DNA of 64,000 nucleotides from the NCBI GenBank assembly GCA_951406725.2, contig OX597815.1:178684001-178748000 (forward strand). The letters are read 5' to 3'. The notes beneath the pieces were generated by a model. The model was not told where the DNA came from. It did no database searches and saw nothing but the letters and a program-made list of their open reading frames with translations. The first letter of the stretch is position 1; the number at the start of each line of letters is the position of its first letter. Shown piece after piece: positions 1 to 64,000 of this stretch. The stretch comes from Octopus vulgaris (lineage: Eukaryota). The position numbers and the translations under genes were made by a program.

Positions 1-937
1 TCATTACATTGCATGGTCATGCTGGGGCACTGCTTTCAAGGATTCTTAGCTGAATGAATCAATCCTCAGCTTTTATTTTTGTAAAAGCTGATACTCATTT
101 TATCATTCTCTATGCTGACGAGCTAAGTTATGGAGACATAAACACACCAACACCAGCCATTAAGCATACACACACACACACACACACATTTATTTTGCTT
201 AGGCATTGTGAGACTCTTAACCTGGTGTAGAACTCAATATGTGTGTGCTTCAGAACAAAGTGTTACAGGAGTATAGAGTCGTCATCATCATCATCGTCGT
301 TTAACGTCCGTTTTCCAAGCTAGCATGGGTTGGACGGTTCGACCGGGATCTGGGAAGCCAGGAGGTGCACCAGGCTCCAGTCTGATCTGGCAGTGTTTCT
401 ACAGCTGGATGCCCTTCCTAATGCCAACCACTCTGTGAGTGTAGTGAGAACTTTTTAGGTGCCACTGGCACAGGTGCCTGTGCCAGGGGAGGCTGGTAGC
501 AACCACGATCAGTTGGTGCTTTTTATGTGCCACCGACACAGGTATCACAACTACAATTTCCATTTGGGTTTTTGATGTTGATAGTGAAGTAATTGACTCA
601 ATAGGCCTCCTCAAGCACAGCAGGTCGCCCTACAATCCAATGTAAGCACAGCAGGTGTTAGGAAGGGCATCCAGCCATATAAAACCATACCAAAACAGAC
701 AACTGGAGCCTTGTGCAGCTCCCGTCAAACCATTCAATCCAAGCCAGTGTGAGAAACAGACATTAAACAATGATGACGAATCCTGAGACACAGTAAGTTT
801 AACATAATCTTTTTCTGGGGTTTATCAAAAGCATAACTTTCATCCTCTAGGGTGCACAAGGATATAATTTCTTTTTAAGCAGCATCCACCATGCCAAGAA
901 ATATGGTGTCTCATACTGTGGTTGAGGATCTAGAACT

Positions 938-1619
938 TCATCTCCAGTTGGCTATATGACACGATCTGTGTTCTTATGTTTTCAAACAAGGGAATGTAGT
1001 ACCCCCACTCAGCTCAAAACAATATCTGTGTATCATGATTTCCAGGTTATTTCCCTTCATCAGCATAGAATAATTGTCCGGCTAGAAGTGGCGCTGCCAA
1101 ATTCTCGTTCGAAATATATAGTTTTCAAAGTGACAGCTAGTCACTGATCTATAAATTAGAAAATTACTATATGTAAATCTTACAATGAGAGATATTCAGC
1201 AACAGTACTTTGTAGTAAAGATTGTTTGCCAACATAACATGGCAGTCCTGGTTTAGGACGAATGTTGCTGTAATTTAGCCCCAGGAAACATCGTCTCCAG
1301 CTATATATTTCGAACGGGAATTTGGCAGCACCACCTCTAGCCGAACAATTATTCTGTACTGAGAAGAGAAATAACTCGGAAATCGCAATACACAGACACT
1401 GTTTTGAGCTGAGTGGGGGTGCTAGATTCCCTTGTTCGAAAATATATCGACACAGACCATGTCGTACAGCCAGCTGGAGATGATGTCTCTAGGGGCTAAA
1501 TTACAGCAACATTCATCCTAAACCAGGACTGCTATGTTATGTTGGCAAACAATCTTTACTCCAAAGTACTGTTGCTGAATATCTCTCGTTGTGAGATTTA
1601 CAAATAGTAATTTTCTAAC
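938..1619. mobile_element. Penelope-like non-autonomous element remnant with interleaved inverted repeats A-B-A'-B'
   Basis: 938-1120 is the reverse complement of about 1301-1482, and 1156-1301 is the reverse complement of about 1472-1619. Each A arm holds an HHR-like motif. Confidence 0.65.
1025..1069 (-). ncRNA. Minimal hammerhead-like motif (degenerate; inverted sister at 1353-1396 +)
   Basis: tctatg-CTGATGA-agggaaataacctg-GAAA-tcatga-TA|cacaga. Stem III is the palindrome ATCATGAT; stem I pairs 5 of 6. Confidence 0.6.
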
Positions 1620-3171
1620 CAGCAGAGGTGTTTAAAAACATAGCTTCAAAAAAAAAAAAAAAAGATTGTAGCTGTACATATTAAAATAGATATTTAGCCA
1701 AATAGGGCTGAAAGTAAATAAATAACAACAATTTCAATATACAAGTTTAAATGATAAATTCATGCAGATTGAAAGAAAAATTCACAGCTGTGGAAGAATT
1801 TACAAGCACATACATGTGTACAGTTTGGTGCATATATGTATGTATATTTCTCACACACATTAGAGAGAGAAAAAATAAAGAAAGAGAGTGGAGAAGTAGA
1901 AGCAACCCAGAAGCATTAGTTTGTGATGCACCATGTGACACCATGTTAATAATATAGTTTGATAGAAGCCTTAAAACCAAACCTATGGAAGACTGGGTGT
2001 CGTCTATTGACAGCACGCAACAGAAAAAAAGTAGTTGTTAGCAGGAAGATCTAATTTCAATGAGTTAGTCAATAAGAGGATAGTATATACTCTATAGATT
2101 TCAAGATAAAACAGCTCAACACAACAACAGCAACAAAAACAACAACACTCACTTCTATCTTGGTAACAAGATAACAATATTTAAACTGCAGGTTTTAGGT
2201 TAGAAGCAAATGTGATCTGGCTCAATGGATATGATATTGGAGTTTTGTGCATGAATTGGGGTACAGCCTGCTGTTGGCTGGGTTTCTAACTTTTATCTCT
2301 GGCCATGCTGGGGCACCACCTTGAAAAATTTTAGCCAAACATATCAAGCCCAGAACTTTAACTTTTTTTTGTTTAAAGCCTGGTACATATTCTATTATCC
2401 TCTATTTGCTGAACCACTAAGTTATGAGAATGTAAGCACACCAACATAGGTTATTAAGTGGTGAAGGGGACAAACAGACACACAATGGACTTCTTTCAGT
2501 TTCCATCTACCAAATCCACTCACAAGGCTTTGGTTGGCCTGAGGCTATAGTAGAAGACATTCACCTAAGGTGCCACGCTGTGGGACTGAACCCAGAACCA
2601 TGTGGTTGGGAAGCAAACTTCTTACCACACAGCCATATAGAACACTATATTTAAAAGTGCCATAAACGAGTTAACCATCAGGAGTAGGAAGCAGATCATC
2701 AAGGGATTGTTTAGCTTTGAACCAGAGATCACCTGTTATATGCCTACCTGCCTTGGCTTTGGACATAGGTTCCAACTGCAATGGTCAACTGTATGAGTGA
2801 GTGAAGGTGTGTAACCATTCATGAAAAGCCTGTCATCACACAGACTCCAACACCTGGTGCCATGTGAATAGAGCTCTCATTCGTTCATAAGATAGTACTT
2901 AACTGTAAATAGGATTAGGGGCAGTTCATACGAGGAAACAGGGGCAGCAATCTGCAAATTAACAAGTGTTTGCTGCTAACTTATGACGCTGAGTTCAAAA
3001 CTGTCTTAGAGACCAATAGAGACAAAATGAATATTCTTACACTAAACCTTTTTAAAATCAATTCCATGATTCCTACACAGTTCATTTTCCTGATATTTGT
3101 ACATAATTCAATGCACCTTTCATGAATTGTAGTGCACCAGAGAACTATACACAATGATTTCATTATTATTA

Positions 3172-3378
3172 TTTTCTTTGCACAGCTTCTAATGCTGGAG
3201 ATGTACTACGGTGTTAGCTGTCCACTACCAGCGAACTAAGGTAACTCCTCTTATTTTACGAGCACCTTCCTGAGTATTCGAGCAGTTCTAAGCAGTGCTG
3301 TTTTCTGAAAGTGCTCCACCCTTATTGCAGCCCCTATTTGTTCCATGCATTTCTCAAGATTTTTACTCACAGCTCCAC
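3172..3378 (-). mobile_element. R4/Dong-clade (RLE-type) non-LTR retrotransposon 3' end
   Basis: The minus strand translates GAVSKNLEKCMEQIGAAIRVEHFQKTALLRTARILRKVLVK*, the typical R4/Dong C-terminal motif (QKxxLLGTARILRKVL). It ends in (TAA)n. Confidence 0.75.
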
Positions 3379-4941
3379 GCCGCCTTCATTATATCATTAT
3401 TATAAAAACTTTGAAGACTTGAACTCAGGACTATGAATTAGGAGCTTCTTTAATTAGAGAGAGTATGTCTGCACGTTTCTTAAGATGCCAGTGTCGCCTG
3501 ATTGGCCCCCCCCCCCATGCTGGTGGCACATAAAAAGCACCCACTACACTCTCGGAGTAGTTAGCGTTAAGAAGGGCATCAAGCTGTAGAAACCTTGCCA
3601 GATTAATTTGGAGACTGGTGCGACCTCCTGACTTGTGGTTGTGATCTCTGTGCTGGTGGCACATAAAAAGCACCATCTGGATGTGGTCGATGCCAGCCCC
3701 CTTGCCTCAAGGGCTTCTGTGCCATGCCACATAAAAAGCACCATCCAAACATGGCCAATGCCAGCACTGCCTTGACTGCTCCCATGCCAGTATCACGTGA
3801 AAAGCACCCACTACACTCTCAGAATGGTTGGTGTTAGGAAGGTCATCCAGCTGTAGAAACATTGCTAGATCAGACTGGTGCCTGGTGCAGCCTCCTGGCT
3901 TGCCAGTCCCCAGTCAAACCGTCCAACCCATGCCAGCATGGAAAACGGACGTTAAATGATGATGATGATGTTTTGTGTAGCAGCAACTGAGACTCCTTCG
4001 TTCAACAATCTATTTAAAGTCCTTAAAATGGTTTAATTTCTAAATATAGGATGCAATAAAAATGAGATGGCCATAGACAAGATCATATTTGTCCAAAGAT
4101 CAGCCAGAAAGTCTACCAATGCAAAAGTGACTGGATCCACTCAGAAACGTGTAAGCTTGGCAAGGTATTGTGTTTTACGTAATGATTAAGTGTAATTAGG
4201 AGGGTCAATAAATTAGGTGGGTCAACCATAGCATTTTCCCCAGAAACTTCTCGTTGCCAAATATTGTGACTTCCATGGAGGTGCAAACACAATTATTCAC
4301 ACAACCAAATGTTAGGAAAGTTATCTTCTCCAATCTCTTTTAACTCTTTTACTTGTTTCAGTCATCTGACTGTGGCCATGCTGGAGCACTGCCTTTAGTC
4401 GAAGAAATCAACCCCAGGAATTATTCTTTGTAAGCCTAGTATTTATTCTATCAGTCTCTTTTGCCGAACCGCTAAGTTACGGGGACATGAACACACCAGC
4501 ATCGGTTGTCAAGCAATGTTGGGGTGACAAACACACACACATATAGGAGTGTGGTAAGTAGCTTGTTCACCAACTACATGGTTCCAGGTTCAGATCCACT
4601 GCATGGCACCTTGGGCAAGTGTCTTCTACTGACCAAAGCCTTGTGAGTGGTTTTGGTAGAAGGGAACTGGAAGAAGCCCATCATGTGTGTATATATATAT
4701 ATATGTATATATATATATACATGTATGTATTTGCACCCCCCCCCCACTATCACGTGACAATCGATGCTGGTGTGTTTATGACCCCATAACTTAGCTGTTT
4801 GGCAAAAGAGAGCAATAGAATAAGTACTAGGCTTACAAAGAATAAGTCCTGGGGTTGATTTGCCCGACTAAAGGTGGTGCTCCAGCATGGCCACAATCAA
4901 ATGACTGAAACAAGTAAATGAATAAAAAAAATTAGTAAAAG

Positions 4942-5135
4942 TCATGTTTCACATACAAATACGTCGATGTAAACAATGTGATTTCTAGACAGCAAAAACA
5001 GGTAAATGGGTGAATGTGCATATTTCAGAAGTTAAGGAGCAACGACGCCTGAACTGTGCATTATACACTCATTACCTGTTTTTGCTGTCTTTAATCACAT
5101 TGTTTACAAAAGATGTATTCGTATTTGAAACGTCA
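4942..5135. repeat. Imperfect ~190-bp inverted repeat (foldback/MITE-like)
   Basis: TGTAAACAATGTGATTTCTAGACAGCAAAAACAGGTAA pairs with TTACCTGTTTTTGCTGTCTTTAATCACATTGTTTACA. Confidence 0.8.
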
Positions 5136-8059
5136 CAACTTGCAGTGCTGACCCTGTAAGAAATCTGTAGAGATAGACTCAGAAATGAAAACAAAGGCAC
5201 AATATTGACTTATAAACCTTATATTTGGGGGTATATTACTGTTGCACAGTCATATAAGGTAGGAACGGGGGAAACCCCTGTCCGTGGGCACAATTGCACC
5301 TGCAGGCTGGTATACTTGTATGTACAAAATATAGTAAATTTTTCAATTATGAAATTTATACAATACTCATCTGCCTCTTTGCGACAAAGGTCGCGTTTCC
5401 ACTACGATTTAAAACGGTCAGACTCGAACAGAAAATCGTCCGGTAATTACCATTTGAATGGAAATTTTGTTTTCACTATAAAACACATATTGCTAGGTTT
5501 ATACCACCCGCTTAAGACCTAACTACACTCTGGCTGAAAACTATAGAATACTTCATAAGTAATATAAACATCCAAAATTTAGTGGCAGCGTTAATGAAGA
5601 TGTTACATGTTAATTTAATGAGTTAAACTTATCTTTATTAACGTAAATCGAATTATACGTATATATACACAAGATTTACACAGATATAAGAATTAGAACT
5701 TGTGATCTGCCTTGGGCCCTTTTCTTTGGAAATTTCTGCCCACCGCACTAAAAAGTTTCCCCACCCCTGATTTAAGATGAACCTACCAGCAATGAAAATG
5801 ATCTTAGTGCTTAAAGCTCGACACAAATTACATGAATGAGCAGTTTTTAAATTCTTTAAAATAATTTCTCTTATAAATACATGATGTGGTAGGGAGGGAG
5901 AAGCAAGACAAGTTGGAAAATATCCTCTCCCAAAAGTGAAGCAGCCAATTCTAACTATGAGATCAAAACAATCATCATCATCATTGTTTAACGTCCGTTT
6001 TCCATGCTGGCATGGGTTGGACGGTTTGACAGATCTGGGAAGCCAGAAGGCTGCACCAGGTTCCAATCTGATTTAGCAAAGTTTCTACAGCTGGATGCCC
6101 TTCCTAATGCCAACCACTCCAAGAGTGTAGTGGGTGCTTTTACGTGCCACTGGCATGAGGGCCAGTCAGGTGATACTGGCAACAACCACACTCAAAAAAG
6201 TGTCTTTTACGTGCCACCTTCATGGGAACCAGTCCGGTGGCACTGGCAACGACCATGCTCAAATGTTGCTTTACACCTGCCACTGGCACATGTGCCAGTA
6301 AGGTGACACTGGCAATGATCACACTTGAATGTTGCTTTTTACATATCACCGGCACAGGAGCCAGTCAGTGGCCCTGGCAACAATCACGCTTGGATGGTGC
6401 TTTTAACATTGAAGTAAGGGAGGTGATAAGGGGCTCATACAAATTAGCTAAGTAGACAGGGTAGAAATATCCACATACACTAAAGACAAATTATTAAGGG
6501 ACACCTACATACATTTGCACACAATGTAATAAAATGTTTTGTTTTTTTTCCCCTGCCTTTTTTGTTAGTAGAGAAAACTGTTATCAATGTAGTAAATGAA
6601 GCTGATTAACAGTGAAAAATTAGTAAAGGTGCATAAAAACTTTCTTTTTAATTTTTGTAGAAGGTTTCTAAGCAACCTTGACGAAGGAGCACCACAAGCT
6701 TAAATATGAAGTAGTAAATGTAGATAAAACTCTGTAAAGGGCTATCACTCACCAAATGTACTTAACGTATTCACTTGTTTATACATTAATAATCTAAGAA
6801 TTTGAAAGAAAATATATGTTCAGCTTTGCTAACACACAAACATTGGTGCAAACACACAGACTTCTTCTGACGTGTCGAGATATTATTTAAAACTGTTTCA
6901 TGCAGGTGAAAATTTCATAATCTGAAATGTTGAACTTGCTGATTTCAAAACCCCTGCATTTCCACAAAATATACACAGATCAAAGGGTTTGAACTCAGTG
7001 CTAACAAAACACTTAAACCCATTTTGCAATCTTATTTCATTAAAAAAAAAAAAAAAAAACTTTTTTCAGTTAATTTTGAAAATCAAGAATTTGGAAGAAT
7101 TTAGAAAATTATCCAATGTTTCATTAATTGATATATTAAATTTAAAAGTGTGATGGAATAGTTTCTCTTAAATATTATGGTATATCACAGTATTGACCAG
7201 GCTATCAGATATCGCTGTACATCGCTGGTCACAATGCGCTTGGCATTGTTTTAACTTTTGAATGACACTACTCAGCTGGCGAGGCGAGCAGGCCAACATT
7301 GCCGTTGATCAGAATGACCAGTCTATCACAGGGTGACCCATTTACAACTGAATGGACTGGACCTATGGGAAATGAAGTGTTTTGCTCAAGAACACAACAT
7401 GCCGCCCAGTCTTGGAATTGAACCCTGATCGAGCAGTCATGGGTGCAATATTCTAAACATTCATTTAAATACAAATGCTTTGAAACAGACGACTGTGTAA
7501 GGGACACTCACAGAGCTATTTATGCAAGGTTCTCATTTTTAACAGTAAGCTGGTGTCTACCCAGGGTTAAACAGGAAGAGGTTGGGGTTTTGAGAAAGAT
7601 GAAATGATACAAAGAGCCTCTACTCTTCAACCCTTAAGACAACTCCATGTTGGTTCAGTTGCAACAATTATTTCCAAATGAAGCCAATACTGTTAATTCT
7701 TATGCTTAATTACAAGAATCAACATCACAGATTTAAGAAAATATCAGGAGTTCAGCCACTGATAGGTGACAGAAGATTTTAAAAAAGGGGTTTTCTAACT
7801 GAATGGAGAAAGAGACAGAGAGAGAATCCCTTTCAATTTCACAGTGCATATTGTATATAGACTTATTTCAACCCATTTCTATTGTGAATGTAGGGGAAAG
7901 ACGAATGGATGTATAGCAATTTCTGTTGACTAGGCACACACAAGCAATGGGTGTTGAGATAATACATTTCCTAAATGCACTATTAACATAATTAAAGCAA
8001 GATGGTTATGCTCACAAATAATAATTGCTCACACAAGCAGACAGCAAACAAATTTGATA

Positions 8060-8860
8060 GTGAAAAGCACACATGCTCTCTCCACAGCGCTAATATCAAG
8101 AAGTCTTCTTGTGAACGTGACCTGGGCATTACTGTCAGCGGCGATTTGCACTGGACAAAGCACATCTCTAAAATTGTCAAGAAGGCTGAGGGTGTCTTCA
8201 CATCACTCAGCAAGACCTTTGTCAGCTGCTCTCCGGTTATCTATTTAAGACTGTATATGGCCATGGTACAGCCACTCTTGGAATTTGCATCACCAGTCTG
8301 GTACCCCTGTACAGCTCTGGACATTGACTTCTTGGAAACTGTTCAGAGTCATGCTACCAAGTGAATACCCTCCATCACGCATCTACCATAATCTGAACGC
8401 CTTGCTTCCCTGGGCATAGATACATTGAAACTCCGGCATCTGGCAACCGACTTGCTAAACACCCACAAAATTATTAACCATCGTACCAACAACCACTTTG
8501 AGCACCTTTTTGAGCTTCTTATGTCTAACACATGTGGGCATGCCTACAAAGTCAGAAAACAGCACAGCTCCCATGACTTAGGGAAACATTTTTGCACACT
8601 CAGAGTTGCTGAAGCATGGAACAAACTACCTGCATTAGTTGTTAGCTGCCAAGACATTGCATCCTTTAAAACTGCCATGCTTCCTGAAATTCGCCAACAC
8701 TACACCTCATATCCACCCCACTCCATGCACATGCACACATGTATATCGTGACTCGTACACTGTTCACTTTCCTGACATTTGTACACAATTTTATGTACTG
8801 TACATGCACCTTTGATGAGTTGTAGTGCACCTGAGCACTATACACAATAATTTCATTATC
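8060..8860 (+). mobile_element. CR1/L2-group LINE 3' fragment (RT C-terminal region + 3' UTR), decayed
   Basis: ERDLGITVSGDLHWTKHISKIVKKA...VQPLLEFASPVWYP...LETVQSHATK, then HFCTLRVAEAWNKLP, with in-frame stops. Ends in tttcattat. Confidence 0.88.
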
Positions 8861-9756
8861 AAATTAATTGAATGGATCCATACACAAAACTAGAGCTTTT
8901 TGATACAAGCTCAAAAAGATGTGATCACAAAATATAAAGGAACAGAACCAAAAGTTTCAAAAATATTTACAGAAACATTCTACACATTATGCCAAATATG
9001 TCAGCCCAAGAATTCTAATCAAAAGTTTTCTTTAAAATTTGCTGCAAAACAATTCCGAATATATCAATTTCTGGAAATGACAGCTTACAATATTGACTTG
9101 AGAAGCAACCTCAACGGTTTAAAATGTATGTATAGCAACAGGTAATAGTTTACATGATATCCTTTCCTTTTATCTATGTCACAACGGAAATATAAAATTA
9201 ATGATAAATCCCACGAAATGGAAAGAATTTTCCATTCAGCCTTGTGTCTACGAATCGAGGATCAATTCAAGGGAGACAACCAATGGCTTACTTGATAAAC
9301 TATTTCTCAACATGACAAGATTGAGCAACCAACGATAAAAGAACCGAGATTGGCGACTTTCTAATGAGGTTTCCTAATTAGAGACAGACTCTGGCATCTA
9401 ACTAGGACGTAGGAGTTCGATTCTGGCAGGGTTAAATTAGACGCAATGTCTATATTTTAGGTGCTGGGTAACTAATTTGGTTACAAGTTGCAACTTTGCT
9501 TCCTTAATATTGGTAAAAGAAAAAAGTTCTGCATTTAAGGGATTTTATTATTCTTTTACATGTTTCAGTCATTTGACTGCGGCCATGCCGGTGCACCGCC
9601 TCTAGTCGAGCAAATCGACCCCAGGACTTATTCTTTGTAAGCCTATTAACTTATTCTATCGGTCGATTCTTGCCGAACCGTTAAGTTACAGGGACATAAA
9701 CATACCAACCTTGGTTGTCAAGCGATGGCTGGGGGGAACAAACACAGACACACAAG

Positions 9757-9795
<39 letters not shown>

Positions 9796-10135
9796 GACAG
9801 GCATCTTTCAGTTTCCATCTAACAAATCCACTCACAAGGCTTTGGTCGGCTGGAGGCTATAGTAGAAGACACATGCCCAAGGTGCCATGCAGTGAGACTG
9901 AACCTGGAATCATGTGGTTGATAAGCAAGCTACTTACCACACAGCCACTCCTGCGCCTATTATTATTATTATTATTATTTTCAAAAAAGCCATTAAATCC
10001 TTAATTTTCCTTGGCTGATAGTCAACATCTAATCTTGTTCTATGATTGAGCAATTAGCAGTAGAAAGGGCAGCCAAACAATAGATAAACCCTACTAATTG
10101 AACCCCTTTTTAATTCAAACAAAGTGAATAACTTA

Positions 10136-10398
10136 TTTACATTATTTACATTTGGTGGATTTTTGTCCTCATCTTGTTTGTTGTTAACACAACATTTTGG
10201 CTGATATACCCTCTAGCCTTCATCAGGTGTCTTGGGGAAATTTCAAACCTGGGTTCTCATTCCTAAGGTATTTTTTAATGTTATTATTATTATTATTATT
10301 CAACTCACTGCCTGGAATCGAACTCGGAATCTTAGGGTTAGTAGTCAGCGCTCTTAACCACTACACCATATACCCATGGGCATATGGCATAGTGGTTC
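10136..10398 (-). mobile_element. Copy of the tRNA-head/hammerhead foldback element (one full arm plus the start of the second)
   Basis: Same sequence as 22630-23130. Palindromic centre CCCATGGG at 10373-10380; HHR at 10186-10231(-) with GAAA changed to AAAA. Confidence 0.8.
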
Positions 10399-10550
10399 AG
10401 CTTTCTAAAGTTTTGTTTTTTTACCACTAGTAAGCCTAGCTACCCATCACTCTCTCAAAAGCGTGAATGGTTTGATGGTACTTCCATCCAGATAGATTAT
10501 TCTTACCAAAAAATAGAAATAAATAAAAAACAAATAAAAACATAATGTAC

Positions 10551-10708
10551 CTTGGAATAAGCTGCCGATGCCGACATATACAGTGTAGAATTTTCTTTAT
10601 TGCTGTCATAACAGGGTCCCAGTTTTCATAGTATGTTAGCAGAGTCAATGCAAAGAATGACAAAAACACTGGTATAGATCCAACATAAAACATCCACGTG
10701 TAAGAAAC
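10551..10708 (-). CDS. SLC35F5: SLC35F5 coding exon 11 (a further stop-containing exon is expected but not located)
   Basis: VSYTWMFYVGSIPVFLSFFALTLLTYYENWDPVMTAIKKILHCICRHRQLIPR resembles recalled human [52 protein letters not shown]. ccacag acceptor, AG|gtacat donor, 158 nt, phase 0-2. Confidence 0.93.
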
Positions 10709-12119
10709 CTGTGGTTAAAAGAAGTGCAAAAAAAATTTAATTTTTTAAAATTAATTTCATGCTTTAAACTTCCCAACAACCTTATTAAGCTCCCAATTTC
10801 CAGCCCCAGTCCTGTTCACCTCAAACACTACACGAAGGGCTGGTGAATAGTCAAATTTTCTATTTCATATATCCCTCATCTTTTCCATCAGTAGTCACCA
10901 GTTACTTTGAGTTGTCTCAAACATTCTGAATACAATCACAAATACTATACTTTGTAATATATTGAATTTAAAATCCCTTGAATGAAAAAAGGTTCAAAGG
11001 CTGCCCACAGGGTCCAAACCACATATATATATATGTGTGTATATATACATAATTTGAGGGAATATTATTCCTAACTTACAGGGAAAAATTCAATTTAGAA
11101 ATACTAAATCAAATTTCACAAAATATAATATATATATATATAAAACTTAGAAAGAAACCACCTTTTATCAATTCAAAATGAACAATTAAATTACACCATC
11201 TAAAAAATTACATATAATAGAAATATTAAAGATAAAATAACTATAATATACGATGATTAAGTAAATTGCAAAATGATAATAAAAACATATATATTTGGTA
11301 GAATATATATATATATATATATACACACACATTGGGCCTCACAGAGATGATGACAAGTGACTGAGACCTGAGAAAATATGCTGTATGTGAGAAGACTCGT
11401 CAGGCCAAGTGGAATCATCGTTATGGTCATTGCCGGTGCAATGTAGAATGGCAACCATGAATTGTAGTACTGGTCGTTGCCAGTGTCTTGTAAATGGCAC
11501 CCATTACACTCCTGGAGTGGTTGGCATTAGGAAGGGCATCCAACTGTAGAAAACCATGCCAAATCAGACTGGAACCTGGGCTCCAATTATCTGTTTTGGC
11601 CTGGTTTCTATGGCTGGATGCCCTTCCTGATGCCAACCACTTTACAGTGTTTACTGGGTGCCTTTTACAGGGTACCCTCAACTACAGGGTCACCAAGTAC
11701 CTTGCGCAGCTAGAGGCACCTGTCAGAATGGTGTACTGAGTGGCCAAAAAAGTCCAATCTCATTGTCATCATAAATATTTCAATGTCCATTATTCCATGC
11801 TGGTAAAACCTGAATCCGAAGAAAGAACATCATACTGCTACGTCTCTTGATAATGTCATTTCTTCTCTGAGAACTGCTTATCGATCTTACTTCCATTCTT
11901 TTATCTCATTCTTGGTTCTTGTCTGCTGCCAGAATCTTGCACTGGCAGAAAACACTGCACTATGTCCAAGTCAAATTTACAATAACAACCAAACTAAAAT
12001 TCTCAGTCATTCTGCATTTTATGTCTGATTTTCCGTGCTAGCATGGGTTGTATGGTTTTATTGAAGCTGTATTTTATAAGGGAATCCCCTTATTGTTGCC
12101 AACCATTTTAGTCATCTTA

Positions 12120-12640
12120 GCGCAAGTGAGACCATAACCGTGTGGCCTATGCCAGGGGTGTAACCAGTCCACTTATGCACGCTTTTCCTTCATTGGTCAC
12201 TAAACTCTGCTTGCGAAGACCTGTTGAGGCAAGTGAAATCGAAATCAAACTCAGTGACTGGCATCCGTTGCTGGTGGAGTGTTAAAGTACCATACGAGTG
12301 AGATCGTTGCCAGAGCAACAATCTGGCCTTCGTGCCGATAGCACGTTAAAAACACCATTCGAGCGAGATCGTTGCCAGTGCCGCTGGACTGGCTCCTGTG
12401 CAGGTGGCACGTAAAAAGCACCATTTGAGCGTGGCCGTTGCCAGTACCACCTAACTGGCTCTCGTGCCGGTGGCACGTAAAAGCACCCACTACACTCTTG
12501 GAGTGGTTGGCATTAGGAAGGGCATCCAGCTGTAGAAACTCTGCCAGATCAGATTGGAGTCTGGTTCGCCAGCCCTCAGTCAAATCGTCCAACCCATGCT
12601 AGCATGGAAAGAGGACACTAAACGATGATGATGATGATGA
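12120..12640 (+). mobile_element. (GAT)n-tailed RTE-type 3'-UTR repeat, long copy with four ~60-bp internal units
   Basis: Repeated GTGCCGGTGGCACGTAAAAAGCACC units followed by the conserved 3' block and (GAT)n. Confidence 0.8.
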
Positions 12641-12849
12641 GGTGTACTTCCAGGACTGACTGGATCAGTACAGATCAATATAGATAAGTAACCCTTTGAG
12701 ATAAAATATGCCATATGAAAAAGTACTAACTTAATGGTGGCGGTAAATGATAGAGATGGCTTATGAAAGATTTGGGAAAGAGATCAGACATGAAAACATG
12801 ATGACAAAGTAAAGACACATTGAGATATTCAGAACTATAGAGGTGAAAT

Positions 12850-13207
12850 CATCGTCATCATCATCATCACTTAACATCCGCTTTCCATACTTGCATGGGT
12901 TGGACGATTTGACTGAGGACTGGCGAACCAGACTCCAATCTGATCTGGTAGAGTTTCTACAGCTGGATGCCCTTCCTAACGTCAACCACTCCGAGAGTGT
13001 AGTGGGTGCTTTTACGTGCCACCGGTACAAGGGCCAGTTTGGTGGTGCTGGCAATGGCCATGCCCAAAAGGTGCCCTTCATGTGCCACCTGCACAGGAGC
13101 CAGTCCAGCAGCACTGGCGACGACCTCGCTTGAATGTTTCATGTGCCACCAGCACAGGTGCTAGTAAGGCAACACGGTAACGATCATGCTCAAATGGTGT
13201 GTTTAAC
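12850..13207 (-). mobile_element. (GAT)n-tailed RTE-type 3'-UTR repeat, inverted relative to 12120-12640
   Basis: Highly similar reverse complement of about 12290-12640. Confidence 0.8.
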
Positions 13208-13409
13208 ATATAAGGATAAGAAAAAGAATTGGAAAAACTAAATGTTAAAATCCTGAAAATGACATATGGTGATAATATACAAACAATTTTATTTACATGT
13301 GGTTTACATACTCAAGGCGATGCCCCAGCATGGCCACAGTTTAATAACTGAAACAAGTAAAAGATAAAAGATAAATGAGAAAACGAGAAGAAAATGTAAA
13401 TGTTCTTAC

Positions 13410-13500
13410 CCCTTTCAAAATCATATCTGCTATCATAGAGAATGGTATGAGAAGGCTAGTGGCTAGTGTGCCCATCAGGGATGATGTTAGGTAACAACCC
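13410..13500 (-). CDS. SLC35F5: SLC35F5 coding exon 10
   Basis: GCYLTSSLMGTLATSLLIPFSMIADMILKG resembles recalled human [30 protein letters not shown]. ttgtag acceptor, GGG|gtaaga donor, 91 nt, phase 2-0. Confidence 0.95.
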
Positions 13501-15401
13501 CTACAATAACAACAGGAAATGACATTTAGGCATTGAACAAGATACTCTTGGACATAAAACATACATAAAACATATAAACATACTCAATGACACTGGCTCT
13601 GATTTGATCCCAACCAATAACATCATATTGCTATTTGCTATTTACATGTGCAAGATTTTAAATTTATAAGGCAGAAGAAAGGGGATGTCATGATATTCAT
13701 AGCTTATCGCCTTACCCGTGAAAAAAATGGAAAAAAAAGATAAAAACAATAATGATCTTAAGTAAACTGAAATGGTTCCAAACCAGGATTGAACCTTGAT
13801 TCAAGGTTCAGTCATTCAAGAATTACTCTCTACTGAGCAGTGGATTTGATTTCTATTTTACCAAGACGCAAGTGGACATAAGTATAACTATGTGCTTTGT
13901 TTTAGATAACACACTGGCTTTCAAAATCTGAACCGACAGCCCCGTCTACACAACCAAGGATGATATTCTTTTCTACTCTAGACACAAGGGCCAACCTCGG
14001 TAGAATTTTACCCGGCATGCTAATGTTTCTGTCAACTCACTGCCTTAAAAACTGATGGAAATATTCTTTTCTACTCTAGGCACAAGGCCCAAAATTTTGG
14101 GGGAGCACAGTCGATTAGATCGACCCTAGTACACAACTGGTACTTAATTTATCGACCCTGAAAGGCCGAAAGGCAAAGTCAACCTCAGCAGAATTTGAAC
14201 TCAGAATGTAAAGACAGACGAAATACCGCTAAGCAATTCGTCCAGCATGCTAACGATTCTGCCAGCACACCGCCTTACAGCTGAGGATGAGATCAACACA
14301 TTGCTGAGTGAAGCTAGTCCATTAGCCATTAAGGAATGGTATTTAACTCGTGTTTGTTGGCTTGGCTCAGCTTACCTACCTATAAGAAGGTAAGAGCAAA
14401 GACAAGCATAACTTATTAGTGCCAGTAAATAGTGGCAGTGCACCACGGAACAAATACTGCCTTACCTCTCAGTGCTGGGTTCAAGCCCTCTCGTAGGACA
14501 AGTAAAGAAGAAGAGTGCTACAAGAAGTATTAATTATTGAATATCAATAAGAGATAAACAACAACTGCACTTCGATGAGTTTTCTTGTAGCACAACGAAG
14601 TGAAGACATGAGGCTCATCTGTTAAGGTATATGGCTCACAATTATAAGGTCCCGAGTTCAATTCCTGACAGCACTTTATTTCACATTGCTCCAGTCCACT
14701 CAGCTGGCAAAAAGTGACAAGTACCTGCATTTCAAAGGGCCAGCCTTGTCACACTGAATCTCTCTGAAAATTACATATGGGGTACACATGTCTGTGGAAT
14801 ACTCAGTCACTTGCATGCTAATTTCATTAGCAGGCTGTTCTATTAATCAGATCAGATGGAACAGCCTGCTCGTTATGGAGTGCCAGTTAATGAAGGGAAT
14901 AATGATTATCATCAATTCCTTCAGTTCAGTTCTAACAGCAGAGAAGAAATATTTTTAACACTACTTCCTAGTTTAACCCTTTAGTGTTCTGATTATTCTA
15001 TCAAACATAATGCTTACTGATTCCCATTGATTTGAATTAATCATGTATTATCTCATATCTTCAAGCTATTGATGGTGTAATTACTTAATGTAGAATAACA
15101 TTGTAGGGTAGGTGTGAGAGCCTGGATGTGGTCAGTTTGAACATAAAACAGATTAAATATTTTGGCTGGATATGGCCGGTTTAAATACTAAAGGGTTAAT
15201 AATCGAATCTCTCTAGAATTTACATAAATGAGAACATTTCCATGTTTCCATATATGGATTTAATCAGCCTTATGGAAGATTAAAACCAGCCAGTAAAAAT
15301 GTTTGTAACATGGAATTATTGTTGTTTGTTTGACTTTGAAAAAGAATTCAGCTGTCAGTGAGACAAAGAAAAAAAAAGAAAAATGCCTATAATCAACATA
15401 C

Positions 15402-15561
15402 CATATCCAAAGAATTTCTGTTAAAGCTGTTCCTACCATTCCGCTGATGGCCAAAAACATCCATTGTTTGTCACTTGGCCACTCAAATAATTCCAACTTA
15501 CTATAATGAAAAATAAAGAAGCCAGGCCACAACAGCGTCGTACTGAAGAATCCAACAAAAC
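15402..15561 (-). CDS. SLC35F5: SLC35F5 coding exon 9
   Basis: GFVGFFSTTLLWPGFFIFHYSKLELFEWP...GMVGTALTEILWIW resembles recalled human [20 protein letters not shown]...GLIGTVLSEFLWLW. tttttacag acceptor, TG|gtatgt donor, 160 nt, phase 1-2. Confidence 0.95.
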
Positions 15562-16097
15562 CTGTAAAAAAAATAATAATTCGTTTTCTAAATGAACAAA
15601 AATTTTAAAATATAAATAGCAAGAAAAACATAAGTAATAATTAGAAATATATTTTAGTTAAATTTTGTTGTCTTAGGAGGGTCATTATGCCAATAATAAT
15701 AAACACATGCACTGGTTCAATATCACTTCTTTATTGTTAGTCAGTTGGTTACATATCTAACCAGTTGACTAACCAATCATTTGTTTAATGTGCTGGTTAA
15801 ACAATCAATTGCTTGTTTGTTTGTCAAAGGTTCTTTCACTGCTATTCCTGATCTTAACAACAACACACCAACTCTCTTCAAAGTCTCTTCTACCAACCTT
15901 ATATGCAGCATACTTCAGTGAGAATCTTATGGTACACATTTCATCTGCATCCAGCTGAACCATGCCATACACATCAGAGTTAAAGCTGTCCAGTAGCTTA
16001 CACTCCCAACATAACAATTCCACTGATGTTGTTTGGTCATCTACTTTGGTTTCTACCATGTTGTGATCATTGTTACAATTTAAGATAATTCTACAAT

Positions 16098-16344
16098 TGT
16101 GGTGTCGGTGGAGAGGACGACAGATGAGGTGGGTGGAAGTAGGGCTTGCAGGGGCCAGTAGAAGTCTGGAGGGCGCATGTGCACGGGGAAGCGGTCAAGC
16201 GGGACGCACGTGTGGCGATCGAAGAAGTGGGCAGTTCGAGCATAGACGAGGAAGCGACAGGACGTGTCGAATCTGTAAGAGACCTGATCTTCGCCGACGT
16301 AAGACCTATTTGTATTTCTTCTCCTCTTCATCCATCACACAACA
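16098..16344. mobile_element. Solo LTR
   Basis: GC/CpG-rich 247-bp block with TGT...ACA termini and a perfect 5-bp TSD ACAAT (16093-16097, 16345-16349). Confidence 0.7.
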
Positions 16345-16846
16345 ACAATGTTAACCCTTTCAATACCAACCTGGCTGAAACCACCTCTGGCGTTGTAGTA
16401 CAAATGTCTTGTTTTCGTTAAGTTTTGAATAAAAATCTTCCTCACAATTTATGTTCCTAACACAAGCTGAATGATAACCAACTTATTTTACTGAATTCTT
16501 TGTTATGTAATTGAAAGAAACACAGAGCATCTCAACAGAAATGTGGTAACAAAAGGGTTAACAAATGGTTAATTTAACCCTTTTGATACCAACCCACCTG
16601 AAACTGCCCCCAGCTCTGTGGTACACTAGCTGAATGATGACTAAGTTATTTTACTAAATTCTTTGTTATATTTAAAATTAATTGAAAGAAGCACAGTGCA
16701 TTTCAAAATAAATACGGTAACAAAAGGGTGAAGTCCATTGGATGGGATCTGATGAAAGAACAGCTCCGACCAGTAATGAATGTGATGTCACTGATGACAA
16801 TGGTTAAATGAAATCTATAAGAAAAAGTCATATAAAGTTGCCTTAC

Positions 16847-17013
16847 CCAAAAACATAGGCAGATCAAGTTTGTCTTCATGATCAGCTTTTTTTTTCAACA
16901 CAACCAAATATATTGCAGTAAAGACTGCACTGGCAATGGTCCATACAGCACTTGCAGGAATCCCATTCTTAATTTTTGTATCTGATAAACTAACAAAGAC
17001 TACACCACACATA
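16847..17013 (-). CDS. SLC35F5: SLC35F5 coding exon 8
   Basis: MCGVVFVSLSD...YLVVLKKKADHEDKLDLPMFL resembles recalled human [21 protein letters not shown]. ttttgcag acceptor, G|gtaagg donor, 167 nt, phase 2-1. Confidence 0.95.
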
Positions 17014-17471
17014 CTGCAAAAGACAAAAAGAATAAAAAAAAAACAGAATGAAAATAATAAAAGGAAAGACAGCAAGCATAAAATAAAAATGATACTTCAA
17101 GGTTCAATACCATGATGTGACACTTTGGGCAAGTTTCCTCAACCTTAGCCTCAAGTTGGCTAATACCTTGTTAGTAGATTAAGATACAAGTTCAAATCCT
17201 GCCGAGGTCGACTTTGCCTTTTATCCTTTCAGGGTCAATAAATTAAGTACCAGTGAAACACTGGGGTTGATGTAATTGACTAGACCCCTCCTCCAAAATT
17301 TCAGGCCTGGTGTCTTTAGTAGAAAGGGTATTAAGATACAAGGTATGTTTGTGAGCATGCAAGCAAGACTAAGTATGTTGACACATTGAAATGGTATTGC
17401 TCTGTGTTATGTGGTAAAATGTATTTTTGGGACTTGATAGTCTGGGAGAGGCTGAAAGAGTTAAAAGTCAT

Positions 17472-17642
17472 AGGTGCAGGAGTGGCTGTGTGTTAAGTAG
17501 CTTGCTTACAAACCACATGGCTCCAGGTTCAGTCCCACTGCGTGGCACCTTGGGTGAGTATCTTCTACTATAGCCTCGGGCCAACCAAAGCCTCGTGAGT
17601 GGATTTGGTAGACGAAAACTGAAAGAAGCCCATCGTGTATGT

Positions 17643-17688
<46 letters not shown>

Positions 17689-17900
17689 ATATGTTTGTGT
17701 GTCTGTGTTTGTCTCCCCAACATCGTTTGACAGCCGATGCTGGTGTGTTTACGTCCCCGTAACTTAGCAGTTCGGTAAACGGAGCCCGATACAATAAGTA
17801 TTAGGCTTACGATGAATAAGTCCTGGGGGTCGATTTGCTCAACTAAAAGCGGTGCTCCAGCATGGCCACAGTCATATGACTGAAACAAGTAAAAAGAGTA
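17472..17900 (+). mobile_element. tRNA-derived SINE family 1 (internal (TA)n/(TG)n tract), full-length representative
   Basis: Head GGAGTGGCTGTGTG..TAAG with B box GGTTCAGTCCC, tail ...CAGCATGGCCACAGTCA..TGACTGAAACAAGTAAAAGAG. Other approximate copies: 2295-2637(-), 4343-4545(-), 4545-4920(+), 9552-9958(-), 20745-21036(+), 30290-30668(-), 34540-34941(-), 35280-35612(-), 40110-40490(+), 40605-40972(-), 42830-43413(-), 45120-45476(+), 46771-47110(+), 51008-51388(-), 51838-52220(-), 52510-52860(-), 57325-57735(+). Confidence 0.85.
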
Positions 17901-18460
17901 AAAAAAAAAAAAAAAAAAAAAATGAGTCTATCCTTTGAATGAAGGCAGGAATAATATGCAGTGATATACATCTGGAAAATCCGGGAAGGACTCATACCAA
18001 ACTTCAGCATTGAAAGCTACACAAACAGCACAACAACAAGTGGTTTTACAGTGATTTCAAATTTTGGCCCATGACCAGTAAATTTAAGGGGAATGGGGTA
18101 AGTCAATTCCACTGACCCCAGTTATCAACAGGTACCTTTTTTTTTTTTTTATTAACCTTGAAAATATGAAAGCGTAGTCCACCTTGGCAGCATTTGAACT
18201 CCGACAATAAAAAACTGGAGGGAATGCCATTAAACACATCAACAACTCTGTCAGCTTCTCCATCTTACTCTCTCGATTCTATAATAACAATGCCTTACTG
18301 TATCAGTTCAATGGGGTTTGTTGCCCATTTCATTGTCAGGCTTTGATTCATACATTTGCTTCTTATCAATGCAATCAGAACTAAATATTGTGAAAATTGA
18401 AAGGCAGGCCTTGTGCCTAAAGTAGGAAAGAAAAAAAAAAAGAATATTTAATTCTTTACA

Positions 18461-19092
18461 AGGTGGCAAGCTGGCAGAATTGTTAGTACGCCAAGTGAAA
18501 TGCTTAGTGGTATTTCGTCTGCCATTACATTCTGAGTTCAAATTCTGCCGAGGTCGACTTTGCCTTTCATCCTTTCGAAGTCGATAAATCAAGTACCAGT
18601 TACGCACTGGGATTGATGTAATCAACTTAATCCGTTTGTCTGTCCTTGTTCATCCTCTCTGTGTTTAGCCCCTTGTGGGTAGTAAAGAAATAGGTATTTC
18701 ATCTGTCTTTACACTCTCAGTTCAAATTCTATCAAGGTCGACTTTGCCAGGTTGATAAAGTACGGGGATCGATCTAATCGACTGCCCCCCCTCCACACTC
18801 CCCCAAAATTTCGGCCCTTTTGCCTAGAGTAGAAAGGAATATCATCCTTGGTTGTGTAGACGGGGCTGTTGGTTCAGATTATGAAAGCCAGTGTGTTACC
18901 CCTTGTTGGTAGTAAAGAAATAGGTATTTCGTCAGTCTTTACATTCCGAGTTCAAATTCTGCCGAGGTCGACTTTGCCTTTCATCCTTTCGGCGTCGATA
19001 AATTAAGTCCCAGCTGCACACTGGGGTTGATCTAATCGACTGGCTCCACACTCCCGTAAAATTTCCGACTTTGTGCCTAGAGTAGAAAAGAA
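18461..19092 (+). mobile_element. SINE family 3 head-to-tail multimer (three units)
   Basis: The unit restarts at GGTATTTC(G/A)TC after TAAAGAAATA at about 18693 and 18923. Confidence 0.75.
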
Positions 19093-19123
19093 TAAAGGTG
19101 AAAACAGAGTTCATAAGACTTAC

Positions 19124-19293
19124 CCAAATGTTACTGCAGTCAATTTGGACAAAGAAAACCTATCGGCACTGTTACTAGGGAAAATGGTTGAACCTATGAG
19201 GGTGAAGAGACAAGTTGCAGAAGACATAACATTGACAATGTTCGTCTCATTCTCGTAGAGCCCCTTTTGGTAGCAGAAGTTCCCAACAAAATA
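19124..19293 (-). CDS. SLC35F5: SLC35F5 coding exon 7
   Basis: YFVGNFCYQKGL...IVNVMSSATCLFTLIGSTIFPSNSADRFSLSKL resembles recalled human [33 protein letters not shown]. ttgcag acceptor, GG|gtaagt donor, 170 nt, phase 0-2. Confidence 0.95.
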
Positions 19294-21131
19294 CTGCAAA
19301 TACACCAAGAAAATAGATAGATACACATTGAATAAAACGAACCAATAAAATGTAACATCAAAGAGCTACCACCTTCCTTCCTTCTTTACCCCAGGGGGTG
19401 GCCAAATGTCTCCCCTATAGTAAGACAACTATTCCCGTCCCCCCTAATATATTCTAACCTCTTGCCTGGCACACAGCCACTTACCTTGGTACCATTCCCT
19501 CTCTCAACTAAGAGGCCTTTGTCTTGCAAGTTACTCGGCAACCGCACTGATGCTGGTGCCACGTAAAGAGTACCTGTGCCAGTGTCACCCTAAAAAGCAT
19601 CCAGTCCGCTCCGTAAAGCGGTTGGAGTCAGGGAGAGCATCCAGTCACAGAGACCCTGCCAAAACAGACAAACGGAACCTGATGCAGCACTCCAGCTGGC
19701 CTGTTCCTCTCAAACCATCCAACCCATACATCATCATCATCATCATCAAAATCATCATTTAACGTCCGCTTTCCATGCTAGCATGGGTTGGACGATTTGA
19801 CTGAGGACTGGCCAACCAGATGGCAGTGCCAGGCACCAGTCTGATCGTGCAGAGTTTCTACAGCTGGATGCCCTTCCTAACGCCAACCACTCTGAGAGTG
19901 TAGTGGGTGTTTTTACGTGCCACCGGCACAAGGGCCAGTCTGGCGGTACTGGCAACGGCCACACTCAAAGTGGTGTTTTTTACGTGCCACCTGCACAGGA
20001 GTCAGTCCAGCGGCACTTGAAATGACCTCGCTCGAATGTTTTTTCATGTGCCAGTAAGGCGACCTTGGTAATGATCACGCTCAAATACTGCTTTTTACGT
20101 GCCACCGGCATGGAAGCTGTACAGCCGCTCTAGCAGTGATCCCGCTTGGATGGAGCTGTTAGCGCTCCACTGACACAGGTGCCGGTCATCGAATTTGGTT
20201 CAATTTCGATTTTCAATGAAAAAATGGATGTTAAATGATGATAATGACATGCAATAGTACTAACAACAGTTATACATTGATAATAAATACTAATCTATTT
20301 TAAAGACAGCCAAGTGTTTGAGGATCTTGTTTCTTTATGAAAAATTGTCTAATGTCCTAATGTCATATTTCTCTCCTTGTAAAAGATCTTATGAGCCACA
20401 AAGATTATCAGCAATCACAAAATTTCAGTCATAAATATGTTTCGGCCCAGCAGACTTGTTCTTCGTGCATCATTGAAATTTCCAAAAATTATTTGGCAAA
20501 CTTCCTGATGATGAAAGTATGGAGTGACCTTTTAAATCGAGAGGGTTATTCAGATTCTGATGTAGTAAAAATCCTTGTGCGAAACACTTGTCACAGAAGC
20601 CAGAATGAAGAAATATGAAGATGGTGTATCAGGTACTGAATTCTTAAGTAAATCTGCCAACCACCTGGAACAAGCATCATAAAAATAGTTTATATTTATT
20701 TATTCAAAATATATGTGAACATATTTATGAGACCTTATATATATAGGCATAGGAGTGGCTGTGTGGTAAGTAGCTTGTTTACGAACCCCATGGTTCTGGG
20801 TTCTGTCCCACTGCATGACGTCTTGGGCAAGTGTCTTCTATATCCTCGGGCCGACCAAAGCCTTGTGAGTGGATTTGGTAGACAGAAACTGTTGTGTATA
20901 TATGTGTGTGTGCGTGTGTGTATGTTTGTACCCCCAACATCGCTTGACAACCGATGTTGGCGTGTTTACATCCCTGTAACTTAGCGGTTTGGCAAAAGTG
21001 ACTGATAGAATAAGTACTAGGCTTACAAAGAATAAGGGATCTTTTTTTCATACAAAAATTTCTCAATGTGTCCCCAAAAGCTAAAACTAATTATCTTAAT
21101 AATTGTTAACATAAAGGGTAACTCTTTAAAT

Positions 21132-21317
21132 CAGTGGTTCTCAACAGTTTTAATATCAGGGTCAGATCCAAAATGGGTATTTGTTTTGTTTTTTTTTTAG
21201 GGGCCCACAACAAAATAAGTAAAACACAAGTCAGTTAAAAGAAAAATTTTGTGAAGGGCCACTGGGAGGATGCTTGAGGGCTGCATGAGCCCTGGGGCCC
21301 ACAGTTGAGAACTACTT
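21132..21317. mobile_element. hAT-type MITE
   Basis: TIRs CAGTGGTTCTCAAC / GTTGAGAACTACTT, with 8-bp TSD CTTTAAAT/CTTTAAAG. Confidence 0.75.
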
Positions 21318-21393
21318 CTTTAAAGAGTGCCAAGACAATGAAATTAACAAAAAACTGTCCAATAAAGTGAAAAGAACATGAAGATTTCCTTAC

Positions 21394-21530
21394 CAAGATG
21401 CAATATATTATGGCAACCTTTGCCAATTGTTTAAGGCTAAGTTTGCTTAAAGCTCGTAATTTAGCCTCTTCAGCTCGTATGGAGGCATTGTATGATAATC
21501 GGGCTATGACTGACTCTTCGGCATAGATAT
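21394..21530 (-). CDS. SLC35F5: SLC35F5 coding exon 6
   Basis: DIYAEESVIARLSYNASIRAEEAKLRALSKLSLKQLAKVAIIYCIL resembles recalled human LSRMSY...KLTATQVAKISFFFCFV. ctttcag acceptor, TTG|gtaagg donor, 137 nt, phase 1-0. Confidence 0.93.
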
Positions 21531-22629
21531 CTGAAAGGAAGAGAGAAAAGGAAAGAATCAGGGCCATGGAAATTCAATTGGGGACAAAGACATGCAAGAA
21601 TACATCCTTATTGTTGCACAGTTCTGAAAGCATCTTCTGTTCATTAAGGATGAATAACTACAAGGTATCAGCTGGCACTCCATTGATTATGATGATGTGG
21701 GTTACAGATGATCTGATCAATGGAACAGCCTGCTCGTGAAATTAATGTGCAAGTGGCTGAGTACTCCACAGACATGTGTACTCTTAACGTAGTTCTCGAG
21801 CAAATTTAGTGTGACGCAGAGTGTGACAAGGCTGGCCCCCATTGAATTACAGGTGCAACTTATTTTTGCCAGCTGAGTGGACTGGAGCAACGTGAAGTAA
21901 AGAGTCTTGCTCAAAGAAATAACACACTGCCAGGAATTGAACTCACGATCTTACAATTGCAAGCCGAATGCCTGAACCATGAAGCCAACATGCCTTCACT
22001 AGCATTGAGATAATGTTGATAGAAATACATTTCCCACTCAACTGCTTCTTTAGTCATACGACCAGTTCAGTGTCATTCACAAAATGCTCCAGATGACTAA
22101 AGACATTACATTATTCATCAAGCAAATCTTGTGACATTCCACATATGACTGGGTAACATCTATACACATGTTCTCTCTCTCTCTCTCTCTCTCTCTGTGT
22201 TTGTGTGTGTGTGTGCGCGCGTGTGTAAGAAATATGCAAGTACATATCCTATGTTGATATATGTGCATATATAATCAATGATATAAAATTCAGATAATAC
22301 ACCCACTTTACTGACAGTTATATAAATGCATCTTCTCCCTGACTTATGGTCTCTTAGACAACTCCTGCATGTATATACATATACACACACACATGTATAT
22401 ATAACAATCAGATCATTCATTTTCCTCCCATGGCTGTGTAAGGGCTTTCTTCTATTTTCTCTTCATAACTCGACGAGGGCACGCGACACATTTATCGGGA
22501 GTTGCATGTATGGATCAAAACAGTTTGATTCAAATTCCTTGGTACTTTGAGTTTCAAAGAGTGATGCATATCCTCGGCTGTTGGAAATTTGAATTCAAAT
22601 TTCCATATATATAAATATATATTGCATTT

Positions 22630-23130
22630 AGTTACATTTAAAGGATATTTGTCCTCATCTTGTTTGTTGTTAACACAATGTTTCAGCTGATATATCCTCC
22701 AGTCTTCATCAGGTGCCTTGGCGAAATTTCGAACCTGGGTTCTCATTCCTGAGGTATTTTTTGATATTATCATTATTCAGGTTACTGCCTGAAATCAAAC
22801 TCAGAATCTTAGGGTTAGTAGTCCATGCTCTTAGCCACTAAGCCATGGCCATATGGTGTAGTGGTTAAGAGTGTGGGCTACTAACACCAAGATTCTGAGT
22901 TCGATTCTTAGCAGTGACCTGAACAATAATAATTATAATAAAAATAATAATAATAACAACAACATCGAAATATACCTTAGAAATGAGAACTCAGTTTCGA
23001 AATTTCTCCAAGACACCTGATGAAGGCTGGAGGGTATATCAGCTGAAACGCTGTGTTAACAACAAACAAGATGAGGACAAATATCCGTCAATTGTAAATA
23101 ATTCCTCATCTCTTAAATATAGAACTGTAT
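22630..23130. mobile_element. Foldback element: two head-to-head arms, each tRNA-like head + (AAT)n + hammerhead motif + tail
   Basis: The left arm (minus, about 22630-22845) and right arm (plus, about 22850-23130) are reverse complements. A box TGGTGTAGTGG, B box GAGTTCGATTC; HHR cores at 22672-22717(-) and 23012-23057(+), both with substitutions. Confidence 0.8.
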
Positions 23131-23264
23131 ACTTTGATAGGTTTCGGCCATTATTGGCCCATGCCATGTCTAACTTAATAGCACCAGGCCACTAAATAAA
23201 GTTAGATGAGATAAGAATGTAGATTTGTCACAATAAGCTGGTGAGAACAAAGAAAATAACTTAC

Positions 23265-23327
23265 CAGAAAGTTGACGAATTTCTAAAAGATTATTAAACC
23301 GCACTATTGTTGTGTTCTCCCGGTCTG
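23265..23327 (-). CDS. SLC35F5: SLC35F5 coding exon 5
   Basis: (A)DRENTTIVRFNNLLEIRQLS resembles recalled human RVRFSNIMEIRQLP. Acceptor tttttcagCAG (tandem), donor TG|gtaagt, phase 1-1. Confidence 0.92.
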
Positions 23328-23589
23328 CTGAAAAAAGAGAGAGAGAAAATAATGGTTTCAAATTTTGGCACAAGGACAGCAATTTCGGGGGAGGAGGTAA
23401 CTTGATTAAATCGACCCCTGTGCTCAAGGGGGATTAATTTAATGCACCCTGAAAGGAAGAAAGGAAAAGAAAATGATTCTGCCAGCTTGCCGCCTTATTG
23501 AGGGAGAAAATATCAGCTCAAAGACATGCCATTCTTCTTCTTCTACTACTACTACTACTGTTGGTTGTTTTATTAAGGTGGTGTATATT

Positions 23590-23770
23590 AATAACATCAA
23601 CGATACCTTAGGAATGAGAACCCAGGCTCGAAATTTCCCCAAGACACCTGATGAAGGCTGGAGGGTATACCAGCCGAAACGTTGTGTTAACAATAAACAA
23701 GATGAGGACAAATATCCATTAAATGTAAATAATGTACATAATTCCTCATCTCTTAAATATAGAACTGTAT
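23590..23770 (+). mobile_element. 5'-truncated arm of the tRNA-head/hammerhead element
   Basis: Matches the 22970-23130 portion of the right arm, including the intact HHR and the tail ...cttaaatatagaactgta. Confidence 0.8.
23641..23688 (+). ncRNA. Minimal type-I hammerhead ribozyme motif, intact core
   Basis: GACAC-CTGATGA-a-GGCTGG[agggtata]CCAGCC-GAAA-CG-TT|GTGTT. Stem I is GACAC/GTGTT, stem II has 6 bp, stem III is the palindrome AACGTT, and GUU cleavage is predicted after 23683. Confidence 0.8.
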
Positions 23771-25046
23771 TTACCTTACCTCATGTATATTTTTTAAGAC
23801 AGTAGGACATAACAGGAGGAAGATTTGGTGGCTATTCCAAGCAGATCAAGCGACCACATTAGGACCCTTCCCTCACTGGCTTGTACAAGTAATGTTATTG
23901 AGGCAGCTGACCGGCAGAGGACAGGGGAATCAGGAGAGTGTCAAAGCATTCGGCGACAGTTATTTCCCTTCACATTCTGAGTTCAAAGCCAAGCTGGCAG
24001 GATTTATCATTACACATTCTTTGTGGGTCACTGAATTAGCATAATTGATTGAATTAACAAGCTCTCTCTCCTTGTACCAATGTGAGAAATCATTATTGCA
24101 GCAGATGTAGTTGTGCTATTAAGTTCTCAGTGAACAGATGTCAATGGTGTTAAAAGACATACTTTACACTCGTTTCAAATTTTGGCAGAAAGCCCACAAT
24201 TTCAGGGGGAGAGGTAAGTCAATTACATCACCCCCAGGGCTCAACTGGTACCCTCTTTATCTACTCCGAAAGGACGAAAGGCCAAGTCGGTCCCAACAGC
24301 AATTGAGCTCAGAATGTAAAACAGACAAAATGCTCCTAAGCATTTCGCACGATGTGTTAATGATTCTGCCAGCTCATCACCTCAGGAGATACTTTATATT
24401 GTTACTGAAATTCTTAACCCAAGAAAATTCCCTCCACCCATCACCAGAGGGGGTAAATTTAAGGATTTCAATGAAGAGATTACTTTTAGGCTAAACATTT
24501 CTTTACAGCTCTATATTTGAGATATGAGCAATTATGTACAGTATCTAGATTTGACGGATATTTGTCATCATCTTCTTTCTTGTGAACACGTTTCGGTTGA
24601 TATACGTATGTATAGAAGACCTTGAGGCATTGATGCTGGACTGAGAAGTGTGGCGGCTGGGTTATGTTGCCGTGGCCTAGGTTGGAACCTGGCCCTAATC
24701 TTTTATTCTTTCACTTGTTCCAGTCATTGGATTGCAGCCATGCGTGTGTATCCTTGTGTCTGTACTTGTCCTTCACCATCGCTTGACAACCGGTGTTGGT
24801 TTATTTATGCTCCCATAACTTAGCAGTTCACCAAAATGCAACTAATAGAATACATATGAGGCTTTACAAAATAGAAAAAATATAATGGGGGGGTCGATTC
24901 ATTCAACTAAACCATTGAAGGCAGTACTCCAGCATGGCCACAGTCCGATGAATGAGACATGTAAAAGCTAAATCAATTAAACTACTACAACATAATAAAA
25001 TGAAAAAATAAAATATTTGAAAAAAAGTAGAAAAAGAAAATCTTAC

Positions 25047-25116
25047 CAGATAAATCATCCGATTCTGTGGAATTGCATTTATCGTCTGACTTGAGTGGCA
25101 CGAAAACTGAATCACC
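25047..25116 (-). CDS. SLC35F5: SLC35F5 coding exon 4
   Basis: ttttctcctccag|GGT...CTG|gtaaga. GDSVFVPLKSDDKCNSTESDDLS resembles recalled human SEPLYVPVKFHD. 70 nt, phase 0-1. Confidence 0.85.
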
Positions 25117-25284
25117 CTGGAGGAGAAAATAAAAATAAGAGTAACTTAAGTTTTACAATAAATTGATTAAGAAGAGTGTTGTAATTTACTTGAAGCATTG
25201 TAGTACAGAAGTAGAATAGTAAATGAAATGAGGAAAGCTTCAAAGAATGCAGAGTGTTTTTTTTAAAAAAACCTTTATATTTGG

Positions 25285-25420
25285 GTTGTGTCTGGGAAGA
25301 GACATTTTCTTTTTGTGCCTTATAATGTAACACACTTATTGGTAAAATTTCCACTTATTTCTTATTTTTATTTTCCTAAAATTTTAGTTGCATCTTGCAA
25401 CCTTTTCAATAGTCTTGACT
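25285..25420 (+). repeat. Unclassified interspersed repeat, second copy at about 41873-42010
   Basis: GTTGTGTCTGGG..GAG.CATTTTCTTTTTGTGCCTTATAAT...CTTGCAACCTTTTCAATAGT occurs at both loci. Confidence 0.75.
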
Positions 25421-25977
25421 CTCTTTATATTTTGGGTTATCCAAAATGGCAGGGAATTATGTAAACATACATTTCTTTGACTGTATTCTACTAGAGATAG
25501 GCCTTTGCGTCTGATATATAAAGGTTTTTCTTAAACTTTCTGCATTATTGGCAGCAAACTTCTTATCTTACCACACAGCCATGCCTGCACCAATGTGCAC
25601 TGTGCATGCACAAAAATGTACATATCTGTGCAGATAGGTGTGAAAATGTCAATGAAAGGAGAGAGGAGGAAACTGGAGAAGATAGAAGGTACAAGAGAGG
25701 TGTGAAATCGTTCTCCTCATCATCGTTGTCGTCGTTTAACGTCCGTTTTCCATGCTGGCATGGGTTGGATGGCTTGAATGAGGGGTGGCAAGCCGGGAGG
25801 CTGCACCAGGCTCCAATCTGATCTGGCAAGGTTTCTACAGCTGGATGCCCTTACTAATGCCAAAATATAGAATGTTTTGGGCAGGACTAGACAAGAAATT
25901 GGGGAGGAAAGAGAAGAGGGGAAAGAAAATGAATAACTGAATCTTTTATTATTTGCAGGATATTGAAAAAGGCTCAC

Positions 25978-26034
25978 CAATAGCTTGTCCACTTCAATGG
26001 GGTGTTCTTCAACAGGTTCAAATCTAGGAAGAGT
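25978..26034 (-). CDS. SLC35F5: SLC35F5 coding exon 3 (cytoplasmic loop, poorly conserved)
   Basis: tttcag|ACT...TTG|gtgagc, 57 nt, open and phase 0-0 (TLPRFEPVEEHPIEVDKLL). It fits between exons 2 and 4, but sequence similarity is weak. Confidence 0.7.
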
Positions 26035-28807
26035 CTGAAATAAATAATTGTCATTGTTAATGATAACGATAATGATTTCTGAAATTAGTAAAAGACTAAT
26101 GAGTTTTTGAAAAGAACATAATTAAATCAAGCTCAGTATTTCACTGCTACCATTTTATCAGATGCTAGAGGAATGAATGTTGAAGTTGACAATGATGGAA
26201 TATCCCCATAACTAGGGGTTGGGGGGCAGAGGTACTAGAAAGCATTTTGTATGGCATCGATGATTCTGCCCAATGTAAGGATAAGAAATAGCTGGCTACT
26301 GTGGGATTTGAATTCAGAATATAGTGAGAGCACACAAATGAATTGAGAGAAAAGTTAGGTATAAGAGGGAAAAGAAAAGATTGTACTGGCACGTGTGACT
26401 TTACTTGTACTTGTGATGGCGTTCAGCCAGGGCGGGTTGAGCCAGCTTCTTCTCTGGTCCTAACAGCATCACGAACCATGGTGTCCCACGCTCAACGGTC
26501 CCGTGCGAGGTCACTAGAGATAGCGAGCCATTCACGGTTCCATCTGTGCAGACCGACCACCTGCGGACCTGAGAGTTCGGAGAGGTCCTCTTTTATCGTT
26601 GTTACCCAGGTTTTCAGCTGCCCGCGTGTGACGCATATGGAGGATGTCAGTTATATACTAAGTGTCAAGTGGAAGAGGGAATTCTGGGAAGATATGGAGT
26701 AAAATAGCGAAGACTGATTTCTTAAGAACTAAAGAAGATGATAACAAAGGAAGGCCATGACAATGTGATATGCCAAGTTGAAGAAGACCCATCAAACCCC
26801 TGTGAGTATGGTAACACAGATATCAAAACCGGTGATGGTGGGAGGTTAGGAAGTGTTATATTGTACATTTGGGTCTCGCCCTCCCTCCATATTTAGGTCC
26901 CCATCTACTACCAGTCTACGCTCTTCATGTTCTGCCCGTATCCATCACCCTCTCTTCTAATTATTGCATCACATCCTTATTGCACCACTTGCTTAACAAA
27001 TGATAGCAATGGATCTTCTGTCTATATCCAATACCCCTACCATCAAGCACCTCCTCTCTCTTTCCCCTATAACTCATTGATACTCCCCCCCCTCTCTCTC
27101 TCTCACATCATGCAACTCTTCTGCTCTGCATCATTGCCTTTCCTTTTCTTACAATCAATCTCTCCAAAGTTGTGATTTTCAACCGTTTTAATATCTGGGC
27201 CAGATCCAAAACATGGATCTTTTTTTAAGGGGCTCATTTAAGAGTACCTTCAATCATTGGGCTTGCAAAGACCTATTGAGATAAGTGAAGTTGTTGTCGT
27301 GGCTGATGACAGTACTGCCTGATTGGCACCTGTGCCAGTGGCACGTAAAAAGCACCATTCGAGCGTGATCATGGCCAATGCCACCAGACTGGCCCCTATG
27401 CCGGTGGCACATAAAAAGCACAATCCAAGTGTGACCGATGCCAGTACAGCTTGACTGGCCCTCATGCTGGTGGCATGTAAAAAGCACTCACTACATTCTC
27501 AGAGTGGTTGGTGTTAGGAAGGGCATCCAGCTGTAAAAACATTGCCAGATCAGACTGGAGCCTGGTGCAGCCTTCTGGCTCACCAGCCCTCAGTCAAACT
27601 GTCCAACCCAATACCAGCATGGAAGGCAGACATTAAACGATGCAAAGGCGGTGAGCTGGCAGAAAACATTAGCACGCCAGGTGAAATGCTTAACGGTATT
27701 TCGTCTGCCGTTACGTTCTGAGTTCAAATTCCGCCGAAGTCGACTTTGCCTTTCATCCTTTCGGGGTCGATAAATTAAGTACCAGTTACGCACTGGGGTT
27801 GATGTAATCGACTTAATCCCTTTGTATGTCCTTGTTTGTCCCCTCTATGTTTAGCCCCTTGTGGGCAATAAAAAAAAAAAAAGACATTAAACGATGATGA
27901 TGATGATGATGATGGGCCACACCAAAAAGTAAAGCACAAAGAAAATTTATACTCATAGACGGAAAACTGTCAGAAGGATGCTCAAGGGCCAAATACAGTC
28001 CTAGGGCAGTAGTTGAGGAGGGCTGTTCTACACACATTACTCCTTCCTTTATCACTCAGTGTTGATGTCTACCACTTTTTATCTTCCAGCATCCTGCTTA
28101 CCTCTCTCCATTCACTCTTTACCTCCATCACACCACAAATACCATATTGCTACTCAATCCCCCACCCCCCGCCAACAAGCATGTCACTGCCCATCACTGT
28201 CTCCTTCCATTCTTCCCTCCTCTCACTTCTAGAACTTTCTCCTTTCATACTCTTCTCTTACCATCACCATCCCGATTTTCTCTTCTATCCACCTTTTCAG
28301 TCATGTTGCCTTGAGATAGCAAAGACAATGCAAGACAGAGAGGATATTTTTGGGTCCTTCTGGGTACAAGGTAACCCCTCTCGTACTCAGCACCACAATA
28401 GAATGTACACAGTGTACGCTGTATGGCAAACACATGGAGACAATGTAGGGTAGAGAAAACAGTCTTGCTGAGAACAAGGGACCTTTCTAGATCCCACAGT
28501 CGGTTTGGGGTTGGTTTCTACAGCTGGATGCCCTTCCTGATGCCAACCACTTTACAGAATACTCCACTGGGTGATTTCTATGTGGCACTGGCATAGGTGC
28601 CTTTTACATAAGCAATCCCAGTACATTAGTGGAGAAATGTCTAAAGTCAAACTTGCAAACAGCTATATTTATCTTGGGTCTTTTAAAGAGAATTTAAGAT
28701 GAGTCTGTCAGCTGCCAAAAACATCAGATATAGAAATTAATTTGAAATGTGATGAAATGTTCTTGCAAACATCACATTTTACTGAAGATTCTAAAGGCTG
28801 TTCTATG

Positions 28808-29362
28808 AGCATATGGCGTAGTGGTTAAGAGTGTGGGCTACTAGCCCCAAGATTCCGAGTTTGATTCCAGGCAGTGACCTGAATAATAATAACATCAAAT
28901 AATACCTTAGGAACGATAACACAGGTTTGAAATTTCCCTAAGACACCTGATGAAGGCTGGGGGGTATATCAGCCAAAACATCATCATCATCATCGTTTAA
29001 CATCTGCTCTCCATGCTAGCATGGGTTGGACGATTTGACTGAGGGCTAGCGAACCAGATGGCTGCACCAGGCGCCAGTCTTGATCTGGCAGAGTTTCTAC
29101 AGCTGGATGCCCTTCCTAACGCCAACCACTTCGAGAGTGTAGTGGGTGCTTTTACGTGCCAGTCAGGCGGTACTGGCGACGACCTCGCTCGAATCTTTTT
29201 ACACATGCCAACGGCACAGGTGCCAGTAAGGCGACGTTGGTAACGATCCCACTCGAATGGTGCCTCTTACATGCCACAGGCACGGAAGCCAGTTAGCCAC
29301 TCTGGTTGTGTTAACAACAAACAAGACGAGGACAAATATCTGTCATATGTAAATAATGTAAA
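28808..29362 (+). mobile_element. tRNA-head/hammerhead element arm interrupted by an RTE-type insertion at 28981-29305
   Basis: Head GCATATGGCGTAGTGGTTAAGAG..., HHR 5' half up to 28980, resuming as TTGTGTTAACAACAAACAAG at 29306. Confidence 0.8.
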
Positions 29363-30973
29363 TCTAAAAGCTGTTGCCCACAAAAGGATTTGAACCCAGC
29401 ACTGTAAGGAAAAGACAAGATTTGCTAACTACACACAATGATTTCGGTGCATTCAGGAGTATGTTGGCCTTGCTTGCCTGTCGTCTGTTTACATCAAGCT
29501 AGACAGACACAAGAACAGCTAAAGAGATTAGTGAAAGACACAGCAGTTATGATGATGTGATAGGAACTGCTGACTCTACAGCCTAGAACTAGCAAGCTGC
29601 TGTTTTGGTTAGCTGCTGTAGAATAGCCACATAACAGTAAATAAGTGGGAGAAAAGGAAAAAAAAAACAAAAAACAACAGTGACAACTCTATATAAAGAG
29701 ACTTTTTTATGTAGCAGTATTATTTCCTTTTTCAGTATAATTATTGATTTTTTTTTTCTTCCAGTAACACCATTCTGTGTTGTGTCATTCATTTGACAGA
29801 CATTTGTGACATTCATTATTATAGCAATGAACAGCTAGAATCGTTAAAAAGGAATATCCCAACAAAATAATAGTCAAATGAATGGAACCCAAAAGAGAGG
29901 AAAGAATATCGTCTCTGTTCTGTTTTTCTTTATCAGCTTCAATTATTTTTTTTTCTTCTTATCAGGAGTTTGACTTGCTAGAAACAGAAGCCAAATCTTC
30001 TAACCACACTTTACCATTTAAAAATAAGGCAAGTCATTGGATAAATTGGTCTTACATAGGCCTAAAAAAAAAAAATCACAGTTGGATTGATTTGGACTGG
30101 TGCTCTGCGGGTTCTGATGACAAGGGTTCTAGTTGGTCCGATCAAGAGAATAGCCTGCTCATGAAATTAACATGCAACTGGCTGAGTACTCCACAGACAT
30201 GTAGTTCTCAGGGAGTACCAGCAGGACACAGAATGTGACATGACTGGCCCTTTTGAATTACTGGTACAACTCATTTCTGCTAGCTTACTCTTCTTGTTTC
30301 AGTCATGTGACTGTGGCCATACTGGAGCACCGCCTTTAGTCAAGCAATTCGACCCCAGGACTTATTCTTTGTAAGCCTAGTATTTATTCTATCGATCTCT
30401 TTTGCCGAACCGCTAAGTTACGGGGACATAAAACACACCAGTATCGGTTGTCAAGTGATGTTGGGCAGACAAACACAGACGCACAAACACACACACATAT
30501 ATATGCATATATACGACAGGCTTCTTTCAGTTTCCGTCTACCAAATCCACTCATAAGGCTTTGGTCGGCCTGAGGCTATAGTAGAAGACACTTGCCCAAG
30601 GTGCCACGCAGTGGGACTGAACTCAGAACCATGTGGTTCGTAAGCAAGCTACTTACCACACAGCCACTTCTACGTGGCCTAGTGGACTGGAGCAATGTGA
30701 AATAAAGTGTCTTGCTCAAGGACACAGCATGCTGCTGGTAATTAAACTCAGGACCTTACAATCGTAGGCAAACAACTTAACCACTAAGCTACTTAATATT
30801 CTTCCCTTTCACATTTCTTTTATGGTAAACCAATTCCCTTTCAGTCCCTCGCCCCTGTTGTTTATGTCATTCGTATCCAAGGTTATTATGGAAAGATTAT
30901 CATATCCACTTCTTTTGCGATAATAATCCTTTGATTTTCTTCTTTCCATCTGCTTCTTTCTGACCATCTTTAA

Positions 30974-31194
30974 CCCTTTCATTACTGTATTTATTTTGAG
31001 ATGCTCCGTATTTCTTTCAATTAATTTTTAAAATAACAAATAATTTAATAAAATAACTTAGTTATCATTCAGCTAGTGTTAGGAACCTTAATTGTGACTA
31101 AGGTTTGGTGGAAGATTTTAATTCAAAACTTATGAAAACAAGACATTTGTACTTAGAGCCAGAGGTGGTTTCAGCCAGGTTAGTTTCAAAAGGG
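30974..31194. mobile_element. piggyBac-type MITE family A
   Basis: TTAA|CCCTTT...AAAGGG|TTAA. Other copies: 16355-16557, 16578-16728, 31226-31441, 36724-36943, partial from about 49450. Confidence 0.85.
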
Positions 31195-31225
31195 TTAAGA
31201 ATTGTGTCTCTATTATATATTTTAA

Positions 31226-31441
31226 CCCTTTTATTACCATATTTCTGTTGAGATGCTCTGTGTTTCTTTCAATTGATTTTAAATATAACAAAGAATTTAG
31301 TAAAATAACTTAGTTATCATTAAGCTAGTGTTAGGAATATTAATTGTGACTAAGGTTTGGTGGAAGATTTTAATTCAAAACTTATGAAAACAAGACATTT
31401 GTACTACAGAGCCAGTTTCAGCCGGGTTCGTAATGAAAGGG
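31226..31441. mobile_element. piggyBac-type MITE family A
   Basis: TTAA TSDs and CCC...GGG termini; near-identical to 30974-31194. Confidence 0.85.
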
Positions 31442-31512
31442 TTAAAGGGCTGACTTCCTCTGGAATCAAAACGGATTCACAGAAGGAAACCCAGACAATT
31501 GTTTTACTTTAA

Positions 31513-31732
31513 CCCTTTAGTGTTTAAACTGGCTGTATCCGGCCCAAATATTCTACACATTTTATGCTCAAACTGGCCAGAACATGCATCTCACACCTAC
31601 CCTGCAATGTCATTCTAAAAATAAGCAATAACATCTTTCCTATCTTGAAGGTACAAAATAATATCAGATAAATTTTTTTAAATGTGAATAAATAAGGGTT
31701 ACTGTTGACAAATTAATCTGAATGCTAAAGGG
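31513..31732. mobile_element. piggyBac-type MITE family B
   Basis: TTAA|CCCTTTAG...CTAAAGGG|TTAA. Other copies: 14977-15195, 34143-34359, about 42368-42589, and about 63887 to the window end. Confidence 0.85.
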
Positions 31733-32267
31733 TTAAATAATCCCAATATGTAAAAATAAGTCAGCTTTTCTTGGGAAATGTTTCGTACTTAACTGTTTTA
31801 CATACAGCTTTGAACCGTAGGATATGTCATGGCATACTAATTGTTTTAAAGGAAAGAAATTATTCTGAAGAGTGAACGGACATAAGACAAAACAGCAGAT
31901 TATGGTATTAGAGTCATTGGAGATTAATGCTAATCCACGTGCCCAGGTTACGTTCAATGTGGTCTTTTATTTGCTAAACAATATCCAGCAACCTTAGCTG
32001 GAACTGGAAACGGGAAAATCAAAGAAAAACAAAAATGAAATACAAAACAATATTAATGAATTATTGCTCATACTAATAAGAAGCAACCGTTCTTTGCTTT
32101 TATGAGTTATCAGATGCTACAGGTAGCATCTGAATTGGAGTTACATCCTCGAGAACGATTCTTGCTGGATCTTCATTTAACCCCAAGTTAAGCCACACAG
32201 AGTTTTGCCTTTCTCGTCAGAATTGTGAGTGACGGACGTCAATCACTGTGTTTCTAAAAAAAGCAGT

Positions 32268-32415
32268 TTAGGAAGGAAGGAGGGAGGGAGGGAGGAAGGA
32301 AAGAAAGAAAGGAAGGAAGGAAAGAAGCAATGAAGGAAAGAAGGAAGGAAGGAAGGAAGGAAAGATAGGAAGGAAAAAAGAAAGCAGTTTAGGAAAGAAA
32401 GAAAGAAAGAAAGAA
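32268..32415 (+). repeat. (GGAA)n/(GAAA)n polypurine tract
   Basis: Almost pure purine run of about 150 bp. Confidence 0.9.
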
Positions 32416-32454
32416 ACCAATTAAATATCCCAAGTGGAACACTATTGTACATAC

Positions 32455-32586
32455 TTTACTGTTCCGGCTGCACTGTTGTCTCCAGGGCTTCAAAACCAGG
32501 AAACCCAACAGGTATACCATAAACATTGCAGACTTTGCATATGCTATGAAGAATGGCTTGATGTAATGCTCTTGTTTAAAGATATA
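32455..32586 (-). CDS. SLC35F5: SLC35F5 coding exon 2
   Basis: YIFKQEHYIKPFFIAYAKSAMFMVYLLGFLVLKPWRQQCSRNSK, matching recalled human [30 protein letters not shown]. ttttgcag acceptor, AAA|gtatgt donor, 132 nt, phase 0-0. Confidence 0.95.
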
Positions 32587-32875
32587 CTGCAAAAGAAGAA
32601 GAAGAAACGGACAAGGATGAATTCATTAGACCATAACATATTGGGTGATTTCTGATTGCTATTTACGAGTAAGCTATCAGCCCCAAGGAAACCTGATGGG
32701 TTTTCTTTGAGCCAATAAACTGGAAGCAATTCAACAATCCGACGTCAGGATGATTTCAAGATGCAACTAATTAATGGGAGAAGTTGGAGAGTTTACAACA
32801 ACAACGAGAAACAAAGAAAGAAAATATATGCCGTGATTTCATTATCATCGTTTAACGTCCATTTTCTGTGCTGGC

Positions 32876-33290
32876 ATCATCATCATCATCATCATTGTTC
32901 GACCGTGGTCGAAACAATGGAATTTACTATGTTACACCAGACTTCACGGTCCATCATAGCATTACGGAGGTCCTGTTGCTGGATACCTGTATCCCTGGAG
33001 ATTACGTCAGGGTAGGAGAGTGTGGCACCATCTGGTATCGCGAGTAGATGGCTTCCAGAGGAGAAGGGTAGAAATTGCCTCGTTTTCAGCTCTACAACAA
33101 TGTCCAGCAAATTGGACTCTTCTACCTTTCACAAGAGATGATACAGGTGGGAATTTCCCATATATTTGTACTTTGGTTGGATGATGCTTCCACGAGAGAT
33201 TTTAAGCTCTCATAAGGAGGCGAGTGTAAGTTCCATCCAACCGCCTCTCAAGCTTCTTTGATAACGTCCATTGGTTCGACTGTCCAACCA
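32876..33290 (-). mobile_element. RTE-type LINE 3' fragment with (TGA)n tail, inserted in another repeat
   Basis: YPDVISRDTG...DLRNAMMDREVWCNIV* resembles an RTE C-terminus. It is flanked on both sides by halves of a (GAT)n-tailed repeat. Confidence 0.7.
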
Positions 33291-35436
33291 TGCTGGCATG
33301 GGTTGGACAGTTTGACAAGAGCTAGCAAGATAGAGAGCTGCACCAGGCCCCAACTGTCCGTTTTGGCATGGTTTCTATGATTGGATGCGCTTCCTAACAC
33401 CCACCACTTTACAGAGTATACTGGGGACCATTTACATGGCACCAGCACTGGTGAGCTTTGTACATGGCACCAGCACAGGGGCTTTTTACATGATTTGAAA
33501 AACCTGAGGACTAGCATCAAATTCTAGCACTCTTTGAGGTGAAAGTACTAGGTAGTGCCATGCAAAGTAAGAAAACTTCTGGCTTCTCCACCCTGGGTTA
33601 GGATAAGATATCGTAATACTGGAGTTTAATGGAATAAAGCTCTTCGTTATCATCCAACAGAAAGAAAGGACTAACCAGAATGTCGTTTCACTCAGACACT
33701 AGTAGAAAATTAGACTGTAAGATCTCAGTAAAGACACAAGGGGAGGGGGAGATCAAACTCTCTTAATCACATCATCATCATCGTTTAACGTCCGCTTTCC
33801 ATACTAGCATGGGTTGGACGATTTTGACGAATCAGATGGCTGCACCAGGCTCCAATCTTGATCTGGCAGGGTTTCTACAGCTGGATGCCCTTCCTAACAC
33901 CAACCACTCCGAGAGTGTAGTGGGTGCTTTTTACATGACACTGGCACGGGAGCTAGTCAGGCGGTACTGGCAATGACCTCGCTCAAATCTTTTTACACAT
34001 GCCACCGACACAGGTGCCAGTAAAGCGACGCTGGTAACGATCACACTCGAATAGTGCCTTTTACATGCCACCGGCATGGAAGCCAGTTAGCCGCTCTGGC
34101 AACGATCAAACTCGGTAAAAACAAAATATACAGCACTATTAACCCTTTAGCATTTAAACTGGCCACATCAGACCCAAATATTCTACCTGTTTAAGGTTCA
34201 AATTGACCAGATCCAGCCTCTCTTACAAATCCTATAATGTCATTCTAGAAATATACAATCACATTGAAATCTCAAAGCTACACAATAATGTATGATTAAT
34301 TCAAAGCAATGTGACTAAATAAGTATTGCATTTGACAGAATGTTCTGAATGCTGAAGGGTTAACCGAACTGCCCCAGCATGGCCACATGTTACTGGTTAA
34401 AACAACTTTTTATTAGCATTGTTTGGAAGCTTTACACAATTTCCTTTTGCAAGAACTTCAACCAGAGAGTGCAACCGATTTATGGATCGTTTTTATAAAT
34501 ACCAAAAACATCAAAATAACTCTTTTTCTCTTTTTTTTTTCTCTTTTACTTGTTTCAGTCATTTGACTGTGGCCATGCTGGAGCACCGCCTTTAGTCGAG
34601 GAAATCGACCCTGGGACTTATTCTTTGTAAGCCCAGTACTTATTATATTGGTCTCTTTTGCCAAACCGCTAAGTTACGGGGACGTAAACACACCAGCATC
34701 GGTTGTCAAGCAATGCTAGGGGGACAAACACAGACACACAAACACACACATATATATATATATATATATACATATATACAACAGGCTTCTTTCAGTTTCC
34801 GTCTACCAAATCCACTCACAAGGCATTGGTCGGCCCGGGGCTATAGCAGAAGACACTTGCCCAAGATGCCACGCTGTGGGACTGAACCCGGAACCATGTG
34901 GTTGGTTAGCAAGCTACTTACTACACAGCCACTCCTGCGCCTAAACTGTTTGGTTTCCTTTCTGTCTCGCCTTTAATTTGCCATATCATGTACCTAAGTT
35001 GTTTGTAACCTCAGACGTGCTTTCAAAACACCTACGCATTAAGCCAATGAGGGGAATTTCCACACACTTGTTCAACCTACTAGAAAAAAACCAAAATAAA
35101 AACAGGCAAATCTCTTTCAAGTAATACACTGATATCATATTAAAGACAAGGATCCATTGGAGAGGATGGTCCTTTTACACTGTGGTTGCTAGAAAAACAA
35201 AACAAAACAAGGTAAAAAAAACCGATTGTCAAAGCTGGTCTATTCAACTCTTTCATAACGTCTACTCTTTTACTCATTTTTGTTTCAGTCATGCGACTGT
35301 GGCCAAGCTGGAGCACCACCTTTAGTCAAACTAATCGACCCCAGGACTTATTCTTTGTAAGTCTAGTCTCTTTTGCTGAACAGCTAAATTAGGGCGACGT
35401 AAACACACCAACATCGGTTGTCAAGTGAAGGTGGAA

Positions 35437-35472
<36 letters not shown>

Positions 35473-35881
35473 CGGGCTTCTTTCGGTTTCCGACTACCAA
35501 ATCCACTCACAAGGCTTTGGTCAGCCTGAGGCTACAGTATAAGTCACTTGCCCAAGGTGCCATGCAGTGGACTGAACCCAGAACCATGTGGTTGGGAAGC
35601 AAGCTTCTCTTACCTACTAAAAACATAAAATATATCTTAGTAACTGAATATAATCTGCAAGAACAAATAATTTCACATTCCTCAGGATGAGAAGGAATAC
35701 AACAAACTAAAGAACACCGATGAGGTGGGGGGGGGGGGGTCACGTATGAAGTACTGGTGGTAAAAAGCACCCAGCCCACTCTGTAAAGTGGTTAGCATTA
35801 GGAAGGTTGTCCAGCCATAGAAACCATGCCAAAACAGACAATTTGAGCCCGGTGCAGTCTTCTGGCTTGTCAGTTCCTGTC

Positions 35882-36290
35882 TCGAGACAGCATTCACCCG
35901 GGGTGGGTTGAGCTGGCTTCATTCATCCTCAATGCTGCATCTCTCACAAACGCCGAGCAGACCTGGCGATTTGAGGCTAACGACCACGTGATCTCCAACC
36001 ACTCTTTATTCCAGTGGCTAACGCTGTAGATATGGGGGCCTAGGTTGGGTTCCACATCAGCCTTGACTGTCATCAGCCAGGTTTTTCGTTGTCCACCACA
36101 TCGCTTTCGCCAACCTTGAAAGGGAACTGGGGCAATTGCTTCGTAGGTGAATTCTCTTGGCTGATGACGGAGCGCATGACCCAGCCAACGCAGACGTCTC
36201 GTTAGGATGACTTGTCGGAGGGAGGTGATTCTGCACTGGTGTCGCACCGAATTGTTGGAGACAAAGTGATGCCAACAAAGTGTCTCCAGG
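35882..36290 (-). mobile_element. RTE-clade LINE 3' fragment
   Basis: RRLRWLGHALR...WRKRCGGQRKTWLMTVKADVE...LASNRQVC is the hallmark RTE ORF C-terminus. It is nested inside a (GAT)n-tailed repeat. Confidence 0.85.
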
Positions 36291-36555
36291 TCTTGTCCAA
36301 CCTCTGCCAGCATGGAAAACAGATGTTAAATGATAATGATGATGAAACTCACCTTCACCCCCACAATAATACACTAATATGGCAATTGAAATTAACAAGG
36401 ATCCATTGGAGAGGCTGGTCCTTTATATGGGACTTGAAAAGTGAGTAAAAGAAAATTGACAAAAAAAAACCAATCTTCTACATAAAACTTGAACATTCAA
36501 CACTTTGTGAGATAATAGGTTTAACAATATAAAGAAAGTGAAAGTGTGTGATTAC

Positions 36556-36660
36556 CTGAGTGAATTCTGATGAGGCCACCCATAAGATATTCACAACCAA
36601 CAGCACTACCACACCTAGGATTAACCTCTGCGGCTTTGACAATCCACTTAGCCTTAACAT
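36556..36660 (-). CDS. SLC35F5: SLC35F5 first identified coding exon (exon spans 36556-36695; ATG at 36660)
   Basis: MLRLSGLSKPQRLILGVVVLLVVNILWVASSEFTQ matches the SLC35F5 N-terminal motif (recalled human [20 protein letters not shown]). Acceptor ttcttttgtag at 36696-36697, GCCATG start context, donor CAG|gtaatc, phase 0. Confidence 0.93.
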
Positions 36661-36680
36661 GGCAGGCTTGAACGGCGCAT
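36654..36680 (-). promoter_or_regulatory. 8-codon upstream ORF overlapping the SLC35F5 ATG out of frame
   Basis: ATG CGC CGT TCA AGC CTG CCA TGT TAA (MRRSSLPC*) starts 20 nt before the main ATG, inside the same exon. Confidence 0.55.
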
Positions 36681-36723
36681 GCTGGACTGCGTAATCTACA
36701 AAAGAAAAATGAGAGAACCTTAA

Positions 36724-36943
36724 CCTTTTCGTTACTGTATTTATTTTGAGATGCTCTGTGCTTCTTTTAATTCCTTTAAATATAACAAAGAATTTAGTAA
36801 AATAACTTAGTTATCATTAAGCTAGTGTTAGGAACATAAATTGTGACTAAGGTTTTGTGGAAGATTTTAATTCAAAACTTATGAAAACAAGACATTTGTA
36901 CTCAGAACCAGAGCCGGTTTCAGCCATGTTGGTAACAAAAGGG
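36724..36943. mobile_element. piggyBac-type MITE family A, about 27 nt from the SLC35F5 acceptor
   Basis: TTAA at 36720-36723 and 36944-36947; family A internal sequence. Confidence 0.85.
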
Positions 36944-37076
36944 TTAAAAGTTATTTTACCAATCAAAGATCTCATTTCAAAGCACAAAACCAATCAAGTG
37001 CTCACCTGGGCAGGGCAAAGGCTATGATAAAAGAGGTTGGATTAGCAGAAACAGAAAGTCCAAATAAAATATCGTA

Positions 37077-37285
37077 GAGGCGCAATGGCCTAGTGGTTAG
37101 GGCAGCGGACTCGCGGTCGCAGGATCGCGGTTTCGATTCTCAGACCGGGCGTTGTGTGTGTTTATTGAGCGAAAACACCTAAAAGCTCTACGAGGCTCCG
37201 GCAGGGGGTGGTGATCCCTGCTGTACTCTTTCACCACAATGGCGGTGCCCCAGCATGGCCACAGCTCAAGAGCTGAAACTGGAAA
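37077..37285 (+). mobile_element. tRNA-derived SINE family 5, young CpG-rich copy
   Basis: GAGGCGCAATGGCCTAGTGGTTAGGGCAGCGGACTCGCGG...GGTTTCGATTC (A and B boxes). Related copies at about 45960-46085(-) and 60060-60198(-); its 3' tail is shared with SINE family 1. Confidence 0.8.
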
Positions 37286-37524
37286 AACAAAAACAAAAAC
37301 AAAAACAAGACCTTTATATTGGGGGGGGGTTAAATAGCATTGAAGTCCTCCTAAGGACCAATCAAGTACCGGATCAACAGAAGAAAGCAATTACCTTTTA
37401 TTTTTTGTTTTAGTCGTTTGACTGTGGCCATACTGGGGCACCTCCTTGAAGAATTTCTAGTCAATAGAATTGGCCCTGATACTTATTCTATCAGTCTCTT
37501 TTGCCAAACCACTAAGGGGGATGT

Positions 37525-37559
<35 letters not shown>

Positions 37560-38100
37560 TGCGTCTCATGCCGGTGGCATGTAAAAAGCACCCACTACGC
37601 TCACGGAGTGGTTGGTGTTAGGAAGGGCATCCAGCTGTAGAAACTTTGCCAGATCAGATTGGTGCCTGGTGCAGCCTTCTGGCTTGCCAACCCTGTCAAA
37701 CCGTCCAACCCATGCCAGCATGGAAAGTGGACATTAAACGATGATGATGATGATGATGGAAATCAAATAGAAATTGTAGTTAAGACACCCGTGCCGGTGA
37801 CACATAAAAAGCACCGTCCGAACGTGGCAAATGCCAGTGCTGTCTGACTGGCATCTCTGTTGGTGATATGTAAAAGCACCAACTGATTGTGGCCATTTTC
37901 CAGCCTCCTCTTGCCCCTGTGCCAGTGGCACGTAAAAAACACCCACTACACTCACGGAGTGGTTATCGTTAGGAAGGGCATCCAGCTGTAGAAACACTGC
38001 CAAATCAGATTGGAGCCTGGTGCAGCCTCCATGGCATACCAGACCCCGGTCGAACCGTCCAACCCATACTAGCATGGAAAACGGACGTTAAATGATGATG

Positions 38101-38156
<56 letters not shown>

Positions 38157-38977
38157 ATATATTAAGGCACTGGCTTAGTTGTGTGGTTCAGAAGTTCGGT
38201 TTGTAACCACATAGTGTACTGGTTCAATTCCAAAGTGCAGAATCCTTAGTGTTTCCTGCTGCAGGTCTAGGTTACCAGTATTCACTCAAAACAGTGCAAA
38301 CTCAAAACTACAACAGAAGATATTTGCTGAGGATGCCACGCAATAGAATTGAACCAGGACCATTTGGTCATAAAATAAACTGTTGTAACCATTTTAAAAA
38401 TGCTGTCGGGCTCCGATTAGTACTAAGCAACTAAAAACAGCTGTTCACCAACACGAAGAAGATCAAAAACATATGTAGGAGGAAAAACAATATTCCTTGT
38501 TGCCTGCCACTTTCTTGGAAGTATTATTTTGTCTATCGAATACAAATGGCTGGTTTTTCAATAGCTAAAATACTACACAGCATGAATACAAATTCCTATT
38601 TGTTCTCTCCAGTCTTGGAATTACTTTTCAATATGCTTTATTCAAGAAGAAACATGAACGAAATTTAGCAATCGTTGCCAAACAGATAATGTGAACTTTA
38701 AGCAGATTACAGCCGTCTTAGCACTTGCTTGTAATAACAGAACACTAGGTAATATTTATAGAGTGGGAAAAAACTTGACACATTTAATTAGTCAGCTATG
38801 AAAAAATTGTGGCATTACCACTTTTATGAATAAAATGCAATTTGAAACATTTTTTTGTATATGGGTAAGGTCAGAGACAGACAGACAGACAGACAGTGAG
38901 AAAGAGAGAGGGGGGAGAAAGAGTGTGTGTATGTGTGTGTGTCTTATTTTTAATTTTTCATTTATTTCAATCATTAG

Positions 38978-39449
38978 ACTGTGGCCAAGCTGGGGGAAGA
39001 CTGGCCAAACTGGGGGCAGACTGGCCAAGCTGGGAACAGACTGGCCAAACTGGGGGCAGACTGGCCAAACTGGGGGCAGACTGGCCAAACTGGGGGCAGA
39101 TTTGCCAAGAGGGGAGCAGACTGGCCAAGCTGGGGGCAGACTGACCAAGCTGGGGGGAAAACTGGCCAAGCTGGGGGAAAACTGGCCAAGCTGGGGGAAA
39201 ACTGGCCAAACTGGGGGAAGACTGGCAAAACTGAGGGCAGACTGGCCAAACTGGGGGAAGACTGTCCAAACTGGGGGCAGACTGGCCAAGCTGGGGACAG
39301 ACTGGCCAAGCTGGGGGAAGACTGGCCAAGCTGGGGGCAGACTGGCCAAGCGGGGGGCAGACTGGCCAAGCGTGGGGGGGGGAGGCTGGCAAAGCTGGGG
39401 GCAGACTGACCAAGCTGGGGGCAGACTGACCAAGAGGGGGGGCAGACTG
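38978..39449 (+). repeat. GC-rich 20-bp minisatellite, about 23 copies
   Basis: Unit ACTGGCCAA(G/A)CTGGGGG(C/A)AG repeated in tandem. Confidence 0.95.
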
Positions 39450-42029
39450 TGCAAAAAATAAATAGTTGCATATCCAGTCCATGAGTAACAATTTCAGGCA
39501 AATTAATGGGACAGAATCACAAAAAAAAAAATACGTAGCCGGGAAGCAAGCTTCCTAACCAAACACAAACATACATGATGGGCTTCTTTCAGTTTCCATC
39601 CACCAAGGCTATAGTAGAATATGCTTGCCAAAGATGCTACGCAGTGGGACTGAACCCGGAACCACGTGGTCAGGAAGCAAGCTTCTTAGCACACAGCCAC
39701 ACCTGTGCCTTCAATAATTTTCTCAACAGCAAAGAGACTAAGGCTTTGCTAGTTTACAAGAGGAAGCACTGAGTTCATCACACACTCCTGCCAGTGCAAA
39801 ATCAGTGTTTGTTTGTTTTTTGATTAAAAACAAAAGTAAACAACAGCCATGGGAGACACGATTAACAATGAGTCAGAAACAACACTTGACTTCAAAGTTG
39901 GTAGTAATCAGTCGTCTATTTTTAGTATTTTTATCATCTTTTTCTACGTATGTTGTTTGTTGTTTATTATGATTTACTTGGCAATCCAGTAGAGATTTCG
40001 CTAATGCTAATCCCAATATAGTGGGAACATACTGTGACAGGGGTAAACAGAGCTCCCTTTTTTTTTTTTATGCAGTGCTTCTCAGCCTTATTTTTTTTTC
40101 TTGCTATAAGCGCAGGAGTGGCTGTGTGGTAAGTAGATTGTTTACCAAACACATGGTTCCAGGTTCAGTCCCTCTGCATGGCACCTTGGGCAAGTGTCTT
40201 CTACTATAGCCTCGGGCCGACCAAAGCCTTGTGAGTGGATTTGGTAGGCGGAAACTGAAAGAAGCCCATCATATATGTGTGTGTGTGTGTGTGTGTGTGT
40301 TTGTCCCCCTAGCTTTTGCTTGACAACCAATGCTGGTGTGTTTATGTCCCCGTTACTTAGCGGTTCGGCAAAAGAGACCGATAGAATAAGTACTGGGCTT
40401 ACAAAAGAATAAGTCCCGGGGTCGAGTTGCTCGATTAAAGGCGGTGCTCCAGCATGGTCGCAGTCATGACTGAAACAAGTAAAAGAGAGAGAGTATAGAC
40501 TCCTCTGATTCCTATTTTTACTAAGGTAGAACCTCATAACCGTTCCATATGTAAACAATCCTATTATATTTTAATAATTAAATAGTTTGGAATTGCATTC
40601 TTTTATCGTTTCAGTCATTTTGACTGCGGCCATGCTGGAGCACTGCCTTTAGTCGAACAATTCGACCCCAGGACTTATTCTTCGTAAGTCTAGTACTTAT
40701 TCTATCAGTCTCTTTTGCCGAACTGCTAAGTTACAGGGATGTAAACACACCAACGGTTGTCAAATGATGATGGGGGAACAAACACAGAAACACAAATACA
40801 CACACACACACATATACAATGGCCTTCTTTCAATTTCCATCAACCAAATCCACTCACGAGGCTTTGGTTGGCCCGAGGCTATACTAGAAAACACTTGCCC
40901 AAGGTGCTATGCAGTGGGACTGAACCCAGAACCATGTGGTTGGAAAACAATCTACTTACCACACAGCCACTCTTCCTCCTCCTCATCATCATCGTTTAGC
41001 GTCCATTTTCCATGCTAGCATGGGTTGGACGGTTCAACTGGGGTCTGGGAAGCCAGAGGGCTGTGCCAGGCCCAGTCTGATCTGGCAGTGTTTCTACAGC
41101 TGGATGCCCTTCCTAACGCCAACCACTCCGTGAGTGTAGTGGGTGCTTTTTACATGCCACCTGCACAGGTACCAGGGGAGGCTGGCAACGGCCACGATCG
41201 GATGATGCTTTTTACGTGCCACCGGCACGGGGGCCAGACGAGGCTGGCAATGGCCACAATCGGATGGTGCTTTTTTTTATGTGCCACCAGCACGGAGGCC
41301 AGTTGGTGCCATATATAAAAGAATTATTAAAAATATTTTGTGTATCGTAAAAATATGAACAGTTTATTGGACATAAGTTTTAACAACAAAACCTTCTATG
41401 GGCCCTGGTTAAGAACCATTAATGTAAGAGGGTGTGTGCCTGTGACCTTCAGAAGCTCTTCTATGACCTTCGGAGGCTCCTCTATACTAATGAGTTAACG
41501 AAGGTGCATGGCTTAGTGGTTAAGATATTCAGCTCACAATTGTAAGGTCGTGAGTTCAATTCCCAGTGGTGCGTTGTGTCCTTCAGCAAGACACTTTATT
41601 TCCTGTTGCTCCAGTTTACCTGCAATCTCCCTGAGAACTACATTAGGGGTACATGTGTCTGTGGAATGCTCAGCCACTCGCAATTTAATTTCACAAGCAG
41701 GCCTTTCTACTGATTGAATGACTAGGAATGTTTGTCATCGTGACCGAGGCATGGCCAGTAAATCTATTGATCAGTTCAGTTTGAATAGATACAGGTCAAT
41801 CTCTGCAAGAAGTGCATGCGGTAATGCAGAGGGCTGCAGTTGTTGAAAGGAATGGACTAGAAAGCATATTCTGTTGTGTCTGGGGAGAGTCATTTTCTTT
41901 TTGTGCCTTATAATTTAACACACTCACCGGTAAAATTTCCACTTTTTTTCTTATTTTTATTGTCCTAAAATTTGCGTTGCATCTTGCAACCTTTTCAATA
42001 GTTTTGACTGTCTGTTATTTACACTGCGT

Positions 42030-42358
42030 TCCCTTTTGTTTGTTTGTGCGCATGTGTGTGGGTCAGTGTGTGTGTGTGCCTATACATGCATGCATGTACG
42101 TATGTATGTGTGTGTTTGCATGTGTATGCATGTATATATATGTGTGTGTGTGTATGCAAATGTATATATGTATGTACGTGTGTGCATCTGTATGTACATA
42201 TCCTGCAGATTCATGTGCTTGCATGTCCGTGTTTGTGTATTTTCTATGTATGTGTGGGTGAGCATGTGTTTGTATATGTATGCACCTCTGTCTCCTTGTG
42301 TGTGCATGTCTGTGTGTGTGTGTGTGTGTTTTGCAACTATGTACCATGTTTGTATGTA
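42030..42358 (+). repeat. Degenerate (TG)n/(TA)n low-complexity tract
   Basis: Alternating purine-pyrimidine sequence; the ORFs called here are artefacts of the repeat. Confidence 0.9.
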
Positions 42359-42765
42359 AGCATTTCACCCTTTAACATTCAGGTTGCTCTGTCAAACATG
42401 ATGCTTATATTTATTCACTTGGTTTCCAGTTAATCTTGAATCATCTCGTAGCTTCAAGATTTTGATGGTGTGATTGTTTAGTATTAGAAGGGCATTGTAG
42501 AGGAGGTGTGAGAGGTCGGATCTGGTAATTTTTAACATAAAACAAAAAAATATTTCGGTCTGATATGGCTGGTTTAAATGCTGGTGGGTTCATGCAGAAT
42601 CTGGAAGCTGAGCTAGATTAAGAATGATGAGAAGAGAAAAAAGAAATTTTGGATGCTATCAGATGACGAATGGAGATTAAATAATTCAATATAGACAAAA
42701 AAAAACAAGAGTTCAAAGAGGACTAATAATAAAGGAACATTTAGTAGCTCATTAACCTGCTAGAA

Positions 42766-43552
42766 TAGCAGTTGTCAACTGCAGCTCCCAGGGCCACATG
42801 CAGCCCTCAAAAATCCTTTTGGTAGCTCTCTTTACTCTCTCTTTTACTCTTTTACTTGTTTCAGTCAGTTGACTGTGGCCATGCTGGAGCACCGCCTTTA
42901 ATCGAGCAACTCGACCCCGGGACTTATTCTTTGTAAGCCCAGTACTTATTCTATCGGTCTCTTTTGCTGAACCGCTATGTGACGGGGACATAAACACACC
43001 AGCATCGGTTGTCAAGCAATGCTAGGGGGACAAACACAAACATACACGCACATATACATATATATATATATATATATACGACACTTGCCCAAGGTAACAG
43101 TCGAGGAAATCGACCCCAGGACTTATTCTTTGTAAGCCTAATACTTATTCTATCAGTCTCTTTTGCCAAACCACTAAGTTACGGGGGCGTAAACACATCA
43201 GCATTGGTTGTCAAGCGATGTTGGGGGAACACACAAACATACACACACACACACACACACATATATATACGGTGGGCTTCTTTCAGTTTCCGTATACCAA
43301 ATCCACTCACAAGGCTTTGGTCGGCCTGAGGCTATAGAAGACACTTGCCCAAGGTGCCCCGCAGTGGGACTGAACCCGGAACCATGTGGTTCGTAAGCAA
43401 GCTACTTACCACATTATAAAGTTTTATAATATATAATAAATTTTTTCATTAATTGACTTATGCTTTACATTCTTTTTGATGCAGCCCCTAAAAGAACAAT
43501 AAATTCAGGTTTTTGGATCTGGCCTGGATATTAAAAAGGTTGAGAAGCACTG
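42766..43552. mobile_element. hAT-type MITE with two nested SINE family 1 copies
   Basis: Perfect 8-bp TSD TGCTAGAA (42758-42765, 43553-43560) and right TIR GGTTGAGAAGCACTG. Confidence 0.75.
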
Positions 43553-43857
43553 TGCTAGAAACTGCAGCTAAATCACTCTCTCCAATCACAACCTACGAAC
43601 ATATCATAATGTAGTGTTAGAGATAATAAAAAAACAAAAACAAAAAGGAAAACCATAGCTCTTTTGGATCATGGGAGTCTTGGGGTTAATTAACAACTCT
43701 TCACCAAACTTTTAGACGTATAATATCAATAACAATCTCAAAATAGTTGCAAGTATAGTTTGGCTGCTGAAAATTTAAACCAGCTCAATTATAATTGGCA
43801 GCTGTTCATATTTATATATACATACATACATATATATTATATATATATATATGTATA

Positions 43858-43949
43858 TTTATGGAAATTTGTAATTATATATATATATGGAAACTTGTAA
43901 TTATATATATATATGGAAACTTGTAATTATATATATATATGGAAACTTG

Positions 43950-43986
<37 letters not shown>

Positions 43987-43995
43987 GGAAACTTG

Positions 43996-44030
<35 letters not shown>

Positions 44031-44039
44031 GGAAACTTG

Positions 44040-44074
<35 letters not shown>

Positions 44075-44081
44075 GGAAACT

Positions 44082-44124
<43 letters not shown>

Positions 44125-44211
44125 GGAAACTTGTAATTATATATATATATATATATATATATTTATGGAAACTTGTAATTATATATATATATATATATTT
44201 ATGGAAACTTG

Positions 44212-44250
<39 letters not shown>

Positions 44251-44259
44251 GGAAACTTG

Positions 44260-44296
<37 letters not shown>

Positions 44297-44309
44297 GGAA
44301 ACTTGTAAT

Positions 44310-44344
<35 letters not shown>

Positions 44345-44363
44345 ATTTATGGAAACTTGTAAT

Positions 44364-44394
<31 letters not shown>

Positions 44395-44413
44395 ATTTAT
44401 GGAAACTTGTAAT

Positions 44414-44444
<31 letters not shown>

Positions 44445-44501
44445 ATTTATGGAAACTTGTAATTATATATATATATATATATATATATTTATGGAAACTT
44501 G

Positions 44502-44540
<39 letters not shown>

Positions 44541-44549
44541 GGAAACTTG

Positions 44550-44592
<43 letters not shown>

Positions 44593-44605
44593 CCAAGTTT
44601 CCATA
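43858..44605 (+). repeat. Compound satellite: 17 x ATGGAAACTTGTAATT separated by variable (TA)n, ending in an inverted unit
   Basis: Units run from 43861 to 44539; the inverted copy ATTATTCCAAGTTTCCATA is at 44587-44605. Confidence 0.93.
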
Positions 44606-47600
44606 GCAAAATTTCCATTAAAACTCTGCATGAATGAAGATTTTATGTTTTATTTTTCTAAGCTATCTGCCTGACTGCAACAACAAACTCATGATCATGA
44701 TGATGATGATGTTTGGCGCACTGACAAAGCTCTCATTGAACTGATCCGTAAGAAGACTTTCCAAGAGTGTAAGAATGGTGGAACAAACCATGTGGGTAGG
44801 CATTGAAATAGGATCTACAGATAAATCAAAAACAAAGGAAAATAATTTTCAGGAGAAATTAAAACTTCTTTCTAGCATTCATCATTATCATCATCATTTA
44901 ATGTCCGTTTTCCATGCTGGCATGGGTTGGACAGTTTGAGCAGGGTCTGGGAAGCCAGTAGGCTGCACCAAGCTCCAGTCTGATCTGGCAGTGTTTTTAC
45001 AGCTGGATGCCCTTCCTGACACCAACCACTCCGTGAGTGTAGTGGGTGCTTTTTACTTGCCACCAGCACAGAAGCCAGTCAAGGTGGCGCTGGTAAAGGA
45101 AAAGAAAAGAGAACATATGGTGGCTGCATAGTAAAAAGCTTGCTTCCCAACCACATGGTTCCAGGTTCAGTCCCACTGCGTGCCACATTGGGCAAGTGTC
45201 TTCTACTACAGCCTCAGGCCAACCAAAGTTTTCTGAGTGGATCTGGTAGATGGAAACTGAAAGAAGCCAGTCCTTTGTGCGTATGGGTGTGTCTGTGTGT
45301 CCTACCACCACCTGACAACCAGTGCTGGTTTGTTTATGTCCCTCTAACTTAGTGGTTTGGCAAAAAGTATCAGGCTTTACGAAAAAGAAAAAGAAATTAC
45401 TGGGGGGGTTAATTTGTTTGGTTAAACCTTCAAGGTGGTGCCCCAGCATGGCTGCAGTTTAATGACCGAAACAAGTTTGAATAGATGTAGATCAACAGGT
45501 TCTGTGTTGGTCCCATTTCCAAATATATAACATCAATTGCTGTTATTCTTGTCCAGTAAAGAATCTCTTAAAATTGGTAAGAATTACAACACCCAAGGAC
45601 CCAAAGCTTTAATTGTTGTTGTTTAACCCAAGCTTAGAGCCCTGATCGAACAGATTTCTGATAACAATATTTTAGGAAGATTTGCATTATTTAACACGTC
45701 CTTTTCTTAGATGGTGGAGTGTGATTTGAGAAAGGTTTGGCTGTTCTTTCAAGCAGATCAAATGAACTATGATTCTTCAAAAGTATGTTTTTTTTTTTTT
45801 GTTCCTTCTCAAGCTATGCCTGGCTCATAAGGGCTGGTTTCCCCGTTTCCTTGGCATATAGGTTCTCCACCTGGACGGGACGCCGGTCCGTTGCAGGTGA
45901 GCTGCAAGATGCAGGAGGAAAGAGTGAGAGAAAGTTGTGGCGAAAGAGTCAGCAGAAGTTCGCCATTACCTTCTGCTGGAGATGCGTGGAGCTTAGGTGT
46001 TTCGCTCATAAGCACTCACATCACCCGGTCTGAGATTCAAACCCGCGAGTCCGCTGCTCTAACCACTAGTCCATGTGCCTCCACCAAAAATAAATGTGCC
46101 TTATTTTAAAGCCTAGGCAGGCTCATGGGCCCGGTTTCCCAGTTTCAATGGCATATGTGTTCCCCAGCTGGATGGGACGCCAGTCCATCGCAGCGTTACT
46201 CATTTTTGCCAGCTGAGTGGACTGGAGCAACATGAAATGAAATGTTTTGCTCAAGAACACAATGCATCGCCCGGTCCAGGAATTGAAACTACAATCTTAC
46301 AATCATGATGCTGACACCCCTAACCACTTAGCCACGCGCCTCCACATTCTTCAACAGAGTTGCATCCAACTAAAAACGTTCACATTACAGAATGAAAATG
46401 TGTCCAAGCACACACACACACACAATACAGTCAAATTAATTTCAGTTATGTTATTGATTTACATCAAAAGCACCCATGCTGGTGCCACATATAAAGCAAC
46501 CACTACACACCGTAAAGTGATAGGCATTATGAAGAATGTCCAAGCAGAGAAACCATGCCAACAGGAACAACCTGATGCAGCTCTCCAACTTGCAAGCTTC
46601 TGCCAAACCATCCAACCCATGCCAGCATGGAAAACGGATGTTAAATGATGATGATGATGATGATGATAAGTATGTTCTTCTATGTATTTCAATATAGTTT
46701 CGCATACATTAAAAGATTTTTAAATCTTTAACACAGAATATTGTTTATTTTAGCCTTTTTCTTTATACATAGGCACAGGAGTGGCTGTGTGGTAAGTAGC
46801 TTGCACCCCAACCTCATGGTTCTGGGTTCAGTCCCACTGCGTGGCACATTGGGCAAGTATCTTCAACTATAGCCTCGAGCCAACCAAAGCCTTGTGAGTG
46901 GATTTGGTAGACGGAAACTGATGAAGCCCATCGTATATATGTATGTGTGTGTGTTTGTCCCACCCAACATTGCTTGACATCTGATGCTGGTGTCTTTACG
47001 TCCCCGTAACTTAGTGGTTTGGCAAAAAGAGAGCGAGAGAATAAGTACTAGGCTTACAAAGAATAAGTCCCGGCATCAATTTCCTTGGCACAGTCAAATG
47101 ACTGAAACAAGGAGTCAGAAGTGAAACCATCCTCTCTTATCGTATGCAACAGAAGTGAGGATATTAAAACGGTACTGAAATGAGCACCGACCAAAGTTTT
47201 CATTTGGTCTAGAGTCATGTCCAAACTGTCTCCATTAACTAAGTGAAAACAATGAAACTAATTGACCAATCTTTCAGCCTAATTCTCTCCCCCCACCTCT
47301 CTCACTCACTCACAGAGTCACAAAGTGAGACATTAATTTAGTCTGGCACTACTCATCCATTTCAATCAAGTCACCACTTTTAATGAATTTATAATAAAAA
47401 ACTTTTCTATTCCGAATTGCAACAAAAAGAAACAAGATAACATTTGCTGAAGCAGGTAATAAAAAATCCACATCAGTTGTTAGCCGTCAGGACACTATAC
47501 CCTTAAACACTTCCATGCTTCCCAAAATTTGCCAAAAGTACACCTGATAGCCCCCCCCCCAAAAAAAAAACAACAACAACTCGTTAACTGTTCAATTTCT

Positions 47601-49223
47601 GTGCATTATTCTATTTACTGCTCATGTCCTTTCTGGGTACTTTTTCTGGTGAGTGGTACTTCACCTGAGCACTGTATACAATAAGTTCATTAATATTATT
47701 ATTATTATTATTATTATTAACTACACTCTCGGAGTGGTTGGCGTTAGGAAGGGCATCAAGCTGTAGAAACACTGCCAGATCAGATTGGAGTTTGGTGCAG
47801 CCATCTGATTTGCCAGACCTCAGTCAAATCGTCCAACCCATGCTAGCATGGAAAGCGGATGTTAAACGATGATTATTATTATTATTATTATTATCATGTG
47901 AAGGAATGTGGCCTAATAGGTAAGATGTGGCACTCACAATTGCTAGATCATGGGTTTGATTTGTGCCCTTGAGCAAAGCACTTCGTGTCACATTGCTCCA
48001 GTCCCCTCAGCCGTAAATTGGTAACCCCTGCAACAGAAAATAGTCTTTTGATCAGCAGGGAATGTCGGCCTGCTTGCCTAGCCAGCAGGGTAGCATCATT
48101 CGAAAGCTAAAACAATGGCAATCGCATTGCGACTAGTGATATATAGCAACTTCTGATAGTCTGGTCGATGCCCTGATACCGTGACTATTATTATACTAAG
48201 GAAGAAGGCTAGCAGCAATCTTTAGGATGTTCCTATCAACTGACTCTGCCAGAGTAAACCTGACACTGAAACAAGACTGACCATAGTCTTGTCACTCAGG
48301 ACTAATGAGGAACTAAACCACAACAGCTGTACTTCATTCTGGACTGGAACCAGACTATCATCATCATCATCGTTTAACGTCTGCTTTCCATGCTAGCATG
48401 GGTTGGACGATTTTGACTGAGGGCTGGCAAACCAGACGGCCGCACCAGGCTCCAATCTTGATCTGGCAGAGTTTCTACAACCGGATGCCCTTCCTAACGC
48501 CAACCACTCCGAGAGTGTAGTGGGTGCTTTTTACATGCCACCGGCATGGGGTCAGTCAGGCAGTACTGGCAATGACCTCACTCGAATCTTTTTACACATG
48601 CCACTGGCACAGTGATTACCATATTACCACTACCATAACGCTTGAATGGTGCCCTTTTACGTGCCACAGGCATTACATTATAGTGTATGAGCACAGAGAG
48701 CACAGTAAAGACAGCTAGAGCATGTTGCAGCCACTGTGCTATTCAGTAGGGTTGTGTAAACTTCATGGTGAGAATACTATCTAAACTTCTATGGTTTAAT
48801 TATTACTGTAATTAATGCAGTTAGCATTAAAAACTAAGTGGAAATAGTAATGCAGTGGGGAAAAGATAAGCTTAATAAATGACTAATATTTGTTTATTCT
48901 AGTAAGAGAGACAACTCTAGATATATTTCCATCTTATTAGACCTTATTAGCATAGACTTTGAAATATTTGCTGAATATTTCCTGACAAGCTATCATCTAC
49001 AACTGGATTAAGCCATTAGAAGTTAAATCTCTTAGCGACGGATACGGAATTGATTGGAGAGAGGATATCAAGTGGCTTAATCACAACTTGCACCTAATCA
49101 AATGTAGCAAAAAAACAACAATGTTTGCTGATGGTGGTGGTGGTGGTAATATGGTAATCACTGAATTTTATACTTGAAAACTTATTGATTGTGCTGACGT
49201 TGGCATAAAATGTAAACGCTCAG

Positions 49224-49278
<55 letters not shown>

Positions 49279-49861
49279 TACAGTATCAGCTGTTATTTAG
49301 CTGGAGATTGGGGGAGATCTCTGAGCAAATATATAACACATCTGATCATTTCAGTTTTTGCATATTTAAGATTAGATTGCCCAATATGTTGTTCTTTTTT
49401 AAAAAGGTGACATTTGAGGGAGATTTAGCAGCTATTTATAGCAGTTTAACCCTTTCGTTAACAACCTGGCTGAAACCAGCTCTGGCTCTGTAGTACAAAT
49501 GTATTGTTTTCATAAGTTTTGAATTAAAATCATTACAGCCATACTGCAAATTAAATCCTAACGATGCTACACAGTTAATTTGTGCTTTTATTATTTGTCT
49601 TAATAATACAAATATTACATTTGACAATCCTTCTTAGTTTCTTTGCCAAATTTAGTGGAGAACTACCAAACATTATTTCATTGTGATTTTTAATCTACCA
49701 ATCTGTACTAACTTCAATGGTTTTTACTTACTGGATGACAAAGGGGCAAGTGTTATTTCCGGTTATAATGGTAACTGGTACCTCATATCTGGTTATTCAA
49801 ATTTCTCATTCCCAATCATCAGATTGAATTCAAAGGGTAATACAGATGATCTGTTAAGAAT

Positions 49862-50049
49862 AGGCGCAGGAGTGGCTGTGTGGTAAGTAGCTTGCTAACC
49901 AACCACATGGTTCCGGGTTCAGTCCCACTGCGTGGCATCCTGGGCAAGTGTCTTCTACTATAGCCCCAGGCTGACCAATGCCTTGTGAGTGGATTTGGTA
50001 GATGGAAACTGAAAGAAGCCCGTCGTATATATGTATGTATATATGTATG

Positions 50050-50085
<36 letters not shown>

Positions 50086-50492
50086 GTGAAATAGAAAGAT
50101 GAATAATCTTGTAGCAGATTAATCAAAAGTTTAACCGATACCTTGGTAGCAAAAATCACAGCAGAAAACAGCACGGTTGGAGGTACAACCATATGGTGTT
50201 GCAAACGTGCGTTGGTGCGGATAATTGAAATTAAAATATTATTGGTGAATATATATATATATATGTATGTATGTGTGTGTGTGTTTGTGTATCTGTGTTT
50301 GTCCCCCTAGGATTGCTTGACAACCGATGCTGGTGTGTTTACGTCCCCGTCACTTAGCGGTTTGGCAAAACAGACCAATAGAATAAGTACTGGGCTTACA
50401 ATGAATAAGTCCCGGGGTCGAGTTGCTCGATTAAAAGGCGGTGCTCCAGCATGGCCGCAGTCAAATGACTGAAACAAGTAAAAGAGTAAAAG
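49862..50492 (+). mobile_element. SINE family 1 copy with a ~170-bp foreign insert in its (TA)n tract
   Basis: The SINE 5' and 3' halves are intact; unrelated sequence at about 50083-50250 is bounded by (TA)n on both sides. Confidence 0.8.
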
Positions 50493-53139
50493 AGAGGTGT
50501 GTCAATGTCTGAAGGGGGTGGGGGAAGCAGGTAAAGAGTGGGAAAAGGAAAGAGCAGGAAAGGAAAAGAGAAAATTCTACATTTTTCTACTATAGATACA
50601 GTTGTTTTAACCAGTGACATGTGGCCATGCTGGGGCAGTTCCATTAACCCGTTAGCATTTGGATTATTCTGTCAAATTGTGTATTCTACTTTCTACTTGG
50701 GGTGTGGATGGAGCCATGCACTTGGAATTGAAACGAAGTTAGATAATATATTACAAGCTTGCAAATTGAACAGTCAAAGGTTCATATTTGAATCTGCCAC
50801 ACTTCAGTGAAATTTTGAATTGGTATTAAAAGGTGATTCACCTTTACAACAGTGCACTCGAGAGTACAGAGATCATCTTTGGCAAAGGAGATAAATTTAG
50901 TAATAGATAATACATAGAGATTAAAGGAAATTACGTTATTGTAAACATGAGCTTTTGTAGTTGTAAATATGTCTATACATGTGTGTGTGTGTGTTTGTGT
51001 GTGTATCTCTTTTACTTGTTTCAGTCATTTGACTGTGGCCATGCTGGAGCACCGCCCTTTAGTTGAGTAAATCGACCGCAGGACTTATTCTTTGTAAGCC
51101 CAGTACTTATTCTATCGGTCTCTTTTGCTGAACCGCTAAGTGATGGGGACGTAAACACACCAGCATCGGTTGTCAAGCAATGCTAGGGGGACAAACACAG
51201 ACACACATATATATATACATATATACGACAGGCTTCTTCCAGTTTCTGTCTACCAAATCCACTCACAAGGCATTGGTCGGCCCGGGGCTATAGCAGAAGA
51301 CACTTGCCCAAGATGCCACGCAGTGGGACTGAACCCGGAACCATGTGGTTGGTAAGCAAGCTACTTACCACACAGCCACTTCTGCGCCTGTATGTATACA
51401 TATAAAATACACAGCTTTATTTTGAGATTGCTACTGTTAACAATACTCGCAAATAAAATACAGACTGGAGTTGCAGTGCTCCAAGTGAGCTAAATTCCGC
51501 TTAATAATCTCAATAGAGGCAATGCCTCCATATATATTTATGCATACATATATATATATATATATATAAATTACGTCATATGTAAACAAAGATAAGTTTG
51601 TTTTTGAAGCGTTGAAATGTATTGTAGAACAAGTAGGAAGATAAATTTTTCAATGTGTAAATGCTGATAGAAATACAGGATATAAAGGATAATAAAAGTA
51701 GAAAAATATGTCAGCATTCAGGGCTGATCGCTGACAAATTTTTCTGCTCTTAAAGGATTTTAGCCTAAATATGCTGTTCTATCAGTATTTATGCATTGAA
51801 AAATATTTCTACTTGTTCTATATATATATATATATACTCTTTTGCTTGTTTCAGTAATTTTACTGTGGCCATGCTGGAGCACCGTCTTTAGTCGAGCAAC
51901 TCGACCCCGGGACTTATTCTTTCTAAGCCCAGTACTTACTCTATCGGTCTCTTTTGCAGAACCGCTAAGTAACGGGGACATAAACACACCAGCATCGGTT
52001 GTCAAGCAATGCTAGGGGGACAAACACAGACACACAAACATACACGCACATATACATATATACGACAGGCTTCTTTCAATTTCCGTCTACCAATTCCACT
52101 CACAAGGCTTTGGTCAGCCCCAGGCTATAGTAGAAGACACTTGCCCAAGGTGCCACGCAGTGGGACTGAATCAGGAAGCATGTGGTTGGTAAGCAAGCTA
52201 CTTACCACACAGCCGCTCCTGTATATATATATATATGTATGTATGTATATCTTATTTAATTTTATTTGTTAGGGAATAAAAGGAGTATAGTAGGTGCCTT
52301 TTACATGTCACCTGCTTCTATGTGCACAGCTGCTTCTATGTGCCACCAGCATGGGTACTTTTATGTGCCACCAGCACTGGCCACCAAAACAATTTCACTT
52401 GGCTTGACGAGTCTTCCCAGCCACAATTTTCTTCATGCTCTCAGTTTATCTTACCCCCCCCCCCAGGGGTACATGAGTGTGAAGACAAACTACCTGGAAT
52501 CCTTTATTTTTCATTTGTTTCAGTCATTAGACTGTGGCCATGCTGGGGCACCACCTGAAGAATTTTTAATCGAATGAACCAACCCCCAGGATTTCTTTTT
52601 GTTCTAGGCCTGGTACTTACTTTATTGGTCTCTTTTGCCATTCTGCTAAGTTATAGGGACGTAAACAAACTAACACTGGTTATCAAGCAATGATGGGACG
52701 CACATGCAACAAGCTTCTTTCAGTTTCTATCTACCAATTCCACTCATAAGGATTTGGTTGGCTTGTGGTTATAGAAGACACTTACCCAAGGTGTCACACA
52801 GTGGGACTGAACCCAGAACCATGTGGTTGGGAAGTAAACTTTTCACCACTCAGGCATGCCTACTCATTTACAACTATCACGTGACATCAAGATCTGAGCT
52901 AAAAGGATGGATGGATGCATGCATGCATACATACATACATACATACATGCATGCATGCATGCATGCATGCAGCAGCAGCACGATAAAGTGATAGTATGTT
53001 GTCAACTTTAATGTGACAGTCCCATGAAAGGGAAGAATGCTACTGTTATTTAGCCCTAGGAAACACCATTTCCTGTTGGCCTTGAAACATTTCCTTGTGC
53101 CCTTATGTTTTCAAAGGGGGAGATAAGCGCCTCCACCCA

Positions 53140-53208
53140 GCAAAGCCAGCATCCAGAGACTAGTTTCTGAGTCATTGCTTATCATCAGTCTGCAGGAGCA
53201 TGGCTTGC
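53140..53208 (-). ncRNA. Minimal type-I hammerhead ribozyme motif
   Basis: gcaagccatgctcctgCAGA-CTGATGA-taagcaatgactca-GAAA-CTAG-TC|TCTGgatgctggctttgc. Stem III is the palindrome ACTAGT with a GUC site; stem I is extended, stem II imperfect. Confidence 0.7.
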
Positions 53209-53285
53209 TAGCTGTCAATGCCTATCCGCCTTTGTAAACATATAATAATTCAAATGAAATACATTCACTGATTTTTGAAAATAGA

Positions 53286-53332
<47 letters not shown>

Positions 53333-54244
53333 TATATGTGTGTATGTATCTCACTTAGGAAATCTAAAAATATTTCATTTTATTAATATACATTCTGAAA
53401 AAGTCAAGTAAAGATAAGTTAATTTGGTTTCCTTCTTTCTGCCCTCTACTCACACGTCCCCGTTCCTTCCACCACACACACACACACACACACACCCTTC
53501 ACTCACACTACCATTATTGAACTGTACATATACAGCTCTCTTCTGCGATACATTTCAAGCTGTTTTTGAAATTATGCCAACAGCAATATTAAAAATAATG
53601 TATCATTTTTTTAATGACTATTTCTGTCAACACTGAGTGCCACCATCATGTTTTACCAAAATTACAGCTTCCTAATACTCTTTAACAAACGAAATTCACC
53701 ATTACCGCTACCATCGTCATTAAATTATTTTAGCTGAGTGGTCAACATTTTAATGTTACAAAGATGTTTTGCTTTCTTTTTCTTTTTTTTTCCCTCATAT
53801 CATCTTTTCCGGTTTATTTCAAGTGGCAAGACTATTAATTTTCTCTCAGTAAATATTCAGGAAGATTGTAGAGAAACCCCGATAGAGCATATTCCTGCAG
53901 AAAGTAGTAATCAATCACACAAGTGTGTGTTGGTTGCTTTTAAAGATGCCTGCTGATAATTAAGATTTCCTGTCAATGTGTAGCGAATCCTGCAAGCATG
54001 AAGTGGATTCGATCCACCATAGCCAAATTTAAATCAACACTGCTACAGAACTTTTCCCACGATGGAACAATGGTTTTTCTCTGACGTTGATGTGTTTACA
54101 TCCCTGTAAAATTAGTAGTTCAGCATAAGAGACCAACAGAATAAGTACTAGACTTACAAAAAATAAATCCTGGGTTCAATTTCTTCAACTAAACCCCTTA
54201 AGGTGGTACTGCAGCATGGCCACAGTCAAATGACTGAAACAAGA

Positions 54245-54275
<31 letters not shown>

Positions 54276-54634
54276 CAAAATATCTGTAGCGTGACTTAAT
54301 ACAGTAAAATTTACAGCAAGAGTTGGTTCAGGCCTTTATGTGAAAAATCCTGCTCTAAAAATTAGTCTTTCGGTTCTCTCGGTTTAATACAATCTGTACC
54401 AATAATGTGTGTGATGTTTACTTAATTGATTATAGTTATTTGCCAGAGCAGTTTCTTACGCCTAGCAAAAAGAAATCAATATTTATACATAACATAACAC
54501 GACTTTCAGCCATTGAGTAACTGAAGATTCAAAGAACATCGTGTTCCCCAGTGTTGTATGTTGATAGTCATTTCTTCTTATATCAGTTCCACGCTTTGTA
54601 CTAAGGTACTGCCATCGTTTATGCAGTCAAATAT

Positions 54635-55053
54635 GTTTCTTTATTACCCACAAGGGGCTAAACATAGAGGGGACAAACAAGGACAGACAAAGAGATTAAG
54701 TTGATTACATTGACCCCAGTGCATAACTGGTATTTAATTTATCAACCCTGAAAGGATGAAAAGCAGAGTCAACTGCAGTGGAATTTGAACTCAGAACGTA
54801 GCGGCAGATGAAATACTTATTTCTTTACTACCCACAAGGGGCTAAACACAGAGGGGACAAACAAGGACAGACATAGGTATTAAGTCGATTACATTGACTC
54901 CAGTGCGTAACTGGTACTTAATTTATCGACACCGAAAGGATGAAAGGCAAAGTCGACCTCGGCGGAATTTGAACTCAAAACGTAACGGCAGACGAAATAC
55001 TGCTGAGCATTTCGCCCGGCATGCTTACGTTTCTGCCAGCTCGCCGCCTTGTA
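54635..55053 (-). mobile_element. tRNA-derived SINE family 3 (MetaSINE-like central domain), partial tandem dimer with 11-bp TSD
   Basis: B box GAGTTCAAATTCC and domain GTCGACTTTGCCTTTCATCCTTTCGG.GTCGATAAATTAAGTACCAG; the MetaSINE assignment is from recall. TSD CAGTCAAATAT at 54624-54634 and 55054-55064. Other copies at about 13965-14277(-), 27645-27872(+), 56230-56455(-), 56620-56836(-), 62140-62355(-). Confidence 0.8.
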
Positions 55054-55134
55054 CAGTCAAATATATACCAACCCCAATCATTTAATCGTGTTTATTCCAT
55101 CAACTGAAATCCTATTTGTTAATATATTATATCG

Positions 55135-55462
55135 AAGGTGTGTGGCTTAACAGCTCCGGTATTAGGCTCACGATCGTAAGGTCAGGAGTTCAATGCCCAA
55201 CAGTGTATTATGTATGCCCTTGAGCATGACCCTTAATTTCATGCTGTTCCAGTCCAACCACCTGGCTATATTGAGTTGTACCCGTAATTCAAAGGGGCCA
55301 GCCTTGTCACATTCTGTATCATGCTGAATCTCCCTGAGAAGTATATCAAGGGAATGCATATCTGTGGAGTACTCAGCCACTTGCATGTTAATTTCATGAG
55401 CAGGCTGTTCCACTGATCCAATCAACCAGAATCCTCGTCACCCTAACCAACAGGGTGCCAGT
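55135..55462 (+). mobile_element. tRNA-derived SINE family 4
   Basis: tRNA-like head with GAGTTCAAT, then CCTTGAGCA...CCAGTCCA and tail GAATCTCCCTGAGAA...CTCAGCCACTTGCATGTTAATTTCA. Similar copies at about 14605-14888(+), 21675-22000(-), 30110-30790(-, interrupted), 41500-41760(+). Confidence 0.75.
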
Positions 55463-55934
55463 TAATTATCTACAATATGGTGTTAGCAATGTGGAGCAGA
55501 AAGTAAACCCCTAATGAGTCAAGACCATGACTCAGTCGCAATTCTTTGTCGGAGTCGAGTCATTTCTGAATTACTTACTCTACTAACGAGCCAATAAAAC
55601 AAGCAGTGAAATTTCTTTCAAATCACACCCCAATTGCTTAAAAAGGAAAAAGAAGACATTTGATAAGACAGTTCTAATTATATCTTTCCTGAATAAATGG
55701 GATGGTCACTGCTGGAATGTTAATCATAGTTCTATTTGATCAGGGCTAGTCAAGTTGTGGGGGAGGAATAAATAACATATTTCCAAGACAGAGCAGAGCA
55801 GCATTTGTCATGACCCATTTATGACCCATTCCCCTTCCTTCTAAAACTACAGGACATAACACCCAGTTGAAAAACAGCAGATCGCAATATAAAGGGTGAA
55901 ATCGTTTCCTTTTTAATAATGACAACTGAGAACT

Positions 55935-56595
55935 GAGACTCAGTAAACACCCACAAAATTATTAACCATTGTGCCAACAACCACCTTGAGCACCTAATGT
56001 CTAACACACATGGGGAGGCTTACAAAGTCAGAAAACAGCACAGCTCCCATGACTTTTGGAAACATTTTTTCACACTCAGAGTTGCTGAAGCATGGAACAA
56101 ACTACCTGCCTCAGATGTTAGCTGTCGAGACATTGCACCCTTTAAAACCTCCATGCTTCCTGAAATTCGCCAACACTACACCTGATATCCACCCCACCAC
56201 CTCCATACACATGCAAACATACATGTATATCTATTTCTTTACTACCCACAAGGGGCTAAACACAGAGGGGACAAACAAGGACAGACAAAGGCATTAGTCG
56301 ATTACATCGACCCCAGTGCATAACTGGTACTTATTTAATCGACCCCGAAAGGATGAAAGGCAAAGTCGACCTCGGCAGAATTTGAACTCAGAACGTAATG
56401 GCAGACAAAATACGGCTATGCATTTCGCCCGGCGTCCTAACGATTCTGCCAGCTTGCACACATACATGCATATCATGACTCCTACACTGTTCACTTTCCT
56501 GACATTTGTACATAATTCTATGTACTATACATACACCTTTGATGAGTTGTAGTGCACCTGAGTACTGTGCACAATAATTTCATTATTATTATTAC
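55935..56595 (+). mobile_element. Second CR1/L2-group LINE 3' fragment, interrupted by a SINE at about 56230-56455
   Basis: Closely similar to 8450-8860 (KHFFTLRVAEAWNKLP), with a (TTA)n tail. Tail-only remnants lie at about 3080-3170 and 47590-47718. Confidence 0.85.
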
Positions 56596-57772
56596 TTAGG
56601 TACACATGTGAAAGTGGCCCTAAACATAGAGGAGACAAACAAGGACAGACAAAGAGATTAAGTTGATTACATTGACCCCAGTGCGTAACTGGTACTTAAT
56701 TTATTGACCCTGAAAGGATGAAAGGCAGAGTCAACTGCAGCGGAATTTGAACTCAGAACGTAGTGGCAGATGAAATACCTATTTCTTTACTACCCACAAG
56801 GGGCTAAACACAGAGGAGACAAACAAGGACAGACATTACTAGAATAAAATACATCCATAGTAATAGTGTGGCGTGGATGTGCAGTGAGAAGCTTGTTTCC
56901 CAACCACATGGTTCTGAGATCAATCCCACTGCATGACATTGCGTTAACAACAAACAAAATGAGGACAAATATCCGTCAAATGTAAAATCATTACTGTTTA
57001 TTATTACTCAGCCTACACAGTTGCTGATATTTTTTTTATATTTCATTCGCCATGTGATGTGTTCTGTACAATAGATTTGTAATTGCATCTAAATTTAATA
57101 AAAGATTTCATCAACAAAGTTCAAGAGATAAGCTTTTGTGTGTTTTAATTAATATGGTTCTAAAAATCTCTCTCAAATATGAAATAGATCATTAAATAGT
57201 TTAATGTTGCAATTTTAAAATATTATAGTGTTCTTGAGCAAGTCTCATTACTCCACCGGTAATTGTCCTTCCTAACAACAATAAAAAAGAAAATTTTGTG
57301 AAGAAATTTTAAAATACTTGTCAAGCATGGCTGTGCGGTAACAAGATTGCTTTCCAACGACATGACTCTGGGTTCAGTCCCACTGTACGACACCTTGGGT
57401 AAATGTCTTCTACTATAGCCTCAGGCCAACCAAAGCCTTGCGAGTGGATTTAGTAAATGGAAACTGAAGGAAGCTTGTTGTGTGCATATGTATATATGTA
57501 TATCAGAGTGTGTGTGTGTGTGTATTTGTTTGTCTGTCTGTCCACCACCACTTGGCATCTAGTATTGGTGTGTTTACATCCCCATAACTTAAAGGTTCGA
57601 CAAAAGAGACTGACAGAATAAGTACCAAGCTTTAAAAAATAAGTCCTGGGGTCGATTGATTCAGCTAAAACATTCTTAAGGTGGTGCCCCAGCATGGCCA
57701 CAATCTAATGACCAAAACAACTAAAACATAAAAGAACTATTTCATTTGAAAAGCCATTTAACATGTTTTATT

Positions 57773-58158
57773 CAGGGACGTGTCACCTGGGTAGGCAGTG
57801 CCTACCCTGAATAAAATAGATCGACAAAATATGCACCTAATTCAATAAAATTATGAAGGTTACTCTGATTACAATGCATAAAATGTAAAATACTTTCTTT
57901 TTTTTTTGTAGATTAGGTAGGCATAATACGCCACTGCCTTTCAATCTCAGTATTAAAGCATTAAAGCTATGCATAGAACTGCTGTAGTACACATGCTGCG
58001 TACATTCCTACAACAACGTTTTCTTTATGCACTCGAAAGGCAGAAGTAATTCTACCCCCAACTCGGTTGCATGCCCGTGTTTCACTTATTTTTGTGGGTT
58101 TTACTACATAAACGCCACCAACTGCCTACCCTGAGTAATTACTGACAACATGTGCCTG
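57773..58158. mobile_element. Non-autonomous DNA transposon (hAT-like)
   Basis: Termini CAGGGACGTG / CATGTGCCTG, subterminal inverted GGGTAGGCAGT/ACTGCCTACCC, and 8-bp TSD GTTTTATT/GTTTGATT. Confidence 0.65.
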
Positions 58159-58861
58159 GTTTGATTGCTTTCCCAATTAATGTCTCCTATACTAGCTGAG
58201 GCATGATGGGTTTCAAGAATAAGATTGAGCATTTCAGCTTTCCACTAAACCATGAAGTTGAGCAAGCTATCGGCAAGCAAGGTATAATGCCGAGTGCAAG
58301 CATTGCAGTGTAGCATCTTAAACCTAAAAATCATTGCACATTGTATAAATTACATATATCACCATAGGAAAAATTGCTTCCAGGAAAATGTTAGAGAGAT
58401 TTATTAAAAATCAATTCGTTGAAAGTTTCCTTTTGGTGATGAGAATGTTTTTTGCTTAAAAGATTTACTAATGACAGCAACAACAGCTTTTGCATTTTAA
58501 ATGTCATAGCCAGAGGAACGTTGTCAATAATTTGCCGTAAGCTTGTTACGAGTAAACCATTATCTGCCTTGTTCATTCACAGTTTTTTAAGATTCAACAC
58601 CAAAAAATATAACTTGGCATAAACTGTGTTCGCATGATGACATCTACAGTATTTACAGAGTTTTATATCTCTGGATATTTGCCTTTCAAGAGTGATGCAA
58701 GTTGCCAAAACAGTACAATGCTAACTACATATTTTTTGCCTATGACATTATAGGTTAATATTTTGCCAGCACAGACTGGGCTGAAACAATACACTATTCA
58801 ACTAAAAACCTTACATTCTAAATTGTCTCTTCTCTACAATGCAATTTTAGAAGCTTTGACA

Positions 58862-59612
58862 TTTCATTATTTACATTCCTGGTGGGATTTTGAACCCAAC
58901 CCTGGGTTCTTATTCCTAAGGTATTTTTTGCTGATATTATTATTTATTCAAGGTACTGCCTGGAATTGAACTCAGAATCTTGGGGGTAAATCAGCCGAAA
59001 CGTTGTCATCATCATCATCATTTAACATGTTTTCCATGCTGGCATGGGTTGGACAGTTCGACTGGAGTCTGGGAAGCCAGGAGACTGCACCAGTCTCCAG
59101 TCTGATCTGGCAGTGTTTCTACAGCTGGATGCCCTTCCTAATGCCAACCACGCCGAGAGTGTAGTGGGTGCTTTTTATGTGCCACCAGCACAGGGGCCAG
59201 AAGGGGCTGGCAATGACCACAATCGGTTGGTGTTCTTTTACGTGCCACCGGTACGGAAACCAGTCAAGGTGGCGCTGGCATCGGCCACGTTCAGATGGTG
59301 CATTTTATGTGCCACCAGCATGGGGATCACAACTACTATTGCCATTTGACTTTGTTTTTGATGTACTTGACTCAGTAGGTCTCCTCAAGCATGGCATGTC
59401 GCCCTATGATCCAAGGTACTTTTGAGTGGACTGGTTATGCAACACTGGTGTAGGTTACAGCTGTGAACTCACTTTATTTGCCGGGTCTTCTCAGTCACAG
59501 CATATCTCTAGAGGCCTTGGTCTTTTATCATTGCCTCTGTGAGGCCCAACGTTTAACAACAAACAAGTTGAGGACACATATCCGTCCAATGTAAATAATG
59601 TACAGAATTCTT
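58862..59612. mobile_element. Internally deleted foldback tRNA-head/hammerhead element interrupted by an RTE-type insertion
   Basis: A minus-arm remnant at 58862-58987 is fused to plus-arm CAGCCGAAACGTTGT (58992-59006). The tail resumes at about 59553. Confidence 0.65.
59007..59551 (-). mobile_element. 5'-truncated RTE-type element: ORF end plus long 3' UTR with internal ~60-bp repeats and (GAT)n tail
   Basis: Begins LGLTEAMIKDQGL*RYAVTEKTRQIK*, then continues into the abundant GGTTGGCATTAGGAAGGGCATCCAGCTGTAGAAAC...AACCCATGCCAGCATGGAAA(GAT)n repeat. Other approximate copies: 281-640(-), 3485-3970(+), 5972-6410(-), 11330-11590(+), 19745-20210(-), 27270-27640(+), 28981-29305(-), 33770-34115(-), 37560-38100(+, two), 40985-41310(-), 44880-45095(-), 47720-47870(+), 48358-48670(-), 61790-62090(+), 63225-63594(+). 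Confidence 0.75.
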
Positions 59613-61290
59613 CATGACGGTGGGTCAGTAAAGTAAGTTACAAAACAAAAACAATGAATTGAGTGGTTTTGATCTATGATGGGCCTCAAAGGAAGTCCTC
59701 ACAATAACTCAGACATGATATTTAGGGGCATATTGAGCTATCTTTCTGTAACACTCCTTAGCATACCACTGGGTTGCCCTTATGTACTTGAATAGAGTAA
59801 GCCTTATACTAAATTCACTGGTCATTGTTGCTGCTATGCTGTTGCTGTTGAGCGAAGCGGTCTTCGTCCTCTTGGGAGAAGTCCGAAATGTGGTCCTTTG
59901 CTATTCGTAAGACCCGCAGAAGAGAAAGCAGGTCAACCCCCAACACCGAGAGCATCAACAGATGGATGAATGCACATCCAGGCTCAGCGGTTGCGTAGGA
60001 AGTTGGGGACAAGAAACAGGAAGAAAAGAGTGAGAGAAAGAGTACAACAGGCGTTGCCACCGCTCCCCCCTGCTGGAGCCTCGTGGAGCTTTAGGTGCTT
60101 TCACTCAATAAACACACACAACGCCCGGTCTGGGAATCGAAACTGCGATCCTCCGACCACGAGTCTACTGCCCTAACCATTGGGCCATTGCGCCTCCACT
60201 GTTGCTGCTATGAACCTCCTGGTAGCACAAAACCCTTTTTGGCAGCAAACCTAACATGTTGACCTGTAAGCAGTAAGAATAACAACTGATGCAGTGGCCC
60301 AGTTGCCAGCTATTCTTCTGGTGCTTGTGACAAGACAGAAAATGGTTGAATGGGAAGGAAAGGAATGAACAAAGACAATGCAGAGAAAAGAGGATTCCCT
60401 TTAGTTTTTGTCAAGGATAAGACGACCTTGTTATGCTGCGTCATGATAAAGAGCGCTTTGCACAATCTGTAAAGTGGTCAGAGAGAGAAAGGGCCCCCAG
60501 CCATGGAAACAATGCCAAAAATGAAAGAGCAGATGAAACATTTTGAAAATGTCAAGAAAGGAGCTAAAAATAAAAACTGACTCAGACTTTACTAATTTGT
60601 CTAATCAATGGCAACAAAGAGAAGCATGTAAAACAATGAAGAGAAAGCCAATTATAATTACCCCCCTCTCTCTCTCTACACACACACACACACTATATAT
60701 ATATATATATATTATACTTAAACAAAAATTCTCTTGTCTAAGAATAATAAATTTGTGCTCTACAAAAGTATGGAGTGACCCATTAGATTAATGTAAAGTT
60801 GTTTTTATTATAACATAAAAAACAAACATTTATATATATATGTATATATATATATATATAGTACAAATTAAGATAGGGGTTATGGGTGTAACCCACTATG
60901 GGGTATCATTATAGGCTGAAACAGCTGTAAGAAGTAATTTCTGGATTTCAATAATTTATAATATGACTTTTAAAATCTGTATTTGTATTATTATCTTATC
61001 TATTGATTTATGTAATATATTTTATGCATTTGATGTTCTCATTTGTAAAAATGAATAAATAATCTAACATTATAATATCCGTAAGTTGATGAACAAACTA
61101 AATTTGTTTCTCCATTTTCTCATTTGTATTATATATATATAATTCATAAATGAGGGCAAAGGAAAAGATTTCTAATGCCAAATATGCCGAAAAATTGGAC
61201 ATATTGTCCATTAACCATATAATTTTTTCACAATACGCACGCTACTCGAAAAAAGGTTGACAGACATTTCTAAAAAATTCCATTATTACC

Positions 61291-61345
61291 ATATCGGACC
61301 GATTTCAGAGTTAGCTACTAAGAGCCCTCTCTTCGTCAGTGATAC
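61291..61345 (-). ncRNA. Minimal hammerhead ribozyme motif inside a (TA)n-flanked insert
   Basis: gtatca-CTGACGA-AGAG...TTAG tag CTAA CTCT-GAAA-TCGG-TC|cgatat. Stem III is near-palindromic with a GUC site, and there is one mismatch at the base of stem I. Confidence 0.6.
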
Positions 61346-61426
61346 ATGTGGCAAAAGAAATAAAGGAGATACTTACTCATACTCAAGGAAGAAGCAAACA
61401 CTAAGTCATGAGCACAACTAAGTACC

Positions 61427-61475
<49 letters not shown>

Positions 61476-63061
61476 TGAAGTCCATGGCTATATTAAAATA
61501 AGTCATCTTTAAGCTGTGTTTATTAGTAACCAGTATCTTCAAAATGTCATAAAGTACAACAAACCAATCTGCATCAGCATAGAAAGTTTCTACAAAATTC
61601 TTCCAAAGAAAATCACAACAATAATAATGGTTTTTAAGACTGGCACATCATAAATCTGAGAGGGAGGGATATGTAGTTGATGCAATCAATTAAACATCGG
61701 TCCCTCTCAATCAACATGGTTAAGGGCTATTTTATCTACACTTTGCAGGATTTGAAATCAAACGAGTGTGAATTAAAACAGCAAAGGCAAATAAAGCACC
61801 ATTTGAACGTGGCTGATGCCAGTGCCACCTGACTGGCTCCCGTGACGGTGGCACATAAAAAGCACCATTCAAGCATGGTCGATGCCAGTACTACCTGACT
61901 GGCTCCCATGCTGGTGGCATGTAAAAAATACCTGCTACACTCTCGGAGTGGTTGGCATTAGGAAGGGCATCCAGCTGTAGAAACCTTGCCAGATCAGATT
62001 GGAGCCTGGTGCAGCCTTCTGGCTTACAAGTCCTCAGTCAAACTGTCCAACCCATGCCAACATGGAAAGCAGACATTAAATGATGATGATGAAACAATAT
62101 ACAGTAAAATATTTTGTAAAACTAAACAGGGACCAAAATACTGGTTTCGAATTTTGGCACAAGGCCAGCAATTCAGGAGTCAGGGTAAGTTGATTACATT
62201 GACCCCAGTGCTTAACTGGTACTTATTTTACTGACCCCAAAAGAAGAAAGGCAAAGTCGACCTTGGTGAAATTTGAACTCAGAATGTAAAGACAAACAAA
62301 ATGCTGCTAAGCATTTTGCACAGAATGGTAACGATTCTGCTAGCAGTACCACCTTAAAACAGGGACCAAAATATTGGTCTCAAATTTTGGTAAAGGCCAA
62401 TAAGCTCCAGGGGGAAGTAGAAGACTGCTTACAGCCCACACCTAACTTAAATTTAATTATACATACAGAACTGATAAATAATTTGGTGCTGAACCCTAAT
62501 TTGGATACCATTTATATAAGGGTTAATTTGTATTATGCTTTTAAGTTGCCTATCAATTTTCAATCATAAACTTCATAAGACTTGTTCTTAATGATGCACT
62601 GTTTCCTCAGAATAGGAGTGACCAGTTGGTAGGGCACAGGACTATATTTATATTAATCACATCCCTAAAAAAACGTGTTGTAATTGTTGACACTTGAAAA
62701 CACACCATCATGGGCCAGATCAACAATTACTCCTTTATACAGAAAGGCTCCCGATTATGAGGCAAGCATGGCCAGCCAGGAAAGAAAGCCAATAGTCCTT
62801 AACCCTTTGAACCCCAGATACCGAGTGTCCTTGACACCCTCACCCCAGGTTCCCTGGGTAAAAGAGCCAAAATAATGATTTCCCACCTAATATTGTTTCA
62901 GTGTCATTAAATGGGTTTTCTGTCTCTCATACTGAAATAAAATGCCAAATAGATGGCAACATTGTCCTTGCTTTTTTTTTTGTTTGTTTTATCGCCAATA
63001 CTGGCATTTGTGGTGCCAGTCAACCCAGCAGTTACCGTTTGGTTTTCCAATACAGAAAATA

Positions 63062-63222
63062 CTGGCTGGTAAAGCAGCCGCTGGGATATTTGTATCTGTG
63101 GCTAACAGCCGGAATAGTGGCTGCTGGGGTATTTGTAAACAGTACAACATGGCAGCCAGTAAAGCGGCCACTGGGGTATTCATATCTGCAGTTGGCGGCT
63201 GGAATAGGACCAGTTGGGGTAG
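63062..63222 (+). repeat. Degenerate ~40-bp minisatellite, with one more unit at 63596-63630 beyond an RTE-type insertion
   Basis: Repeated GGC(A/T)GC(C/T)GGTAAAG(C/T)GGCC(G/A)CTGGGGTATT-like units. Confidence 0.65.
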
Positions 63223-64000
63223 GGTGCCAAGAGCACCATCCAAGCGTAATCATTGCCAGAGCAGCCAATTGGCTTCATGCCGGTGGTACATAAAAGGGCA
63301 CCAATTCAAGCATGATCACTATCAATGTCGCCTTACTGGCACCTGTGCTGGTGGCATGTGTAAAAAGATTCAAACGAGGTCATTGCCAGTACCGCCTGAC
63401 TGGCCCTCATGCCAGTGGCACGTAAAAAGCACCCACTACACTCTCGGAGTGGTTGGCGTTAGGAAGGGCATCCAGCTGTAGAAACTCTGCCAAATCAAGA
63501 TTGGAGCCTGGTGCAGCCATCTGGTTCGCCAGCCCTCAGTCAAAATCGTCCAACCCATGCTAACATGGAAAGCGGACGTTAAACGATGATGATGAGTACA
63601 ACATGGCAGCCGGTAAAGTGGCCGCTGGGGTTCTGAGGGTTAAGGTGACACCTTTTCCATCACTTATTCTAACTGTCAGTTAGTACATTTAACATGCATA
63701 TACATCAACCACATCAGTGCATTCTCTGTGACAATTAAATCTCTGGATGATATCAAAGTCATTCAACAAAAGAAAGAAAATAATGATATAATGCTCAAAA
63801 TAATTTTTTTGTAGACTCAATTTTATTTAACCAAGAGAACAGCTGTATATAAAACCACAATGTTCTGACAGAACAAGAAGGGTTTAACCCTTTAGTGTTT
63901 AAACCGGCCATATCCAGCCCAAATATTCTACAAGTTTTATATTCAAATGGGCAATATCTAGCCTCTCACACCTAACCTTCATTGACATTCTAAAAATAAA

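What the first reader, a model, noticed from the sequence alone, without database searches (positions are those of the whole stretch)
22630..23130. Foldback SINE-ribozyme hybrid: two divergent tRNA-like Pol III heads, each followed by a hammerhead ribozyme
Seen: each arm (about 220-280 bp) reads tRNA-like head (A box TGGCGTAGTGG, B box GAGTTCGATTCC), (AAT)n, a second B-box-like GGTTCGAAA, then GACAC-CTGATGA-aGGCTG..CAGCC-GAAA-CGTT-GTGTT and an AT-rich tail. The arms are joined head-to-head, and this junction recurs at three loci (10373-10380 centre CCCATGGG, about 22845, and deleted at about 58988). Further single arms or fragments lie at 23590, 24505-24605(-), 28808 and 56941. Established: minimal type-I hammerheads with a palindromic stem III and inverted repeats typify Penelope-like elements, and Schistosoma SM-alpha is a precedent for a Pol III repeat carrying a hammerhead. 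Inference: this is an abundant non-autonomous retroelement that supplies its own Pol III promoters, self-cleaves and is mobilised by a Penelope-type RT. I do not know of a description of it in cephalopods.
Basis: partly seen in the sequence, partly recalled or inferred. Interest (0 to 1): 0.9.

Follow-up and report, generated by a model that had tools for sequence, protein, structure and literature searches.

The report
Penelope retroelement with captured tRNA promoter
This back-to-back repeat is the end piece of a Penelope-type jumping gene with tens of thousands of copies in this genome, and it carries a tRNA-derived stretch just ahead of its protein start that likely serves as its promoter, which would be unusual for a protein-coding retroelement.

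Summary
The two arms are real, but they are not a separate SINE. Each arm is the pseudo-LTR (pLTR) of an RT + GIY-YIG Penelope/Poseidon-type element in this genome. In 26 of 30 ORF loci the tRNA-like head directly follows the ORF end. The hammerhead lies inside the ORF's first 52 codons, and the 'second B box' falls in those codons. Head-to-head pairs, a ~30-nt tail on one arm, palindromic junctions and 8-15 bp target duplications are known Penelope hallmarks. About 20,000-35,000 decayed arms exist. What looks new: the pLTR holds a tRNA-Arg-like head with intact A and B boxes; copy number drops about 6-fold just upstream of it, as if it marks the RNA start; the 2.5-kb unit has no shared TTTT terminator; and 0 of 22 related Penelope ends carry such a head. 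Best reading: a Penelope likely transcribed from a captured Pol III promoter, whose internally primed RT would yield mostly SINE-sized foldback copies. Pol III use is inferred, not shown. A small palindrome at the same spot could also explain the boundary, and RNA reads showed no start site. Repbase and Dfam could not be checked.

The parts
22628..22765 (-). Left arm body: start of the Penelope ORF (ATG at 22746) with a decayed hammerhead (CTGATGA at 22712-22706, GAAACATT); ends at the short 3' end, no tail
22766..22775 (-). Short (AAT)n spacer of the left arm
22776..22846 (-). Left tRNA-Arg-like head, starting about 5 nt inside the tRNA-like region
   Evidence: host-tRNA profile 16.9 bits
22842..22849 (.). 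Head-to-head junction GCCATGGC, a foldback join at the 5' edge of the head
   Evidence: junction class counted genome-wide
22847..22923 (+). Right tRNA-Arg-like head; A box TGGTGTAGTGG at 22854-22864, B box GTTCGATTCT at 22899-22908; likely Pol III type 2 promoter
22924..22963 (+). (AAT)n/(AAC)n spacer, length highly variable among copies
22964..23102 (+). Right arm body: ORF start (ATG at 22983; frame M-R-T-Q-V-R-N-F-P-K-T-P-D-E-G-W.. in less decayed copies)
23012..23057 (+). Minimal type-I hammerhead inside the ORF (stem I GACAC/GTGTT, core CTGATGA at 23017, stem II GGCTG/CAGCT, GAAA); core broken in this copy (CGCT for CGTT)
23103..23129 (+). Penelope tail, about 27-30 nt, present on this arm only
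23590..23769 (+). Single headless arm with intact hammerhead core (23643-23688) and tail
10133..10398 (-). Arm on the minus strand (body 10133-10275, head 10299-10380) with a palindromic junction and a ~20-nt stub of the second arm
28809..29363 (+). Head plus body split at ribozyme stem III by a ~325-nt insertion of another repeat (28980-29304)
58897..59615 (.). Inverted pair joined head-interior to ribozyme-interior at 58984-58988; plus-strand arm split by an insertion of another repeat (59007-59552)
24504..24605 (-). Old 3' fragment of the body with tail
56936..56986 (+). Body fragment starting at about the ribozyme cut region, next to another repeat

Best explanation
The arms are pseudo-LTR copies of a Penelope/Poseidon-type retroelement (RT plus GIY-YIG) whose pLTR carries a tRNA-Arg-derived head that likely acts as its RNA polymerase III promoter, and the head-to-head pair is likely one insertion made when the new cDNA folded back at the RNA's 5' end. 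Shown: the unit is head, (AAT)n, ATG, hammerhead inside the ORF, ~2.4-kb ORF, ~60-nt 3' UTR, next head; 3' ends fall at about ORF nt +122 to +129 or +151 to +156; pairs usually carry one tail and a target duplication; 5' ends pile up at the head's edge. Inferred: Pol III starts a few bases upstream of the tRNA-like +1, within the palindrome TGCCC-AC-GGGCA, and reads a unit free of TTTT stops. Inferred by analogy with Anolis Poseidon: the protein nicks AT-rich DNA and starts RT inside the RNA at the two sites near the ORF start. Copying back from there would reach only the RNA 5' end and give a ~280-nt SINE-sized product. Its cDNA end is self-complementary and would prime the inverted second arm. 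ORF-bearing copies would arise only from read-through of tandem units. A minor class appears to come from RNA already cut by the hammerhead.
For: Link to the ORF: head directly after the ORF end in 26 of 30 ORF loci, head or body in 29 of 30 (one locus is the query's own, two are a duplicated pair). The body runs into the ORF in L091 and L085; head-(AAT)n-body continues past the tail into ORF-start sequence in L320, L328, L330, L334. RVT_1 hit E=2.4e-10; 35% identity over 97% of the query to an Anolis protein carrying the same three Pfam domains as the other top hits. The ribozyme-coded N-terminal peptide is 45% identical to relative P0001, E=3e-16. Penelope hallmarks: 3' ends bimodal at body positions 141-148 and 170+; tail on exactly one arm in 95 of 109 arm views; flanks share 8-15 nt in 23 of 37 pairs, mean 8.6 vs 4.4 for shuffled pairs; 364 perfect junctions, the listed ones nearly all with centre AC/GT or AT. 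tRNA origin: 86 heads score 63 against host tRNA-Arg(ACG) vs 28+-4 shuffled, the best of 34 host tRNA sequences; relaxed ARAGORN of 86 heads vs 1 of 258 shuffles; majority A and B boxes match the type 2 pattern, 45 nt apart. 5' boundary: exact 20-mer counts are head 5,148, 57 nt upstream 896, a further 112 nt upstream 749, with similar exact-match rates of 16/45, 15/42, 16/41; 0 of 27 ribozyme-selected insertions reach the ORF, and 5 of the 8 without an inverted partner also start at or just inside the head edge. Terminators: no shared T4 in 2,526 columns; 20 T4 seen vs 86+-9 expected over 70 kb of copies; host LINE pieces 27 vs 30; 50 related Penelope ORFs 203 vs 195, 3 of 50 with none. Single template: arms of a pair share more variants than random arms (21 vs 11.4+-3.0; 15 vs 5.6 in six ORF-bearing pairs). 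Cut site: 6 of 54 arms start at body 89-92 (4 independent events), none at 66-88 or 93-103.
Against: No direct transcription evidence: two unstranded raw RNA runs of a related organism showed no pile-up of starts, and 63-68% of laid reads ran on into unlike sequence. The 5' boundary coincides with a palindrome that could cause foldback under any promoter. The copies descend from one ancestral sequence, so the T4 result is only P~0.02-0.05 for a full unit and 0.08-0.15 for shorter copies. In organism E the head-to-UTR depth drop was only about 2-fold. Sharing of variants between arms is partial: at body position 58 there were 3 concordant and 6 discordant pairs. The cut-site cluster is confounded by a second palindrome, TGTTAACA, and the cut triplet is GUU. 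Capless Pol III RNA and a 2.5-kb length are both problems for a coding element; Kojima argues from Pol III processivity that autonomous LTR partners must use Pol II (PMC10886601 passage). No intact full-length copy was seen among the loci examined.
Confidence: 0.65

Rival explanations
1. Same Penelope pLTR, but the tRNA-derived head is a passenger (an old tRNA or SINE piece caught in the 3' UTR). The element uses a Pol II promoter in its pLTR like other Penelopes, and copies stop at the head because the small palindrome makes RT fold back there.
For: The boundary sits on TGCCC-AC-GGGCA, and perfect junctions keep its loop. Palindromic inverted junctions are described for other Penelopes without any tRNA (PMC3846280 passages). 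No RNA start pile-up. The T4 statistic is modest.
Against: 5 of 8 insertions without an inverted partner also start at the head edge. Both promoter boxes match the type 2 pattern at tRNA spacing although the rest of the head has diverged from tRNA-Arg. The head lies directly upstream of (AAT)n-ATG, where a pLTR promoter is expected. The unit lacks T4 while controls do not.
Confidence: 0.2
2. One reading: solo pLTR copies with a head became true SINE masters, transcribed by Pol III where they lie and re-mobilised in trans by the Penelope protein, so most copies descend from non-autonomous parents.
For: About 6-fold excess of head-bearing over ORF-bearing copies. pLTR sequences alone sufficed for mobilisation in trans in rotifers (PMC3846280 passage). 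Tailed solo copies hold both RT start sites.
Against: Heads point outward, so a transcript from one head does not include the other arm and the pair cannot copy itself as a pair. Junctions vary from locus to locus. Anolis Poseidon needs RNA to ORF nt +172, beyond the tail (PMC11167929 text), which solo copies here lack if the same holds. No head with a different family body was seen in 30 head-selected loci. I did not test for a solo-only subfamily.
Confidence: 0.12
3. On the inversion only: the pair forms by twin priming, with two RNA molecules copied from the two staggered nicks and the two cDNA ends annealing through the shared palindrome, not by one cDNA folding back.
For: Arms are only slightly more alike than random arms (0.926 vs 0.923) and are discordant at several variable sites. 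Anolis Poseidon cleaves and extends both strands and is predicted to be a dimer (PMC11167929 text).
Against: One tail per pair in 95 of 109 views is not what independent choice of start site would give. Shared private variants exceed the null, 9 vs 2.5 (maximum 6) in L064.
Confidence: 0.15

Closest known systems
Penelope/Poseidon clade of endonuclease-bearing Penelope-like elements, e.g. Anolis Poseidon PAc (PMC11167929, first 2 of 4 parts read)
   Same: Single ORF with RT and C-terminal GIY-YIG; hammerhead overlapping the ORF start; two 3' ends about 30 nt apart early in the ORF; AT-rich flanks (0.71 vs 0.64).
   Different: Here the pLTR carries a tRNA-Arg-like head and (AAT)n before the ATG, the ATG lies upstream of the whole ribozyme, the unit lacks T4, and short pLTR-only copies dominate.
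Adineta vaga Penelope elements (PMC3846280, passages)
   Same: Head-to-head inverted pLTRs, palindromes at the junction, 31-bp tail on one repeat, 8-10 bp target duplications, pLTR containing the first codons.
   Different: They have TATA/Inr-like motifs and low copy number; the word tRNA does not occur in that paper's main text.
Minimal type-I hammerheads of metazoan Penelope pLTRs (PMC4209133, first 2 of 4 parts read)
   Same: Core boxes, extra base between positions 9 and 10.1, G10.1-C11.1 pair, 5-6 bp stem II, short stem I, palindromic 15.2-16.2; dual motifs 100-700 bp apart on opposite strands were already noted in Schistosoma.
   Different: No tRNA head was described in the parts read; this copy family was not tested for cleavage.
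Schistosoma SM-alpha Pol III repeat with hammerhead (as summarised in PMC6765202, passages)
   Same: Pol III promoter upstream of a type-I hammerhead in a short abundant repeat.
   Different: SM-alpha is described as non-coding and tandem head-to-tail; here promoter and ribozyme belong to a coding element, and pairs are head-to-head.
TRIMp3 elements Helenus, Ajax, Cassandra (PMC10886601, passages)
   Same: A small-RNA-derived Pol III promoter placed inside the terminal repeat of a retroelement.
   Different: Those are non-autonomous LTR elements; this is a Penelope, and the head sits in the repeat of the ORF-bearing element.
Animal non-LTR retrozymes (bioRxiv 10.64898/2026.07.22.740005, first 2 of 5 parts plus term search)
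   Same: Non-coding, hammerhead-bearing derivatives of Penelope pLTRs.
   Different: Retrozymes are head-to-tail tandem arrays; the preprint's main text has no mention of tRNA, Pol III, octopus or mollusc.
Octopus tRNA-derived SINEs OK, OR1, OR2 (Ohshima and Okada 1994; not held; recalled only)
   Same: Recalled as tRNA-Arg-derived and abundant.
   Different: OR2 is a CORE SINE (PMC4758252 passage). Sequences could not be compared. Other tRNA-like repeats in the window have different heads and bodies.

Membership tests
Penelope-like element, EN+ | RT followed by a C-terminal GIY-YIG endonuclease in one ORF | tested here: met
   RVT_1 E=2.4e-10; YVDD and DKG motifs and a C-terminal CVY..YKG region with C-C-H-H residues in translated copies. 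The Pfam GIY-YIG model did not hit; the domain is assigned from motifs and homologs.
Penelope-like element, EN+ | pLTR from partial tandems, direct or inverted | tested here: met
   L091 has body-ORF-head-body; inverted 5' copies are common.
Penelope-like element, EN+ | 30-40 nt tail at one end only | tested here: met
   Bimodal 3' ends about 27-30 nt apart; one tail per pair in 95 of 109 views.
Penelope-like element, EN+ | Hammerhead in the pLTR | tested here: met
   Core and both stems present in 49 of 151 copies; the same architecture with different paired stems downstream of 5 of 22 related ORF ends. Cleavage itself not tested.
Penelope/Poseidon clade | [quoted passage not shown] | tested here: met
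   Linker read directly; criterion from PMC8557442 passage. No tree with named clade references was built.
tRNA-derived SINE | tRNA-derived 5' head with A and B boxes | tested here: met
tRNA-derived SINE | Copies start at the head's 5' edge | tested here: met
   about 6-fold step.
tRNA-derived SINE | Head is not part of the autonomous partner; only the 3' end is shared | tested here: not met
   The head is part of the ORF-bearing element in 26 of 30 loci.
tRNA-derived SINE | Transcribed by RNA polymerase III | not testable with these tools
   Indirect only (boxes, boundary, no T4); RNA runs uninformative.
tRNA-derived SINE | Short copies act as masters for further copies | not tested
   Needs a genome-wide pLTR tree.
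Non-LTR retrozyme / SM-alpha type | Head-to-tail tandem arrays of short hammerhead units | tested here: not met
   Pairs are head-to-head in 19 of 27 insertions; no short tandem array among those loci.
Non-LTR retrozyme / SM-alpha type | Self-cleavage and circular RNA | not testable with these tools
   Only the indirect 5'-end cluster at the predicted cut site.

The most novel reading that the evidence does not exclude
An autonomous, protein-coding Penelope captured a tRNA-Arg gene as its promoter, lost every Pol III terminator from its 2.5-kb unit, and is transcribed end to end by Pol III. Because its RT starts inside the RNA near the 5' end, it spins off tens of thousands of SINE-like foldback copies. 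It would be a Pol III-made retroelement mRNA and a LINE-and-SINE-in-one, and its genomic copies would record both the Pol III start and the ribozyme cut.
Probability: 0.4. Interest if true: 0.82.

Novelty: new variant of a known kind. Interest (0 to 1): 0.58.

Why it matters
The foldback, tail and ribozyme are established Penelope features, so the headline as written is largely explained. The tRNA-derived head inside the pLTR of an ORF-bearing element was not found in the papers searched. If it is the working promoter, a reverse transcriptase is made from a capless Pol III transcript, which current thinking on Pol III repeats regards as unlikely, and there is a direct route by which an autonomous element generates a SINE-like family from its own promoter. 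The family also offers tens of thousands of natural junctions for open questions on Penelope replication: where RT starts, how inversions form, and whether the minimal hammerhead cuts in vivo. In practice, repeat annotators will likely mislabel these copies as SINEs, MITEs or miRNA hairpins (the pair scores on MIR2606 below threshold).

Tried and rejected
Rfam gave no hammerhead or tRNA hit, only sub-threshold miRNA hairpin matches caused by the inverted repeat. ARAGORN at default found nothing in the window. A hand-written A/B-box pattern failed its positive control (1 of 30) and was dropped in favour of a profile from host tRNAs (20 of 29 positives); that profile covers only seven tRNA types and could miss other heads in relatives. 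A relaxed ARAGORN call downstream of L308 is on the opposite strand with poor stems and was rejected. tRNA hits upstream of L244 and L293 lie 400-500 nt before truncated ORF matches and were not linked to them. Core-versus-flank conservation across copies showed no difference. MFE folding of the intact copy gives stems I and II but not the active core. Run search: no RNA holder listed. RNA lay: 11,609 and 8,481 reads in two raw runs of organism E, equal on both strands, no start or end pile-up; this shows presence in RNA, not a Pol III transcript. No target duplication was found around the finding's own pair (4-nt best match). The window holds no ORF piece of the family. Three look-ups of earlier findings returned nothing. 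Ten literature searches listed no paper whose title or abstract start described a tRNA-derived head in a Penelope pLTR or a cephalopod hammerhead repeat; most listed papers were not opened. An independent SINE sharing this head was considered and not seen in 30 head-selected loci.

Full report
Observation. The window holds two divergent arms at 22628-22846(-) and 22847-23129(+), plus seven other family pieces. However, both ribozymes of the named pair have broken cores, and only the 23590 copy is intact. The 10373 junction has only a stub for a second arm, and the 58988 join is of another type. Rfam and default ARAGORN saw neither ribozyme nor tRNA.

Abundance. Exact genome-wide counts in G000 are 5,798 for a ribozyme 23-mer, 11,919 for a 20-mer just downstream, and 5,148 for a head 20-mer, with 0 for reversed controls. 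With exact-match rates of 31/105 and 39/111 in copies not selected on those words this gives roughly 20,000-34,000 arms. Forty 10-kb stretches picked at round coordinates held 6 insertions in 400 kb, which agrees within wide limits; the window is richer than average. Copies differ from the column majority by 4.3% outside CpG sites, and the two longest copies read were broken, so the family is probably old and inactive; I did not search exhaustively for an intact copy. Runs under five organism labels hold 33-49% of the sampled words of one copy; in organism E both 3' ends and the foldback at the head edge appear as loose ends.

The arm is a Penelope pLTR. Two of the first 30 loci had Penelope-like coding sequence directly upstream of the arm. 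A protein search then gave 2,656 candidates, 150 scored. In the 30 loci fetched, the head followed the ORF end in 26 and the body in 26. Walking upstream gave near-complete units: L091 reads body, ORF, head, body. The ATG lies in the body, 33 nt before the ribozyme core, and the ribozyme is read as T-P-D-E-G-W-R-V-Y-Q-P-K-R-C-V. That peptide is conserved in the closest relative P0001, which is 55% identical in RT. Nineteen places run past the tail into the ORF start; of the 18 fetched, four have head, (AAT)n and body directly in front. The protein has RT, a C-terminal GIY-YIG-type region by motif, and no linker Zn finger, which places it with Penelope/Poseidon by the criterion in PMC8557442 (passages).

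The head-to-head form is a known Penelope product. Of 27 distinct insertions picked only by the ribozyme 23-mer (the first on contig C1), 19 have an inverted partner and none reaches the ORF. 3' ends are bimodal, about 30 nt apart; one arm only carries the tail in 95 of 109 views; 23 of 37 pairs have flanks sharing 8-15 nt, some of low complexity. So each pair is one insertion. There are 364 perfect junctions, centred on the element's own palindrome TGCCC-AC-GGGCA. Arkhipova and colleagues describe the same features in rotifers and read them as self-priming (PMC3846280 passages). Frangieh and colleagues show that the two 3' ends are internal RT start sites early in the ORF, and that ribozyme cleavage is not needed for insertion in vitro (PMC11167929, first two parts). 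Arms share more variants than random arms but not all, so foldback is favoured over twin priming without excluding it.

The head is tRNA-derived. Against 34 distinct host tRNA sequences of seven types, the heads match tRNA-Arg(ACG) best (63 vs 28+-4 for shuffles), and all seven Arg genes rank first. The ACG genes were found with a recalled motif, and many isotypes were not in the panel. A and B boxes match the type 2 pattern at 45-nt spacing (the pattern itself is recalled). A profile of host tRNAs finds the head behind 20 of 29 family ORF ends and behind 0 of 22 related Penelope ORF ends from metagenome contigs, being those of 79 loci with the ORF end and at least 250 nt downstream. Five of those 22 do show the same minimal ribozyme with different paired stems.

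Is it the promoter? Three indirect lines say likely. First, copy number falls from 5,148 to 896 exact hits within 57 nt across the head's 5' edge, then only to 749 over the next 112 nt, at similar match rates. Second, 5 of 8 insertions without an inverted partner also start at the edge. Third, no T4 run is shared anywhere in the 2.5-kb sense strand; copies show 0.29 per kb against 1.24 expected from their own codon usage, whereas host LINE pieces and 50 related Penelope ORFs show no deficit overall. Against: the edge coincides with the palindrome; the T4 result rests on one ancestral sequence (P about 0.02-0.05), and 3 of 50 relatives also have none over 1.4-2.3 kb; the step was only about 2-fold in organism E; and RNA reads gave no start site. 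A review states that Penelope promoters lie in the pLTR and drive the downstream unit (PMC6765202 passage), which fits the position but not the polymerase.

Does the ribozyme cut? It has the features of the minimal Penelope hammerheads of PMC4209133 (first two parts), which cut poorly and need dimers. The two in a pair are on opposite strands and cannot help each other in one RNA. Among 54 arms fetched from the first 100 hits of the downstream 20-mer (those without an exact ribozyme 23-mer and not already held), 42 reach the body start and 6 start at positions 89-92, the predicted cut; one is a deletion and two are one pair, leaving 4 independent events of 10 truncations in a 4-nt window. L318 and L323 also start there. 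A second palindrome, TGTTAACA, lies at that spot, so this is suggestive only. Most copies come from uncut RNA.

Mechanism. Most likely Pol III starts at the head, the protein binds the RNA near the ORF start, nicks AT-rich DNA, and copies from +125 or +155 back to the RNA 5' end, where the self-complementary cDNA end primes the inverted arm. The SINE-like look would then be a by-product of Penelope chemistry on an RNA that starts about 250 nt upstream of the RT start. I put pLTR identity at about 0.97, the head as the start of the short templates at about 0.65, and full-length Pol III transcription of the ORF at about 0.4.

Novelty. Ten searches of the held library listed nothing describing this architecture; most hits were seen as listings only. 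An octopus repeat annotation reports Penelope-like elements at 6.83% in 190 families, with no 'hammerhead' in its one held supplement (PMC13282606, first two parts and supplement search); its Zenodo library, Repbase, Dfam, SINEBase, the 1994 octopus SINE paper and the bioRxiv preprint's supplements could not be seen and may hold this sequence. PMC8967140 and PMC4758252 were seen as passages only. Verdict: a new variant of a known kind.

Noticed in passing
window 28980-29304, 59007-59552, 56936: Two family copies in the window are split by another repeat with an (ATC)n end, and a third abuts another repeat, all at body positions 85-93 (ribozyme stem III). Possible insertion hot spot.
   Followed up: no
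P0001 residues 18-33: The ribozyme-coded peptide has W to R and Q to W changes at the two stem II strands.
   Followed up: partly
L323 and L332 (oriented 919-999 and 781-833): Internal tandem joins where a segment starting at body position 90 follows ORF-start sequence, as if RT jumped templates at the end of a ribozyme-cut RNA.
   Followed up: partly
window 23054-23061: A second palindrome, TGTTAACA, lies just downstream of the predicted cut, so both predicted RNA 5' ends begin with a self-complementary word; foldbacks centred on it occur (L323, L383/L384).
   Followed up: partly
body position 58 (window 23021): The variable N7 base of the ribozyme core is T in 154 and A in 33 of 192 copies, the commonest non-CpG variant inside the ribozyme; it also changes Asp to Glu.
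   Followed up: partly
L066:230-1348 (minus strand): A 373-aa open frame with seven-transmembrane receptor motifs (DRY, NPxxY) lies beside a family copy; four similar ORF hits cluster at G000:C18:46.28-46.39 Mb, suggesting a duplicated segment.
   Followed up: no
window 60188(-), 37085, 41505, 21985(-) and repeat families D4-D16: Several other tRNA-like SINE families with different heads and bodies fill the window; none shares this head.
   Followed up: partly
L245, L249, L257, L239: Related Penelope ORFs from metagenome contigs with no or few T4 runs; no tRNA-like head was found behind L245, L249 or L239, and L257 has too little downstream sequence.
   Followed up: partly

What the first reader, a model, noticed from the sequence alone, without database searches (positions are those of the whole stretch)
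23641..23688. Intact minimal hammerhead, antisense within an SLC35F5 intron
This copy keeps CUGAUGA, GAAA, a perfect 6-bp stem II, a 5-bp stem I and a GUU triplet. Stem III is only the palindrome AACGUU, the form that folds as a dimer with a second copy. A sister motif lies about 630 nt upstream on the same strand (23012-23057, but with GCU at the site), so an antisense transcript could form the dimer in cis. The extra A after CUGAUGA is a non-canonical insertion.
Basis: partly seen in the sequence, partly recalled or inferred. Interest (0 to 1): 0.72.

Follow-up and report, generated by a model that had tools for sequence, protein, structure and literature searches.

The report
Hammerhead in Penelope retrotransposon end repeat
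This hammerhead-shaped motif is real, but it is one of an estimated 30,000 scattered end-pieces of a Penelope-type jumping gene in an octopus genome and likely does nothing for the host gene around it; the one unusual point is that the jumping gene's end repeat starts with a tRNA-like promoter, so it may be read by RNA polymerase III.

Summary
The motif at 23641-23688 is as described and lies antisense in an SLC35F5 intron. It is a headless, 5'-truncated copy of the end repeat (pLTR) of a Penelope/Poseidon-type retrotransposon: 2,211 exact core matches genome-wide, about 30,000 copies by estimate, with head-to-head pairs, the optional ~30-nt tail and target duplications. The extra A is the known hallmark of these hammerheads (113 of 116 copies). 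Stem III is ACGU. The 'perfect' stem II comes from a rare variant (4 of 116). About 14% of copies are equally intact, and the core decays as fast as its flanks. The cis-dimer idea fails: a coding exon lies between the two motifs, the sister copy has lost U16.1 and G10.1-C11.1, and it pairs with its own inverted twin. The hammerhead sits inside the element's own reading frame and would cut 70 nt after the ATG. The unusual feature is a tRNA(Arg)-like A/B-box head in the pLTR of a coding element whose sense strand has few TTTT runs, suggesting Pol III transcription. The scan noted this before on other DNA of this genome (e1-8669850); I retested it. Cleavage and Pol III use are untested.

The parts
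23641..23688 (+). Minimal type I hammerhead, copy A (the finding); intact core, predicted cut after 23683
23592..23769 (+). Copy A: 3' part of the Penelope end repeat (pLTR); no tRNA-like head, only an AAT remnant before it; 7 of 178 positions differ from the family majority
23614..23769 (+). First 52 codons of the element's reading frame (ATG at 23614), running through the hammerhead; 50% identical over 44 aa to the N-terminus of a related 847-aa RT protein (P0003)
23740..23769 (+). Optional ~30-nt 'tail' of Penelope elements (approximate start), present in copy A
   Evidence: PMC8557442, PMC11167929
22847..22921 (+). tRNA(Arg)-like head of copy B; A and B boxes each carry a mismatch in this copy
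22961..23129 (+). Copy B pLTR 3' part with the sister hammerhead (23010-23057): GCU site, G10.1.U11.1, palindrome broken (ACGC)
22628..22846 (-). Copy C: inverted, tail-less twin of B (head 22778-22846, motif 22672-22719); sense in the host pre-mRNA but decayed (stem II mismatch, ACAU)
23265..23324 (-). SLC35F5 coding exon between copies B and A (alternative acceptor at 23327)
25047..25116 (-). SLC35F5 exon bounding the intron that holds copy A
21394..21530 (-). SLC35F5 exon bounding the intron that holds copies B and C
24504..24605 (-). Copy D of the same family, 5'-truncated inside loop II
10133..10375 (-). Copy E (head plus tail), core broken (G12 to A)
28809..29363 (+). Further copy (head 28809-28881; tail in two pieces, 28890-28979 and 29305-29363)

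Best explanation
The motif is the minimal hammerhead of a Penelope/Poseidon-type retrotransposon's end repeat, left in this intron as a 5'-truncated copy that is likely inert. Shown: the full element is ORF (RT plus C-terminal endonuclease) - about 33 nt - tRNA-like head - (AAT)n - ATG - hammerhead - tail, and in partial tandems the tail runs in frame into the next ORF. Inferred: the element's enzyme starts reverse transcription at one of two sites at the tail (giving the two 3' end classes) and usually stops early or at the RNA's 5' end, which scatters short pLTR pieces such as A, B and C. Inferred from other Penelope elements: the ribozyme matters only in the element's own tandem RNA, where two copies on one strand can share an ACGU stem III, or the element's protein helps it fold. 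A cut there would fall 70 nt after the ATG and would separate the start codon from the rest of the ORF. After insertion the copies decay neutrally; A is intact by chance.
For: 2,211 exact core matches, control 0. Scaling exact counts by sampled match rates gives about 28,000-32,000 tails, 14,000 heads and 2,000 ORF ends. 3' ends are bimodal: 66 of 165 at tail position 135-155 and 80 of 165 at 170-179; 47 of 61 head-to-head pairs join one long and one short end. 26 of 41 such pairs share 8 or more flanking bases, against a median of 1 and a maximum of 4 in 500 permutations. 26 of 30 loci picked by the ORF's C-terminus carry the head right behind the ORF. 26 of 30 picked by the ORF's 5' end carry the tail right before it, and the frame from the pLTR ATG stays open for up to 282 aa. 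A 569-aa copy matches RVT_1 (E 2.7e-6, 27.7 bits, just under the 29.6 cut-off) and 2,980 RT proteins. The same layout is described for Adineta Pen2a and Poseidon_Ac (PMC3846280, PMC11167929). No selection after insertion: non-CpG core sites differ from the majority at 110 of 1,276 (8.6%), sites outside the motif at 549 of 8,658 (6.3%); 16 of 116 copies are intact.
Against: Cleavage was not tested. The window's own B/C pair shows no target duplication (best shared run 4 nt), and none is apparent for A. Pfam GIY-YIG did not score on this family's C-terminus; the endonuclease call rests on motifs read by eye and on 3 of 120 listed homologues that carry PF01541. No tree was built, so the clade rests on domain layout. 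No copy with a complete intact ORF was found (longest open frame 569 aa among 150 listed). 5' ends do not pile up at the predicted cut (6 of 65 within 3 nt, P = 0.35, biased sample), so the genome shows no footprint of cleavage.
Confidence: 0.87

Rival explanations
1. The short copies are a separate tRNA-headed SINE: solo pLTRs are transcribed by Pol III from their own head and are copied in trans by the Penelope enzyme; A is a truncated copy of that SINE.
For: Heads outnumber ORF ends about 7 to 1. 58 of 95 head-bearing copies start within 12 nt of the head start and only 9 reach more than 60 nt upstream. The pile-up holds in copies without a detected inverted neighbour (14 of 24). Internal initiation of reverse transcription (PMC11167929) would make the RNA's 3' flank irrelevant.
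Against: The head is part of the coding element itself (26 of 30). No fixed diagnostic difference separates 83 solo from 49 ORF-linked heads (smallest p about 0.004 over 254 sites). Two copies start at the head and run on into the ORF. Solo copies are only slightly less diverged (head 6.1% against 7.7%; biased samples).
Confidence: 0.09
2. One reading: an antisense transcript holds copies B and A, they dimerise in cis and cut after 23683, with a possible effect on SLC35F5.
For: A is intact, B is on the same strand 631 nt away and carries a promoter-like head. In an A/B dimer, A's site could in principle be cut by B's core through a 3-bp stem III.
Against: B has U16.1C and G10.1.U11.1. The dimer fold is -22.1 against -26.4 kcal/mol for two monomers, and the cis helices have probability 0.000. 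B's A and B boxes are mismatched, and a TTTT at 23363 lies before A. B pairs with inverted C in a longer transcript. A coding exon lies between the motifs. Even proper dimers of this kind cleave poorly in vitro (PMC4209133).
Confidence: 0.03
3. The motif is only a by-product of the protein-coding frame and not a ribozyme in this family.
For: It lies inside the ORF's first codons, and a related protein keeps similar residues there. No 5'-end pile-up at the cut. In Poseidon_Ac the hammerhead is not needed for insertion in vitro (PMC11167929).
Against: The family majority has all 12 core positions, both stems, the extra base and the ACGU palindrome, the published signature (PMC4209133). The Poseidon_Ac motif, also at an ORF start, cleaves when the protein is present.
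Confidence: 0.01

Closest known systems
Minimal type I hammerheads of metazoan Penelope-like elements (Cervera and De la Pena 2014, PMC4209133; parts 1-2 of 4 read)
   Same: Long helix II, 4-5 bp helix I, unpaired base between A9 and G10.1, G10.1-C11.1, palindromic 15.2-16.2, thousands of solo copies, nearby copies on opposite strands; monomer inactive, dimer weakly active.
   Different: No difference in the motif. Copy numbers here (about 30,000, some 14% intact) are above the 2,000-9,000 motifs quoted there, but were counted by another method.
Poseidon_Ac of the green anole (Frangieh et al. 2024, PMC11167929; parts 1-2 of 4 read)
   Same: Hammerhead overlapping the ORF start with the cut downstream of the ATG; two reverse-transcription start sites that define the optional tail.
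   Different: Here the ATG lies upstream of the whole motif and the cut is 70 nt after it (26 there). No tRNA-like head is described there.
Adineta Pen2a and D. virilis Penelope structure (PMC3846280, passages; PMC8557442, passages; PMC2377424, abstract and one section)
   Same: Direct pLTRs plus an inverted 5' pLTR, 8-10 bp target duplication, 31-34 nt tail, pLTR holding the first codons, palindrome at the pLTR 5' end.
   Different: Their promoters are described as TATA/Inr-like or LINE-like; this pLTR begins with a tRNA-derived A/B-box head.
TRIMp3 elements Cassandra, Helenus, Ajax (Kojima 2024, PMC10886601; passages)
   Same: A small-RNA-derived Pol III promoter inside a terminal repeat.
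   Different: Those are short non-coding LTR elements, and the paper argues that their coding partners must use Pol II; here the head sits in the repeat of a 2.6-kb coding Penelope element.
Non-LTR retrozymes (bioRxiv 10.64898/2026.07.22.740005, parts 1-2 of 5) and Schistosoma hammerhead SINEs (PMC6765202, passages)
   Same: Short hammerhead-bearing units tied to Penelope pLTRs, or a promoter followed by a hammerhead.
   Different: Copies here are solo or head-to-head pieces of the coding element, not tandem arrays of a non-coding unit.

Membership tests
Metazoan PLE minimal hammerhead | Core CUGANGA / GAAA / UH | tested here: met
   H17 is U
Metazoan PLE minimal hammerhead | Unpaired base between A9 and G10.1, and a G10.1-C11.1 pair | tested here: met
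   A at 23655; G23656-C23675; extra A in 113 of 116 copies
Metazoan PLE minimal hammerhead | Long helix II, 4-5 bp helix I, palindromic 15.2-16.2 | tested here: met
   6 bp, 5 bp, ACGU
Metazoan PLE minimal hammerhead | Lies in the pLTR of a Penelope-like element | tested here: met
Metazoan PLE minimal hammerhead | Self-cleavage as a dimer or with protein help | not testable with these tools
   needs a bench assay; no 5'-end pile-up at the site
EN+ Penelope-like element, Penelope/Poseidon clade | Single ORF with RT | tested here: met
   RVT_1 E 2.7e-6, just under the curated cut-off; 2,980 homologues
EN+ Penelope-like element, Penelope/Poseidon clade | C-terminal GIY-YIG endonuclease with CCHH motif | tested here: inconclusive
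   Pfam GIY-YIG did not score; VYSIPCSC...YKGET...H...H read by eye across copies; 3 of 120 listed homologues carry PF01541
EN+ Penelope-like element, Penelope/Poseidon clade | No CX2-5CxxC linker between RT and EN (criterion from PMC8557442) | tested here: met
   read by eye in one copy, L209
EN+ Penelope-like element, Penelope/Poseidon clade | Placement in the clade by RT phylogeny | not tested
   no named reference sequences were at hand; no tree built
EN+ Penelope-like element, Penelope/Poseidon clade | Partial tandems, inverted 5' copy, optional 30-40 nt tail, target duplication | tested here: met
   (family-wide; no duplication seen for the window's own copies)
tRNA-derived SINE | tRNA-derived head with A and B boxes | tested here: met
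   all 48 full heads score above every shuffled or reversed control against 30 genomic tRNA loci, best isotype Arg in 38 of 48; A box exact in 77 and B box in 67 of 132 (box motifs recalled); Rfam tRNA model not hit; copy A itself has no head
tRNA-derived SINE | Non-coding element distinct from its partner apart from the tail | tested here: not met
   the head is inside the coding element's pLTR; no fixed diagnostic sites
tRNA-derived SINE | Transcribed by Pol III | not testable with these tools
   indirect signs only
Non-LTR retrozyme | Tandem repeat units each with a complete hammerhead | tested here: not met
   no tandem array at this place; sampled copies are mostly solo or head-to-head

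The most novel reading that the evidence does not exclude
A protein-coding Penelope retrotransposon that captured a tRNA(Arg) promoter into its end repeat and is transcribed end to end by RNA polymerase III: RNAs start just before the head, read through a 2.6-kb body kept free of TTTT terminators, and carry a ribozyme inside their own first codons that removes the start codon when it cuts. Every solo end repeat would then be a ready-made SINE, showing a SINE being born from its own motor.
Probability: 0.4. Interest if true: 0.65.

Novelty: new variant of a known kind. Interest (0 to 1): 0.33.

Why it matters
The motif as reported is ordinary: a new member of a class described in 2014, with no sign of a host role. 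What could matter is the carrier. Coding retrotransposons are held to use Pol II and SINEs Pol III (PMC10886601). A coding Penelope element with a tRNA promoter and a T-run-poor body would break that split, would raise the question of how an uncapped Pol III RNA is translated, and would give a testable case for what Penelope hammerheads do, since the cut lies between the ATG and the rest of the ORF.

Tried and rejected
Independent SINE with an unknown partner: my reading until; dropped after tied the head to a coding element. Partner search through Pfam GIY-YIG: 50 loci examined belong to other Penelope families and none shares the tail as its own repeat (two held unrelated solo copies). A pattern for non-AAT upstream sequence gave 52 junctions and no coding partner. 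Rfam finds neither hammerhead nor tRNA; ARAGORN finds no tRNA in the window. Pfam, PDB and genome searches with single host exons or PF06027 gave nothing. 5'-end pile-up at the cut: 6 of 65, P = 0.35; 202 of 287 copies reach the tail's 5' end, and split or very short copies were set aside. T-run avoidance is not significant under a synonymous-codon shuffle (P = 0.16), and under a dinucleotide shuffle only 1 of 7 single copies is (P = 0.015). Eight related metagenome loci (34-42% identity) were too short or cut to judge a head; the relaxed tRNA scan on them was noise. RNA: no listed holder is on record as RNA, and only unstranded contigs could be laid, so strand, ends and level at copy A remain open; the small exon 23265-23324 is not among the pieces shown there and rests on the protein match. 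Lunse et al. (PMC5785218) is not held and is known to me only through PMC6765202. That GUU cleaves more slowly than GUC is recalled, not checked. No supplements were opened, and Repbase and Dfam could not be searched; the family or its head may be recorded there.

Full report
Observation. The 48-nt motif is present as written: stem I GACAC/GUGUU, CUGAUGA, an extra A, a 6-bp stem II, GAAA, C, GUU. The cut would follow 23683. The host gene is SLC35F5 on the opposite strand: one exon is 100% identical to an Octopus SLC35F5 protein, that protein maps to exons between about 36690 and 10540, and contigs of three probable-RNA runs from three studies join four of them. A coding exon at 23265-23324 lies between the finding (copy A) and its sister (copy B), so they sit in different introns. 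Stem III of a dimer is ACGU, since the flanking A and U are core residues 14 and 17. Rfam does not see the motif.

It is a repeat. A 221-nt query gave 2,302 candidates, the best 92-95% identical. The 35-nt core pattern has 2,211 exact matches and its control none. Exact 21-mers give 10,251 matches for the tail, 3,681 for the head and 974 for the ORF end. In samples not picked by these words, 43 of 116, 30 of 117 and 27 of 58 copies hold them, and 8 of 116 hold the core pattern; this scales to about 28,000-32,000 tails, 14,000 heads and 2,000 ORF ends. The ORF-end sample was picked by protein likeness, so that figure may be low. The window alone holds about eight pieces.

The repeat behaves like a Penelope end repeat. 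Among 165 tail copies in 89 loci and the window, 66 end at position 135-155, 80 at 170-179 and 19 elsewhere; 47 of 61 head-to-head pairs combine a long and a short end. 26 of 41 such pairs share 8 or more flanking bases, against a median of 1 in permuted pairs; the window's own B/C pair does not. These are the inverted copy, optional tail and target duplication described for Penelope elements (PMC8557442 and PMC3846280, passages).

The coding partner. My first reading was a separate SINE. An earlier scan note (e1-8669850) said the unit is the end repeat of a coding element, and I tested that. Some heads share upstream sequence, which is the C-terminus of an ORF. Of 30 loci picked by that C-terminus, 26 have the head directly behind it. 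A 569-aa copy matches RVT_1 and 2,980 proteins. It lacks the linker zinc finger, which points to the Penelope/Poseidon clade by the criterion of PMC8557442 (by eye; no tree). Pfam GIY-YIG did not score on it. At the other end, 26 of 30 loci picked by the ORF's 5' part have the tail directly before it, and the frame from an ATG inside the repeat stays open through the hammerhead for up to 282 aa. Copy A keeps that ATG at 23614, and its peptide matches the N-terminus of a related protein at 50% over 44 aa. The predicted cut is 70 nt after the ATG. Poseidon_Ac has the same overlap; there the ribozyme cut only with protein present and was not needed for insertion in vitro (PMC11167929, main text).

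Copy A is not special. Of 116 copies in 98 loci not picked by the motif, 16 are intact by the same criteria; the extra A is in 113; the sixth stem II pair is G.U in 102 and G-C in 4, so A's 'perfect' stem is a rare variant. Non-CpG core sites change at 8.6% and sites outside the motif at 6.3%, so there is no sign of selection after insertion. The extra base, long helix II, short helix I and palindrome are the listed hallmarks of Penelope minimal hammerheads, which were inactive as monomers and weak as dimers (PMC4209133, parts 1-2 of 4).

The cis-dimer model. B has U16.1C and G10.1.U11.1, so only A's site could be cut, through a 3-bp stem III and B's weakened core. Nearest-neighbour energies give -22.1 kcal/mol for A+B against -26.4 for two monomers (A+A: -29.1 against -32.0; tertiary contacts are not counted). 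In a 22847-23800 transcript the dimer helices have probability 0.000, and with upstream sequence B pairs with inverted C. A Pol III transcript from B's head would meet TTTT at 23363, and B's boxes are mismatched. The family copies that are sense in the pre-mRNA (C, D, E) are broken or cut short.

The unusual part. The repeat begins with a 75-nt tRNA-like head. All 48 full heads score higher against 30 genomic tRNA loci (six amino acids only) than any shuffled or reversed control, best Arg in 38; it does not fold as a tRNA. 58 of 95 head-bearing copies start within 12 nt of the head start, with a peak at -7; 20 start inside it, 8 within 60 nt upstream and 9 further up (duplicated loci removed). 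Two copies start there in unique flank and run into the ORF, and three join an ORF fragment straight onto a head start. Both fit an RNA whose 5' end is at the head. The sense strand has 19 TTTT runs in 57,640 aligned bases, each private to one copy, against 121 from base shuffles. One near-complete copy has 0 in 2,634 bases, while 11 other Penelope ORFs have 2-9 each. Against this: the synonymous-codon null is not rejected (P = 0.16), only 1 of 7 single copies is significant under a dinucleotide null, four copies gained a run at about one site near the ORF start, and a small hairpin at the head start could itself cause stops. Solo and ORF-linked repeats show no fixed differences, so a separate SINE is not shown. 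I found no paper on a tRNA-headed Penelope repeat in nine searches; Repbase, Dfam, subscription papers and supplements were not seen. The nearest analogues are the non-coding TRIMp3 elements (PMC10886601, passages).

Verdict. The motif is real and of a known kind, and this copy is most likely inert debris (0.87). The carrier element is a variant of a known kind, already noted by this scan; Pol III transcription of the coding element is plausible but unshown (0.4). Interest 0.33.

Noticed in passing
window 61290-61345, - strand: A second, unrelated hammerhead-like motif (CUGACGA, 4-bp or longer stem II, GAAA, then a longer possible stem III); a similar one lies in L042 near 3015.
   Followed up: no
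L037-L060, L130, L132: Another Penelope family with many intact 781-aa ORFs carries a U3-A8 core hammerhead-like motif about 1 kb after its stop codon; it looks recently active.
   Followed up: partly
L271, L272, L276, L284 (ORF +227/228); L274, L278, L281 (+153): ORF 5' fragments end at recurring positions and are joined to a further end repeat; in L271, L276 and L280 the join is at the head start, in L272 and L284 at or beside the predicted hammerhead cut. This may reflect end-to-end template jumps, RNA circles or self-insertion hot spots.
   Followed up: partly
window 23324-23327, - strand: Tandem acceptor (two AG 3 nt apart) at the small SLC35F5 exon; the protein record matches the shorter form.
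   Followed up: no
L178 542-5410: A 533-bp tandem array at over 99% identity, with an inverted unit, next to a copy of the element.
   Followed up: no
L171, L172, L173/L174 and L115, L117: Segmental duplications of several kb at 96-99% identity; counted once where noted.
   Followed up: partly
window 38982-39449 and 43808-44588: A 20-nt minisatellite of 23 copies and a 50-nt AT-rich array of 15 copies.
   Followed up: no
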